A stretch of 63,993 nt of DNA, filler included, from Octopus bimaculoides (GCF_001194135.2; 7 parts of 7 records of this genome joined end to end with filler, not necessarily neighbours in it); one strand, 5' to 3'; positions 1-63,993 are shown, numbered from the whole stretch's first letter. Numbers and translations are program-made. The notes: generated from the sequence alone by a model not told the origin.

Positions 1-52
1 TTTTTTAAATATACGCTTTTCTCTCCTTCTCACACACAAAGCAACACACATC

Positions 53-100
<48 letters not shown>

Positions 101-669
101 TTTCCCTCTCTCTCTTTCTCTCTCTCTCTCCCACACATACACACAACACACACTTTCTGTCTCGCACTCCTAATCAACACATTCACACGCCCCTGTCTAT
201 TTTCTCTTGTTCACTTTATTCTGACACAAAAAAAATGTACATTTCTAGCCACAGAAATAAATAAATAAAAGATATTTAAGGAATTTACCGAACACCGTAT
301 GGTAACAGCTGAGCCCGTTTTCTGCAACGTACTGTTTGAGTTTGTGGATGTAAGATGTTTCTCAGAGAATGGGTTCACACGCACATACACACACAAAAAT
401 ACATACATCTTCCGGTGTAAGGAAGACAATTAATTTCTGACTGTTACATCGCAAAGAGTTACCTTTCTCGTCCACAATATTGAAGGCTTTTCTGACCTTC
501 TGAACCTAGGTTCCCCATTACTCCATATTACTCCATAAGTGAAAAAGCTAAAACATGTAGAACGATCTGTGGAACGTAAGTGATGTATTTGCGAAGTATA
601 AACGAAATCGGATGAAATATATTAATTTTACTTGTGATCAAGCTAATGGTTGGTCACTACGCGCGCACG

Positions 670-742
<73 letters not shown>

Positions 743-775
743 TCGTTTTATACATTATAGATTAATAACACATAC

Positions 776-800
776 CTTGACAAGCAATATAACGTTGGTT
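776..800 (-). CDS. RPTP exon: PTP motif 4 (NQRYIACQG)
   Basis: YIAxQG motif; acceptor tttgttttgtttcag, donor gtatgt; 25 nt, phase 0-1. I found no GP..T..DFW exon in 1-775, so the gene continues outside the window. Confidence 0.88.
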
Positions 801-1499
801 CTGAAACAAAACAAAGTTAATTTTAAAAGTTATCAACATGTCATTCATTCAATTATTAAATATCAAACAACGAAATACATAATTTTATTCACTAAATTTT
901 AATGGTCATTGTTTTTCATAGTTTTTGTTATAGTAAATCTTAGTTTAAGATTATTGTTACTGTAACTCATCTACAATGAGATTGCCCATGGAGGGTTATA
1001 AAATAAACACAGTAAATCCAAAGTAACAGTCGTCATTTATAATACTCTCCTAACTTTATATTTACAAATTATTCAGTTTACCTGGAAATAAATGAGTGTT
1101 ACTTTCCATTGTGAATAGCTGTAGATGTATTTGTTGATGTTATTATTGTAGTAGATGCCTTTCTTTTATCTTTTACATGTTTCAGCCAATAGACTACGGC
1201 CAGGCTGAGGCACTGCCTTGAGTTTTGTTTCAGTGGAATGAACCAACCCCAGTCTTTCTTTTTAAGCCTGGTACATATTCTATTGGTCTCTTTTACCGAA
1301 CCGCAAATTTACGAGTACGCAAACAACACCAATATCAGTTGCCGAGCGGTGGTGGGGGACAAACACAGACATAAACAAACACTCACACATACATACATGC
1401 ATACATACATGCATACATACATAAACACATACACGTACATACATATATAAACACACACACAAACATACATATTGTGTACATACATACGTACACACACAC

Positions 1500-1573
<74 letters not shown>

Positions 1574-1606
1574 NNNNNNNNNNNNNNNNNNNNNNNNNNN
1601 NNNNNN

Positions 1607-1641
<35 letters not shown>

Positions 1642-4600
1642 CATATACAGTTCTCGACGCCACATGGTACAAACCGAAGATGAGAAGCCGAAGAATTTAA
1701 CCTAATCCAAAAGAACTCTTTCAGTAGAAATTAATATTTTCTCAAAAGGCCCAAGATTTACCCCAATACCGCAGCACTCTAACACGAATGAAATGCGGAA
1801 CGATATTTCACAGTTCTGTAGAAAATTATGCACAACAGAGGAAGTGTACGATAAAGAAAACAGGGACAAATGAATTGCAAGAAACAAGAGCGATTACAAA
1901 ACTACGAAAGGTAATAAAAACTTGGGATAAATTTTGTGATTTTATATCTACCTCCCCTTACAAAGAACTTCCACGCCCTAAAATCAAGCCCAATACAACT
2001 CGAAAGGAATGGGATATTTTACATGAACTGAAAAACAATAACGGCATTATAATTAAAGATGCAGATAAGGAAAGTGCTATAGTTATTATGGATATTGAAC
2101 TACAAGATATTACCCACTACAAGAATGGTAAATCATTGCCAAAAATCGAAGACAATGACTAAACTGAACAAACTCATCTACATACATCAAAAAGGTTTAA
2201 CTAACAAAGAATGTAATTACCTAATCCATTTTGATTGCAAGACTAGCTACTTCTACGCTCTCCCAAAATTCCATAAGAAACCAGCTATTAAGAATGCATG
2301 AAACAGCTTGAAGTTGAATAAACACAAAAGTTGAATAAACATAAAAGTTGAATAAACATACACCGACCCTTAATTGAGACCAATCGTAGCAGGCTCGAAC
2401 TGTGAAACACACAGACTCAGCAAAGTTATCGGTACATTACTGAAACCTTTTCTAAAATACATACCAAGTCTTGTAAGAGACGACCTGGACCTGTTATAAC
2501 CACCCCCAAAATCCATAAACAATGATACCATTATTGTATCTTTTGATACGGTAAACCTATATATCACAATCCCACAGCAATATGGACTAGAGGGAATGAA
2601 TACCTGGCTGAAGAAATTCTCTTAGGAAATTCCAGGCAGAATTGAAAAATGGTTCACCACTGAAGGATTAAAATTTATCCTCGAAAACAACTATTTTGTC
2701 CTCGATAGCAATATTTGCAAATATCTGGGACTGCGAAGGGGACAAAAATTGATCCGACGTACACCAATCTAGTCATGGCATACATGGAGATCCAGATATA
2801 TGAACAATCTAAATTAAGATATAGCTCGAACTTCCACAAGCATCTATTAGAAAACTGGAATCTCTATAAAAAATAGGGCAAGCTTCAAACACTAATCAGA
2901 AGCAAAACAGTTGTGAAATAAGCCGTCTTTCCATTTCAAGTGTTTAAAAATCAGTGTAAACTGTGAGACTGAGCCCGGATTCCTATGGTTCAGGGGGAAG
3001 CTTCTCACCAAACAGCCACGCCGACGCCTATGTTTGTTATATTTTTTTACTGATCAAATTCTTTTATTCTTCTAATTTTCTTCCTCTCTACTGCTAAGAG
3101 AATGACAAACACTTTTCTGTGAATTTGCGAAACCATACTCCATATTACGTACAAAGTAGGTTATGAGATAATAGGATAAACATTCTGTTACTTTCATAAA
3201 GCTACAGAATGACTTTAAAACATTTATATAGGGAAGAGATTCAAAGCAAGATGACCTTAGATTATACAGATCAACATCATCCTCATATTCCTTTGTTAAA
3301 ATAAGTTATGGTAACTTATAGGAGGGTACAATGAAATGTTTTTGACGTACACAGATGAAGTTTGCATTGATGTAATCTGAGGAAGAAATCTCGTCAGGTT
3401 GAAGTTTCACACGTGAATGATCGTCTGAAATATGCAACGAAAAATTATGTATATGTTAGCAAGATATTAGTTACATCAGCATAAAATAGAATCTATAAAG
3501 ATATCTAAAACTAAAACAATAAATATTGCTTAAATCATACAAAGCGTTTGAACAAGTGATATTTGATAAAAAGAAAATAAATACAATAAACATTAGATGA
3601 CTGTTAAACAAGCTTTTTGAATTGTTTCTATGCTTGGTAATACCAAGGTAAAGGGGGAAGCAGGTGAATTTGTAAAAACGAGAACATAAAAAGAAATAAT
3701 AGATTAAGATAACATTCCAAATCTTGCATAATTTAAATCATTCAGTAGAAATATAATTAGTTATCGGTGGATAAAATATTAGGGATAATCAATAATAAAT
3801 TATGGGACTTTAATCAGCCAGTAAATTACATTAAAAAAAAAATAGACTTTACTGAAAAAAAGTAAAAACTGTTGAATTCCAGCAGTTCACATTTCTTTGA
3901 ACTCAATATTATCACAAAATTGAATCCCTTTTAGACTAAGGTAGAATCTATTGAGTAATACCATGGCATTATTTGTTCAATATAATCTGGGTGCAAGATT
4001 TTATAATTGTTTTAAAAAGGCTAGCACCTTTGGAGGTGCATTTTATTTCAAGGACTCACCAAGCATAAATCTCCCAATTCATGGAGGTTACAAAAGTATT
4101 TAATAGAAGCATTTAAATGTGTTTGTAGGTATTTCTCATTTATCCACTTTCACTTTCACTTTCTGTCGCTGTTATCATAACGCTATATCTATTTCTCTGC
4201 ATATCATTACTTACCAGCTTTACTAGGTGCTTAAATTGATTAAACAAGTGAAAATATACAAATGAGGTAGTCTAGATTAGGTGATTTACTTCGAACATAG
4301 AAATATTACATAAACCTTTCTACTGAAGGCACAAGGCCTTGAAATTTTGCGGGAGGGGACTAGTCGATACATCAATTCCAGTGTTTCACTGGTATTTAAT
4401 TTATCGATCCCGAAGGATGAAAGACAAAGTCAACCACGGCGGAATTTGAACTCAGAACGTAGCGGCGACGGGCAAAATACCGCTAACTATTTCGTCCGAT
4501 GCAATGATTCTGCCTTAGAAGTGTTACATAATGGAAGAGATTTGTTGATTTTTTTTTTTTTCAAAAATTTTTCTTTCATTCTTCAAGTGTTTCGAAATAT

Positions 4601-5895
4601 TTCCCGTTAAAATTATTATGATTTCTCGTCAATGTTCACCACAAGTCTCTGTATCAATTCCGTTATTGTTAGAAAGAGGAATATTTGCTGAGTTGGAAGG
4701 AAAGCTACATTTTCAGGACATAACAAAGGCATACATTTTATTTAATTTGTTTTCAATTGTATAGCGAATACGAGGCTTTACAATATATGAAAGAAATCAG
4801 TATTTACATGGAAGTATAGTTTTATACTGATTCTTCTTTGCATTCTCAGGTTTCATTGCTTCATTATAAGGCATTGGTAAGAGTTTTGGCAGCCTCTGTG
4901 AATATAGAAAAATGAGAGCCGCACAATGTTAGCAATAACATAAATAACAAGACTAAATTACAGAAGATGGTTCATAAATAACGTTATCATTAGTGATACA
5001 TTATTACGAATCTAGTAACAGTAATTAAAAAATACACTACTCACAATATAATTAGCTAAAAGTTACTAACGATATACTTAGCGACACAATGGTCTTTGAT
5101 CTGGGCACAAGAGCAGCATTTTTGTTGGGAGTGGATAAGTCGATACTCTAGCTCCCAATATTTGATTGTTATTTTATTTTATAGTCTCCGAAAAGATCAA
5201 AGATGATCGCTGTGAGATTTGAACTCAGAACGTAAAGAGTTCGATGAAATAACGCAAATCAGTTTTATTCAACTCTCTAATGATTCTTCCAGCTCACCGT
5301 TAATGTCTAACAGTAGTGATACGTTTAGTAAGAAAGTACTAAAAGGCATATTATTAACAATACAGTAAATAATATAGTCCTATCAACACAACACTAAAAA
5401 TATAATTAGTGAAAACAAAGTATACTTTGTGAAACATATTAACAATGCATCAAATGATTCTATACTAATGATGTACTAATGATGGAATAACTATAAAATG
5501 GTTTTCGATTGAACAAAAACTGTTAAAATATTCATGAAAGACAGTCTCTGACCTGGAATTCCTTATTAAATGGTTCCGCTTCCTGTTTTTTATGAGCAAC
5601 ATATTTCAGTAGATTTTGCTTAAATGAAGAACTAGACAAGATGATGCATATACTTTCTCTTTCGTCCAACGATATTTCTCCAGAGAGATGTGCTATAATA
5701 AATGATAATAAATACTAATAAGAAAGAATTGCGCAAATATTCTAATATAAATACTTATAAATAAGTAGAAATACACACTCTTGCACACACATACACACTT
5801 TGACACACACTTAAAGTCTCATCTATATGTGTGTGTGTGTGTATGTGTGCATGTGTGTGTATTTGTGTGTGTGTGTATTTGTGTGTATTTGCATG

Positions 5896-5967
<72 letters not shown>

Positions 5968-8900
5968 ACAAAGCCCGCATTTATGAAAAGCTTTTTCCGA
6001 TTCAAATTCCCGTTTTAAAATATGAAATTACAGCCGCATTTCGCTTTTATGTTTTAATTTCTTTGTTTTTCAATCTGTTTTATTAATTTCTTTTCTTATT
6101 CTGCACTCAAGGTAATTCTGCTTCTCTGCATTGTGCTCTATGTGTTAGGTAATAACTGTGATTCTGTGATTCTTCTAACGAAGCATTGTACAACATTTAC
6201 TTATTTCCAATTCCTTACCTATTATGTTTCCTTTTCTCAGCATACTAGACATAGCAGCTATATTTCTATCAAATTAATATACTTCGGAGATCTAAAACAT
6301 TTCATTTCCCTAAGTAATTGTCATAACAACATAAAGTTATTGTTGGTAGAATACTTTTGTTTAAATAATATTATTATTCATCGTCATTCTAACATAGTTA
6401 CAACATGGGATATCTCCCAACTTTCCCTACAAATATTTTTGATATGCATATTTGAAAATAAAATTATCCTTGTCTTTATAAAGAAAAAGAATACATAAGT
6501 TTTCAGTCATTCAATAACTAGCTCGTAATAATGGAAAATCATTTAAAAATATTATTATCCCGATTTATATTATTCATCATCAATATACAATTGGAAAAAA
6601 AAAACGATAAAATATTCTAAGTTTTCGTTTAGCCTTTCTCAATAGCAATTAAAAGTATTCAGCAACTTGTGAATTCGGTGAGAGAGGTAGGAATGTTGGC
6701 TTAAAAGATTTTGGAGGTAAAAGCCACAAAATATTAAATATATGGGTTCATGATACGAGAAGATTTTCATTTCCTTCGTTACTCATAGTGAAATGTTTGC
6801 CAAAACTGAAGAAGCTTGCATTTAATGAATCAGTAGGTACTGTTACCAGTGTCAGAGTTGGAGCTGTTTGGGTTTAATATTGTCATTTATATCTTTCTGT
6901 TCAATATCTTACTCGAACAGCAGTACGTTTGCTTCAGCGACGACCGTTGATGTTTAATAAATTTTTAACAAGAATGACAGATCTACCGCAATTCTCCGAA
7001 TAACTCAAGTTAATATATACAATAAACGCATAATGAATACCCACGATACATTACAATGTTATTATACACGTCGTCATTAACTGAGTATGATCACCCTTTG
7101 AAGAACTGTAGCCTCAGTTTTTTTTTTATATATGTCAATATTTTTGGTTCGCAAACATCCTACAGAAACCCAATTCTTTTTGCTTGGCATGTGGAATATG
7201 TAGCGAAAGCATTGTTGAAGAAACAGTGCTAGTTAATAAACCTACCTGTATCTCCAGAAATGCCTTCTGAATATATATTTCCCGATACTTTGCGCATTCT
7301 CACATCACGTTTTACAACTGGCCTTTTTTTCCTACTAAAATATAGAAATATTTCATGAACTACTAGTGTGTAATTACCAATGTGATTCTCTGATTAAAAC
7401 AAACAAAGAATATTATACAGTTACTAGTAACGTAAAAAGTATTATTAATATTGATACACCACACGTAAGTTTATGTTAATAAATTAAAATAATTAAAAAG
7501 TGAACACCAAAGTCTTCACTTTCACACAGCAAACCAGTTGCGTTACTTATAGTTTAATACTCTTTTATTTATTTCAGAAATTTTACGAGTGAAATATTGC
7601 CAACACAAGAATATTCATTTCTCCATGATTAGATTCTGATCCTATGTGGAATATCGTTATTTTAAACATTATTAAATACATAGAGTGGCCTAACTTCCTT
7701 GTTGTCATTATTTTCAATGATATACGTTCAGAATTTATTCAGTTACCAATAGATATGAGTTGACTTTTCATCGCTGCCAGGTTAATAAAAAAATAAACGT
7801 TAAATAAACCTATCTTAGTTGTGGAAACGCTTCTTACTCGCTACACCTATGCCATGTCCGGTTATATTACGGTACCAATGTAACAAACCATAATTATTAA
7901 TGATATGTGTCAAGATTGTAAGGCGGCGAACAAGTAGAATCGTTGGTAGGCCGGGCATTCTGTCTGTCTTTACGTTCTAAGTTCAAATTCCACCAAAGTC
8001 GAGTTTGTCTTTCATTCTTTCGGGGTCGATGAAATAAGTAGCAGTTATTAATGGAGTCGATGTAGTTGAGCCACCCTTACTCAGAACCTGCTGGCATGTG
8101 CCAACATTCGAAACCAATATGTGTCAAGATTTTACCTATAAACACGCACACGCGAGCAGACAAATATGTGTCCTTAAAGCTTCCTGTTTAACATCTTACA
8201 TACGTTTCACGGTCCTTCATAAGCCACCTAGCTGCCCAATTTAAAACTTACCCAAAATACATCGTATGATTTTGTAAAGATACCTCATGATATTTATTAT
8301 TATTATTATTGAGAGAATAATTGTAACACGATTCATTAAATGTGCGTGAATCACGAGACATATCTATTAAAAAGGTTTTGTAACAGGAGAAAATATTACA
8401 AATGGAAATATCTGAGAGCAGGGATATTATATACTTAACCACTGTGCTTCTACTGTGTTAGAAAGTCGTTTGACTAAGTACCATATCCATAAAGGAGAGG
8501 AAATGGTAGATGAAACTTTTATACAGAGGAGAGGCAACTTATCTGAAATAACATCTAACCTCTATTTTCAGTTATATTCGCTGAAAGAAATGCTTTATTC
8601 CATGATATACTTTAAACACTTGCATTCTACACCAATAAATATTTTCTTGACTGTTGAAATGATTAAAATAAGCAGTATTGATTTCACTATATCAATATTA
8701 TTCAGCCCTCATCATATATATTTCCTCGCTTCATATTCCTGAAATACTAATATTAGAATTCAAATTACGACAAACGTAAATAAACAAACGAAGTTTGCTT
8801 TTTAGAAGCGTTGAGATGTCTTAGAAAGTTAAAGAAGTGATTTTAAATTCTCAAAGCGAGATTTATATATCTTAAATGTGCAGAGGAATTTGTAGTGGGT

Positions 8901-9658
8901 AGTTTAGCTTAATCCGTCAAAGCATCGTGACGCGTAATCACGGGGATGTGAGTTCGTGTCCACAGCTAGCCACCTACACTTTTCTCTGCAAAATAGGGGT
9001 AGTTCATCCTGTTCAGGCTATGTTATTAGCATTATTCTGCGATTGAGAATTTAAAATCACTTCTTTAACTTACTAATATTAGATATTAGCGTTGTTGGCA
9101 ACGCCGAGGAATGGGTCTAATAAGTTTGTAATTTTGTATCGCAACTATCTGTGTTGAAATGTCACCAAAGCAAAGTTTACTTTCATCCTACCAAAGTTAA
9201 CAAATAAAATACTATTTTAAAAAATATATTTGCGTCAAATTGGCAATTTGAAACTGCTCAATCTATTGGTATAATTGTAACCGCGAACATTAATTTAGAA
9301 TTTAAAGTAATAACAGGGCAGTTAGTGCGATTAATGTTATCATAAAGAGTAATAACGAATACACCGAAATTGGGGTGGGAAATATTGTATATTTATAAGG
9401 ATCAGATTGTATGGATTATGGATTAATAGCAATTACTATTCAGATAGTAAGGACACTAACCCAAAATTTGGTGTTCATTCAATCAAATTATTCACATTAA
9501 AAAATAAAATAATACAAAAACAAAATACATATTCACTTACCAATACCAAATTGCAACCGCCATTACCATGATTAGGACGATCAACAGAATCAATGGAACT
9601 ATCATAGAAACCAGGTTATTCTCTGTTTTTTCTGGAAATTAAAAAATGTATTGTTTAT

Positions 9659-9695
<37 letters not shown>

Positions 9696-12220
9696 CATAC
9701 GCCTACCTGTGCATATGTGTGTGTGCGTGTGTTTGTGTGAAAAATAACGTTTAGACTTTCCAAAAAGAATTTTAAATAATGCTCATGACAAATTAAATAG
9801 GGTTGGTAATGGTAATATCCTTAAATTATTGTGGCTATGGATATGTGTAGCAACTGATGTAAAAAAAGATTTGCAAGAAAATCTAATAATCGCTCAATAA
9901 TATTATTGAGTAAGAGATTAGTAGTTTATCTAACCTTTGCATCTCTTGGAAGTATTGTCCCAGTCATATCCCGTGATGCAACCTTCCTCACAATGTCCCG
10001 TGACTTGATCACATTTAGAACCTACACACAATTCACAACGTTCCATACACATATCTCCATAGAATCCAGGAACACATTCTGCAATAACAAAAATGAAAAA
10101 AAAAAAGAATATTATGGTAACTATGTATTTCACTAACGTTAGTATCTAATATTCAGTTGCAATAATATTTCATAGAATGATTACGGTTTAAATTTAATAA
10201 TTGGAGTGTCTCTTCATGTCAATGGCACATCAAATATTACATGTATAATTATATAAACTGATGACTATGAATCTACAACATCTGCATTCAGTTCATCATT
10301 ATAACGCCGGACAAAATGCGTAATGGCATATTGTCCGTCTTTACGTTTTGAGTACAAATTCCGGCGGGGTCAATTTTTACTTTTCGGAGAGAAAAAATAA
10401 GTGCCGGCCAAACAGTGGGGTTGATGTAATTGACTAGACCCCTACCCCAAAATTTTAGTTCTTGAAGAAAAAAGTACAGAGTAATGTTTTAATGACCTGA
10501 AAAATTAAGCGCACATACATGATTCGAATATTTTGTATACACGTCATCTTTGCGAATCATTGGAAAATGAAATGAGTGGCTGAATGTTCGTGAGTATGTA
10601 ATAATATATATTTCTGCGTTGGGCAATGAAATATTAGTGTAGTTAACACTTTGATGTTAATAAGATCAAACATGTTTGGTAAAATAAATTTGCAGTAATA
10701 TAAAATATAAATAATTATAATGAATCAAGAGTAGACAAACTAACTTTAATACCTTTTGTATTAAAGGTAGTTTTGTGGAATTATTTATTGACAAAAAATT
10801 ATTAATAAACAGAAATATATAAAGAAATAAAAGCACACCTCAATTCTCTATAGTTATGGATTTTCTAAGGGTTCCAGTTGATCAGATCAACGGAACAGCC
10901 TACTCGTGAAATTAATGTACAAGTGGCTGAGCACTCCACAGACACGTGCACCCTTAACGTAGTTCTCTGGGATATTCAGCGTGACACAGAGTGTGACAAG
11001 GCTGACCCTTTGAATTACAGGCACAACAGAAACAGGAAGTAAGAGTGAGAGAAAGTTGTGGTGAAAGAGTACAGCAGGGTTCGCCACCATCCTCTGCCGG
11101 AGCCGCGTGGAGCTTTAGGTGTTTTCGTTCAATAACACTCACAACGCCCGGTCTGGGAATCGAAACCGCGATCCTATGACCGCGAGTCCGCTGCCATAAC
11201 CACTGGGCCATTGTGCCTCCACTGTAACAGAAGAAAGTAATGGAAGTAATGAGACAGATTAAGCTCTGTTGAAATTTTTCTTTTCAAGAGAGAAATAAAG
11301 TTTCGATTTTCCAGAAGTTATTTCAAATAATGCTCATACCAAATTAAATAGAGTTGGTAACGGTGATATTCTTGAAATTTTGTGGCTCTGAATATTTGTT
11401 GGAACTGACATAAGAAAGGTTTGCAAGAAAATCTAACAATCCCTTAGTAAATTTTGTGTTTGAGCAGGAAAATAAAAGTTTATCTAACCTTTGCACTTCC
11501 TGAAAAAGTTGTCCCAGTAATATCCTGAAACGCAACCTTGCTCACATCCCGTGACTTGATCACATTTAGAATCTACACACAATTCACAACGTTCCATACA
11601 CATATCTCCATAGAATCCATGAACACATTCTGCAATAACAAAAACGATAAAAAAAGATATCGCGGTAACTGTATGTATTTCTCTAACGTTAATATCTAAT
11701 ATTCAGTTGTAATAATATTTTATAGAATGATTATAATTTATATTTAATAACTGGCGTGTCTCCTCATGTCAATGATACATCAAATATTACATGTATAATT
11801 ATATAAAATGATGACTATAAATCCTAAACACCTGCGTTCAGTTAATCGTTTGCACGCCGGACAAAAAGCTTAGTGGCATGTCGTCCGTCTTTACGTTCTG
11901 AGATTAAATTGCGGTGGGGTCGATTTTTACCTTTCGGGGTGAAATGATAACTGCCGGTCAAACTATGGGGTTGATGTAATTTACTAGACCCCTCCTGCAA
12001 AATTTCAGGCCTTGAAAGAGAACATAAGTAATCTTTTTAACGACCTCAAAAATTAACATAACCATACAAGAGTCGAATATTTGAATACGCGTCATCTTTC
12101 CAAATCATAGAAAATGGAATAAGATAAGTGAGTGAATGTGCTTACGTAATGATATATGAATATATGCATAAACACATACATACGTACATATGTATATACA
12201 TCCATACATACATATGTATA

Positions 12221-12252
<32 letters not shown>

Positions 12253-12443
12253 CATACATATACATACATACATATATATATATATAATCTCCTCATATAT
12301 ATGTAATAATCCTTTCTTCTACTATTACCGTCTCCGATGAAGGGATACATTGAATTTTCCCTGAAACAGCTGTAATACTTTCTACATAAAATATAAATTT
12401 ACTTATGCCATTGGTCTCTTTATCTCATTCTTTTATACACACA

Positions 12444-12499
<56 letters not shown>

Positions 12500-15400
12500 G
12501 GGAGAATTCACAAAAAAANNNNNNNNNNNNNNNNNNNNNNNNNNNNNNNNNNNNNNNNNNNNNNNNNNNNNNNNNNNNNNNNNACATATATATATATAGG
12601 GAGAATTCACAAAAAAACAACAGACGAAGACAGGTGGTGAAGAAAACAAATAGATGTATTAGTATAACGCTCGGGAATTGAAAAAGTCTTTAACGTTTCG
12701 AGCCTACGCTCTTCCACAGAAAGGAGCACAGAAAGAAACAAGGAGAGAAAAAAATGTGTGTAGTGGTTAGCGATCTATATATATAATAAACCAGAGAAAT
12801 GTTTATGTTTATCATAATTAGGTTTATCCACATTCCAGTCAATACCAGTGGGATGTTTTGGGGAAGCTGAGTGACTTTGTTCATTACAGAGTTCTCGACT
12901 ATAGGTAAGCAGTATGTCAGTATAATTGGCAAATGTTTGCTTATCTTGTAATACTGAATTGAAATCGTTTCAGTTAAGTGGAGATGGATATTCTCTCTCC
13001 ACACTCAATAGCGTTAATAACTTATTAATCGATACCATTCTTATAAATCAATATTTTTAAAGTGAAATAACAAATATACATAACCTACGTAATACTTCCA
13101 CTTCACATAGGGTAAGCTGTCTCTCACTTCCTTCTAACGATATTTTGACATTACTTGAACTTACTGGTTTTTCACATTTAACATGAATTACTTGTTCGTT
13201 ATGTTCATGATGTCTACTTTCAAAACAAAGAGAAGATCCAAGATAAACTTTAAATCCTCTCAGCCTGAGACCTAGAATCAAAATATGAGAGTAAAACTGA
13301 AATCAGATGTTAGTTATATTGAGAATAATTTCAAAAGATCACCTTGCGAAAGGTTTCCCTTTCTTATAATTTGTCTAGTGTTAGTAAATATGTATGGAGG
13401 TATGTATAGATGTGTGTAAAAAATATATGCTTGTGTGTATATATGTAAATTCATGATGGAGTAGGCTCTGTACACTTAGTGCTTTGCTTAGGTATTTATT
13501 TCCATTTTCATTTATTTGCTTCTTTTTATGGTTCGCTATATTCAACGTTGAAATGTATTGATTTGTAAAAATCATATTAGTTATACACTGTTCGGTTAAT
13601 TAGAAACTATAGCAACTTCTCTAAGATCGGGAACATAAAATATAAGGAACAAAGTTTTTTGAGGGTGAGCTCAAAAGTTCATAAGCTAACTATGAAGGAG
13701 TGATGTTAGAGCTATGAAATCTTGCATACATTAATTTCAACACATCTTATTTATAACTGCATTATTTCATTCCAGGTAAGCTGATACTTGACTGTTCAAA
13801 GAAGACTTCAAATGTAACTGATAGCAATAGCAGATATGACATCATCATCACTGTGACACTGGTTCCCAGACAAATGTTTTTTCATGTTGGGGAATAGATG
13901 AAGATCAGATGGATCAAATCGGGAGAATGGGGAGGGTGATCAAACAGTTCAAAGCTACAGTCGTACACAACAGTCACTGAAACTAAGGAGTTGTTCGCTT
14001 GAGCATTGTCCTGTTGAAACAACTCCACTTTTGACAGATCAGATTTTCTTCGCATTTATTCTTAATAGCCTTTCATAACTGCTTCAGCATGTTGGCATAG
14101 TACTCTTCATTGATAGTGGGGCCTCTTTGAAAAATAATAAATAAATACTATGCCTTTTGCCTTCCCAAAACTGAGGCCCTTACCTTCCTAGCAGATATAA
14201 CAACCTAAGCTTTCTTTGGAGCAGGGGGCGTGATGTTTCTACTACATGGATTGTCTATTTGTCTCTGGCTCAGTGTGACTAACCCAACACTCATCTTGGG
14301 TTAGGATACATCGAAGGAAACTAGCTGCACCTGCCTCATACATTGTCAGATGATCCCGTGTTGTGATCAACCCGGGGCGCCATTCTGATTCCTCCGACAT
14401 GTCGGAGAAATCAAAATGGCCCGAATTACTCGAGCTCGAAAGGATGTGTGAGACCTTTCAACAACACTTTGCCCGACGACTTTTTGGTGCAACTGTTTCT
14501 GCTGTAACATTCTATCAAAAACAATGTAATCTTAATAAATAGATAAAATTTCCTCATTTAATAATGATTCAGTCATAAAAATAGACGCAACATTCATCAA
14601 AATCCATACAATCTAGTAATGCACGAGCCATTAGGGATATTACAGATATCAAAGAATGTTTGTTAGATGGATCCGATCTCCTTAGTTCATAGTCACAATA
14701 TTATCAAAGCGATACGAGTTTCTACCATTCTGAAGTCAAAATAGAGAGCATACTAAAGTTATTTCCATTGTCATAGAATCAGTGGTGGAGAGAAAACACA
14801 TATGTGATACGAATCAATTGATCCTCTAACTGGCCACTGGAAAATTTAAAAACAGCAGCGTCAACATCTCCGTCCAGTCACACATCACTGTCTTAAAAAT
14901 GATAGGATGGTCACGGCCGGAAATCCTTTGAACAGAGAGGTCTAGTTAATCAGGACTTATTCAAACTGAGTAACAGCAATAAGGAAAGTAGTAGTTCTAG
15001 CAATACTTACGGTCTTTCATTCGATTGTATATTCTCAGTTGAGATATCACGTATGGTTCATCAAACGTCACTTGCCAGTGTAACTCAGTACCTATTTTAG
15101 TTTGTGCACATGATTTATGTAGGAATGCAGGGTCAAAATTACCGTCAACCGCCTTGTCGGATGTCATTTGTAGTTCCGTGGTCTTACATGATCCATTGTC
15201 GAAAACGTATGCATTTTTTCCATATCCTGCTTGATTTGTTCGTTTACCTTGAGCAATATTGACTGAAAAAAGATTGACGCCTGAATTAATATTCAGTACA
15301 AAGTTTTTATTCAAACACCGCTAAGGACTTCGCAGTAACTGACGACAACAATCAAGAATAAAATGTTCACATAAACAGCAAACCTGACATGATCCACAGA

Positions 15401-16698
15401 ACTCTCTGATCTAGAGATGCTCCTAATATTATACTTCTCTGCTCTACCATCTTCCGTCCTCACATAGAATACTGTTATGCGTTCTGTTCTCTCTATACGA
15501 AAGTAAGTATAAAAATTAAAGCACTCCAGAGATCAATCAAAGAAAAAGCAAGGTTTTGACTTCTGGGATCGGATCGCGAAATTCAAACTTTATTCCCCAC
15601 AACGCCGCCGTGAGTGCTATATCATTTGTATAATGTGGAAAATAGTCCAACATGTTGGCATCAACTTTAGAATTCAACCTAGACTTGGCCCCAATGCCAT
15701 CTGTTCTCTACAAAACTTGCTCTCGCGTCACATTACAACACTGAGACAGAACCATTTTGCTCAACTGGCCCCGCTCTATTTAACATCAATCCGAGACACA
15801 TAAAGGAAGAAAATAATCTCAACATTCAAATGTTTCCGGAATAAATAACCTCAAGAAATTCCAGATAAACAACTACACTCGGATGTATCCCTGCAAACAA
15901 TAACTCTTTTTGTCGCATGGGCTATGATGCCCAAAGCATGACTGTAACATACATGAAGCATGAATAAATGTTTTCTAGGGTGCTGCTTTTGGCATGGATA
16001 AATTCTGGTCGAACGCTACCTAAGTATCTAAGTATCCCCATACCCTGAACAAATATGTACTCACCATATGTTTTCTTGTCACACTTCTCTCCATGCCATC
16101 CATCTTCGCAGCCATTTTTACAGAACCCAGATATTTGGTGACATGATTCCCCTCGAGAACAATGACATTCATTTGTACAGTTTTCTCCGTACAATTCTGG
16201 TGGACATCCTAAATTGGTAATATCGAAACAATTTCTTTTTAAATGTGCATGAAAATAAAACATTTATTGAATATAAAACCGAATCTTCCAAAATCTCTCA
16301 AATATTTCTTGAAAATTTATTCAATGACAAGTCGTTTAGATGAACAAACTAGTCTTTCTGTAAGACGTTGTCTAGTGAAAAGTCGCTTTCTTATAAAACT
16401 GATTCCATTAAAAGATTGTTTCGATGAAAAGATGTGTGATAAATTGTTGTACGATAAAATGTTTTGGTATCACTTATTACATATGAAATGAAATAACAGA
16501 AATAAATTGGAAGAAACAATTGAAAATCGCTATTAATACGAGATGTAAACATACCATGTAATGTAATACGATAAACTTTTGCCTTCCCGTTGATATACAA
16601 GTCTCTAGCCATCACATCACCAGTGCAAATTATCTTATTTCCATCTGAGTTTAGTTTGCAGTCCATTCCAATCGGATACGTAATCTTCATTGTTGCAT
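776..16698 (-). CDS. Partial multi-exon receptor-type protein tyrosine phosphatase with lectin (FTP/discoidin-like) and EGF-like ectodomain; 5' and 3' incomplete
   Basis: Exons 16555-16698, 16065-16208, 15011-15262, 13089-13271, 11489-11629, 9935-10078, 9541-9631, 7246-7334, 5553-5692, 4808-4895, 3351-3424, 776-800 all have AG/GT ends and matching phases, and join into one open frame with EGF cysteines, [12 protein letters not shown], a TM helix and PTP motifs KNQY, DHSRVKL, DYINANF, YIACQG. Confidence 0.92.
1170..1350 (+). mobile_element. Interspersed repeat family D (TTTTACTTGTTTCAG..CTGCGGCCATGCTGGAGCACCGCC), decayed copy
   Basis: Visibly similar to copies at 22218-22370, 40535-40705, 53030-53200 and 59200-59375 (minus). 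Confidence 0.65.
1697..2870 (+). mobile_element. Decayed Penelope-like element reverse transcriptase, antisense in an RPTP intron
   Basis: Across frameshifts and stops: [92 protein letters not shown]. Confidence 0.88.
3351..3424 (-). CDS. RPTP exon: PTP motifs 2-3 ([25 protein letters not shown])
   Basis: DHSRV.L and DYINAN motifs; acceptor catatttcag, donor gtacgt; 74 nt, phase 1-0. Confidence 0.95.
4330..4515 (-). mobile_element. SINE-like family A (GGCGGCGAGCTGGCAGAA..GAGTTCAAATTCC..GGGGTCGAT)
   Basis: Reverse complement matches copies at 45663 and 55882; B-box-like GAGTTCAAATTCC. A more decayed copy lies at about 5100-5300. Confidence 0.75.
4808..4895 (-). CDS. RPTP exon: PTP motif 1 ([30 protein letters not shown])
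   Basis: Acceptor tattcacag, donor gtaaat; 88 nt, phase 0-1; KNxY..ILPY motif. Confidence 0.92.
5553..5692 (-). CDS. RPTP exon: pre-catalytic region (...[20 protein letters not shown])
   Basis: F..EF motif before the PTP domain; donor gtcaga, phase 0. Acceptor tattatag at 5692 fits phase 1, but the 5' edge is uncertain. Confidence 0.78.
7246..7334 (-). CDS. RPTP exon: basic stop-transfer and juxtamembrane segment ([30 protein letters not shown])
   Basis: Acceptor tatattttag, donor gtaggt; 89 nt, phase 2-1. RKKR follows the TM helix when spliced directly. Confidence 0.85.
7918..8116 (+). mobile_element. SINE-like family A copy with 15-bp target-site duplication
   Basis: ATATGTGTCAAGATT at 7903-7917 and 8117-8131 flanks the element. 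Confidence 0.85.
8897..8972 (+). pseudogene. Degenerate tRNA-like sequence (tRNA pseudogene or SINE head), nominal anticodon CGT
   Basis: CGTGA/TCACG stem around 7-nt loop cgcgtaa, partial T-arm gtgag-ttcg-ccac, partial acceptor pairing with gctagcc; several conserved bases lost. Confidence 0.45.
9541..9631 (-). CDS. RPTP exon: transmembrane helix ([30 protein letters not shown])
   Basis: About 22 hydrophobic residues; acceptor aatttccag, donor gtaagt; 91 nt, phase 1-2. Confidence 0.92.
9935..10078 (-). CDS. RPTP exon: EGF-like module, duplicate copy B ([47 protein letters not shown])
   Basis: Acceptor ttattgcag, donor gttaga; 144 nt, phase 1-1, 8 Cys. Confidence 0.9.
10868..11222 (-). mobile_element. 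tRNA-derived SINE family B (GTGGAGGCGCAATGGCCCAGTGGTTAG...), 3' truncated
   Basis: Near-identical to 20719-21002 and 46346-46737; A-box and B-box-like motifs. Confidence 0.9.
11489..11629 (-). CDS. RPTP exon: EGF-like module, duplicate copy A ([46 protein letters not shown])
   Basis: Acceptor ttattgcag, donor gttaga; 141 nt, phase 1-1, open, 8 Cys. Not in the ORF track. Whether it is constitutive or alternative is unknown. Confidence 0.82.
12330..12378 (+). ncRNA. Degenerate minimal type I hammerhead-ribozyme-like motif
   Basis: CCGATGA-AGGGA..TCCCT-GAAA-C-AGCT-GTA: core has U4 to C, 5-bp helix II, palindromic stem III loop; stem I imperfect. Confidence 0.55.
12688..12723 (-). ncRNA. Second degenerate minimal hammerhead-like motif
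   Basis: Minus strand CTTT-CTGTGGA-A-GAGC-GTAG-GCTC-GAAA-CGTT-AAAG: 4-bp stems I and II; core has A6 to U and one extra A. Confidence 0.4.
13089..13271 (-). CDS. RPTP exon: C-half of F-type lectin/discoidin domain ([10 protein letters not shown]...LTLCEVEVL)
   Basis: LTLCEVEV end motif; acceptor ttttgattctag, donor gtaggt; 183 nt, phase 1-1. Confidence 0.92.
13661..14340 (-). mobile_element. Mariner-type transposase 3' remnant with one TIR
   Basis: Minus-strand LFQQDNAQ and [10 protein letters not shown], then after a frameshift [16 protein letters not shown]; TIR-like gagggtgagctcaaaagtt at 13661. Confidence 0.8.
14810..14990 (+). repeat. Old interspersed repeat (..AATAGCAGC..GTCTTAAA..GGATGGTC..) with related copies at 37360-37570 and 63735-63940
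   Basis: Shared motif order seen by eye in three diverged copies; class unknown. Confidence 0.45.
15011..15262 (-). CDS. RPTP exon: N-half of F-type lectin/discoidin domain (VNIAQGK...AVDGN...CAQT...WQVTF...YNRMKD)
   Basis: NIA.GK, AVDG, C..T, W.V.F and I.NR motifs; acceptor ttttttcag, donor gtaagt; 252 nt, phase 1-1. Confidence 0.92.
16065..16208 (-). CDS. RPTP exon: EGF-like (MEGF/SREC-type) module [48 protein letters not shown]
   Basis: 8 cysteines with MEGF-like spacing; acceptor aatttag, donor gtgagt; 144 nt, phase 1-1. Confidence 0.93.
16555..16698 (-). CDS. RPTP exon: likely diverged C-terminal half of a galactose-binding-like domain ([49 protein letters not shown])
   Basis: Acceptor ttcccaccag, donor gtatgt, 144 nt, phase 1-1. 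Domain identity inferred from position before an EGF exon. Confidence 0.75.
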
Positions 16699-16752
16699 CT
16701 GGTGGGAAGAGTATATACATAAAAATAGGAGATTTATACCTGTAAATGTGTG

Positions 16753-16801
<49 letters not shown>

Positions 16802-16820
16802 GTATGTATATGTATATATA

Positions 16821-17080
16821 CAGGGGTTGGACAATATAATGTAAACACCAAGTATCATAGCATCATAATTTTGAAATATCTATAAAACTGTCAAAAACTT
16901 GTTTATTTTTATGTTTTTTGATTTATTATTAGTATTGCTTAATATGTTTTGCTAAAATTGATTGCTTTTTCTCTTCGGATGTCATCAGAAAAAGGTAATT
17001 AAAATTCATTAAAATGACAGATCTATCGGACTTTCAAAGAGGTCAAATTGTTGGTGCTCGTGTGGCAGGCGCTAGCATAT
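16821..17080 (+). mobile_element. Tc1-family transposon 5' end, cut by spacer
   Basis: TA then CAGGGGTTGGACAA TIR-like start; ATG at 17014 reads MTDLSDFQRGQIVGARVAGASI (Tc1 HTH). Confidence 0.82.
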
Positions 17081-17180
17081 NNNNNNNNNNNNNNNNNNNN
17101 NNNNNNNNNNNNNNNNNNNNNNNNTTAATTAATTAANNNNNNNNNNNNNNNNNNNNNNNNNNNNNNNNNNNNNNNNNNNN
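17081..17180. other. Artificial 100-bp join spacer (44N-TTAATTAATTAA-44N); also at 28647, 47334, 50071, 58545, 62693
   Basis: Identical layout six times; the 12-mer has stops in all six frames. Confidence 0.97.
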
Positions 17181-17451
17181 CACACCTGTTCACCGCTGTC
17201 TACGTAGAGCCGGAGATGTCGCAGTCTCAGCGCGTGTCTGCGCATCATCAACCACGGCATGCCCAGTCCTCCTTTTAACGGGTGTTGGCAGCAAACGGAT
17301 CGCCTAACCATCGGAACGCTTCCTTTCCACAAGAAGCGGAAGAGGATGCGCTCCAGTTTGGTGATGGTAGGGTCGGGACAAGGAACGACGGTCAGGCGGT
17401 AGTAGATGACGGACGCGATGTACGTGTTCGCCACCTCCGCCCGACCTTTCA
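17181..17451 (-). mobile_element. Tx1/L1-like LINE ORF2 fragment downstream of the RT core
   Basis: LKGRAEVANTYIASVIYY..FRFLWKG..V.R..LKGGLGMP; uninterrupted and GC-rich, suggesting a young copy. Confidence 0.85.
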
Positions 17452-19612
17452 GATACATACATACATACATACATACATGCATATATATTATGTGTAAATA
17501 TGTGTAGAAGTGTGTATGTTTGCGAATATATATGTATGTAGGTATGCGTGAGTATGGCCGTGATCACTAAAAGCAACAGAGAAACGCATGTATAACTACA
17601 TAAATACGGATGAATTTCTGTATACACATACAGATGGAAAACTAGATATATAGACAGGTAGGTAGGTAGGTAGGTAGGTAGATAGATAGATAGATAGATA
17701 GATAGATATCTTCTTATTATAGCCACACAGGGCTAAATACAGAAAATGGACAAATTACAATGTAGAGCTTTTCTTTGTGGGGGAAAGGGGGGATAATTTC
17801 GATCAAAAGGGNNNNNNNNNNNNNNNNNNNNNNNNNNNNNNNNNNNNNNNNNNNNNNNNNNNNNNNNNNNNNNNNNNNNNNNNNNNNNNNNNNNNNNNNN
17901 NNNNNNNNNNNNNNNNNNNNNNNNNNNNNNNNNNNNNNNNNNNNNNNNNNNNNNNNNNNNNNNNNNNNNNNNNNNNNNNNNNNNNNNNNNNNNNNNNNNN
18001 NNNNNNNNNNNNNNNNNNNNNNNNNNNNNNNNNNNNNNNNNNNNNNNNNNNNNNNNNNNNNNNNNNNNNNNNNNNNNNNNNNNNNNNNNNNNNNNNNNNN
18101 NNNNNNNNNNNNNNNNNNNNNNNNNNNNNNNNNNNNNNNNNNNNNNNNNNNNNNNNNNNNNNNNNNNNNNNNNNNNNNNNNNNNNNNNNNNNNNNNNNNN
18201 NNNNNNNNNNNNNNNNNNNNNNNNNNNNNNNNNNNNNNNNNNNNNNNNNNNNNNNNNNNNNNNNNNNNNNNNNNNNNNNNNNNNNNNNNNNNNNNNNNNN
18301 NNNNNNNNNNNNNNNNNNNNNNNNNNNNNNNNNNNNNNNNNNNNNNNNNNNNNNNNNNNNNNNNNNNNNNNNNNNNNNNNNNNNNNNNNNNNNNNNNNNN
18401 NNNNNNNNNNNNNNNNNNNNNNNNNNNNNNNNNNNNNNNNNNNNNNNNNNNNNNNNNNNNNNNNNNNNNNNNNNNNNNNNNNNNNNNNNNNNNNNNNNNN
18501 NNNNNNNNNNNNNNNNNNNNNNNNNNNNNNNNNNNNNNNNNNNNNNNNNCTAAGGTGTTTTTGTTTGTTTGTTTGTGTGTGTGTATGTGTTGTGTTCGTT
18601 TGCTTGTGTATCTGCTTGAGTATATGTGAATGTGTGTGTATGTGTTTGTATGTGTGTGGTGTGTGTGTGTGTGGTGTGTGTGTGTGTGTGTGTGTGGTTT
18701 GTGTGTGTGTGTGTGTGTGTTTATGTATGTGTGTGTGTATGTACTCGTTTGTCTTAGAATGTGTGTGGATTTGTGCATGGAGGGTTTGTGTGGGTGAGAT
18801 AGAGATGGGAGAAAGAGAGAGAGAGAGAATGAGAGAGAGAAAGTGAGAGAGAAGGGAAATATATATTGAGAAGATGTTAGAGGTTACAGTCAAAGAAAAA
18901 AGGCTTATATATATGAATGTGTTTGTGTATGTATATATATGAACGTAAATATATCGATATATATATATCATTATTCAGTTTATTTCAAGAATCCTTGCCA
19001 ATAGAGAAAGAAACGGTTTCTAACCCAGATCCAATGTTCCTTCAACAACAGAGTATTTTTGTATGTATGTATGTATGTATGTATGCGTTCGTTACTTACG
19101 GTAGGCCTATGACTGATAAGTATGTGTGTGACAGTGTTTGTATCTATCAATATACATACATGTTTTTGAGGACTCACACACACACACACAGATCTAAAGC
19201 CGCAGACAGACGCACAAAGGGACAGAGAAAGGCTTGCAGTGTGCGTTAATGTATGTGTGTATGTATGGAAGTGTCTGAGTATATGTATGTACCGTTACCC
19301 GCCCACCCCACACCCAACAGTGAAACTCGCTGATATTGAACGTTGCAACGAGTAGGTTTCATTAGAAAGTGAAAATAGTTAAACACTTTCAATTTGAACA
19401 AGATTACAAACTGTTCGATTATGAGACTGACGATGTGTGAATAATGAAACTAATGTTTCTCCGAATTAGTCATATCTGTATTATGCTTTTCCGTCAACAA
19501 CTCTTTTTTACATCTAAAATAACCTCTGCAACTACGTTGGGTCGCACAATTTTTAGGTCATTTTCAGACAATATTTCAATTTGCTTCTAATGTTTCACTT
19601 TCGTCCAATGTT

Positions 19613-20610
19613 TTACATGGCGAAGCTGAGTTTCAAAGGGAACTGAAGTCTCTACATAGTGTAGAGTCAGGCTAGTTGGGGTTAGCAGAATATTCGGAAT
19701 GAAAACGGTATCGTTTTTACCGTGCCCCGTGAGAATTTGGGCTTCAATGACGTGGTCTATCATTTGTTTGACCACAAGGCGAGTTCCATTGCATGGTGTG
19801 GGTGCGTTTAGATTGCGTAGGAGGATTACAGAGTTGACTTTCAAGTGATGTTCATAGGGAGAAAGTCCTGGAGGATCTCGGGAGTTGAGAAATTGTATTG
19901 GAAATTGTGTAACCTGTTCGAGATCTGTAACGATGTCAACTGATCTGTAACAATGTTCTTGAGAAGGTAGCTGACTGAGTAAGTCGTAGCTGACAGCTAC
20001 ATTTGTAGGTTTAAGAATAGCCCTGTCGCGAAGCCAATCTAGTTTTATGTATTCCGTTGTAAGATTTGGGTAAACAGCAGAACATAAGTCATCAGGGATG
20101 GATTCAGTGTGACCAATGGTGGTAGTGTCAATGTATCTGTTGTCATCGGACGTAATTTATCCATTGCTGATTTTAAGGAGCATTTCCGAAAACTGGGTTG
20201 TAGGCTAACCAGTCTGTAGGAGTGATCTCATGTTAATGGTGAGTTGTTTCGATTGGACATGCGACCAAAGGAGGGATTTTTTTAGGCAGGCACTATGTAC
20301 GTCAGCGGGTGTTCCTTTGGGTATAATAGACAGAGTTTGTTGAAAATCTCCTGCAAGAAGTAGAGTCGCACCTCTAAGGATGTTGCTGTTTGATCTAAGG
20401 TCTCTCATTGTGGCATGAAGTGCTTGTAGGGAACATTTATGGGACGCACAAGTTCAGTCGTTGAAAGATGTCGGATTGGACCTTCGAACATCGTACTTTT
20501 CACATGGACAGTTCTACGTCGGTTGTTCCTAAGTTGGCCGCATAACTTATTCATCTATGCTCCTGAAGGAAAAATAAAAAAATGTCGCCTGCAAAGCAGC
20601 CCTACAGTAG
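19613..20610. mobile_element. Helitron PIF1-like helicase fragment with internal inversion
   Basis: Minus 20437-19613: LLAGDFQQTL, LTINMR, ILLRNLN..CNGTRLVVK, RLQFPLKLSFAM. Plus 20446-20610: AQVQSLKDVGLDL..FSHGQFYVGCS. Confidence 0.9.
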
Positions 20611-20718
20611 TTATTGCTCAACTGCATTCTTCGCATCTAGGCCAAACTGTAGCCGTTAGCAATCAGACTTCCTGCAATCATTTCATTGATTGTTGTTAAC
20701 AGTATATTACCTGCAATT

Positions 20719-21002
20719 GTGGAGGCGCAATGGCCCAGTGGTTAGGGCAGCGGACTCGCGGTCATAGGATCGCGGTTTCGATTCCCAGACCGGGCGTTGT
20801 GAGTGTTTATTGAGCGAAAACACCTAAAGCTCCACGAGGCTCCGGCAGGGGATGGTGGCGAACCCTGCTGTACTCTTCCACCGCAACTTTCTCTCACTCT
20901 TACTTCCTGTAATTCAAAGGGTCAGCCTTGTCACACTGTGTCACGCTGAATATCCCCGAGGACTACGTTAAGGGTACACGTGTCTGTGGAGTGCTCAGCC
21001 AC
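20719..21002 (+). mobile_element. tRNA-derived SINE family B, runs into gap
   Basis: Near-identical to 46346-46737. Confidence 0.9.
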
Positions 21003-21938
21003 NNNNNNNNNNNNNNNNNNNNNNNNNNNNNNNNNNNNNNNNNNNNNNNNNNNNNNNNNNNNNNNNNNNNNNNNNNNNNNNNNNNNNNNNNNNNNNNNNN
21101 NNNNNNNNNNNNNNNNNNNNNNNNNNNNNNNNNNNNNNNNNNNNNNNNNNNNNNNNNNNNNNNNNNNNNNNNNNNNNNNNNNNNNNNNNNNNNNNNNNNN
21201 NNNNNNNNNNNNNNNNNNNNNNNNNNNNNNNNNNNNNNNNNNNNNNNNNNNNNNNNNNNNNNNNNNNNNNNNNNNNNNNNNNNNNNNNNNNNNNNNNNNN
21301 NNNNNNNNNNNNNNNNNNNNNNNNNNNNNNNNNNNNNNNNNNNNNNNNNNNNNNNNNNNNNNNNNNNNNNNNNNNNNNNNNNNNNNNNNNNNNNNNNNNN
21401 NNNNNNNNNNNNNNNNNNNNNNNNNNNNNNNNNNNNNNNNNNNNNNNNNNNNNNNNNNNNNNNNNNNNNNNNNNNNNNNNNNNNNNNNNNNNNNNNNNNN
21501 NNNNNNNNNNNNNNNNNNNNNNNNNNNNNNNNNNNNNNNNNNNNNNNNNNNNNNNNNNNNNNNNNNNNNNNNNNNNNNNNNNNNNNNNNNNNNNNNNNNN
21601 NNNNNNNNNNNNNNNNNNNNNNNNNNNNNNNNNNNNNNNNNNNNNNNNNNNNNNNNNNNNNNNNNNNNNNNNNNNNNNNNNNNNNNNNNNNNNNNNNNNN
21701 NNNNNNNNNNNNNNNNNNNNNNNNNNNNNNNNNNNNNNNNNNNNNNNNNNNNNNNNNNNNNNNNNNNNNNNNNNNNNNNNNNNNNNNNNNNNNNNNNNNN
21801 NNNNNNNNNNNNNNNNNNNNNNNNNNNNNNNNNNNNNNNNNNNNNNNNNNNNNNNNNNNNNNNNNNNNNNNNNNNNNNNNNNNNNNNNNNNNNNNNNNNN
21901 NNNNNNNNNNNNNNNNNNNNNNNNNNNNNNNNNNNNNN

Positions 21939-21998
<60 letters not shown>
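21939..21998. repeat. (CTA)n microsatellite
   Basis: Direct reading. Confidence 0.97.
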
Positions 21999-21999
<1 letters not shown>

Positions 22000-22066
22000 A
22001 TCAAGTACAGGACATCACAAACGAGTGAAAAATACGTAAAAACATAATGAGAGACAAGTACTGGAC

Positions 22067-22097
<31 letters not shown>

Positions 22098-22217
22098 ACA
22101 TACATACATACATAACACACACACACACAAGTGTGTGTGTGTGTATGTGTGCGCGTGTGTGTCTGCGTGTCTGTGTGTTTATGTATTTATGTATTTATGC
22201 ATGTAGGTATGTGGGTC

Positions 22218-22370
22218 TTTTACTTGTTCCGGTCATTTGACTGCGGCCATGCTAGAGCAGCACCTTGAAGAATTTTTAGTCGAACGAATCGATCCCAGTA
22301 CCGTTGGTAATTATTTCGCTAAGTTATGTAGACGCAAACACTTCAACACCTGTTGTCAAGTGGCGGTGGG
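22218..22370 (+). mobile_element. Family D repeat
   Basis: cttttacttgttccggtcatttgactgcggccatgctagagcagcacc. Confidence 0.75.
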
Positions 22371-22419
22371 GGCAGACACAGACACAAAGGCACATACACA
22401 GATACACACACACATTCAC

Positions 22420-22450
<31 letters not shown>

Positions 22451-23547
22451 TATATNNNNNNNNNNNNNNNNNNNNNNNNNNNNNNNNNNNNNNNNNNNNN
22501 NNNNNNNNNNNNNNNNNNNNNNNNNNNNNNNNNNNNNNNNNNNNNNNNNNNNNNNNNNNNNNNNNNNNNNNNNNNNNNNNNNNNNNNNNNNNNNNNNNNN
22601 NNNNNNNNNNNNNNNNNNNNNNNNNNNNNNNNNNNNNNNNNNNNNNNNNNNNNNNNNNNNNNNNNNNNNNNNNNNNNNNNNNNNNNNNNNNNNNNNNNNN
22701 NNNNNNNNNNNNNNNNNNNNNNNNNNNNNNNNNNNNNNNNNNNNNNNNNNNNNNNNNNNNNNNNNNNNNNNNNNNNNNNNNNNNNNNNNNNNNNNNNNNN
22801 NNNNNNNNNNNNNNNNNNNNNNNNNNNNNNNNNNNNNNNNNNNNNNNNNNNNNNNNNNNNNNNNNNNNNNNNNNNNNNNNNNNNNNNNNNNNNNNNNNNN
22901 NNNNNNNNNNNNNNNNNNNNNNNNNNNNNNNNNNNNNNNNNNNNNNNNNNNNNNNNNNNNNNNNNNNNNNNNNNNNNNNNNNNNNNNNNNNNNNNNNNNN
23001 NNNNNNNNNNNNNNNNNNNNNNNNNNNNNNNNNNNNNNNNNNNNNNNNNNNNNNNNNNNNNNNNNNNNNNNNNNNNNNNNNNNNNNNNNNNNNNNNNNNN
23101 NNNNNNNNNNNNNNNNNNNNNNNNNNNNNNNNNNNNNNNNNNNNNNNNNNNNNNNNNNNNNNNNNNNNNNNNNNNNNNNNNNNNNNNNNNNNNNNNNNNN
23201 NNNNNNNNNNNNNNNNNNNNNNNNNNNNNNNNNNNNNNNNNNNNNNNNNNNNNNNNNNNNNNNNNNNNNNNNNNNNNNNNNNNNNNNNNNNNNNNNNNNN
23301 NNNNNNNNNNNNNNNNNNNNNNNNNNNNNNNNNNNNNNNNNNNNNNNNNNNNNNNNNNNNNNNNNNNNNNNNNNGATTGGTTGAAATTATCGAAATAAGA
23401 CAATTTTTTACATGAAATAAATTCGAATACAAAAATATTTTTCTGTTCTATAACACAAAATAGATAAGTATACGAAGTTTGAAAGTCTTTCCGTACCAAA
23501 AACACTACGTAAAACATTAATGAAAAATGTGGCCCCCGTTTTAAAAA

Positions 23548-23740
23548 AGATCCTATTTCTTTACTACCCACAAGGGGCTACACACAGAGGGGACAAACAA
23601 AGACAGACAAACGGATTAAGTCGATTATATCGACCCCAGTGCGTAACTGGTACTTATTTAATCGACCCCGAAAGGATGAAAGGCAAAGTCGACCTCGGCG
23701 GAATTTGAACTCAGAATGTAGCGGCAGACGAAATACCGTT
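23548..23740 (-). mobile_element. SINE-like family A, well preserved
   Basis: atcgaccccgaaaggatgaaaggcaaagtcgacctcggcggaatttgaactcagaa. Confidence 0.88.
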
Positions 23741-25261
23741 AAAAATCACGTAAACACAAGTTTTACCTCAGTTACAGAATGTTAAGTTCAGTATCGATAT
23801 GAAGTATTCACACAGTTAAGCAAATATAAGAAGGCGGTACTTAGTTGTCAACATGCCTGTCACTCAAATGGCTTGTGGGTGTGTTTTAATAAAGTATAGA
23901 AAGGACACGAAGGTCTAAACAAGTTTTTCCTGTTCTATAATGACATATGAACACCGCCTTTCGTGCATTAATATTATGTTAACGACACCTACTTTATGTA
24001 GCGGATATGTACAAGGATAAATATTAAGTAGGTAAAATAAATAAGAAGGTGGTAATTATACTGTCTATACATGTTGTTGATTGGATGAAATATGTGAGCA
24101 TCTTATTATATTCACTGATATGGGCGTGGAAGACGTTTCGACAGCCAATAGCTTGCTTACTGTGTAAGCACTAAGCGCTTTATGAGAAACATTGAGGTGG
24201 AGTTACATGAACAAGTTTTACATTATTTGTAATCGGAGTAGTGGCAGCGGTTTTTTGTTAGTAGTTGTAGTCATAGTAATAATTATGAGTCATAGTAATA
24301 ATTATAGTAATAATTATGAGTAATAATTATGAGTAATAATTATGAGTAGTAGATATAGTAGTAGTTGTACTACTATTACTATTACTGCTTGTTGTAGTAG
24401 TGGCAGCAGTAGAAGTAATTATGATACTGATAGTACAAATTATAAGCATTACTACTACAATTACTACTACTACTACTACTACTACTGGTGGTGGTGGTTA
24501 TAGTGGTGGTGGCGGNNNNNNNNNNNNNNNNNNNNNNNNNNNNNNNNNNNNNNNNNNNNNNNNNNNNNNNNNNNNNNNNNNNNNNNNNNNNNNNNNNNNN
24601 NNNNNNNNNNNNNNNNNNNNNNNNNNNNNNNNNNNNNNNNNNNNNNNNNNNNNNNNNNNNNNNNNNNNNNNNNNNNNNNNNNNNNNNNNNNNNNNNNNNN
24701 NNNNNNNNNNNNNNNNNNNNNNNNNNNNNNNNNNNNNNNNNNNNNNNNNNNNNNNNNNNNNNNNNNNNNNNNNNNNNNNNNNNNNNNNNNNNNNNNNNNN
24801 NNNNNNNNNNNNNNNNNNNNNNNNNNNNNNNNNNNNNNNNNNNNNNNNNNNNNNNNNNNNNNNNNNNNNNNNNNNNNNNNNNNNNNNNNNNNNNNNNNNN
24901 NNNNNNNNNNNNNNNNNNNNNNNNNNNNNNNNNNNNNNNNNNNNNNNNNNNNNNNNNNNNNNNNNNNNNNNNNNNNNNNNNNNNNNNNNNNNNNNNNNNN
25001 NNNNNNNNNNNNNNNNNNNNNNNNNNNNNNNNNNNNNNNNNNNNNNNNNNNNNNNNNNNNNNNNNNNNNNNNNNNNNNNNNNNNNNNNNNNNNNNNNNNN
25101 NNNNNNNNNNAATACTTTTCGGTAATAAGGTTGTACGGTTGAGTTCATTTTTATGCATTTCCCCGAAGAGAAGATTACATCTTTCTCAACATCTTTCATA
25201 ATGCGCAATACCTCTTAAGGCTCGCATCTGAGAAAAAGTCACCCAAGTCTGTTTTTTTATA

Positions 25262-25575
25262 TTGGGTTGGCAACTAAGTTCCCGCGGTTTTTAAAAATTT
25301 AAACTTTTTAAAAGGTTTAATAAAAAATAACAACTTATTAATCAATAATGTATTCACCCTTGTTGTTTACAACTTCTTCCCAACGTTCAACAAGATTTTC
25401 AATACCTCGTTGGTAGAAATCATCCGATTTCGACACGAAAATTGATCCAACCAAGCTCTTGCATGCAGCCAATCAAAGCTCAACTATCAAACTAATTTAT
25501 GAGCGCATAACAAGTGATGGGCGATAAGATAAGGTCACTTGGGTAAGGAATGACCATGCTTCTTTTCTCTTTTAA
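25262..25575 (-). mobile_element. Mariner-like remnant with TIR TTGGGTTGGCAACTAAGT
   Basis: TA-flanked TIR-like motif; weak P.YSPDL-like trace near 25540. Confidence 0.5.
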
Positions 25576-25949
25576 GAACGCTTGTTGTTCTTGTTCTTGT
25601 TCTTGTTTCAACCATGGCTGCCTCTGCGTAGTTATTTTTGTTCCTGTTTACTTTGTAAAACAGTAAGGGGCCCTAAACAAAATCCGATAATAGGTATAGA
25701 TGCAAATCTATCTAATTACCTGTCTCCTAAAATCAGGAATAATTTGGCGATCGGTAGACTTACAACACCGTTCTTCGTATTAAGTTTACTTGATAGAGTG
25801 TGTTTATTAACTTGACAACAAGGTCAAGATAAGCTCTGATTGGCTATATGCAAATAGGTTAATTGCTGAAGTCCGGAAATCTCGTGGAAAAAAAATTTCG
25901 TATCCCGTTCAGGGAAATGTTGTAATCTTACTTAAACGCCATAGAGACC

Positions 25950-26462
25950 GCGACACCATTTAATTGAACAGTGCAACCATTACATCAATTTAAATGCAGA
26001 GAAATCCTCAGCTGCATAAATACATAAAATTAAATTAAAACAGATGGACACATTAGTATAATTTTACCTAAAACTTCCAAGAAAGTCAGGAGATACACAA
26101 AGATCATGCTGTCTTCACTTCAGCTTAGAAGCTACCAAGGTATCAGGAAGAAAGACTTATTAGAGATCTAGCTTGTCACTGTTTGTTGGGGTCAGTTTTA
26201 ATTTATAGTCTTGTTTATCAAATCTTTGTATATCAAAATCGGAGGCGAAAGAACAAGGAGCAGAGTCTGTTGGGAAAGGGGTTGAGGGAGTCGACAGAAA
26301 TCATAGTGGGTATAGTCATAAAATTATCAAGATTAAGTTGAAGCAATATAATGAGATTTGGTAAAGGAAATCTTAAATCAAGATGTTAGTTATCAATTAA
26401 AGGGGCAAGACTCTGCATTTAAATTGATGTAATGTTTGCATTGTTCAATTAAATGGAGTCGC
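25950..26462. repeat. 52-bp inverted repeat pair (25950-26001, 26411-26462) around about 410 bp; MITE-like
   Basis: GCGAC.CCATTTAATTGAACA.TGCAA.CATTACATCAATTTAAATGCAGAG versus its reverse complement, 3 mismatches; no clear TSD. Confidence 0.8.
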
Positions 26463-26599
26463 TTGAAACGATCGTCCTGCATCACATCTGGATATCCTAT
26501 TGTTCATTTTAATTTTAATCACCTTACTTTGAAACTGTATGGATAATACCGTACTAAATTCTGGTGCCTCAACTTGAGTACCTAATTTATCTGAATCTA

Positions 26600-26656
<57 letters not shown>

Positions 26657-27716
26657 NNNNNNNNNNNNNNNNNNNNNNNNNNNNNNNNNNNNNNNNNNNN
26701 NNNNNNNNNNNNNNNNNNNNNNNNNNNNNNNNNNNNNNNNNNNNNNNNNNNNNNNNNNNNNNNNNNNNNNNNNNNNNNNNNNNNNNNNNNNNNNNNNNNN
26801 NNNNNNNNNNNNNNNNNNNNNNNNNNNNNNNNNNNNNNNNNNNNNNNNNNNNNNNNNNNNNNNNNNNNNNNNNNNNNNNNNNNNNNNNNNNNNNNNNNNN
26901 NNNNNNNNNNNNNNNNNNNNNNNNNNNNNNNNNNNNNNNNNNNNNNNNNNNNNNNNNNNNNNNNNNNNNNNNNNNNNNNNNNNNNNNNNNNNNNNNNNNN
27001 NNNNNNNNNNNNNNNNTACATACATACATACATACATACATACGTACATACATACATCCATACCTACATACATACATATATGTTCGGTTTCCTTGTATGT
27101 CTCCACTGTCATGCTTTCGTTCCCAACTTCGACCCTCCATAAATCCTAAATTTTATTTTAGAATTTATGGGAACAACTGTCTTTGAAGACTCATATTGTC
27201 TTTGAATGCTCGAAATGAGGAATAGATAAACAGCCGACAACTGATGAAGGGTCCTTTTTCTGTATTTACTTGCCCAGTTTTCTATTTGTTCTGGTTTGCA
27301 TATTTAACTCGTTTGTTTACGTATTTCATGTTATTTGCACTGTTGGTGACGTCCTGTACCCATAAATGCATGTATATATATTACTTATTACATATATATA
27401 GAGAGAGAATTATTATATTTCTAAAGCTCTCAAAGAGAGATATACAATAACAGCACGATAAAGTGATGATTTTTTTTGCCAACGTAACGTGACAATCCCA
27501 GGATGGGATAGGCAAGCCAAGCTACTCTACGCTGATAAAGAGCAATAACCCTGAAACTAGTCCATGGATGCTAGGTTGTGCTGGGTGGCGGTACTAATCT
27601 CCCCTGTTCGTAAACATAAGGACACAGGGCTTTTGTGTCGTATAGCCAGCTAAAAACGACGTTTCTTGGGGCTACCCATAAACTTACACACGCACACACA
27701 GACACATATATATATG

Positions 27717-27749
<33 letters not shown>

Positions 27750-27750
27750 G

Positions 27751-27798
<48 letters not shown>

Positions 27799-28746
27799 CG
27801 TATAATAATATCTACCAAATGTATTGGTAAGATAAAACATGTAATCGTTACCAAAATATCAAAAATTCGCCCACAAAGGTCTATAGTAAACTCCTTATGA
27901 ATCGATCTCCTTGGTTATATATCAAAAAATTTAAATAAGAGCTTTGACGCTAAATCCATATATATTAAAGTTTATTACTTATGTAAACATTTCTTTATAA
28001 TGTCAAATTCAACTCTTAATTCAAGTTAAATAAGTAAATTTCCGAAGATCGGGCAATCCCTGAACTCTGCTGGCTCTAGAAGACGAGCGATATTGATGAG
28101 GTGGAAACCTAATATGAACTGTGTGGATATTGCAAGTGATCGATCAGAAACTTGAAGTTCTGAGCGAGCAAGAAACGTGTGAAGTGCTTAGTCAGATACT
28201 ATAATCCTTGCATTAGAAGAATCGAGCGAGCCTGAGTGGAATGAGTATATTGTTAGCTAATTCAAATGAGTAGATGCTATTCGTGTATAGATGAGAAGAG
28301 AGAGAAGAAATGGCAGGTTTATCAGTCAGGGGTTGTAGAGCGCTGGTTTTTTAAAATCCTAGCCAATTGGTCGAATGTCCTTATTTGGGATATGACCTAA
28401 GCTGTTATTTGTATGAGTAGCAGTATCATTGTCCAAATTTAACACGGATTTGACGTAGGCTTTATACGCAAAACGAAGACACCTGCCCCTGGATGTGAAC
28501 ACAACCATTTTTAAGCTAACCGTCCCATGCGTTACTCATTCAACTATTTCACATCAACTTTAGGTGATATCAGTAAGTGAATAAAACTTTTAAAAGAAAA
28601 CAAGAAAACATTGCAAATAAATTAAGACTAGAAGCATACATATATANNNNNNNNNNNNNNNNNNNNNNNNNNNNNNNNNNNNNNNNNNNNTTAATTAATT
28701 AANNNNNNNNNNNNNNNNNNNNNNNNNNNNNNNNNNNNNNNNNNNN

Positions 28747-28785
<39 letters not shown>

Positions 28786-29490
28786 CAACAGAAGGAAGAT
28801 TAGATATTTATTACATATGCATATGCATGCATTTATTTATGTATATGTATACATCCATGCATGTATTTATAATATACTTGTATATACATATGTGTGTGTG
28901 ACTCTATGCATGTCTGTGTATGTGTTTGTGTATGTGTGCTTGTGTGACTGTGCGGGTTTTACCCGTGTATGCATACATACGTGCATATATGCGTGTATGT
29001 ATGTGTCTGTGTGCGTATGTCTTTTTATGTATGTTTTCTTTTTCCGTACGCGTGTGTGTGTGTGTGTAGTGAGTTGTGCGTATGTGGGTGTGTATGGGTG
29101 TATCGCTATTCATTTCATGTATTGAGGTTTCAAGTATCATGAGACTGACAAGTACTTCACTGTTTTCTCGAAAAATCCAATAACCGATAAAATGCCATCA
29201 CTAATCCCGCTTTGTCGGTTATCTCTCACTTGACATATACGGCTGAAAAACCGCCATCTTCTAATCATTGTTTTCCTTCAATATCAAATAGCCTTTGAAT
29301 ATGGAAAAATATGTTTGACTCACAAAGAAACAGTGGCGAGACAGTGAGGTATAATTATTCTTTTACAAAAGTCGGTGCAGATCGATGTACTATGCAATCA
29401 TCTGCGTACATACCGCTATTATTCTACTGAGAAGGAAATGTGGCGTACATATATAAACACACACACACACACACACTCACACACATTCAT

Positions 29491-29528
<38 letters not shown>

Positions 29529-29721
29529 GTATATGTATATGTATATACATACACGCGCTCACGCATATATATTTATATATATATATATATGTTTAGGCAT
29601 AGCGATACTGTTAACCTGGTGTTAGAACTCAATATAGATATGCTAAATGAAAAGGCGTTAGTCGAGTACATAACGTAATGAGAGCTACCTACTTCCTCCC
29701 TCCACTACAGCTATTAATATA

Positions 29722-29920
29722 CGAGAGGATGCTGAAAATCTCTTGGCAAAAGAAAATATAAGAGAATCAGTTAATTATGATTTTATTCAACGTATTCCCC
29801 TCTCAGATTCGTACGTTTATTGCAGCGGTCCTTCAGTTTTGTAAAAGAACTCGGAAGGATGGGCCTCCAGTTAGCCCTTGCGCGATATCCTTAAAGCCAG
29901 CAACTTTTCAGCACCTTTCG
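29722..29920. mobile_element. About 200-bp mariner-type MITE
   Basis: TA-flanked imperfect TIRs cgagaggatgctgaaaa and ttttcagcacctttcg; same TIR type at about 55275. Confidence 0.7.
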
Positions 29921-29942
29921 TATATATATATATATATATATA

Positions 29943-30178
29943 ATCATAAATATACAGGGATTAGCATTGAGTTGCTTCTCCAACATACTGAAAATTTAGA
30001 AATAGCAGTCAAAGAACTACTGATTCTAAACTACAAATTTTTCTCTAAATGGATGGCGATATCGCCATCCATTTAGAGAAAAATTTGTAGTTTAGAATCA
30101 GTAGTTCTTTGACTGCTATTTCTAAATTTTCAGTATGTTGGAGAAGCAACTCAATGTTAATCCCTGTATATTTATGAT
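29943..30178. repeat. 236-bp spacerless palindrome (118-bp arms, one mismatch)
   Basis: Centre GCGAT|ATCGC at 30060/30061; only mismatch G29964 vs T30157. Confidence 0.98.
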
Positions 30179-30278
30179 GATAAATGGTTTTACCGATAAA
30201 GGTTTTTTCATACTGAACTACTTGGCAAAATTGTTAATTATTAATTCTATTATTAATTGACGATTCCCTGCCCTTATT

Positions 30279-30412
<134 letters not shown>

Positions 30413-31342
30413 TGCATATATATTAATAGTCTCCACGAAGCATTATCTCATATATGTGTTGTTTGTTCCTTCTCGAGCCATACCAGTGGAGACTGAAAAT
30501 TGAAACATGCATTATAATATTGGATGTCTTGGGAATGATTAAAAAAAAAAGAAATTGATAAATGCATATGCAAAAGACCGGAACTTGCAAATATGTACAA
30601 TATGTAGAATTTACTGCTATTGGGCGCTGCATACTTATAATACATAGTGTATTTCCTATGCAATGCAAAGCAAAGCACAATATGTGCCCAAGGCGACAAA
30701 GCTGTGCTTGGTGGTACACTGAAAGCATGCAATAAAAATAAGACTACTGAATGATAATGATAATTATCATTATACTAATAATTAGCGTTTATTAATGAGG
30801 GAAATCATTTCAGTGATCTTACCACCAACATACATTATTAATGTTAGCAATAATAATGGCACTGCTTGTTTTCACAGAACCAAGCATTGTAGTAATTATG
30901 ATTATGCACATCAAGGTGGACTTGTGACACTAATTTCAACCCGAGTTCTAAAATTTGTGAACATTGTTTTAGTTATTATTATTTTTTTTAATTATGTCTT
31001 CTTTAGATGACAACATTCCTCTTACCGAGCTAGTTAATTGATACAAATTGTAACCATTCTTTCTAAATTATTCACTATAGAAATCTTTGTTTAATCCTTT
31101 GTGTTTCTCGCTGCTTTGTCTTGGATTTTTTTTCTTTTGGACTTTTCAAATTTAAACGAATTCACTGTTTCAGCTGTCATAGTGAGTGATATGTGTATTT
31201 CTTGCAAAAATTAAGCTAAACAATAGGAAAGTAATAGCACTCTTAGAAAGTTATTGGAATTTATACTTTAAGATTATTTGACTTTATTCAGTTCAGTGCT
31301 TGAGCCTTGCCTTATAGTAACGTCGGAGCTTGGAATGTTGGC

Positions 31343-31399
<57 letters not shown>

Positions 31400-32573
31400 A
31401 TGATAGAGAAAGAGAGAGAGAGAGAAAGAAAGAGAAAGAAGAAAAGAAGGATAAAATGATGCAAATAAATAGCTAAAACTACTTGGGTTTGATATACAAA
31501 ATATATATACATGTATATATGTAAATAGAGAGAAATTGAGACAAAATATAACTTTGTAGTTATACCAATGAAAGATAGAAAATCCTCTCGTTCGATTTTG
31601 TTTCAATAGCAATCATCCAAATGAGACTTCACAAATGTTATCACTTAGCATTCCTGTATGATCTTAATTCTTTTATAATTCACTATGTGCCCGGACTCTA
31701 TATATGATTTGTTTCCCATTTTACATGTGTTACTATAGATAAAAGTTTTACCATTTTTTTCAGCTTCAAACTAAGATTATTGATACAATTCATTGGTATC
31801 CCTTAGGGGACTGTTAATATAAGGGAGATAATAATTTCTTCCTGATGTTAAAAGTTTGAACTTGGAATTAAGGAATAACGAAAAAGATGCATAGTTAACA
31901 TAGTTATATATGTTTTTTAGTTTGTTTTTTGTTAACTTATAACATAATTCTTAAAATTTCTAGACAGTGGCAATCATGTATAGCGCTATTCATTCTTCAT
32001 AGGAATCATCAGCATGACATNNNNNNNNNNNNNNNNNNNNNNNNNNNNNNNNNNNNNNNNNNNNNNNNNNNNNNNNNNNNNNNNNNNNNNNNNNNNNNNN
32101 NNNNNNNNNNNNNNNNNNNNNNNNNNNNNNNNNNNNNNNNNNNNNNNNNNNNNNNNNNNNNNNNNNNNNNNNNNNNNNNNNNNNNNNNNNNNNNNNNNNN
32201 NNNNNNNNNNNNNNNNNNNNNNNNNNNNNNNNNNNNNNNNNNNNNNNNNNNNNNNNNNNNNNNNNNNNNNNNNNNNNNNNNNNNNNNNNNNNNNNNNNNN
32301 NNNNNNNNNNNNNNNNNNNNNNNNNNNNNNNNNNNNNNNNNNNNNNNNNNNNNNNNNNNNNNNNNNNNNNNNNNNNNNNNNNNNNNNNNNNNNNNNNNNN
32401 NNNNNNNNNNNNNNNNNNNNNNNNNNNNNNNNNNNNNNNNNNNNNNNNNNNNNNNNNNNNNNNNNNNNNNNNNNNNNNNNNNNNNNNNNNNNNNNNNNNN
32501 NNNNNNNNNNNNNNNNNNNNNNNNNNNNNNNNNNNNNNNNNNNNNNNNNNNNNNNNNNNNNNNNNNNNNNNNN

Positions 32574-34140
32574 GAAGGCGGAGGCAGCGGAGACGGCGGA
32601 GGCGGCGGCGGCGGCAGATAGTCGCACGACCAACGCTACAAACACATTAGAAGTGCGAGAGGTAGTAAATGATCTCGAGGAGATTGGAGGAAACATGGAG
32701 CTGCTCCAGAAGGAATGAGAAAGCCTGCGACTGACCTTTCCAGAGGAAGTAACCAATAGTACTAGGAGAAGGACAGTGGTATACAGAACGCTGTCCTTAT
32801 CCAGCAAGAAAATTGAGATAGCGACGGACGAGGCTATTGAAAAATGCCTAGAAAATGTGAAAAGTGAAACCACCTACTGCACCAGAGGAAGGAAGTATGA
32901 CACAGTGGAGGTGAGATTTTGCCACGGAAGAAGGAGCAATCAATCACTCCACTGTACCTCTGAGATAACAGGAATGGGTGCTCCTGCCAACCTACTGCGG
33001 CAAAAGAGTCGCGAGAATCAGGGTTGGTAGGGTACCGCCAGAAATAGAGGAAACATGGTTAATAGCAGCCATAACTTATGAAACGGAAGAAATAAAAATA
33101 TTGCAATTCACAAGAACTAAGAAGCTGAATTTGTGGGGTTATGGACTAGAAGTGGTGGTCCAAGACAGCCAAGAAGAATTGAATGTGATAACGGAAAAAA
33201 TACTGCTGCCGGAGGATAAGAAATTAAGAGTAGTAGTGGAGGGTCGTCCATCCACCTGCTACCACTGAGGTGTGAAGGGGCACATGAAAGCAAAGTCCCC
33301 CCAGCTAAATAATGAAATAACTGAAAACCAAAGTTAACCAGAGAGAAGTACCGAGACAACAGCCCCAATCATGGAAGAAAATACGGAAGACACAGACGAA
33401 GAGAGATTCATTGAAGTTCCAAAAAGAAAGAGAGGTGTGGCTGCAGGGTCACCCCCCGAAAACTACTAAAAAGAAAAAGAAAAACATTAACATTGAAGAC
33501 GACACACAAACATTAAACAGACTAGACACACTCACACAGCATAAACCACAAGTAGAAACACCAAAATGTAGTGATACCACCTCGGTTAACTCCAGCACCC
33601 CATGTAGTAATACAGACCTAAATGCAGACAGACAAAAGACACAGACCCACAAAATACCTCGAAAACACAAGGCTCACATTATGACATACGCCAAAAGCAC
33701 GGCAATCGAACGCATGATTATCAAGATTAAGTCGGTAATCAGAATGAGATTGCCGTCTGAGGCGAAACCGGAATATAATTGACAGTGAAAAATGCACAAA
33801 ATTAAAAGAAACATTTGGTTCACTCATTGACACGTTAGAAGAGGAGGTAGAATACGATACTCTGCTTCCGATCGTGGATTACGAAGACATAATACAGTAC
33901 CTGAACTAGAAAATACAGTAAAATTTTAAATGATAAAAATTTGATTAAAAAAAACTGAAAATAAAAACAGTTAAATGTAACCACCTGAGAGTGGGGCTCG
34001 AGTGGCCATTTCATCTTCATTTTTATATAATTTCACCTTTCATCCGTTTCATGTTTTTGTCCTTACTTGCATTGTTCTGTCTGTCCTTGTGCCATCCACT
34101 CTGCGTTTCGGGCTTTTGTGCCTAATAAAGAATTAGCTTA
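32574..34140 (+). mobile_element. Decayed gag-like ORF1 with CCHC knuckle, probably from a non-LTR element; no ORF2 seen
   Basis: RVVVEGRPSTCYH*GVKGHMKAKSP restores CX2CX4HX4C with two single-base changes; stops and frameshifts; AATAAA at 34124. Clade is inferred. Confidence 0.65.
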
Positions 34141-34504
34141 TAAAGACAGACGTTACAGAAGAGATATCGGAATTACGTGCTGGTGAAGGTGAATTGATAG
34201 TTGTTTAAGGATTATACCAGAAGTCCGTAATCACAATAAAACATAACATTTTTTTATAGAAGGAGTATGGGATTGTGCGCTGTAACAGCACATAACTGCA
34301 TCCACCATTTGCTAATGATTTTCGCCTTCTCCCGGTAGATGACGCCTTTGCTCCACACAGGTGACAATCCTCCAGCCCATAGGTCTGATTGGGTAGTCGT
34401 TGCTGGTGAAGATTTTACGAGGTCGGAATAAAAACCCTACTTCCAACTCTTTTAATCGCCTTTCCCGACACATAGAGGAAACGTTGGGTCTATTCTTTAG
34501 CATT

Positions 34505-34645
34505 TCGTTCTCAACACAGCACTAGAGCAACGTGAAATGAAGTCTTTTGCACAAGAACACAACACGCGGTTTAGTTCGGGATTCGAACCCACGATCTGGT
34601 GATCGTGAGTACAACATCCGAACCATTAGGCCACGCATTTTCACC
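34505..34645 (-). mobile_element. tRNA-headed SINE family E, decayed
   Basis: Minus strand gcgtggcctaatggtt..gggttcgaatccc..gtgttcttg; related to 49150-49410. Confidence 0.65.
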
Positions 34646-35917
34646 TTATAGATGGAAAATAATAATCGTCTGAACGAAATTCATTGAATGTCTATCTTTT
34701 CTCAATATTCGTCTTAAAAAACGCTTTCAATATTCTTTATGACAAAAGTGGTAGAGAGACAAATATTTTCTTCTCAATCAAAAGTGGTTTTCATACAATG
34801 TAGCGAATATTTTTTCTCAAAGAAAATTTGCCAATGAAAATAGCATTTTTCCATTAGGTAATATTTTCTTTTACCAGATATCAAAATACACTTTATCTTG
34901 TTAATGTTTTAATCATTATTTTGGGGGTTTTTTCACCTGCGTTAATATCTTAGCCAGTTGATAGCGCATCACACAAATCTAATTTGCCAGCATTTCTCAA
35001 ACTAAATTCAAATAAATGAACAATTTAGGATATTAAGTGATTCTCTCATTAATATTTCTATCCGTTATGGAAAGGCTACACATAACTGATAAGCCATTAA
35101 AAAAGAAATTGTCTTCAGTACTCACTGGTAGAAATAATACCAAGTTATAATCTAGTTTTGGTTTTGGCGTGAATATACTCAATCTTGTTAAAATTGTAAT
35201 TTGTGGCATCGTTTTCACTGTTTAATTTTTATGCAACTTATCAGGCTTTTATATAGATTTCTTCGTAATATGATTTCAAAGTTGAGAGAAAGTCATGAAA
35301 TTCTGGAATTCGTATTTTTGAATCAAACTAGTTCCAGTCAAACTGACTATTACTGTACAAAAATTATTAACAAAAGTTAGTGAATTTAAAAGCATCATAA
35401 CAACAGCATGTACACACAGGCTTCCTCGATATCTTCTTATTTCAATGATGCTGGAAACAGAAGAATTGAATGAGTTAGCCCATAAAAACCTAGTAAAAGC
35501 TACATAAGGTGTCATTCTCCCAACCCAAGTTATTATCGAGCGAGAAACAAAATGCACTACGCTGGCCTGATTGACGAAGAAGATCTAATAAGAGATAAAC
35601 ATGTGTACTGCTTTTACCAGTTGCTTTTAAAGATCAGATACACTTCAGTCTGCGTTGTCCATTTTCTCAAAACATTTCGACCAACTAATTAGTTATCTCT
35701 CTTTGTCTTCTTGATTTTAGATTTTTAGAATTCCTAGAGAGATCTTTATGCCTAATAATTGCTCGAATAATCCCTGTTGGTTTGTATTTTTCAATTCACT
35801 GAGAGACATACATAAGTCTCTGCGTTATCTGTACGTAATATGCATGAAACACACTTGATGCATACACACATACACGTGCGTCCACTCACACACACACATA
35901 AATATATACATACTACG

Positions 35918-36050
35918 GGTTTCTTTCAGTTCCCGTCTACAAAATCCACTCAAAATGCTTTGGTTGGCCTGGGCCCATAGTGGAAGATACTTACTCAAGT
36001 CGCCACGCAGGAAGACAAACCACAAGACCATATGGTTGAGAAATAAACTT
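35918..36050 (-). mobile_element. SINE family C with CORE-like block (GGCACCTTGGGCAAGTGTCTTC)
   Basis: Similar to 53222-53350 and 60018-60160. CORE assignment is from recalled consensus. Confidence 0.7.
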
Positions 36051-36533
36051 TGCAATCACATAGCAATTAAAACAAAATCTTTCCAGCGTTAGACAAATCA
36101 GGAGCTGGGAAAAAGGCAAGTGACTATGAGAGCGGTAAATGCAAACAAGGAATAACAAGCTTGAAAAACAGGAAGATCACGTGGTGCCTTTTGGGCGGGA
36201 AGAAAAAGGAGTATAAGTAGTTGAGAGAAAGGCCGTACAGAGATAAGATAGAGTAGGGACGGACGAAACGAAAAAAATGATAGAAAGTTAGAGAAACCAA
36301 ATATGAATGAGAGAATGTCGAAAAATGCGATAGAATAAATAGATAGAAATAAGGGGCGGATGTAGAAAGAAACAACGATTAAAAGATAAATGGATGCGAG
36401 CATTGAAAGAAAAGTACGTGAACAGAAAGATGGAGGTAGTTAAGTGAAAATGGTAGACAAAGAAAGCGATAGAAAGGTAAGCATAGAAACACAAAAAAGA
36501 GTAGATAGGTAGATAGATATGCTGGTAGAGGTA

Positions 36534-36790
36534 GAAAGACAGATAGGGAGAAAGACAGATAGGGAGAAAGACAGATAGGGAGAAAGACAGATAAATAAGA
36601 GNNNNNNNNNNGGAGGTAGTTAAGTGAAAATGGTAGACAAAGAAAGCGATAGAAAGGTAAGCAGAGAGACATAAAAAAGAGTAGATAGGTAGATAGATAT
36701 GCTGATAGAGGTAGAAAGACAGATAGGGAGAAAGACAGATAGGGAGAAAGACAGATAGGGAGAAAGACAGATAGGGAGAAAAACAGATAA
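36534..36790. repeat. 16-bp minisatellite AGAAAGACAGATAGGG inside a block duplicated across a 10-N gap
   Basis: Direct reading; 36434-36601 recurs from 36612. Confidence 0.85.
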
Positions 36791-36992
36791 ATAAGAGAAA
36801 AGGATTGGAAACATACAAGGAAATGTACGCAAATAGAGAAAAACAGGGAAATAGTCAAGTGAAAATGGTAAAAAGAAAGAGTAATAGGAAGAAGAAACGA
36901 AACATAGATAAGTAGAGAGAGAAAACGTAATTACGTTGTTGACAGACAAGATACTGCGATTTTAGTTCGCGATAAAATTTCTTATAGACATG

Positions 36993-38279
36993 TTGTGTTC
37001 AAAATATATTCTTTATAGGAGGGCAACAAAAATCAGCCCAGCGAGAACGTCAGAACACTTCGGCGTTCTTGAGTTTTGTCAATGACGTACACTCGCAGGC
37101 AACATGATTAATCATCAAGATCAACTGTTATTTTATAGGAGGGTATAGTTGGTTAAATATTCAATACATTACTGGTACTTAGAGAAGTCCACACTTAGAA
37201 AAGTCGATACTTGAGAGATTTAACAATAATAATTTCTAATACAAGAAAATGCACCACGTACAAAGAACATAGAATCTCGTCTTGTTTGTACATAATATGT
37301 TTTTCAACACCTCCTCGAATATACGAATGCATGCATGTATATATTCACTTGTGACTAAACCCATCGTGGTCATTCGATTTATTAGAATTGCAGCTACTTG
37401 ATCTTCAATCCACGCTTGACCTTCTTAAACAGAATAAGATGAAAGAAGGAGAAATTGAATATTGTAGCTCTAGATACACTGTTTAAAAATAATATAGGAT
37501 GGTCGTGGTTGGGAAGCTTTTATTATATATTTCACTTGATCAAACTTAACCCGGGGCTAAACATCATCTACTACTACGACTCGATAATATTGATCTTAGA
37601 CTCTAGCACAGCGTCACACATTTGTTAAGGTATTCGTCAATTGATTCTCTTCCGATACAAATAATTACTATATATTTCAGGTTTACCTCCCATGCCCATC
37701 CCCTTCGAAGGAAATAGAGTGGAAAAAAAGGTATGCTTCTAAAACCTGAAAGACATTTAATCCCATGGTACTGTTTACAGTTTCTGCTGCTCCAGCCTTT
37801 TCAAGAGTTTTAAAAAAAAAACCCATAACGCTGATGCTACGATGGCTCCTCCGTCGGTTTCGACAATGATCACTGAGGCGTTCGATCAAGTGAATTACTT
37901 CCTTCTTAAACCAACCTTTTTAAGTACCTGAGAATTTCACCAACTTATATACCTTTAAAGCAATTCTCGGGCTGAATCAACGTTTCACAATATGCAACAA
38001 GGCTGACCTTTTGGATTACAGTTCGTTTTTGTCTTTCCAGTTTCCTTCACGATATTTGAACCAACCCGAAGCTATGCTAAAATATACTCGTCAGTCACCT
38101 GATTATGGGATCGAAACTGGAAATTCATAATTGTTTACAAAGTGAACTTCTTAACCATTTGTACCGACACTATAAAACTATATTAATACATTTAAATGAG
38201 TTGTTTTTCTGATAATGTATGAGTAAATATGAACGTTTGGGTACTTACGTGCGCCTGTCTATGTGGACTGTGTGTGCGT

Positions 38280-38369
<90 letters not shown>

Positions 38370-39819
38370 CAGGAAATACGTGTCTGTGTGTGTTTCTATA
38401 TGCTTAAGTGGCTAAGTAGATAAATAAGTATCATTCTCAAACATGATTTATTCAATTTCTTCTAATGCGATATTTATCAACTGAACTTTCTTGCCTTCAA
38501 GCCAAAAGTCGAAAGAATTTTTGCCAGAATCTTAGATTTTATTAGACAAGCAATAACCAGAGTAAGAGCAACAGAAGGAAATTCGAAAACAGTAACAACC
38601 ACATCAATAATAGTAAAAACGTCAATGACAGCTCCATAAAAACAATATTCTATTAGACATCCTGTCGTCGGCCATGTTGTTGAATGGAGACATCTGTTCC
38701 GTTTAAGGAAAGAATTTCGTTTTATAAGATAGCACCAGAGCCAACTCTACAGATTCAGCAATATTGATCTGTATATCTTTTGCTCGTTGTAAATCAATTC
38801 AGTTTTCTATTACTTCACAAGGTTATCTTAAATACACTTCACCTTTCGGTCGCAGACATAGACTTGTTTGGTGCTCGGTTGCTTTTATCAGCGCGAACAT
38901 CTCTGTTTATTTGAGTAATAAACAGTTGATAATAAGTTTTAAAGGGATCCGTTTCGATTGAGTTAAATAATGTGTTTGCTATTGATCAAAATGGCAACCA
39001 CTTCCTGTTGTTATTCTGTAGTCATGTATAAACGTATGTCGGCGATATTATTGGGTGAAGAAAGATCTCCGGTATCATACAGATCAAAATAATCGATGCG
39101 ATGCTAAAGAGGAAAAAGAGGACAGAAAATGAGGATAAGTGGTGATATATTAAGGAAGTGAAATCTTAAGAGTTGTGTGAAGAACAAAGATGGAAGAGAA
39201 AATAACAGCAGATTTAAAAGGAGAGGGAAAACGAATGGATGTCTGAAAGGAGGAAGTAAAATGAGGTCGAGATATAAAGAGGGGACAGAGTAAAGCTCAA
39301 TTAGATTCAGAGATCAGTGGTGAAGAAAGGAAAGATTGAGAGCGGCCATGAAAAAAAGACATGGAAAATCGTTAAGAATGTAAGGAAAGTGAAAGATAAA
39401 AGTATACTTACACATTCAGGTTGTCCGGATATTAAGAGAAGTAATCAAATATACCGAAATACCAAGGTGAAAGTGTGGAATCAGAATCAATTAGAAATGG
39501 TTGGTGTCGATGAATAATGAATACAAAAAGGTGGCCAAAGTGGAACAAATTATTTTGTTGTGTTCAAAGCACATTCTTTATAGGAGGGTAACGAAAAATC
39601 AGCCCAGCGAGAACGTCTGAACATTTCGGCTTTCCTGAATATTGTCAATGCCGTGCACTCGCAGGCAACAAGATTAATCATCAAGATCAACTGTTATATT
39701 ATAGGAGAGTATAGTTGGTTAAACACTCAATACATTACTGGTACTTAAAGTCCACACTTAGAAAAGTCGATACTTGAAAGATTTAACAATAATAATTTGT
39801 AATACGACATGAAAATGCA
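36993..39819. repeat. About 260-bp direct repeat pair (36993-37253, 39558-39819)
   Basis: Shared aaaatcagcccagcgagaacgtc, gattaatcatcaagatcaactgtta, aagtccacacttagaaaagtcgatacttga. Confidence 0.92.
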
Positions 39820-39836
39820 TCAAGGGAGCTGTATGC

Positions 39837-39872
<36 letters not shown>

Positions 39873-40351
39873 TTCCAGCTTAGAGCTGCGGCCATGCTGA
39901 TGCACCACCGTGTACAAATAACATAGAATTTTCTTCTCGAAATGTTCATCTTCTGACGAAGGGATCTGTTAGAAATATTTGATCTCACTTATGCTCCGCC
40001 ACAAACGTATTATTTCACTTTGCAAAGATTTTATATCGAAATATCATTTGACGAAAACTGTTGGCACTTGGCGCGGTTTGAATTTTGCGTTGAATGCTTC
40101 TCAAGTCTTCGATATCTTCAATAGAAAGTCAGTATACTAAACACATGGATACCTACGCAAAGAATTCAATATACATAATACAAATTATAACTATTGTATA
40201 ACTGACAAATATTTATAATCCATCAATTCACAATGATGCTGCTAAATACACCAACCGGTTTCATATCATTACTTCATTATTGATCATCTTTTGCTTGTTT
40301 GATGAGTACTTATATTGAGTCCTTTTCCTTCTGTTCCTTACAGTGTGTCTG

Positions 40352-40410
<59 letters not shown>

Positions 40411-40534
40411 ACGTGTATGTGCACAGGTGCTTGTGTATGTGTGCATGTATGCATACGTGTATGTATGTGTATTTATATACTAGCAGAGAGATACCCGGCC
40501 TTGCTTAGGATTAAAATGGCATAGATTTTTATTG

Positions 40535-40705
40535 TTTTACTTGTTTCAGCCATGTGACTGCGGCCATGCTGGGGCACCGCCGCTGGTCGAACAAATCGAC
40601 CACGGGATTTAATCTTTGTAAGCCTAGTACTTCTTCTGTCAGTGTCTTTTGCAGAACCGATAAGTTATGGGAACGTAAACACAGCAACAATGATTGTCAA
40701 GGAAC
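40535..40705 (+). mobile_element. Family D repeat
   Basis: ttttacttgtttcagccatgtgactgcggccatgctggggcaccgcc. Confidence 0.8.
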
Positions 40706-41261
40706 AGGGTTCATGTTATAAGAATAATCTGATTATTCAATAAATGAATATCGATAAAATATGCATAAATACCAGAGTGAAATTGTACAGGAAAAGTTTA
40801 AATGATCGATTAAAAACCCTAGAAGCTGGTATCAGTCTCACAGCATGGCCATAGTCCAATGACTTCAATCAGTAAAAGAACGGACAAATGAACAGAATGG
40901 CGAAAAAGAGATGGTTAAAAAAAAAAGACGCAATGATAGAAATAAGTAAAATGAGAACGAGTTATAACGAAAGAAAACACACCACTAGATTAACTGTAGA
41001 ATCAGCTGCAAAGCTTACAACTATGAATATGTGCTATAAGGAATATATAAATAGGTTCTTATTCAGTTTTATGGCCCTATCTTTTCGTGATGATAACATC
41101 TCTTATTGTATGTATGCTTCACATTATTAAAATTTTCCGTAGAACACATCTCTTAATTACACTTGATACTTAGGTAAACTGAGGAAGCGTAGTATAAGAC
41201 GTCCTGTCCAGTCATATATAAATACAGACAGACAGACAGGCAGACAGACAGACAGACAGAC

Positions 41262-41301
<40 letters not shown>

Positions 41302-41302
41302 G

Positions 41303-41357
<55 letters not shown>

Positions 41358-41886
41358 GGATGGATGGATAGATATACATATGCATATATATATATATAGA
41401 TATATANNNNNNNNNNNNNNNNNNNNNNNNNNNNNNNNNNNNNNNNNNNNNNNNNNNNNNNNNNNNNNNNNNNNNNNNNNNNNNNNNNNNNNNNNNNNNN
41501 NNNNNNNNNNNNNNNNNNNNNNNNNNNNNNNNNNNNNNNNNNNNNNNNNNNNNNNNNNNNNNNNNNNNNNNNNNNNNNNNNNNNNNNNNNNNNNNNNNNN
41601 NNNNNNNNNNNNNNNNNNNNNNNNNNNNNNNNNNNNNNNNNNNNNNNNNNNNNNNNNNNNNNNNNNNNNNNNNNNNNNNNNNNNNNNNNNNNNNNNNNNN
41701 NNNNNNNNNNNNNNNNNNNNNNNNNNNNNNNNNNNNNNNNNNNNNNNNNNNNNNNNNNNNNNNNNNNNNNNNNNNNNNNNNNNNNNNNNNNNNNNNNNNA
41801 TATATGCATGTATGTATACATATAGATGTAGGTATGTACATATATATATGGATATATGCATATATTTATATATTTATGTTATTATA

Positions 41887-41928
<42 letters not shown>

Positions 41929-42366
41929 CACATATGAAATGAGGGCAAAAGAAAAAAACTGGCATAGAATTTTTGTTTTCTTTTGCCTTTATTTATAATT
42001 ATAAATATATACGTATATGTGTGTATAGATATATATGTGTGTGTATATGCATACAAATATATATATATATATATATAAATTTATTCATGGGCAATATCGA
42101 AACAGCTGTAAGGGAACATGTTGAAGTTTTGCTGTTAAATTATATTTCTTCATTTCTCCATTTTCTGGATTTTAATTTGTATATACATATTTATAATTGG
42201 AAGTTCAAATCTAACTAAAGTTATATATTATTTGTTAGATACATTGTTTTATGCCTTTTACCTTGGTTCTCTGGGCTCCGAGTTCAAATTCCGCCGACAT
42301 CGAACTTGCTTATCATCATTTCAAAATAAATAAATTACCAATTCTTTACTGAGTATATTCTCTCTT

Positions 42367-42437
<71 letters not shown>

Positions 42438-43779
42438 AAAATTCGGCTGTAATCAGTTCTGGAGGGGAATGACCTACGACAAGTCTAAAAATCTCTCAAA
42501 ACAAGCTAAACGTCACGAAGACGTACCTACGATTATTTTGTGACCTGAAGACCCAAAGTCATGTGTTATTTGATTTTGCTTTCTGTATCAACTTCTGACG
42601 CACGTTTCTATATCCCTATATCTCATCGGTTTAATGCACGGATAATATTTATATTATTAAAGATTTTAATTTTGTATTAAGTTTTTGAAAGTTCCGTTTT
42701 TGAAAGTGATTCTTTCGTCCACCAAGCTGAACGCTTTCAGTAATCTTATGCTGGTTTTATTTTCTTTTTTAATTCCGAGAAAGTTCACTGAGAATGATAA
42801 AATTTGTTTGGATAAAGATGAAATCTAGATCAAGACAAAATCAGCTTCTATTTTGTATTAGAATGACTCTACTATGTAACCAGTTTCCATCTCCGAACAG
42901 CAGCAAAAGGCAGCTTAGTTAGAAATAGAGATAAACGCCTTCATACTTCGTAATTAGCAATGAAGTCTGACATTTTTCTAATAATTAATCTAGTATTTTT
43001 GTATCATTCACGTGATGTTTTCCTTTTCCTCTGCAAAAAAATGCGGAAATAGTCCACATTTTTCTCTCTTTTTATGAGGTATCTTAGAATAATTCTACTG
43101 CGTAGTAGATACTGCTTTCATCCTTACCAAACAAAACTTCACTCTGAATGAAATTCCCTCGTGAAAAACATTTAAACATTACAATTGTGAAATCACTATC
43201 ATAATTGGTTTGATGCTACGTCACGATAAGCTGTTACTAACGTAGACAGGAAATTTTATCAAATACGTTCTTGAGCCAGTAAAGGAGTCTTTGAGCAGTC
43301 GTCTGATTTTCTAGAACTAGTGCTATCTCTCTGAAGTCACACTTCGATTTAAGAAAAAACACATGAAATGATATTGGCCCAGACATTCTGTATCTGAAAA
43401 AAAAACCCCATAAGATTATCATAACTGAAATTCATTTTAATATAGATCTCTCAATCAATGCTAAGCTGAAGACAAATGATAACCGCTGAGGTACCGCATT
43501 CAAGGGTTTAGATTATTTTAGCGGTCCCGGAATTTCGTTCTGGTACGCGGTTTCATTGATTTCTATTCATCGAATAGCCACGAATATAATTTTTTATAAT
43601 TTGGTACGCATATTCTTACATACACATAGCAAAATACTTTTCAATAAAACCGCCATCAGCCACAATTACCACCTCGATCAGGTGAACTTTATTCATGTTG
43701 GCCATAACGTCCCCAACTACAGCCCTTGGGAATGTTTATTGGTCTCCCTCCCAACAATACCCCAGACGTAATAGTCTAG

Positions 43780-44690
43780 TGGGTGGGATTTAAATCAAAA
43801 GAGCTAAGAAGCCAAACGTTAGATCATCATCAAAACTTTTTCGGTTCTCCACTCATGAGTCGTGCAGGCTGTGTAAGAGAAAACAAAGTTTTTTTGAACA
43901 GATACGACCTCCTCTGAGCAACTTCCTCGATCTAAGGCTTAATAACTATCTCCTTTGTCTCGATGCAGACAGCCGCATTGACTCTAAGACCTTGCGGGCA
44001 AGGTAAGAAGGGATGACATGGCCCTTATCGTTCACGATCCCCTCCCAGACTGTCACAGACGATGGGAACACGGTGTGCATAACAGTTGGAATTTAAGTGG
44101 GGCTGGTTTAGAGCTATCTGCTATTCCGTCTGTCCACTTTATCATCTTGTTCAAAATTCTTCTCATCTGAGAAGAACCAGAGCATGTCGGGCTCCTCGGG
44201 ATGCCTGAGTTTATTCAGCAAGCGCTTCAGCCGAATCATACGTTTCTCCTTTATTTTATCGGACTTGAGCTACCCTCTTCTTATAACATAGGATTCGTGC
44301 CTGATATCTTCGTACACCGCACGTGTAATTGATGATGGCACTCATTGACTTGTCGGGATGATGCTCTGGCCTTGCTTGACAAACTCAACTTCTCTGACAG
44401 TGACTGACCGTTGAGAATGTTTCTTTTCTTTCGACCACGGAAGGTACACTCATGCCAGATGTTAGGAGCTCTTTTCTAATCTTTTTTAAACACGTAGGAT
44501 CAGGCGACATTTACAAGGTTGCAGTCTCAGAATCAATTTGTTTGGCGACAAAGCCATCAAGAACGGCATGCTTTTTCATCGTCTGCCTTAGATTCGAAGC
44601 TTCCATGCTGCGGTTGAAAAAGGAGAGGATATTAAGTTTAAGTTTGAGCCACTTAACGTTCTTAAAAGTTATGTTCTGAAATAGCTGACT
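43780..44690 (-). mobile_element. Decayed Tc1/mariner-superfamily transposase, DD37D (maT)-like
   Basis: RLLNKLRHPEEPDMLWFFSDEKNFEQDDKVDRRN and IPTVMHTVFPSSVTV; many stops. Subfamily from recalled motifs. Confidence 0.8.
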
Positions 44691-44955
44691 TACCTTGGAT
44701 ATAACAATGTATACTCAGATATAGATATAGATATGTATATGTATAGGTATATATTTAATATTCACTATTTCATTTATTCAATAAGACATTCAATACTTCA
44801 TTTCATTTTACTATATATTCCATATTCTATATCCCACATTAATTTTATAAGAATATAAATAAAACATAAAAAACAGAGATGGAATTCTTTTGAATAATAT
44901 ATTCCTCTATACACTATCATACAAACCCCTTTTTTATTGTTTATATATATATATT

Positions 44956-45018
<63 letters not shown>

Positions 45019-45283
45019 AGAGAGAGAAGGAGAGAGAGAGAAAGAGAGAGAGAAAGAGAGATAAATATTACCTTTCCAAGTCAAAGAATGTATACTTACG
45101 TGTATGCAAATATAGTCATACAAATACATACTTACATATATACATATATAAATAAATATCTGTGTACATATGTTTGTTCATGCACATTCATATGTGTGTA
45201 TATTTATGTATAGAAACATATATATGTATAAATATATATATATATCTATCTATCTATCTAGACAGACAGACAGACAGACAGAC

Positions 45284-45327
<44 letters not shown>

Positions 45328-45662
45328 GAGAAGAAAGAGAGAGAGGGGGAGAGAGATATACATACATACATACATGCATACATAAGTATTAGTAAACTTG
45401 CTTTGGTAAAGTATATGTTAGAAACATTGTGTTAAGATGTACAGGAAAATAACTGGTAACAAGTTTTTGAAAGCCGAATCAATGTATTTTGTTTTAACAT
45501 TTGAAGTAATTTTCTGTTTCATAAACAAAAAAGACCATATTTATTAAATGACGACTGGGAAAATAACTGTGTGAAAAGACTGAAAAGTTACAAACATGAA
45601 AATCGATATGAGTCTATAAATCGCTCACTATACACAATCTATTCATAATACACTATCTCAAG

Positions 45663-46075
45663 ATGGTGAGCTGGCTGAATTGTTAGTGCGTCGCACAAAA
45701 TGCTCTAGCAGCATTTGATCCGGTTCTTTATGTTCTGAGTTCAAATTCCACCGAGGTCGACTTTGCTTTTCATCCTTTTGGGGTCGATAAATTAAGTACC
45801 AGTTGCGTACTGGGGTCGATCTAATCGACTGGACCCCTCCCCCAAAATGTCGGGCCTTGTGCCCTGAGTAGAATATCTTAACATGGTGAGCTGGCAGAAT
45901 TGTCAGCGCGTCGCGCAAAATGCTCAGCGGTATTTAATCTGGTTTTTTACGTTCAAATTCTGCTGAGGTCGACTTTACTGTTTACTCTTTCGGGTAGTAG
46001 TTAAGCACTGAGGTAGTTGTAGTTGACTGTCCCCATCTCCTCTAAAATTGCTAACTTTGTGCCATAATTTGAGGC
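45663..46075 (+). mobile_element. Two head-to-tail family A SINEs (45663-45870, 45887-46075)
   Basis: Both start atggtgagctggc(t/a)gaattgt. Confidence 0.85.
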
Positions 46076-46345
46076 TATTATACACTGAAGGGAATAATTC
46101 GTCACCTGGTCTCAGAATCGAACCCACGATCAAGTGACTGTGAGTCGAACACCGCTAACCACTAAGACATGCATGCATACATTCATTCGAAGCTGATGAT
46201 TTATTCCGTTGCTAATCAGAGTTTACCTTCACCTGCATTCTTGTATATGTTCATATATAAAGTCACATATGAACAAGTACACATACATCTGATTACATGT
46301 ATTAATGCGTGTCTATGTGGATATGCGTGCTTGTATGTATGCGTT

Positions 46346-46737
46346 GTGGAGGCGCAATGGCCCAGTGGTTAGAGCATCGGACTCGCGGTCATAGGAGCGC
46401 GGTTTCGATTCCCAGACCGGGCGTTGTGAGTGTTTATTGAGCGAAAACACCTAAAAGCTCCACAAGACTCCGGCAGGGGGTGGTGGCGAACCCTGCTGTA
46501 CTCTTCCACCACAACTTTCTCTCACTCTTACTTCCTGTTTCTGTCGTGCCTGTAATTCAAAGGGTTAGCCTTGTCACGCTGTGTCATGCTGAATATCCCC
46601 GAGAACTACGTCATGGGTACACGTGTCTGTGGAGTGCTCAGCCACTTGCACGTTAATTTCACGAGCAGGCTGTTCCGTTGATTGGATCAACTGGAACCCT
46701 CGACGTCGTAAGCGACGGAGTGCCAACAACAACAACA
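46346..46737 (+). mobile_element. Full-length tRNA-derived SINE family B with (AAC)n tail and 11-bp TSD
   Basis: ATGTATGCGTT at 46335-46345 and 46738-46748; A-box TGGCCCAGTGG, B-box-like GGTTTCGATTC. Confidence 0.93.
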
Positions 46738-47265
46738 ATGTATGCGTTAGTGTGTGTGCGTGTACGTCATGTATGTATACATGCGTGAGCACGTTGTTAC
46801 GTTTTGCTCCCAGTTTCACACCAGTTTAAGCAGAACCATAATCAAGGACACTCCATTCCCATCTCGATGGCCATAACAAGGATTACTGCACTCGCTAAAT
46901 GTGCCCTTCCTGTTCCAATACGAAGTGATGTGGGGGGGGGGGGGAATTTGGTTGCTATTTCTACCATATCTAGTAAATGCAAAGGGTCTGCTACNNNNNN
47001 NNNNTCTGCTACATTGGTTGGCCGTGAGTGAGTGAGTGTTTGGCTTGTTAAACGTAGCTAAACAACACATGTATTACAGGATATAGTAAGGCATTCAGAG
47101 AAACACGCTTGCTATGTTGGATAGAAAACAAAATCTAACATAAATGTTTTAATAGTCATTTGGACGCATTCTGCGTGATAAAGGAAACTATAAAGATTCA
47201 ACTAAATAGACCTGCTCAAGGTCAGACCATTGATACATACATACATACATACATACATACAAACA

Positions 47266-47333
<68 letters not shown>

Positions 47334-47433
47334 NNNNNNNNNNNNNNNNNNNNNNNNNNNNNNNNNNNNNNNNNNNNTTAATTAATTAANNNNNNNNNNN
47401 NNNNNNNNNNNNNNNNNNNNNNNNNNNNNNNNN

Positions 47434-47539
47434 AGAAGAAGAAGAAGAAGAAGAAGAAGAAGAAGAAGAAGAAGAAGAAGAAGAAGAAGAAGAAGAAGAA
47501 GAAGAAGAAGAAGAAGAAGAAGAAGAAGAAGAAGAAGAA
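47434..47539. repeat. (AAG)n microsatellite
   Basis: Direct reading. Confidence 0.97.
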
Positions 47540-48432
47540 AAGTGGGTGTGGTAAGACAGTAGCAGGATGTTGGTGGAACCCTCTTAAATGGTGAAGTGAC
47601 CTAAATGTGACTCATTGTGGATGATAGTAGTGATTGGAATTGTTCTGAATAGATTCTTGTAAGACAATTGTTTTGAATAGGTCCTTTTTAATATTTGTGT
47701 GGGTGTTATTCTAAGGCCCTGATGAAAAACATTACACTGTGAAGCTTCTTGTTATCATACCAAGTGTCCCTCTCCAACCTATTCCAGAACTTGTTGTGGT
47801 ATAGGAGGCATATGCAGTTTTCGTCATCTCTTAGAATGCATTCGAATCTTGTTTTTGCTCCTTTATACAATCTGATTCTATCGTAATTTGTGTGTATCTG
47901 GAACATTGCATTCGGAATATGTATTGCTGGGTGTGTTGTTGTGGTTAGTATAGTGTATTATAACATATATAATGTGTGTGTACACATGCACACATGCACA
48001 CATGCACACACACACACACACACACACACAGTATGTGCAAATACTCAGGGTAGGCAAATACTCAGGGTAAATTATGAACAAAAGATCTTATCACTGTGAG
48101 TTGTAAAAATATTTTAACAAAAAAATATTTACTTCCATATAGCACCATCACCACCATCATCATCATCATTGTCATCACCATCACTATCATTATCATCATT
48201 ATCCCAACCACCTCTACTACTACCACCACCACTACCATCACCACCACCACCACTACCACCATCATCATCGTTGTATCATCATCGTCATCATCATCATCCA
48301 TGAGGGATGGGTTAGTGGGAGACTTTCAGGAAATGTCTTTTACAACTGGATGCCATTACTGATGTCAATTCTTTTAGCTGCCACTTGTTCATTTATTCTA
48401 AAAACTGGGACACACACAGACAATTCACTTAC

Positions 48433-48465
<33 letters not shown>

Positions 48466-48534
48466 AATTTCATGGTTCCAGGTTCAGTCATATGTGTGTG
48501 TGCCTATGTGTGTGTGGGTGTGGGTTTCAGTGAT

Positions 48535-49051
48535 GGGTACGATGTCATCTGTGAATCAGAGATGTGTTAGTAGTTTGCCATTGATGTTCATGCCGCTGTC
48601 CAGTCAATGTCTCTGGTGATCATTTCTAGGCATGCAGTGAAGAGCTTTAGAGAGATGGTATTTCCTTGTTTGATGTCCTTCTCAACTGGAACTCTTATTG
48701 GTGGTGATAAGAAGAATGATACAGAAGATCTGAGAAACTACTATAAGTCTCTTGTGTCACCTTTATAAGCTGTTTACAAAGGTCATTGACATCAGACTAT
48801 AAAACATCTTGATGACCAGTAGCCTCGGGAGCAAGCAGATTTCCTTAAGAACTAATGTACCATGGATCACATATTCACTCTAACACAACTTAGAGAATAA
48901 GCAAAAGAATACAAGCTGCCTCTTTGCATCATTTTTGCTGACTATGGAAAGGCCATTTTAAGCATTGTGTTCAAGATGAACACAAAGCTAAAATCTCTGG
49001 AAGTGTAAGGTTGAGGTGCAATATATCAAACTGCTCAGGGATGCAAACTCT
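48535..49051. mobile_element. RTE-like LINE RT fragment with inverted upstream half
   Basis: Plus 48703-49051: LRNY..ISLLCHLYKLFTKVI..PREQADF..MDHIFTL..EYKLPLCIIFADYGKA. Minus 48700-48535: VEKDIKQGNTISLKLFTACLE..INGKLLTHL*FTDDI. Confidence 0.88.
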
Positions 49052-49149
49052 CTCTCTATATATATATACCACAAAGAAATAGGGATTTCAAATCCAGGCA
49101 GATACCTTCTAGAACTCTGTTGAAATCCAGATTTGGCTAACCACATTGA

Positions 49150-49410
49150 AAGTAGAGGTGCATGGCTTAGTGGTTAAGGTATTGGACTCATGATTGTAAG
49201 ATTGTAGCTTTATTTCTTGGACCAAGAAATACACTGTATTCTTGAGCAAAACACTTCATTTTACATTGCTCCAGTCCAACCAGTTGGCAAAAATAAGTAA
49301 CCCCACGACAGACTGGCATCCAAATCCAGGTAGGGAACATACATGCCATGGAAACCAGGAAACCAGCTCTTATGGGTCAGCATGACTCGAGAAGGTAACC
49401 TAACCTTTAA
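49150..49410 (+). mobile_element. tRNA-headed SINE family E
   Basis: gtgcatggcttagtggttaaggtattggactcatgatt..ttcttgagcaaaacacttcattttacattgctccagtcc. Confidence 0.7.
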
Positions 49411-49828
49411 CCACATCAAATGTTAGCAAACATTTAAAATCGTTTAGAATAAACAATTATAGCTGTATCCCTTTTGATTAGTAAATTCTGTGTTCATTTC
49501 AAAGGATTTCATGTAGAATTCAGAGTGTATTATAAAGATATAAAGAAGAATGGATGATAACTAAGAAATTTTTCTTTGATTCAAGAAACTTCAGTTCACT
49601 TCACGCACCTGTATGTGGAACACATTGAAAATAACAGTATAAGAATGTCAATCTTTGGATCAGAATTTGTACTATAATTGATTTAATATAAATCATTTAG
49701 ATGCACAGAACTATTACATTTAACAATCCCTAGACACATACACACACAGCAGAAACACATTGAAATTTAATATGCAGAAAAATTTTAATCAAATGAATTT
49801 TAAAGACATATAACTCTCCAATCTCTAT

Positions 49829-49876
<48 letters not shown>

Positions 49877-50170
49877 TATATACATATATACATACATATA
49901 TATTTCTTTGTACGTCTCTTCACCTCTCTTCATACTTCTCTCCACTCCCACTTCTCTTCACCCCTACTCTTTCTCTCCTCTCTCTTACTCTCTCTCACTC
50001 TCTTCTCTCGTACTCCCCCCTCTCTCACTCTTACTCTCTACACTCTTACTCTCCTACTCTCTACACTCTTNNNNNNNNNNNNNNNNNNNNNNNNNNNNNN
50101 NNNNNNNNNNNNNNTTAATTAATTAANNNNNNNNNNNNNNNNNNNNNNNNNNNNNNNNNNNNNNNNNNNN

Positions 50171-50478
50171 ATAATAGTAATAGTAGTAGTAGTAATAGTA
50201 GTGGTGGTGGTGGTTGTGGTGGTGGTGGTGTGCTGCAGGACAGTAATCTTGATTTACACATTCAATTATGCGGCGGGAGGAAGGAAAGGAGGGGGAGGGA
50301 GTGAAAGAGAGGAAGGGTGGGAGGGAGGATGACACGGAAGGAGGTGACGGGTGTGGTGGTGGTGGTGGGTTTATGTTTGTTTTTGGAGGGGGTGATAGGA
50401 GGAAAAAAGATACAGCCGGGTCCCTCCCTCTTCCAATCATCCGTCATCTTATTCTTTTCTCCGCTGCCGCCGCCGCAG

Positions 50479-50513
<35 letters not shown>

Positions 50514-50753
50514 ACTACTACTACTACAACCACCCTAGTAAATGGTAAATATTTATCACCACACGAACACCACGATCACAACTATCATCATGATTGTCAT
50601 CATCATCATCGTCATCATCATCATCATCATCCTCATTGTCATCTCGAACACCTTTACAATAACTGCTCGCTTCCACCACCACCACCACAACCGCCGCTGC
50701 CGCTGCCGCCACCACCACCACCATCTCAACCTTGGTCACTTTTATACCATCAT
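50171..50753. repeat. Compound low-complexity trinucleotide tract (TAG/GGT/GCC/CTA/CAT/CCA)
   Basis: Direct reading. Confidence 0.9.
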
Positions 50754-51659
50754 NNNNNNNNNNNNNNNNNNNNNNNNNNNNNNNNNNNNNNNNNNNNNNN
50801 NNNNNNNNNNNNNNNNNNNNNNNNNNNNNNNNNNNNNNNNNNNNNNNNNNNNNNNNNNNNNNNNNNNNNNNNNNNNNNNNNNNNNNNNNNNNNNNNNNNN
50901 NNNNNNNNNNNNNNNNNNNNNNNNNNNNNNNNNNNNNNNNNNNNNNNNNNNNNNNNNNNNNNNNNNNNNNNNNNNNNNNNNNNNNNNNNNNNNNNNNNNN
51001 NNNNNNNNNNNNNNNNNNNNNNNNNNNNNNNNNNNNNNNNNNNNNNNNNNNNNNNNNNNNNNNNNNNNNNNNNNNNNNNNNNNNNNNNNNNNNNNNNNNN
51101 NNNNNNNNNNNNNNNNNNNNNNNNNNNNNNNNNNNNNNNNNNNNNNNNNNNNNNNNNNNNNNNNNNNNNNNNNNNNNNNNNNNNNNNNNNNNNNNNNNNN
51201 NNNNNNNNNNNNNNNNNNNNNNNNNNNNNNNNNNNNNNNNNNNNNNNNNNNNNNNNNNNNNNNNNNNNNNNNNNNNNNNNNNNNNNNNNNNNNNNNNNNN
51301 NNNNNNNNNNNNNNNNNNNNNNNNNNNNNNNNNNNNNNNNNNNNNNNNNNNNNNNNNNNNNNNNNNNNNNNNNNNNNNNNNNNNNNNNNNNNNNNNNNNN
51401 NNNNNNNNNNNNNNNNNNNNNNNNNNNNNNNNNNNNNNNNNNNNNNNNNNNNNNNNNNNNNNNNNNNNNNNNNNNNNNNNNNAATATAGCGACAGACAGA
51501 TAGATAGCTAGATAGATAGACATTCTATATATATAATTCAACGTGTTAAAATAAGAACAGCTTTTTTCGTGGTTTGGGATTTTACTTCTATTTCTAGCGT
51601 GTTGGCTTTTCCCTTCGTGTATAATTTTTATACACACATGATATAATAATTTTTTTCTG

Positions 51660-51810
51660 CTTTAGGCACAAGGCCCTAAATTTTTGGGTCAGGGGCCTGT
51701 CAATTAGATCGACCTCAGTACGCAACTGATACTTAATTTATCGACCACGAAAGGATGAAAGTCGACTTCGGCGGAATTTGAACTCAGAACGTAAAGACAG
51801 ACAGACGGAC
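51660..51810 (-). mobile_element. SINE-like family A
   Basis: aatttatcgaccacgaaaggatgaaagtcgacttcggcggaatttgaactcagaacg. Confidence 0.82.
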
Positions 51811-52498
51811 ATTTTTACTCACGCAGGCCACCGATTAATTTTTACCCCTATATATATATATATAATCTTCTAGATAGACAAATAAGTAGATAGAGAGAAG
51901 GACAGACAGAAAGAATGAGAGAACAGGAAGACACAGAGATGAATAGATAGATAGATAGATAGACAGATAAATAGATAGATAGACAGAAACAGATAGATAG
52001 ATAGGTAGACAGAAATATAGACAGGTAGATACACAGACAGATAGAGAAATACATAGATAGACATGAAGATAGAATAAACAGATAAGCAAAAAGATTGCAA
52101 GATGGATAGACAGACAGATAAAAAGATAGACAGACACATAGTTAGACAGTTAACTAGATAGACTGACAGTGATATACAGACACAAGAGTGATAGATAGAC
52201 TGACATATAAGTAGAGAAAGAAAAAGGGCAACAGTTAACGGTTTTTAAAGATAGCCTGGTTAAATAAAGTTTGTTTTTTTGAGTCTTCCCACCATTTCCT
52301 TTTTCTAAGTTGCTCCTCCTTTCATTCAGAATAAATAAATAAGTAAAGCAACAGGGAAACAACAACAATAAGAACAATAAGAAAAAAGGGAAACAATAAC
52401 AGCAAAGAAAACCCCTTAAAATAAATATAAACACAAGAAGAAAAAGAGAAAGCCTTTTCTTTCTCTGTCTCTCTCTCTTGAATGACACATTTATCTTC

Positions 52499-52543
<45 letters not shown>

Positions 52544-52772
52544 AGCATACATATGATTATGTATGTTTGTATATATATATGTATGTATATATATGTGTGT
52601 GTGTGTGTGTATATGTGTGTATGTATGTATATGTGTACATATATATATATATATGTATGTATGTGTGTATATATATTGCTGTGTGAGGGAGTTTGTATGG
52701 AGGTATGTATATGAGTGTCTAGAGGAAAGGGAGTATGTATATGTGTATATGTGTGAATATATATATATACAT

Positions 52773-52818
<46 letters not shown>

Positions 52819-53029
52819 GACACACAGAGAAAACTACTGGGACGTGAGATCTATTTTCTTTCTTGACACCACACACACACCACCACCACCAATGCCACCA
52901 TTTAATAGAGCTGCTGCCACATTCAGTTAAGGAATATACTACACTACGACCAAAATTATATACACGCGCACACGTAATGTGTAACAACTAATGTATAAGA
53001 TGTATAAATATATTATATATCCTATTCTT

Positions 53030-53350
53030 TTTAGTCTTGTATTTGAGTGCGGCCATGCTGGAGCACCGCCTTTACTCGAGCAAACCGACCCCAGGACTTA
53101 TTCCTTGTAGGCCTAGTACTTATTCCATCGATATCTTTTGCCGAACCGCTGGATTACAGGGGCGTAAACACACCAACATCGGTTGTCAAGCGATAGTGAA
53201 GGAGACAAACACAAATATATATATGACGGGCTTCTTTCCGTCTTGGGTCGGCGCGAGGCCATAGAAGACACTTGCCCAAAGCGTCACGCAGTGGGATTGA
53301 ACCCGGAACCATGTGGTTGGGAAGCAAGCTATTTACCACAGCCACTCCTG
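53030..53350. mobile_element. Family D repeat (+, 53030-53200) next to family C SINE (-, 53222-53350)
   Basis: Matches other copies in the window. Confidence 0.82.
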
Positions 53351-53351
53351 C

Positions 53352-53400
<49 letters not shown>

Positions 53401-53750
53401 NNNNNNNNNNNNNNNNNNNNNNNNNNNNNNNNNNNNNNNNNNNNNNNNNNNNNNNNNNNNNNNNNNNNNNNNNNNNNNNNNNNNNNNNNNNNNNNNNNNN
53501 NNNNNNNNNNNNNNNNNNNNNNNNNNNNNNNNNNNNNNNNNNNNNNNNNNNNNNNNNNNNNNNNNNNNNNNNNNNNNNNNNNNNNNNNNNNNNNNNNNNN
53601 NNNNNNNNNNNNNNNNNNNNNNNNNNNNNNNNNNNNNNNNNNNNNNNNNNNNNNNNNNNNNNNNNNNNNNNNNNNNNNNNNNNNNNNNNNNNNNNNNNNN
53701 NNNNNNNNNNNNNNNNNNNNNNNNNNNNNNNNNNNNNNNNNNNNNNNNNN

Positions 53751-53782
53751 NTGTATATGTATATATGTATATGTATATATGT

Positions 53783-53815
<33 letters not shown>

Positions 53816-53822
53816 TATATGT

Positions 53823-53855
<33 letters not shown>

Positions 53856-54090
53856 TATATGTATATGTATATGTATATATGTATATGTATATATGTATAT
53901 GTATATATATATGTATATATGTATGTATGTATGTATATATATGTATATATGTATGTATATATATACATGTATGTATGTATATATATACATGTGTGTATGT
54001 ATATATATATATATGTGTGTATGTATGTATATATATATATATGTGTGTATGTATATATATATATATGTATCATACATGCATATATATACA
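53751..54090. repeat. (TATATG)n / TA-rich microsatellite
   Basis: Direct reading. Confidence 0.95.
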
Positions 54091-54574
54091 CATATCTAAA
54101 TCTAACTCTCTGGCTGTCTGTACATTAATTCTGTCTACTCTAGAACCTGCTTAACTGAATTGTGGTGGACATGATGAAAAGCGCTCCAGCAGTGACACTC
54201 ACGACGCATTTTACCAGGTTCGAAAGATCGCCGAACGACATTATCCAAAGTGTAGGCATACGCACGCATACACACACACACACACACACACACACAAGTT
54301 ATATACAATCATGTGGATGGATATATGCTTTTGCGCACACACACACACACACACACACAAAATATATATAATTCGATTGCCTATAACACAAAAATTTCAA
54401 CATCACAAGCGTACAAATCCATTCCTACCTACACACATACATACACGCATGCATACATACATACACGCATATGAAAACTCACGTTTCTTTATGATTTCTG
54501 CAGCTAAAAACTTAATGCATTTTAAATTTCAACTGTTAATTTCTCTATATTTGCGCATGTGAGTGTATAATATA

Positions 54575-54608
<34 letters not shown>

Positions 54609-55074
54609 CACTTAGCTATATGTTATGTATTTAAAGGTTCATTATGAATATACTATTACAATATATATACATATGTATGCATACTGCATATGTATATATA
54701 TGTATATCTATACATATATATATATATATGTATGTATACATATATACATGTGTATATATGTATGTCTGTGTATATATATATATATGTGTATATATATATA
54801 TACGTATACATATATGTATATATATATATATATGTATGTATATATATATATATATATAATTTTTTTGATAATTTTTCCACTTTAATATATAGAAGTTTAT
54901 AAATCATTAGGTTATAAATAATTTTTCCACTAAAACAAGTGGAAAAATTATTTAAAAAGTCATTCCTATTCACTTTCTCAAATATATAAAACTGCACTAA
55001 GGGCTTCCAGTTTCTAATTCCTTCCTATCTATCTATCTATCTATCTATCTACATGTTTTTTACATTCACTGCGA

Positions 55075-55270
55075 TACACGATCCCTATTGATCGAAACGT
55101 TTTTTTTTTTTTTTTTCTTCCGCGATCCCTTTTGATCGAAATCCCCACCTTTTTTTTTCCGCGATCCCTTTTGATCGAAATTATCTCCCCCCCCCCCAAG
55201 AAAAGCTCTACTTTGTAATTTGTCCATTTTCTGTATTTAGCCCTGTGTGACTATAATAAAAAGATATCTA
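55075..55270. repeat. Interspersed repeat with three internal GATCCC(T/A)TTGATCGAAA units; inverted copy at 17709-17811
   Basis: aagaaaagctctac(t/a)ttgtaatttgtccattttctgtatttagccctgtgtg shared by both sites. Confidence 0.85.
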
Positions 55271-55669
55271 CATATACGAGGAGGTGCTGAAAAATACCTG
55301 GCTTTTAAAGGTGTCGCGAAAGGCCTTGGTTGGAAACCAAACTCTCCGAGTTCTTTTACAGGGCTTAGAAAAACTAAAGGACCGCTGCAATAATTGTCTG
55401 AATATGTTGAATAAAATCATAANNNNNNNNNNNNNNNNNNNNNNNNNNNNNNNNNNNNNNNNNNNNNNNNNNNNNNNNNNNNNNNNNNNNNNNNNNNNNN
55501 NNNNNNNNNNNNNNNNNNNNNNNNNNNNNNNNNNNNNNNNNNNNNNNNNNNNNNNNNNNNNNNNNNNNNNNNNNNNNNNNNNNNNNNNNNNNNNNNNNNN
55601 NNNNNNNNNNNNNNNNNNNNNNNNNNNNNNNNNNNNNNNNNNNNNNNAAAGTCACGCATCGATGTTGAG

Positions 55670-55841
55670 CAGCATTTCGTTTGTCTTCATGTTCTGAGTT
55701 CAAACTGCACCGAGGTCGACTTTATTTTTCATCCTTTCGGGGTCGATAAATTAAGAACCAGTGAAACGCTGTGGTCGATGTAATCGCCTTATCCCCCACC
55801 GCCACCCCAAAATTTCAGGCCTTGTGCCTATAGTAGAAAGG

Positions 55842-55877
<36 letters not shown>

Positions 55878-56075
55878 CTAAAGGCGGCGAGCTGGCAGAA
55901 TCGTTAGCACACTGGGAGAAATGCTTAGCGGTATTTCGTCTGCTCCGAGTTCAAATTCCGTAGAGGTCGACTTTGCCTTTCATCCTTTTAGGGACGATAA
56001 ATTAAGCACTGTGGTCGATATAATCGACTAGTCTCCTCCCCACAGATTTGAGGCCTTGTGCCTCCAGAAGAAAGG
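55670..56075 (+). mobile_element. Two head-to-tail family A SINEs separated by an (ATT)n tail
   Basis: 55670-55835 then (att)n then aaggcggcgagctggcagaatcgttag at 55881. Confidence 0.85.
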
Positions 56076-56846
56076 AATATTATTAATATTATTATTATTA
56101 ATAATTTTGTTCATCATGTACAGGTACGTACGTATTCATCGTCCTTTTAAGCATTGTATATTTTATTTTAAAGAAATCGTAACATGTCTGACTATTTCCC
56201 GAGCGTACTGACCTTCTGTGCATGACTTTTGACCCACCATGTACGTACACACACGCAAACTATTACACGTATTGTCACACAAGCGCATACACAATTTCAG
56301 TGAATGGAATATTCAACACGGTTTCGATTCCAGGTAGTAACTATTTTAGTAGATTATACATCATTTCATTTTCCTCAAATTAAACGGCGTTTGTTTGCTG
56401 GCCACGTCTTACGTCGCACCGTTTCAGTTCGTCTTATTTTTTAAATGAACAAAAATAAGCTAACACACACAATTTATAACATCTATGTATGTATGTGTGT
56501 GTATATATTCACATCCAGTATGAATATATATTACTATATATTATATGCGTATAAAATATACATTGTCTGGGGAGGGTCATTGTGTTTTGATGCCTCATTA
56601 ATTAACACACACACACACACCGATTTGATTTCCACTCATTTACTTCATTTTTTCTAAAATTTTCGTTACTTCTCACAACCTCTTCAATACTCGTTGAAAA
56701 CACAAAAACGAAATATACATTATCACACACACACATATATATATACACATATATTATATATATATATATACTATATATATGTTAAATGTTAAATACAAAC
56801 ACACACATACATACAAAGGCTCAGGCGTCGTTGTGGTTCCCAGCTG

Positions 56847-56877
<31 letters not shown>

Positions 56878-57642
56878 CCTTAGATGGAATTTATTTATCC
56901 TACATTATAGCGGCACAGTTCGATGCGACCCAAAAATGTGCTATTTGCCATTTGGCATTATTAGGTTGTAGCTGGCGTAATAGAACAGCAGCTTTTATAT
57001 CCATATTCAAACCGTTTCCCCGCAAACGAACTTAAAGGATATATATACATGTGTATACATACATGCATACATATAGTACTGTGCCTTCTTGTGCTATACC
57101 TACCGCTTTCGGCTTTTGGGCCAGCAAGCGCCTCCATGCCAAATTCTAAACAGTTATGATATTTCTTAGACAAGACGCTTCAGTAGTTCTACCATTGTAT
57201 TCTAAGGGCTATTTTTACAGTATATTTTACTAGTTCCCTAGTTTCCCTAATGTACCCTTGAGGCACAGGGACTCTTTAATCGTTAAGTAGGACTCACGCG
57301 ACCCAGGGGCATGTCCATACAGTAGACGGTCTCTGTGACATATATCTTAGGACGCGATCTCTTTGAAGTCCGGTATGTTTCAATCACCGGACCACCTTCA
57401 GCTGTTTGACCCATAACTGGGGCCTTTGACAGGTGCTAGCACCCTTGGTCAATGCAGATTAATGATTTTCTCTGTATGATATATACACACACATACACAT
57501 ACTAGGGTTCTAGCTAGTGTCTGTCCCACATGTACGCTTTAGTAGTATTTAATGCATAGAATAACTGAACGCCACACATCTCGACTTTCGTTAGCAGTAA
57601 GTTTATATATATGTTGTGTGTGTGTATATATATATATGTATG

Positions 57643-57704
<62 letters not shown>

Positions 57705-57883
57705 TATACACAAACACACACAAACACACTATACATACATCTATCTGTCTAAATAATATATCTATGTATATATACATATGTATGAATATTTTGTATAAAT
57801 TATATATATATATATATATATTTTTCATTTCAAAGTGTATGAATACACATATATATACTTATATATGGACACATGTATGTATG

Positions 57884-57926
<43 letters not shown>

Positions 57927-58098
57927 GCATGTATGTATATGTCCTTATGTATGAATATATATACATGCACGTATACATTCTTAAACAAGAACGTTGTTGA
58001 CAGTGACTTCGAAGTCTCGGCCAGTTAAGCCATCACCGGACCAGGCTGTATATACATACATGCATACACACACACACACATGTATGTATGTATGTATG

Positions 58099-58130
<32 letters not shown>

Positions 58131-58779
58131 CGCCCTACAGAGAATATTTCTATAACCCTGAGACTATATATTCTATAGAGAAAGTGGGGGAAAAAAAGCA
58201 ACAGAAAGTTCAACAACGACAGAAACGAAGTCTTCCCTAATCAGAAAGTTTATATATAATAAATCGGTGCTTTTCATCAAATTTACCTGGCAGTGACGTT
58301 AAAAAGATGACAGGTATATATCTTTCTCTCAACTACCTCCGGGATAGGAAGCTTGACATTCACATTTAAAGGTTACCATTTAAAGGAGAACTAGATGGGG
58401 ATTTGACAGACCAAATAAACAAGAATTCCATCAGACGAATGTATACACATACATACATACACAAGTATGCCTGCGGATACTACAGGTATAGTTTCAATTC
58501 GTTTAATATATATATATAGTATATGTATATATATATATATATATNNNNNNNNNNNNNNNNNNNNNNNNNNNNNNNNNNNNNNNNNNNNTTAATTAATTAA
58601 NNNNNNNNNNNNNNNNNNNNNNNNNNNNNNNNNNNNNNNNNNNNCACACACACACACACACACGTTTACGTCTGTATTGAAGAGTGCAGAAACACTAGCA
58701 AAAGGTAATATGTGTAAGTATATACGCATACACATTTATATCACATATGCAGACACAGTCACATTCACAAAAGAAACTA

Positions 58780-58822
<43 letters not shown>

Positions 58823-59199
58823 AAACATACGTCATAACTTGGGGCTGTGCCTAGCAAAAGGCAGGATATAGTTTGTAGAATAATTGTGTCGATACGTGTA
58901 AATGCGTGTGTGTATGCGTGTGTTCGTAATTGCTATAATTGTATATATTTATGTGTGTTATATGTAATTGTCATAATTATGCAGATTTGTGCTTGTGTGT
59001 GTGTGTGTGTGTGTGTTAAAAATATGCACCATTTCCACACAGAGCTGATCGTTCGACTTGTTGATAGTGTGAAGATGTCCAACTTGAAGTGAGGCAGGTG
59101 CTGCCATCTGGTTCCCCTTTTGTTTAACATCATCTTCCTCAATTGTCTTGGCAGACTTTTATATATTTCGACTTCTTTTTGGTTTGCAAGATTCTTGAT

Positions 59200-59375
59200 G
59201 TGAACTCGGTGTGTTGAAACATATTTTGTTGTATCTTGGCGGTTCGGCAAAAGATACCTATAGAATAAGTACTAGGCTCAAAAAATAAGTCTTGGAGTCG
59301 ATTTGTTCGACTAAAACCTTTCAAGGCGGTGCTCCAGTATGGCCGCAGTCAAATGACTGAAGCAAGTAAAGGAAT
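59200..59375 (-). mobile_element. Family D repeat
   Basis: ggcggtgctccagtatggccgcagtcaaatgactgaagcaagtaaa. Confidence 0.82.
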
Positions 59376-59562
59376 AAAATGTGTGTGTGTGTATATACAT
59401 ATACGCACAAACATACATACACCCATATACATATATACCCATGCACTAGCGTATGGAGTGGGGTGGGGCGGTAGGGGTGGTCCTCCCCGGGCAGCAAACA
59501 CACTAGCTACGCTATGCATATATATATATAACTGTATATAATGACATTATACATAATATACA

Positions 59563-59605
<43 letters not shown>

Positions 59606-59970
59606 NNNNNNNNNNNNNNNNNNNNNNNNNNNNNNNNNNNNNNNNNNNNNNNNNNNNNNNNNNNNNNNNNNNNNNNNNNNNNNNNNNNNNNNNNNNNNNN
59701 NNNNNNNNNNNNNNNNNNNNNNNNNNNNNNNNNNNNNNNNNNNNNNNNNNNNNNNNNNNNNNNNNNNNNNNNNNNNNNNNNNNNNNNNNNNNNNNNNNNN
59801 NNNNNNNNNNNNNNNNNNNNNNNNNNNNNNNNNNNNNNNNNNNNNNNNNNNNNNNNNNNNNNNNNNNNNNNNNNNNNNNNNNNNNNNNNNNNNNNNNNNN
59901 NNNNNNNNNNNNNNNNNNNNNNNNNNNNNNNNNNNNNNNNNNNNNNNNNNNNNNNNNNNNNNNNNNNNNN

Positions 59971-60017
<47 letters not shown>

Positions 60018-60160
60018 CGAAGGGCTTCTTTCCTACTAAATCTACTCACAAGGCTTTGGTCGGCCTGAGGCTATGGTAGAAGACACATGCCCAAGGTGCC
60101 ACGCAGTGGGACTGAACCCAGAACCATGTGGTTGGGAAGCAAGCTTCTTACCAACAACCA
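60018..60160 (-). mobile_element. SINE family C (CORE-like)
   Basis: agaagacacatgcccaaggtgccacgcagtgggactgaaccc. Confidence 0.8.
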
Positions 60161-60436
60161 CGCCTGCTGTATGTATGCACGTGTGTGTATGTATGTATAT
60201 ATGTATGCACGTGTGTGTTTGTGTGTTTTCGTGAGTGTGCGTGCGTGCGTGTGTGTATGTGTGTACGTGGGGGCTTGTCATGTGTGGTGATGAATCTATG
60301 CGACTGCATTATTTTCAATACACTTTTTTGTGTGATGTTAACTTCTTGGAAACCTTCCAATGAGACCCTCACCAATATCTGACTTGAGAACACATGTAAA
60401 TGAGGCCGAGGTCACGTGCATGTATTTATATGTATG

Positions 60437-60500
<64 letters not shown>

Positions 60501-60779
60501 CACACATGTTAGAGTGTGTGTAAATAGAAAGGGTGGTTTGATGGGGTGGAAGGCGATGCCGTATTCACAAAGAGAACCCTGGTCCCCAAAGATTTTAACT
60601 ACGTCTGTTAGAGTTCAGATAAGCAGCTTTCTGGGGATTGACACAGTGAGGGAGGCGGGGTGGATGGTGTCTAGTTTGCTCTTGTTGCTGTTTGTAGTGG
60701 TGTGGGTGGTAGTAGTGGTGTTGGTGGCGGAGAAATGTTTTTATGAATATCTCGTGACGGCTCTGACCACCTGGTATCA

Positions 60780-61215
60780 ACTATCGTGTGATTAGACTGG
60801 CATGAATACTGGAGGTGGCGCTGGTGGCGTTGATCACGGCGCTTGGGGCGTGGGTGGTGTTAATGATTGTTGTGGTGATGGTGGTGGTGATAGCGATGAT
60901 GGCGTTGATAGTGGTATTGGCGATGATGTTGTTGCTGATGGTGATGATGCTGATGACGATGATGTTGCTGACGATCGTGATGCCGATGATGGTGGCGGTG
61001 GGGGTGGTGATGATGGGGGTGACGAGGTGGGGGTGAGGAAATGGTGGTTGTGGGGGGGCCATTGTGGTAGTAACAGCAATGATGTGGTGACGGCCATGAT
61101 GGTGGTGATGACGATAGAGGGGGGTCGATGGTGGTGGCGATGGTGATGATAGCTGTTGTGGTGATGGTAGTGGTGGTGATGGTGGTAATGGTGGTTGTGG
61201 GGAGGGCGATGGTGG
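60780..61215. repeat. Degenerate (GGT/GAT)n tract
   Basis: Direct reading. Confidence 0.9.
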
Positions 61216-62136
61216 AAGTGTGAGTCCATCAGTCCATCCAGCCAGCCAGCCATCTATGTATGTATGTATCTGTCTGTCTGTCTGTCTGTCTCTGTCTCCG
61301 TCTCTGTCTCTCTGTCTCTCTGTCTCTCTCTCTCTATCTATCTATCTATCCATCTATCTATCTATAAATGTTGAAGCTGATTTGACGAAGTCGAGCTTTC
61401 AGTCTCTTCTTTTGTGCGCCTGAAGATGAAGGGTTTCGCATAACTTAAATTTCGTACCAAAATTACGGAGAAGAAAACAAGATTGACACCGGCCCCGAAC
61501 AAAAAAAATAAATGCTGAAAAGCCAATGGAATAAAACGAATGAATCAAGAATCGAAACTTCAATGAAGAATTTACTGCTTCAATGGAAATTTAGAAACAC
61601 TACCATGAGCGTTCGATGTATTTCGCTTGTTTGAGCATGGCTCGAAAAACTACTTGCAACACACATTTATTAAATACACAAAAACACACGCACCCAAAAT
61701 TATATAAACAAATACATATACCAATCTACAACAACATCTACTTCACAATATCACACACTCCCGAAAGATTTTCCTTCATTTTCGTCTCCGAGTTTAACGT
61801 GCTAGACGCCATCAGCAACACAGATCGCAATTGTTCGCTTGTTGGAAAAGCGATGTCACTCTGGCGTCATGAGGTTTTTGAAGGATATGACGTCATCACC
61901 TGCACGGCCACCGTTGTAATACAGCTGCCCCACCTCACTCCAGACATATAAATACACATGTAGACATCTCTTACATATACATACATGTGTATCTAGACTT
62001 AGTTATAGGTACATATACATGCATACATAAGTCTGTGTAAGACACATAATGTCTACTTTTATATGTGTGTATATATGTGTGTATATATATATATATATGT
62101 GAAAGACATATAATGTCTACCTATTTGTGATGTATA

Positions 62137-62202
<66 letters not shown>

Positions 62203-62438
62203 TATAGGTAAACACACGAACATAGATATATAAATATAGGTACACATATTCAAATACATACCCATTCACACATGTATATTTGATATATAAAGACACACAC
62301 ACACACACGTATAAATTACCCATATTTAAAATTATATCTATCTTTAGATATGTGAATACGGAGAGTAAATAAAATACAGGAAGAAATATAAATCCATACC
62401 ATAATATGCGTATACATACGCTCAGATGCATATGTATC

Positions 62439-62477
<39 letters not shown>

Positions 62478-62584
62478 ATAAATTGCTATATGCCTACACA
62501 AACCATGATACACCTAAGCCAGCAGACGAGCGTAAACATTAAACAACCGATACACATACGTATTGTTAAAACATCATACATACA

Positions 62585-62621
<37 letters not shown>

Positions 62622-63009
62622 TATATGCAGACTTGTATCTACGATCAGCTACCGAAAGTACAAATTTTAAATATATACATACATTCATATACNNNNNNNN
62701 NNNNNNNNNNNNNNNNNNNNNNNNNNNNNNNNNNNNTTAATTAATTAANNNNNNNNNNNNNNNNNNNNNNNNNNNNNNNNNNNNNNNNNNNNGAACTGCC
62801 CATCTGTAAAGTTAAACCATATCATAAGATCAGAATGTCGCTTCATTATTGCAACAAGATTTAGGGCCATGGGCACGATTCAAATCCATTATTCAGTTAT
62901 TCCTTTTAGTCTGAAATTTGGAATTTGGCTTTCTGTCATTTCCACTCCTGTATTACCATTTTATGACCATCTTGCTTAACAAAACACAGTGCAACATAGG
63001 GCAACAGTT

Positions 63010-63710
63010 TGATTATGGTGTAACACATTGATGGAGGTGTAACACTCTGATGAATGTGTAACACTTTGACACTAGTGCAATGTTGTAATGATAGTGTAAC
63101 ACTGTGATGATGATGTAACATTGTGATGCTGGTGTCACATGGTGACGGTGGTATAACTCTAGTGTTGTAATAATGGTATTATACAGCAGTAGAAATGTAA
63201 CACTGACAGTTATGTAACATTGACAGTTATGTAACACTGTAGTGTTGTGATAATGGTGTAACACCATAATCATGGTGTAACATTGTGACAGTGACATAAC
63301 ACTGTAACGTTGTGAGAATGATGTAGCACTGTAATGATGGTGTAACATTGTGACAGTGATGTAACACTATAATATTGTGATAATGGTGTGACACTGCAAT
63401 TATGGTGTAACATCTTGACAGTGATGTAACACTAATGTTGTAATAATGGTGTAACACTGCAATGATGATGTAACATTGTGACAATGGTGTAACACTGCAT
63501 AGTTGTGATAATGGTGTAACATTGTCATAGCAGTGTAACACTGTGATACTAGTATCATTTGAAACAATGGTTAAAACTATGGTGTTGGTGTAATACCATA
63601 ATAGTGTAAGAGAAGTGTAACATTGTGATAGTAATGTAACATGATAATAATGTAACATTACAATTATGATGTAACAATTCTGTGACAGCAGTGCAGAACT
63701 CTGATAGTGA
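63010..63710. repeat. Degenerate minisatellite built on GTGTAACA(C/T)TG
   Basis: More than 20 recurrences of tgtaaca at irregular spacing, often about 18-21 or 30 bp. Confidence 0.88.
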
Positions 63711-63943
63711 CATAAGACTTGGAGGAAATGTGACTCACTGGTCATTCAAGCAGCTAGAAATAGCAGCCCAAATCTCTCTTCGGTTATCACCTTACCATCT
63801 TAAAAACCAGAAGTACACATCGAATGTTGTAGTCTGGGGTACATTATGCTAGAAAAATAGAACTGTGTGATCATGTTTGCAATGTTTTTAATCATAGGTT
63901 CTCCTTAATCAGAGCTGACCTCAGGCCTAAACTACTAGAACAG

Positions 63944-63993
63944 CAACAACAACAACAATAACAACAACAACAACAACAACAACAATAACAACA
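63944..63993. repeat. (AAC)n microsatellite
   Basis: Direct reading. Confidence 0.95.

Follow-up and report, generated by a model that had tools for sequence, protein, structure and literature searches.

Human receptor-type tyrosine phosphatases (RPTPs) build their ectodomains from modules such as Ig, FN3, MAM, and carbonic-anhydrase-like domains. One review, covering all eight human subgroups, makes no mention of EGF and refers to lectin only in an unrelated context, which bears out the contrast with vertebrate ectodomains drawn in the original prediction for the octopus locus described here. In the periwinkle Littorina littorea, the fucolectin-related molecule (AJA37903.1, P0057) joins an F-type-lectin (FTP) domain (PF22633), EGF, a transmembrane (TM) segment, and two Y_phosphatase domains in one chain. 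This record is presumably of mRNA origin; Gorbushin and Borisova reportedly named the Littorina family FLReM in 2015, and are said to have worked from a haemocyte transcriptome and to have discussed the molecule as a candidate immune receptor. The Littorina FTL repertoire is hypothesised to be an immune defence system in the relevant passage of PMC5712786 (citing Gorbushin & Borisova, 2015).

The locus analyzed here lies in a 63,993-nucleotide stretch of Octopus bimaculoides DNA (“the window”). It likely holds the middle part of a single minus-strand gene for an FTP-EGF-TM-tyrosine phosphatase (PTP) receptor, situated in a tandem cluster.

Exon structure and public annotation

Twelve minus-strand exons, running from 16698 to 776, are read as one O. 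bimaculoides gene:

Exon A, 16698-16555, minus strand: 144 nt, phase 1-1, placed by splice sites and frame
Exon B, 16208-16065, minus strand: 144 nt, phase 1-1, eight-cysteine EGF-like repeat of laminin/MEGF type
Exon C, 15262-15011, minus strand: 252 nt, phase 1-1, N-terminal half of the FTP domain
Exon D, 13271-13089, minus strand: 183 nt, phase 1-1, C-terminal half of the FTP domain
Exon E, 11629-11489, minus strand: 141 nt, phase 1-1, duplicated EGF repeat
Exon F, 10078-9935, minus strand: 144 nt, phase 1-1, membrane-proximal EGF repeat
Exon G, 9631-9541, minus strand: 91 nt, phase 1 to 2, TM helix (hydrophobicity scan)
Exon H, 7334-7246, minus strand: 89 nt, phase 2 to 1, basic stop-transfer and tail (...GDT)
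Exon I, 5692-5553, minus strand: 140 nt, phase 1 to 0, juxtamembrane, ahead of the PTP domain
Exon J, 4895-4808, minus strand: 88 nt, phase 0 to 1, start of the PTP domain, KNRY-motif variant (KNQY)
Exon K, 3424-3351, minus strand: 74 nt, phase 1 to 0, PTP motifs DHSRV and DYINANF
Exon L, 800-776, minus strand: 25 nt, phase 0 to 1, PTP motif YIACQG, last exon of the gene within the window

When spliced, exons A-L form a stop-free open frame of 1515 nt (505 codons), with canonical AG acceptors and GT donors at all 12 exons and 11 internal junctions, plus one open junction at each end. The encoded domains run from half a beta-sandwich (A) through EGF (B), FTP (C+D), EGF (E), EGF (F), and TM (G) to the juxtamembrane region (H, I) and the N-terminal third of the PTP domain (J-L). 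The exon model, phases, duplication, and domain order originally predicted are correct. The exon model is borne out by the AG/GT sites, this open frame, and a 100% match over the shared part to the O. bimaculoides protein XP_052834032.1 (P0001). The remark that the gene is invisible in the ORF track is true, but the track is merely a bacterial-style ORF list unable to show a spliced animal gene. All six ectodomain exons (A-F) begin and end in phase 1 and have lengths divisible by 3. The claim that any of them can be skipped or swapped in frame is true by arithmetic only, because each of A, C, and D codes for only half of a domain; the self-contained modules are B, E, F, and the pair C+D only. 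Phase-1 exon shuffling may have put the ectodomain together.

The UniProt entry A0A0L8G1J5 (P0024, 505 aa) equals the spliced product except for the first and last few residues. Identity to paralogues in other Octopus species is 57-60% (BLASTP), which, together with the 100% match to P0001, is far above chance. The novelty expected of the locus does not survive these records, as the gene is already publicly annotated three times, the UniProt entry included, and the family is already known across molluscs and was named in the periwinkle study. The three public models are all computational and conflict at the 3' end, where the P0001 model takes an exon from the second tandem copy and the P0023 model has a non-PTP filler exon (window 433-621).

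The exons in the window make up only the middle ~17 kb of the gene. This stretch maps to CM046630.1 and is flanked by two large N gaps. The 5' exons lie outside the window, past an N gap, at L001 4185-4265, 5998-6156, and 7546-7692. The following PTP exon (..TVTDFWRMIWQ..) was not found in window 1-775 and presumably sits in the adjoining N gap (L001 26691-28541). Two assembly gaps fall between the listed exons:

Assembly gap, 12519-12583: in intron D-E, both flanks carrying the same ~35 nt
Assembly gap, 1574-1606: in intron K-L, inside a (CA)n(TA)n microsatellite

Both gaps fall in microsatellites within introns and take away no coding sequence. The flank sequence of the first is ACATATATATATATAGGGAGAATTCACAAAAAAA, with a difference of one TA unit between the two flanks; since they share these ~35 nt, the contig ends probably overlap with nothing missing. 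No exon is concealed in either gap because homologues continue directly from D to E/F and from K to L, without extra residues.

Ectodomain and the EGF exon duplication

The ectodomain combines an FTP domain with laminin/MEGF-type EGF repeats; in cephalopods, an N-terminus rich in Cys and a further small beta-sandwich domain are added. Exon A encodes the C-terminal half of a ~98-aa cephalopod-specific domain, seen in Octopus and Argonauta proteins only, of which the N-terminal half is encoded off-window (L001 7546-7692). An AF2 model of this domain (pLDDT 68) resembles CBM32/discoidin/F-lectin beta-sandwiches only weakly in Foldseek (E 0.03-0.5), and hhalign of the domain against the FTP domain gave no significant match. 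Exon B has a weak Pfam EGF_STAB1-2 match. Exons C and D belong to the F-type lectin domain by sequence: the Pfam run proposed for the spliced 505-aa product returns PF22633 at 29.1 bits (cut-off 27.8), and PDB searches match FBP32 at E=1.2e-15, as well as AAA and the S. pneumoniae fucolectin-related protein.

The fucose-binding triad (His...Arg...Arg) is incomplete in this domain. Exon C has Gln in place of the His (SCAQT), both Arg align, and exon D carries the second conserved Arg of the motif and ends in the conserved LTLCEVEV. The residue at the His position is Gln in the octopus gene and P0018, His in P0020 and P0007, and Ser in P0005 and P0006. With the canonical fucose-binding His replaced, the predicted glycan recognition appears overstated. 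The three EGF repeats and the FTP core have kept every Cys. The ectodomain probably binds either a glycan or a protein ligand on another surface.

Exons E and F lie in a tandem duplication with a unit of ~840 bp and a period of ~1551 bp, each copy carrying one EGF exon:

Upstream duplication copy, 11290-12123, minus strand: holds exon E; blastn 82.4% over 846 columns, repeat spacing 1550-1554
Downstream duplication copy, 9739-10576, minus strand: holds exon F; blastn and alignment

The two copies are 89% identical across the exon, against 82% and 76% across the introns on either side. Exon E is one codon shorter than exon F (TG-CEQGC vs. TGHCEEGC) with 8/8 Cys retained, and ~12 of the 15 substitutions between its second half and exon F are nonsynonymous. 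Against the single EGF of paralogue P0002, exon E is 74% and exon F 90% identical, the latter being the copy nearer to the paralogues. EGF repeats number one in P0171, P0018, and P0002, two in the octopus gene, and seven in P0169. This number may vary through tandem duplication of single phase 1-1 exons, of which the E/F pair would represent one event.

Counting this gene, at least three family members form an incompletely assembled tandem cluster. The second tandem copy, also in L001, has an identical exon order and a D2 exon downstream, and a third family gene (P0007) lies in convergent orientation within ~70 kb. The original prediction pictured a diversifying glycan-recognition receptor with a possible role in immunity or in telling self from non-self, whose isoforms would switch near the membrane. 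Such a receptor would fit the tandem cluster, the variation among paralogues in fucose-site residue and EGF number, the predominantly nonsynonymous changes in exon E, and the defense role hypothesised in PMC5712786 for the Littorina repertoire. However, the cephalopod family is small, as the proposed paralogue count yields 13 clusters at 90% identity, and divergence is not concentrated in the ectodomain as a whole: the paralogues P0018 and P0002 match exon B at 92-94% identity, whereas identity is lowest, 40-55%, in the TM, tail, and juxtamembrane exons. No alternative TM exon was found; at 9305-9415 there is a hydrophobic ORF, but it lacks an acceptor. We consider a rapidly diversifying immune receptor of this kind improbable.

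Membrane segment, tail and phosphatase domain

The TM exon G is present with phase-compatible junctions, and relatives have the same ectodomain-TM-PTP layout. Exon H also occurs in paralogues that lack a PTP domain, with homologous tails in P0002 and P0018, and because such short-tail paralogues exist it could in principle be a terminal exon. The locus would then consist of two genes, an FTP-EGF-TM short-tail receptor ending at exon H and an independent downstream PTP gene or fragment, fused by the predictors and in the original prediction. The short-tail members P0018, P0005, and P0006 agree with this, as does the 3' conflict among the public models. If the exon H donor were left unused, the frame would stop 5 codons further on, after GRFIN. 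In addition, the O. sinensis locus L003, which has no gaps, shows no PTP exon in the 10 kb downstream of P0018. On the other hand, the exon H donor (CAG|GTAGGT) and the exon I acceptor share phase 1, and the juxtamembrane exon I has neither an upstream exon belonging to it nor the context of a start codon. Models of O. sinensis P0014 and of O. vulgaris P0169 and P0171 splice the tail to the PTP in the same way, the second tandem copy duplicated its EGF and PTP exons jointly, and AJA37903.1 and dozens of lophotrochozoan proteins join FTP, TM, and PTP in one chain. Two fused genes are very unlikely. Counting against the single-gene reading, the TM-to-tail junction is off frame by one base within a T run in the O. 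sinensis relative L002.

In the preferred single gene, exons J-L contain the N-terminal PTP motifs KNQY, DHSRV, DYINANF, and YIACQG, and PF00102 is assigned to XP_052834032.1 in precomputed annotation. The catalytic exons lie outside the window, past an N gap:

Catalytic exon, L001 29207-29320: encodes MQYWP...
Catalytic exon, L001 30359-30553: encodes W-T-G-H-V-I-P...VIHC
Catalytic exon, L001 32760-32900: encodes SAGVGRTG...MVQKR

The P-loop (HCX5R) is intact, with the catalytic Cys and Arg kept and the motif divided between two exons (VIHC|SAGVGRTG). The WPD loop reads TGG ACA GGT CAT GTC ATT CCA (W-T-G-H-V-I-P) in place of the WPDHG(V/I)P of relatives; three of its seven residues are replaced, including the general-acid Asp by Gly, and the catalytic Asp is therefore lost. 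The loss is recent because the second tandem copy (PDHNIP) and O. vulgaris P0169 (WPDHGIP) keep the Asp. The phosphatase output attributed to the receptor appears overstated, given that the catalytic exons are off-window and the general acid is Gly. Phosphatase activity of the octopus copy appears doubtful, and the protein may have ceased to be an active enzyme. Loss of the Asp with retention of the active-site Cys and Arg would leave, at best, a very slow enzyme or a phosphotyrosine-binding pseudophosphatase.

Alternatively, the octopus copy may be a tandem duplicate on its way to decay, a pseudogene or one in the making rather than a working receptor. The three replacements in the WPD loop point in this direction, as does the Q-loop homologous segment AIDAIFYDLAIFRK (L001 ~33018-33056, in a region with N gaps), in which the second Gln is Asp and for which no in-phase AG acceptor was found. 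No exons of a second PTP domain (D2) were found before the next gene copy, exon E has lost a codon in the conserved G-x-C spacing, and the model of P0171, probably the O. vulgaris counterpart, lacks the WPD and P-loop exons. Nevertheless, the 12 window exons are free of stops and keep canonical splice sites, the Cys of the EGF repeats and FTP core are kept, the P-loop HCSAGVGRTG is undamaged, and identity within the E/F duplication is higher in the exon (89%) than in the introns (76-82%). The downstream region is also rich in N gaps, and the missing exons may be unassembled. Decay is somewhat unlikely on this evidence, and we favor a receptor in which ligand binding would change how the cytoplasmic PTP domain clusters or reaches phosphotyrosine substrates.

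Relationship to described receptors

The FTP-EGF-TM-PTP architecture is genuine and widespread. It occurs in Octopus vulgaris, abalone, periwinkle, other snails, chiton, bivalves, a brachiopod, and a nemertean, with named members from Haliotis, Littorina, Physella, Bulinus, Plakobranchus, Liolophura, Sinanodonta, Potamilus, Lingula, and Lineus. FTP is N-terminal to PTP in 55 of the 177 proteins compared, with a TM between them in most, and an exhaustive HMMER search aligns many proteins with the query from EGF through TM to PTP in a single stretch. The predicted single-pass receptor with a classical PTP tail is consistent with these full-length relatives of the same order in O. vulgaris and many lophotrochozoans.

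MEGF10, MEGF11, and Draper have laminin-type EGF repeats with eight cysteines, as does the octopus protein, and are single-pass membrane receptors, the form predicted for it. MEGF10/Draper have an N-terminal EMI domain, about 15-17 EGF repeats, an NPxY/ITAM-type phagocytic tail, and no PTP. In contrast, the octopus gene has no EMI by Pfam, three EGF repeats, an FTP domain, and a PTP tail, and its NCBI name “MEGF10”, which its paralogues also bear, is a misnomer, an artefact of similarity. The F-type lectins eel agglutinin AAA (1K12), striped bass FBP32 (3CQO), and the S. pneumoniae fucolectin-related protein (2J1R/2J22) belong by sequence to the same domain family as exons C+D. Both triad Arg align with theirs, whereas the octopus domain has Gln for His (SCAQT vs. 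SCTHT), is missing the CC pair after NRGD, and is membrane-tethered and fused to EGF and PTP rather than being a soluble lectin.

Vertebrate RPTPs (R1-R8) share with the octopus gene the single-pass type-I receptor form predicted for it, a classical PTP D1, and the D1 motifs KNRY, DYINA, YIAxQG, and HCSAGxGRTG, and their D1+D2 tandem is present in relatives of the gene. NCBI names relatives after PTPRT, PTPRK, PTPRM, and PTPRE, in which “T/kappa/epsilon-like” denotes PTP-domain similarity only. Speculatively, FTP-EGF RPTPs could form a lophotrochozoan-specific subtype outside R1-R8 that couples recognition of fucosylated surfaces to phosphotyrosine signaling; the octopus cluster would then be diversifying by EGF-exon duplication, fucose-His changes, and, in this copy, a WPD Asp to Gly change producing a substrate-trapping phosphotyrosine binder, a scheme to which we give little credence. 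Receptor pseudophosphatases, among them IA-2/PTPRN, keep the PTP fold and P-loop and lose a catalytic residue, which in the octopus gene is the WPD Asp (to Gly); homology to them is confined to the PTP domain. In PTPRU/PCP2, both domains are inactive (PMC10815196).

AJA37903.1 matches the 689-aa model at E=7.7e-59, with its domains confirmed by Pfam. Its identity to the octopus gene is merely 25-38% in the FTP and EGF exons, and it differs in its N-terminal region, the absence of the cephalopod 98-aa domain, and its two PTP domains. The O. vulgaris “receptor-type tyrosine-protein phosphatase T-like” proteins CAI9733298-CAI9733301 (P0169, P0025, P0171, and P0026) are of the same family and probably of the same tandem cluster. 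They share with the octopus gene the order FTP, EGF, TM, basic tail exon, juxtamembrane, and PTP, with identities of 66-100% in the window PTP exons and 64-73% in the FTP/EGF exons, lower where a model covers part of an exon. P0169 has seven EGF repeats, canonical WPDHGIP and VHCSAGVGRTG motifs, and a second, degenerate PTP domain, and the P0171 model, with its single EGF repeat, passes over the exons corresponding to A and D and those for the WPD loop and P-loop. Compared with these two, the O. bimaculoides gene has two EGF repeats after the FTP domain and a WTG loop, and no D2 was found ahead of the next gene copy.

Exon structure, extent and public annotation of the gene

The window DNA is of the AT-rich animal type (30-39% GC) and without long ORFs, and pieces of EGF, F-type lectin (FTP) and PTP domains are recognisable in open segments of the minus strand. 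Base-by-base reading of the exon junctions found AG acceptors and GT donors for 12 of 12 exons, which together give 1515 nt, or 505 codons, free of stops. Exons A to F (144, 144, 252, 183, 141 and 144 nt) have phase 1 at both ends, and the phases thereafter are 1-2 (G), 2-1 (H), 1-0 (I), 0-1 (J), 1-0 (K) and 0-1 (L). The original prediction, a modular lectin-EGF receptor phosphatase at 776-16698, was right in every checkable detail of its exon model, including the end coordinates, and the gene fragment is real and correctly read.

Exons of the window gene
Exon A, 16698-16555, minus strand, C-terminal half of a small N-terminal domain
Exon B, 16208-16065, minus strand, EGF
Exon C, 15262-15011, minus strand, N-terminal half of the FTP domain
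Exon D, 13271-13089, minus strand, C-terminal half of the FTP domain
Exon E, 11629-11489, minus strand, EGF (duplicate)
Exon F, 10078-9935, minus strand, EGF
Exon G, 9631-9541, minus strand, clear TM helix
Exon H, 7334-7246, minus strand, basic tail
Exon I, 5692-5553, minus strand, juxtamembrane
Exon J, 4895-4808, minus strand, PTP
Exon K, 3424-3351, minus strand, PTP
Exon L, 800-776, minus strand, PTP

The sole candidate for a second TM exon in the window, a hydrophobic minus-strand ORF at 9415-9305 just downstream of exon G, was ruled out: a stop terminates it, no AG acceptor lies upstream within its open frame, and it has arisen by chance in AT-rich intron DNA. Scanning the window with Rfam and for tRNAs yielded no match.

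Two assembly gaps interrupt the introns. The gap at 12519-12583 (intron D-E) is flanked on either side by ~35 nt that are identical apart from one TA unit, so the contig ends most likely overlap and no sequence is missing; the gap at 1574-1606 (intron K-L) lies inside a (CA)n(TA)n microsatellite. Homologous proteins run from D to the next EGF and from K to L without extra residues, and by this comparison both gaps leave the frame unaffected and conceal no exon. Long (CA)n, (TA)n and (CATA)n microsatellites occupy the introns at 640-760, 1380-1640, 5820-5980, 9640-9700, 12130-12510 and 16700-16860, and both gaps fall within such tracts. Inside intron K-L, a plus-strand run of ORFs in shifting frames (1788-2876) resembles by eye a decayed retroelement reverse transcriptase, and inside intron C-D, minus-strand open segments (13811-14557) look, by eye, like a frameshifted C-terminus of a mariner-type transposase; neither set gave a Pfam match, whether piecewise or stitched.

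The spliced product is 100% identical to XP_052834032.1 of Octopus bimaculoides ("multiple EGF-like domains protein 10", 540 aa), whose 90% cluster holds three further entries: UniProt A0A0L8G1J5, an older 689-aa NCBI model, and a 139-aa "protein-tyrosine-phosphatase" consisting of the catalytic exons alone. A0A0L8G1J5 (505 aa) equals the predicted product except for the TM/tail splice (W for C-R) and an intron read-through after exon L. The finding was therefore already in the public annotation, despite an NCBI product name, MEGF10, that is wrong.

The stretch with the exons maps to CM046630.1, where it is flanked on both sides by long runs of N (gaps at 8208-9610 and 26691-28541 of the surrounding locus L001), and holds only the middle of the gene. 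Upstream in L001, the exons at 4185-4265, 5998-6156 and 7546-7692 encode a Cys-rich N-terminus and the first half of the domain that exon A completes; downstream, the 1.85-kb gap is followed by catalytic exons at 29207-29320, 30359-30553 and 32760-32900. The next PTP exon (..TVTDFWRMIWQ..) had no match in window positions 1-775 and presumably sits in this downstream gap. XP_052834032.1 joins exon L (776-800) to an exon of a second, tandem gene copy ~24 kb away (L001 49871-50037) and then stops by reading into an intron (..GKVRFKK*). This model is thus a chimera of two tandem copies, with the missing exon filled from copy 2; it is also without the 5' exons and signal peptide, so that both gene ends are missing. 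The older 689-aa model uses 433-621 on the minus strand as an exon (DRSTCFSFFTYGVIWSNGEPRFRRSEKPSILWTRK) bridging to the catalytic exons; this segment has no PTP similarity, looks like a stand-in for the exon missing at the gap, and was rejected as a PTP exon. Counts of octopus receptor phosphatases or lectins based on current models would be miscounts.

Ectodomain modules and the EGF exon duplication

Exons C and D together match Pfam F5_F8_type_C_2 with a score barely over the cut-off, and their best PDB sequence matches are F-type lectins, namely FBP32 (E=1.2e-15), the fucolectin-related protein of S. pneumoniae, and eel agglutinin. Compared with these lectins, the fucose-binding His is replaced by Gln (SCAQT) and both Arg are retained, and the domain is classed from its sequence as a true F-type lectin domain that lacks the canonical His. 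One EGF-like repeat with eight cysteines is encoded by each of exons B, E and F.

Exon A encodes half of a ~98-aa domain, the remaining half of which is encoded outside the window, and this domain was seen only in Octopus and Argonauta proteins. Pfam gave no match for it, and its alignment to the FTP domain by hhalign was not significant (probability 0.7%, E=0.08). Foldseek matches of an AlphaFold model of medium confidence (pLDDT 68) were weak (E 0.03-0.5) but fell consistently on beta-sandwiches of the CBM32, discoidin and F-lectin kinds. The "lectin-like half" of exon A is therefore a weak, galactose-binding-like resemblance at the level of the fold and no proven lectin. The proposal that all six ectodomain exons are phase 1-1, and can be skipped, duplicated or swapped in frame, holds for the phases of A to F, but only B, E, F and the pair C and D are self-contained modules. 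Ectodomain exons of phase 1-1 classically mark exon shuffling among modular proteins of the extracellular space (Patthy); they are to be expected here and are nothing peculiar to this gene.

The predicted duplication of one exon was borne out by tandem copies at 9739-10576 and 11290-12123, which carry F and E with a period of ~1551 bp and are 89% identical in the exon and 82% and 76% identical in the flanking introns. The differences are unevenly spread, with 2 differing positions in the first 84 nt of the exon and 13, plus a 3-nt deletion, in the last 57 nt. The deletion, in exon E, takes out the residue between Gly and the sixth Cys, and by hand count ~12 of 15 substitutions are nonsynonymous. 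Relative to the single EGF of a paralogue (P0002), exon F is 90% identical and exon E 74%, and E is therefore the diverged copy.

Probable joining of the ectodomain to the phosphatase, and catalytic state

The donor of exon H and the acceptor of exon I are phase-compatible, and two O. vulgaris "RPTP T-like" models (P0169 and P0171) join FTP, EGF, TM, the same basic tail exon and the PTP domain. A word-index search with the cytoplasmic part returned only 4 matches, and exhaustive HMMER over 1.84 billion representatives was used instead; many proteins found in this way align from EGF through TM to PTP in one stretch. FTP is N-terminal to PTP in 55 of the 177 fetched proteins, the sources of which include Haliotis, Littorina, Physella, Bulinus, Plakobranchus, a chiton, unionid bivalves, the brachiopod Lingula and the nemertean Lineus. 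One of them is the "fucolectin-related molecule" of Littorina littorea (GenBank AJA37903.1), which reportedly came from a haemocyte transcriptome study (Gorbushin & Borisova 2015). The F-type lectin review PMC5712786 cites this study when describing the FTL repertoire as diversified, with a hypothesised role in immune defence. Moreover, copy 2 in L001 has EGF and PTP exons in the same order as the window gene. The fusion is thus very probably real for the family as judged from these comparisons.

Alternatively, the ectodomain and PTP exons of the window gene may not belong to one fused gene. Short-tail paralogues without PTP exist; in a gap-free O. sinensis locus, no PTP exon occurs within 10 kb downstream of one paralogue (P0018); and in another O. 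sinensis locus, L002, the TM-to-tail junction is off frame by one base in a T run. On the other hand, L002 keeps the exon order EGF-TM-tail-PTP, and the off-frame base may be a long-read assembly error. A single fused window gene is the reading we consider likely, with somewhat less assurance than for the family.

At L002 8890-9000 and 10024-10130 (VCDQ01002555.1), the TM exon ends in ATTGGTATTG compared with ATTTGGTATTG in O. bimaculoides, one base apart in the T run, which may reflect a long-read homopolymer error or a real frameshift. The tail exon thereby falls out of frame, which explains why the NCBI model at this place is a cytoplasmic fragment of just 178 aa. The O. vulgaris models P0171 and P0026 (CAI9733300, CAI9733301) omit, in frame, the equivalents of exon A, exon D (half of the FTP domain) and the WPD and P-loop exons. 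Gene predictors incur no penalty for dropping ectodomain exons, as these are phase 1-1, and the individual exons in gene models of this family should not be relied on.

Exons J to L carry the motifs KNQY, DHSRV, DYINANF and YIACQG, which mark the cytoplasmic part as a putative classical RPTP D1. The P-loop is intact across an exon junction (VIHC-SAGVGRTG). At the nucleotide level, the WPD loop is W-T-G-H-V-I-P (TGG ACA GGT CAT GTC ATT CCA), in contrast to WPDHGIP in P0169 and PDHNIP in copy 2; a word-index search with the catalytic exons for conservation of WTG gave one candidate and no match. Loss of the WPD Asp, as in PTP1B mutants of the D181A type, lowers turnover by orders of magnitude and leaves substrate binding. 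In addition, the Q-loop homologous segment after the P-loop exon has no in-phase acceptor, and up to the start of the next gene copy a second PTP domain was not found, whereas copy 2 is followed by a D2 exon. Taken together, these features would leave the window copy as a severely impaired enzyme or a binder of phosphotyrosine at best. They may also indicate a copy in decay, although none of the 12 window exons or their splice sites is damaged and the downstream region is full of N gaps, with L001 fragmented at 33-50 kb, such that some exons may be unassembled. The window copy shows signs of catalytic loss.

Gene cluster and relatives

Copy 2 lies 3' of the window gene (L001 34474-54740 and, in locus L005, 17151-17282), and its exons share ~80-96% amino-acid identity with those of the window gene. 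In this copy an EGF exon lies at 34474, exons for the juxtamembrane and PTP parts lie at 42.7-50.0 kb, and a WPD exon with PDHNIP intact lies at 53.4-53.7 kb; the P-loop at 54.6 kb has Asp in place of Ala (HC-SDGVGRTG), and one D2 exon follows further on. A third family member, P0007 (NCBI "fucolectin-5"; L005 10001-17264, CM046630.1 2914399-2921662), encodes EGF and FTP with the fucose-site His kept. It is convergent to both PTP-bearing copies, with a modelled 3' end that runs into the D2 exon of copy 2, which lies on the opposite strand. The gene next upstream of the window gene (L001 1-2741) encodes an adhesion GPCR, its called product matching Pfam GAIN_ADGRA3, GPS and 7tm_2.

Relatives have 1, 2 or 7 EGF repeats and His, Gln or Ser at the fucose site, and the family genes are clustered, which fits a modest diversification of the family. 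In cephalopods the family is small, with 13 clusters at 90% identity, and the most divergent exons are those for the TM, tail and juxtamembrane parts, not the ectodomain as a whole. Literature searched for RPTP with F-type lectin, fucolectin, phosphatome or FLReM contained no description of FTP-EGF RPTPs as a subtype.

The window gene is a new member, from a cephalopod, of a lophotrochozoan family of FTP-EGF receptor phosphatases that is known but has been little studied, and it adds to the poorly studied lophotrochozoan receptor phosphatases with lectin-type ectodomains. The ligands of vertebrate RPTPs are mostly proteins and proteoglycans. If the FTP-EGF class were a glycan-gated phosphatase, it would offer a useful comparison with vertebrate RPTPs, and the natural WPD-loop loss of the window copy would serve as an experiment already carried out by evolution. 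Closest to the window gene are the O. vulgaris "RPTP T-like" genes and the fucolectin-related molecule of Littorina. With MEGF10/Draper, the gene shares one defining feature, the EGF type, and every other one fails, while the eight human RPTP subgroups hold no counterpart to its ectodomain.
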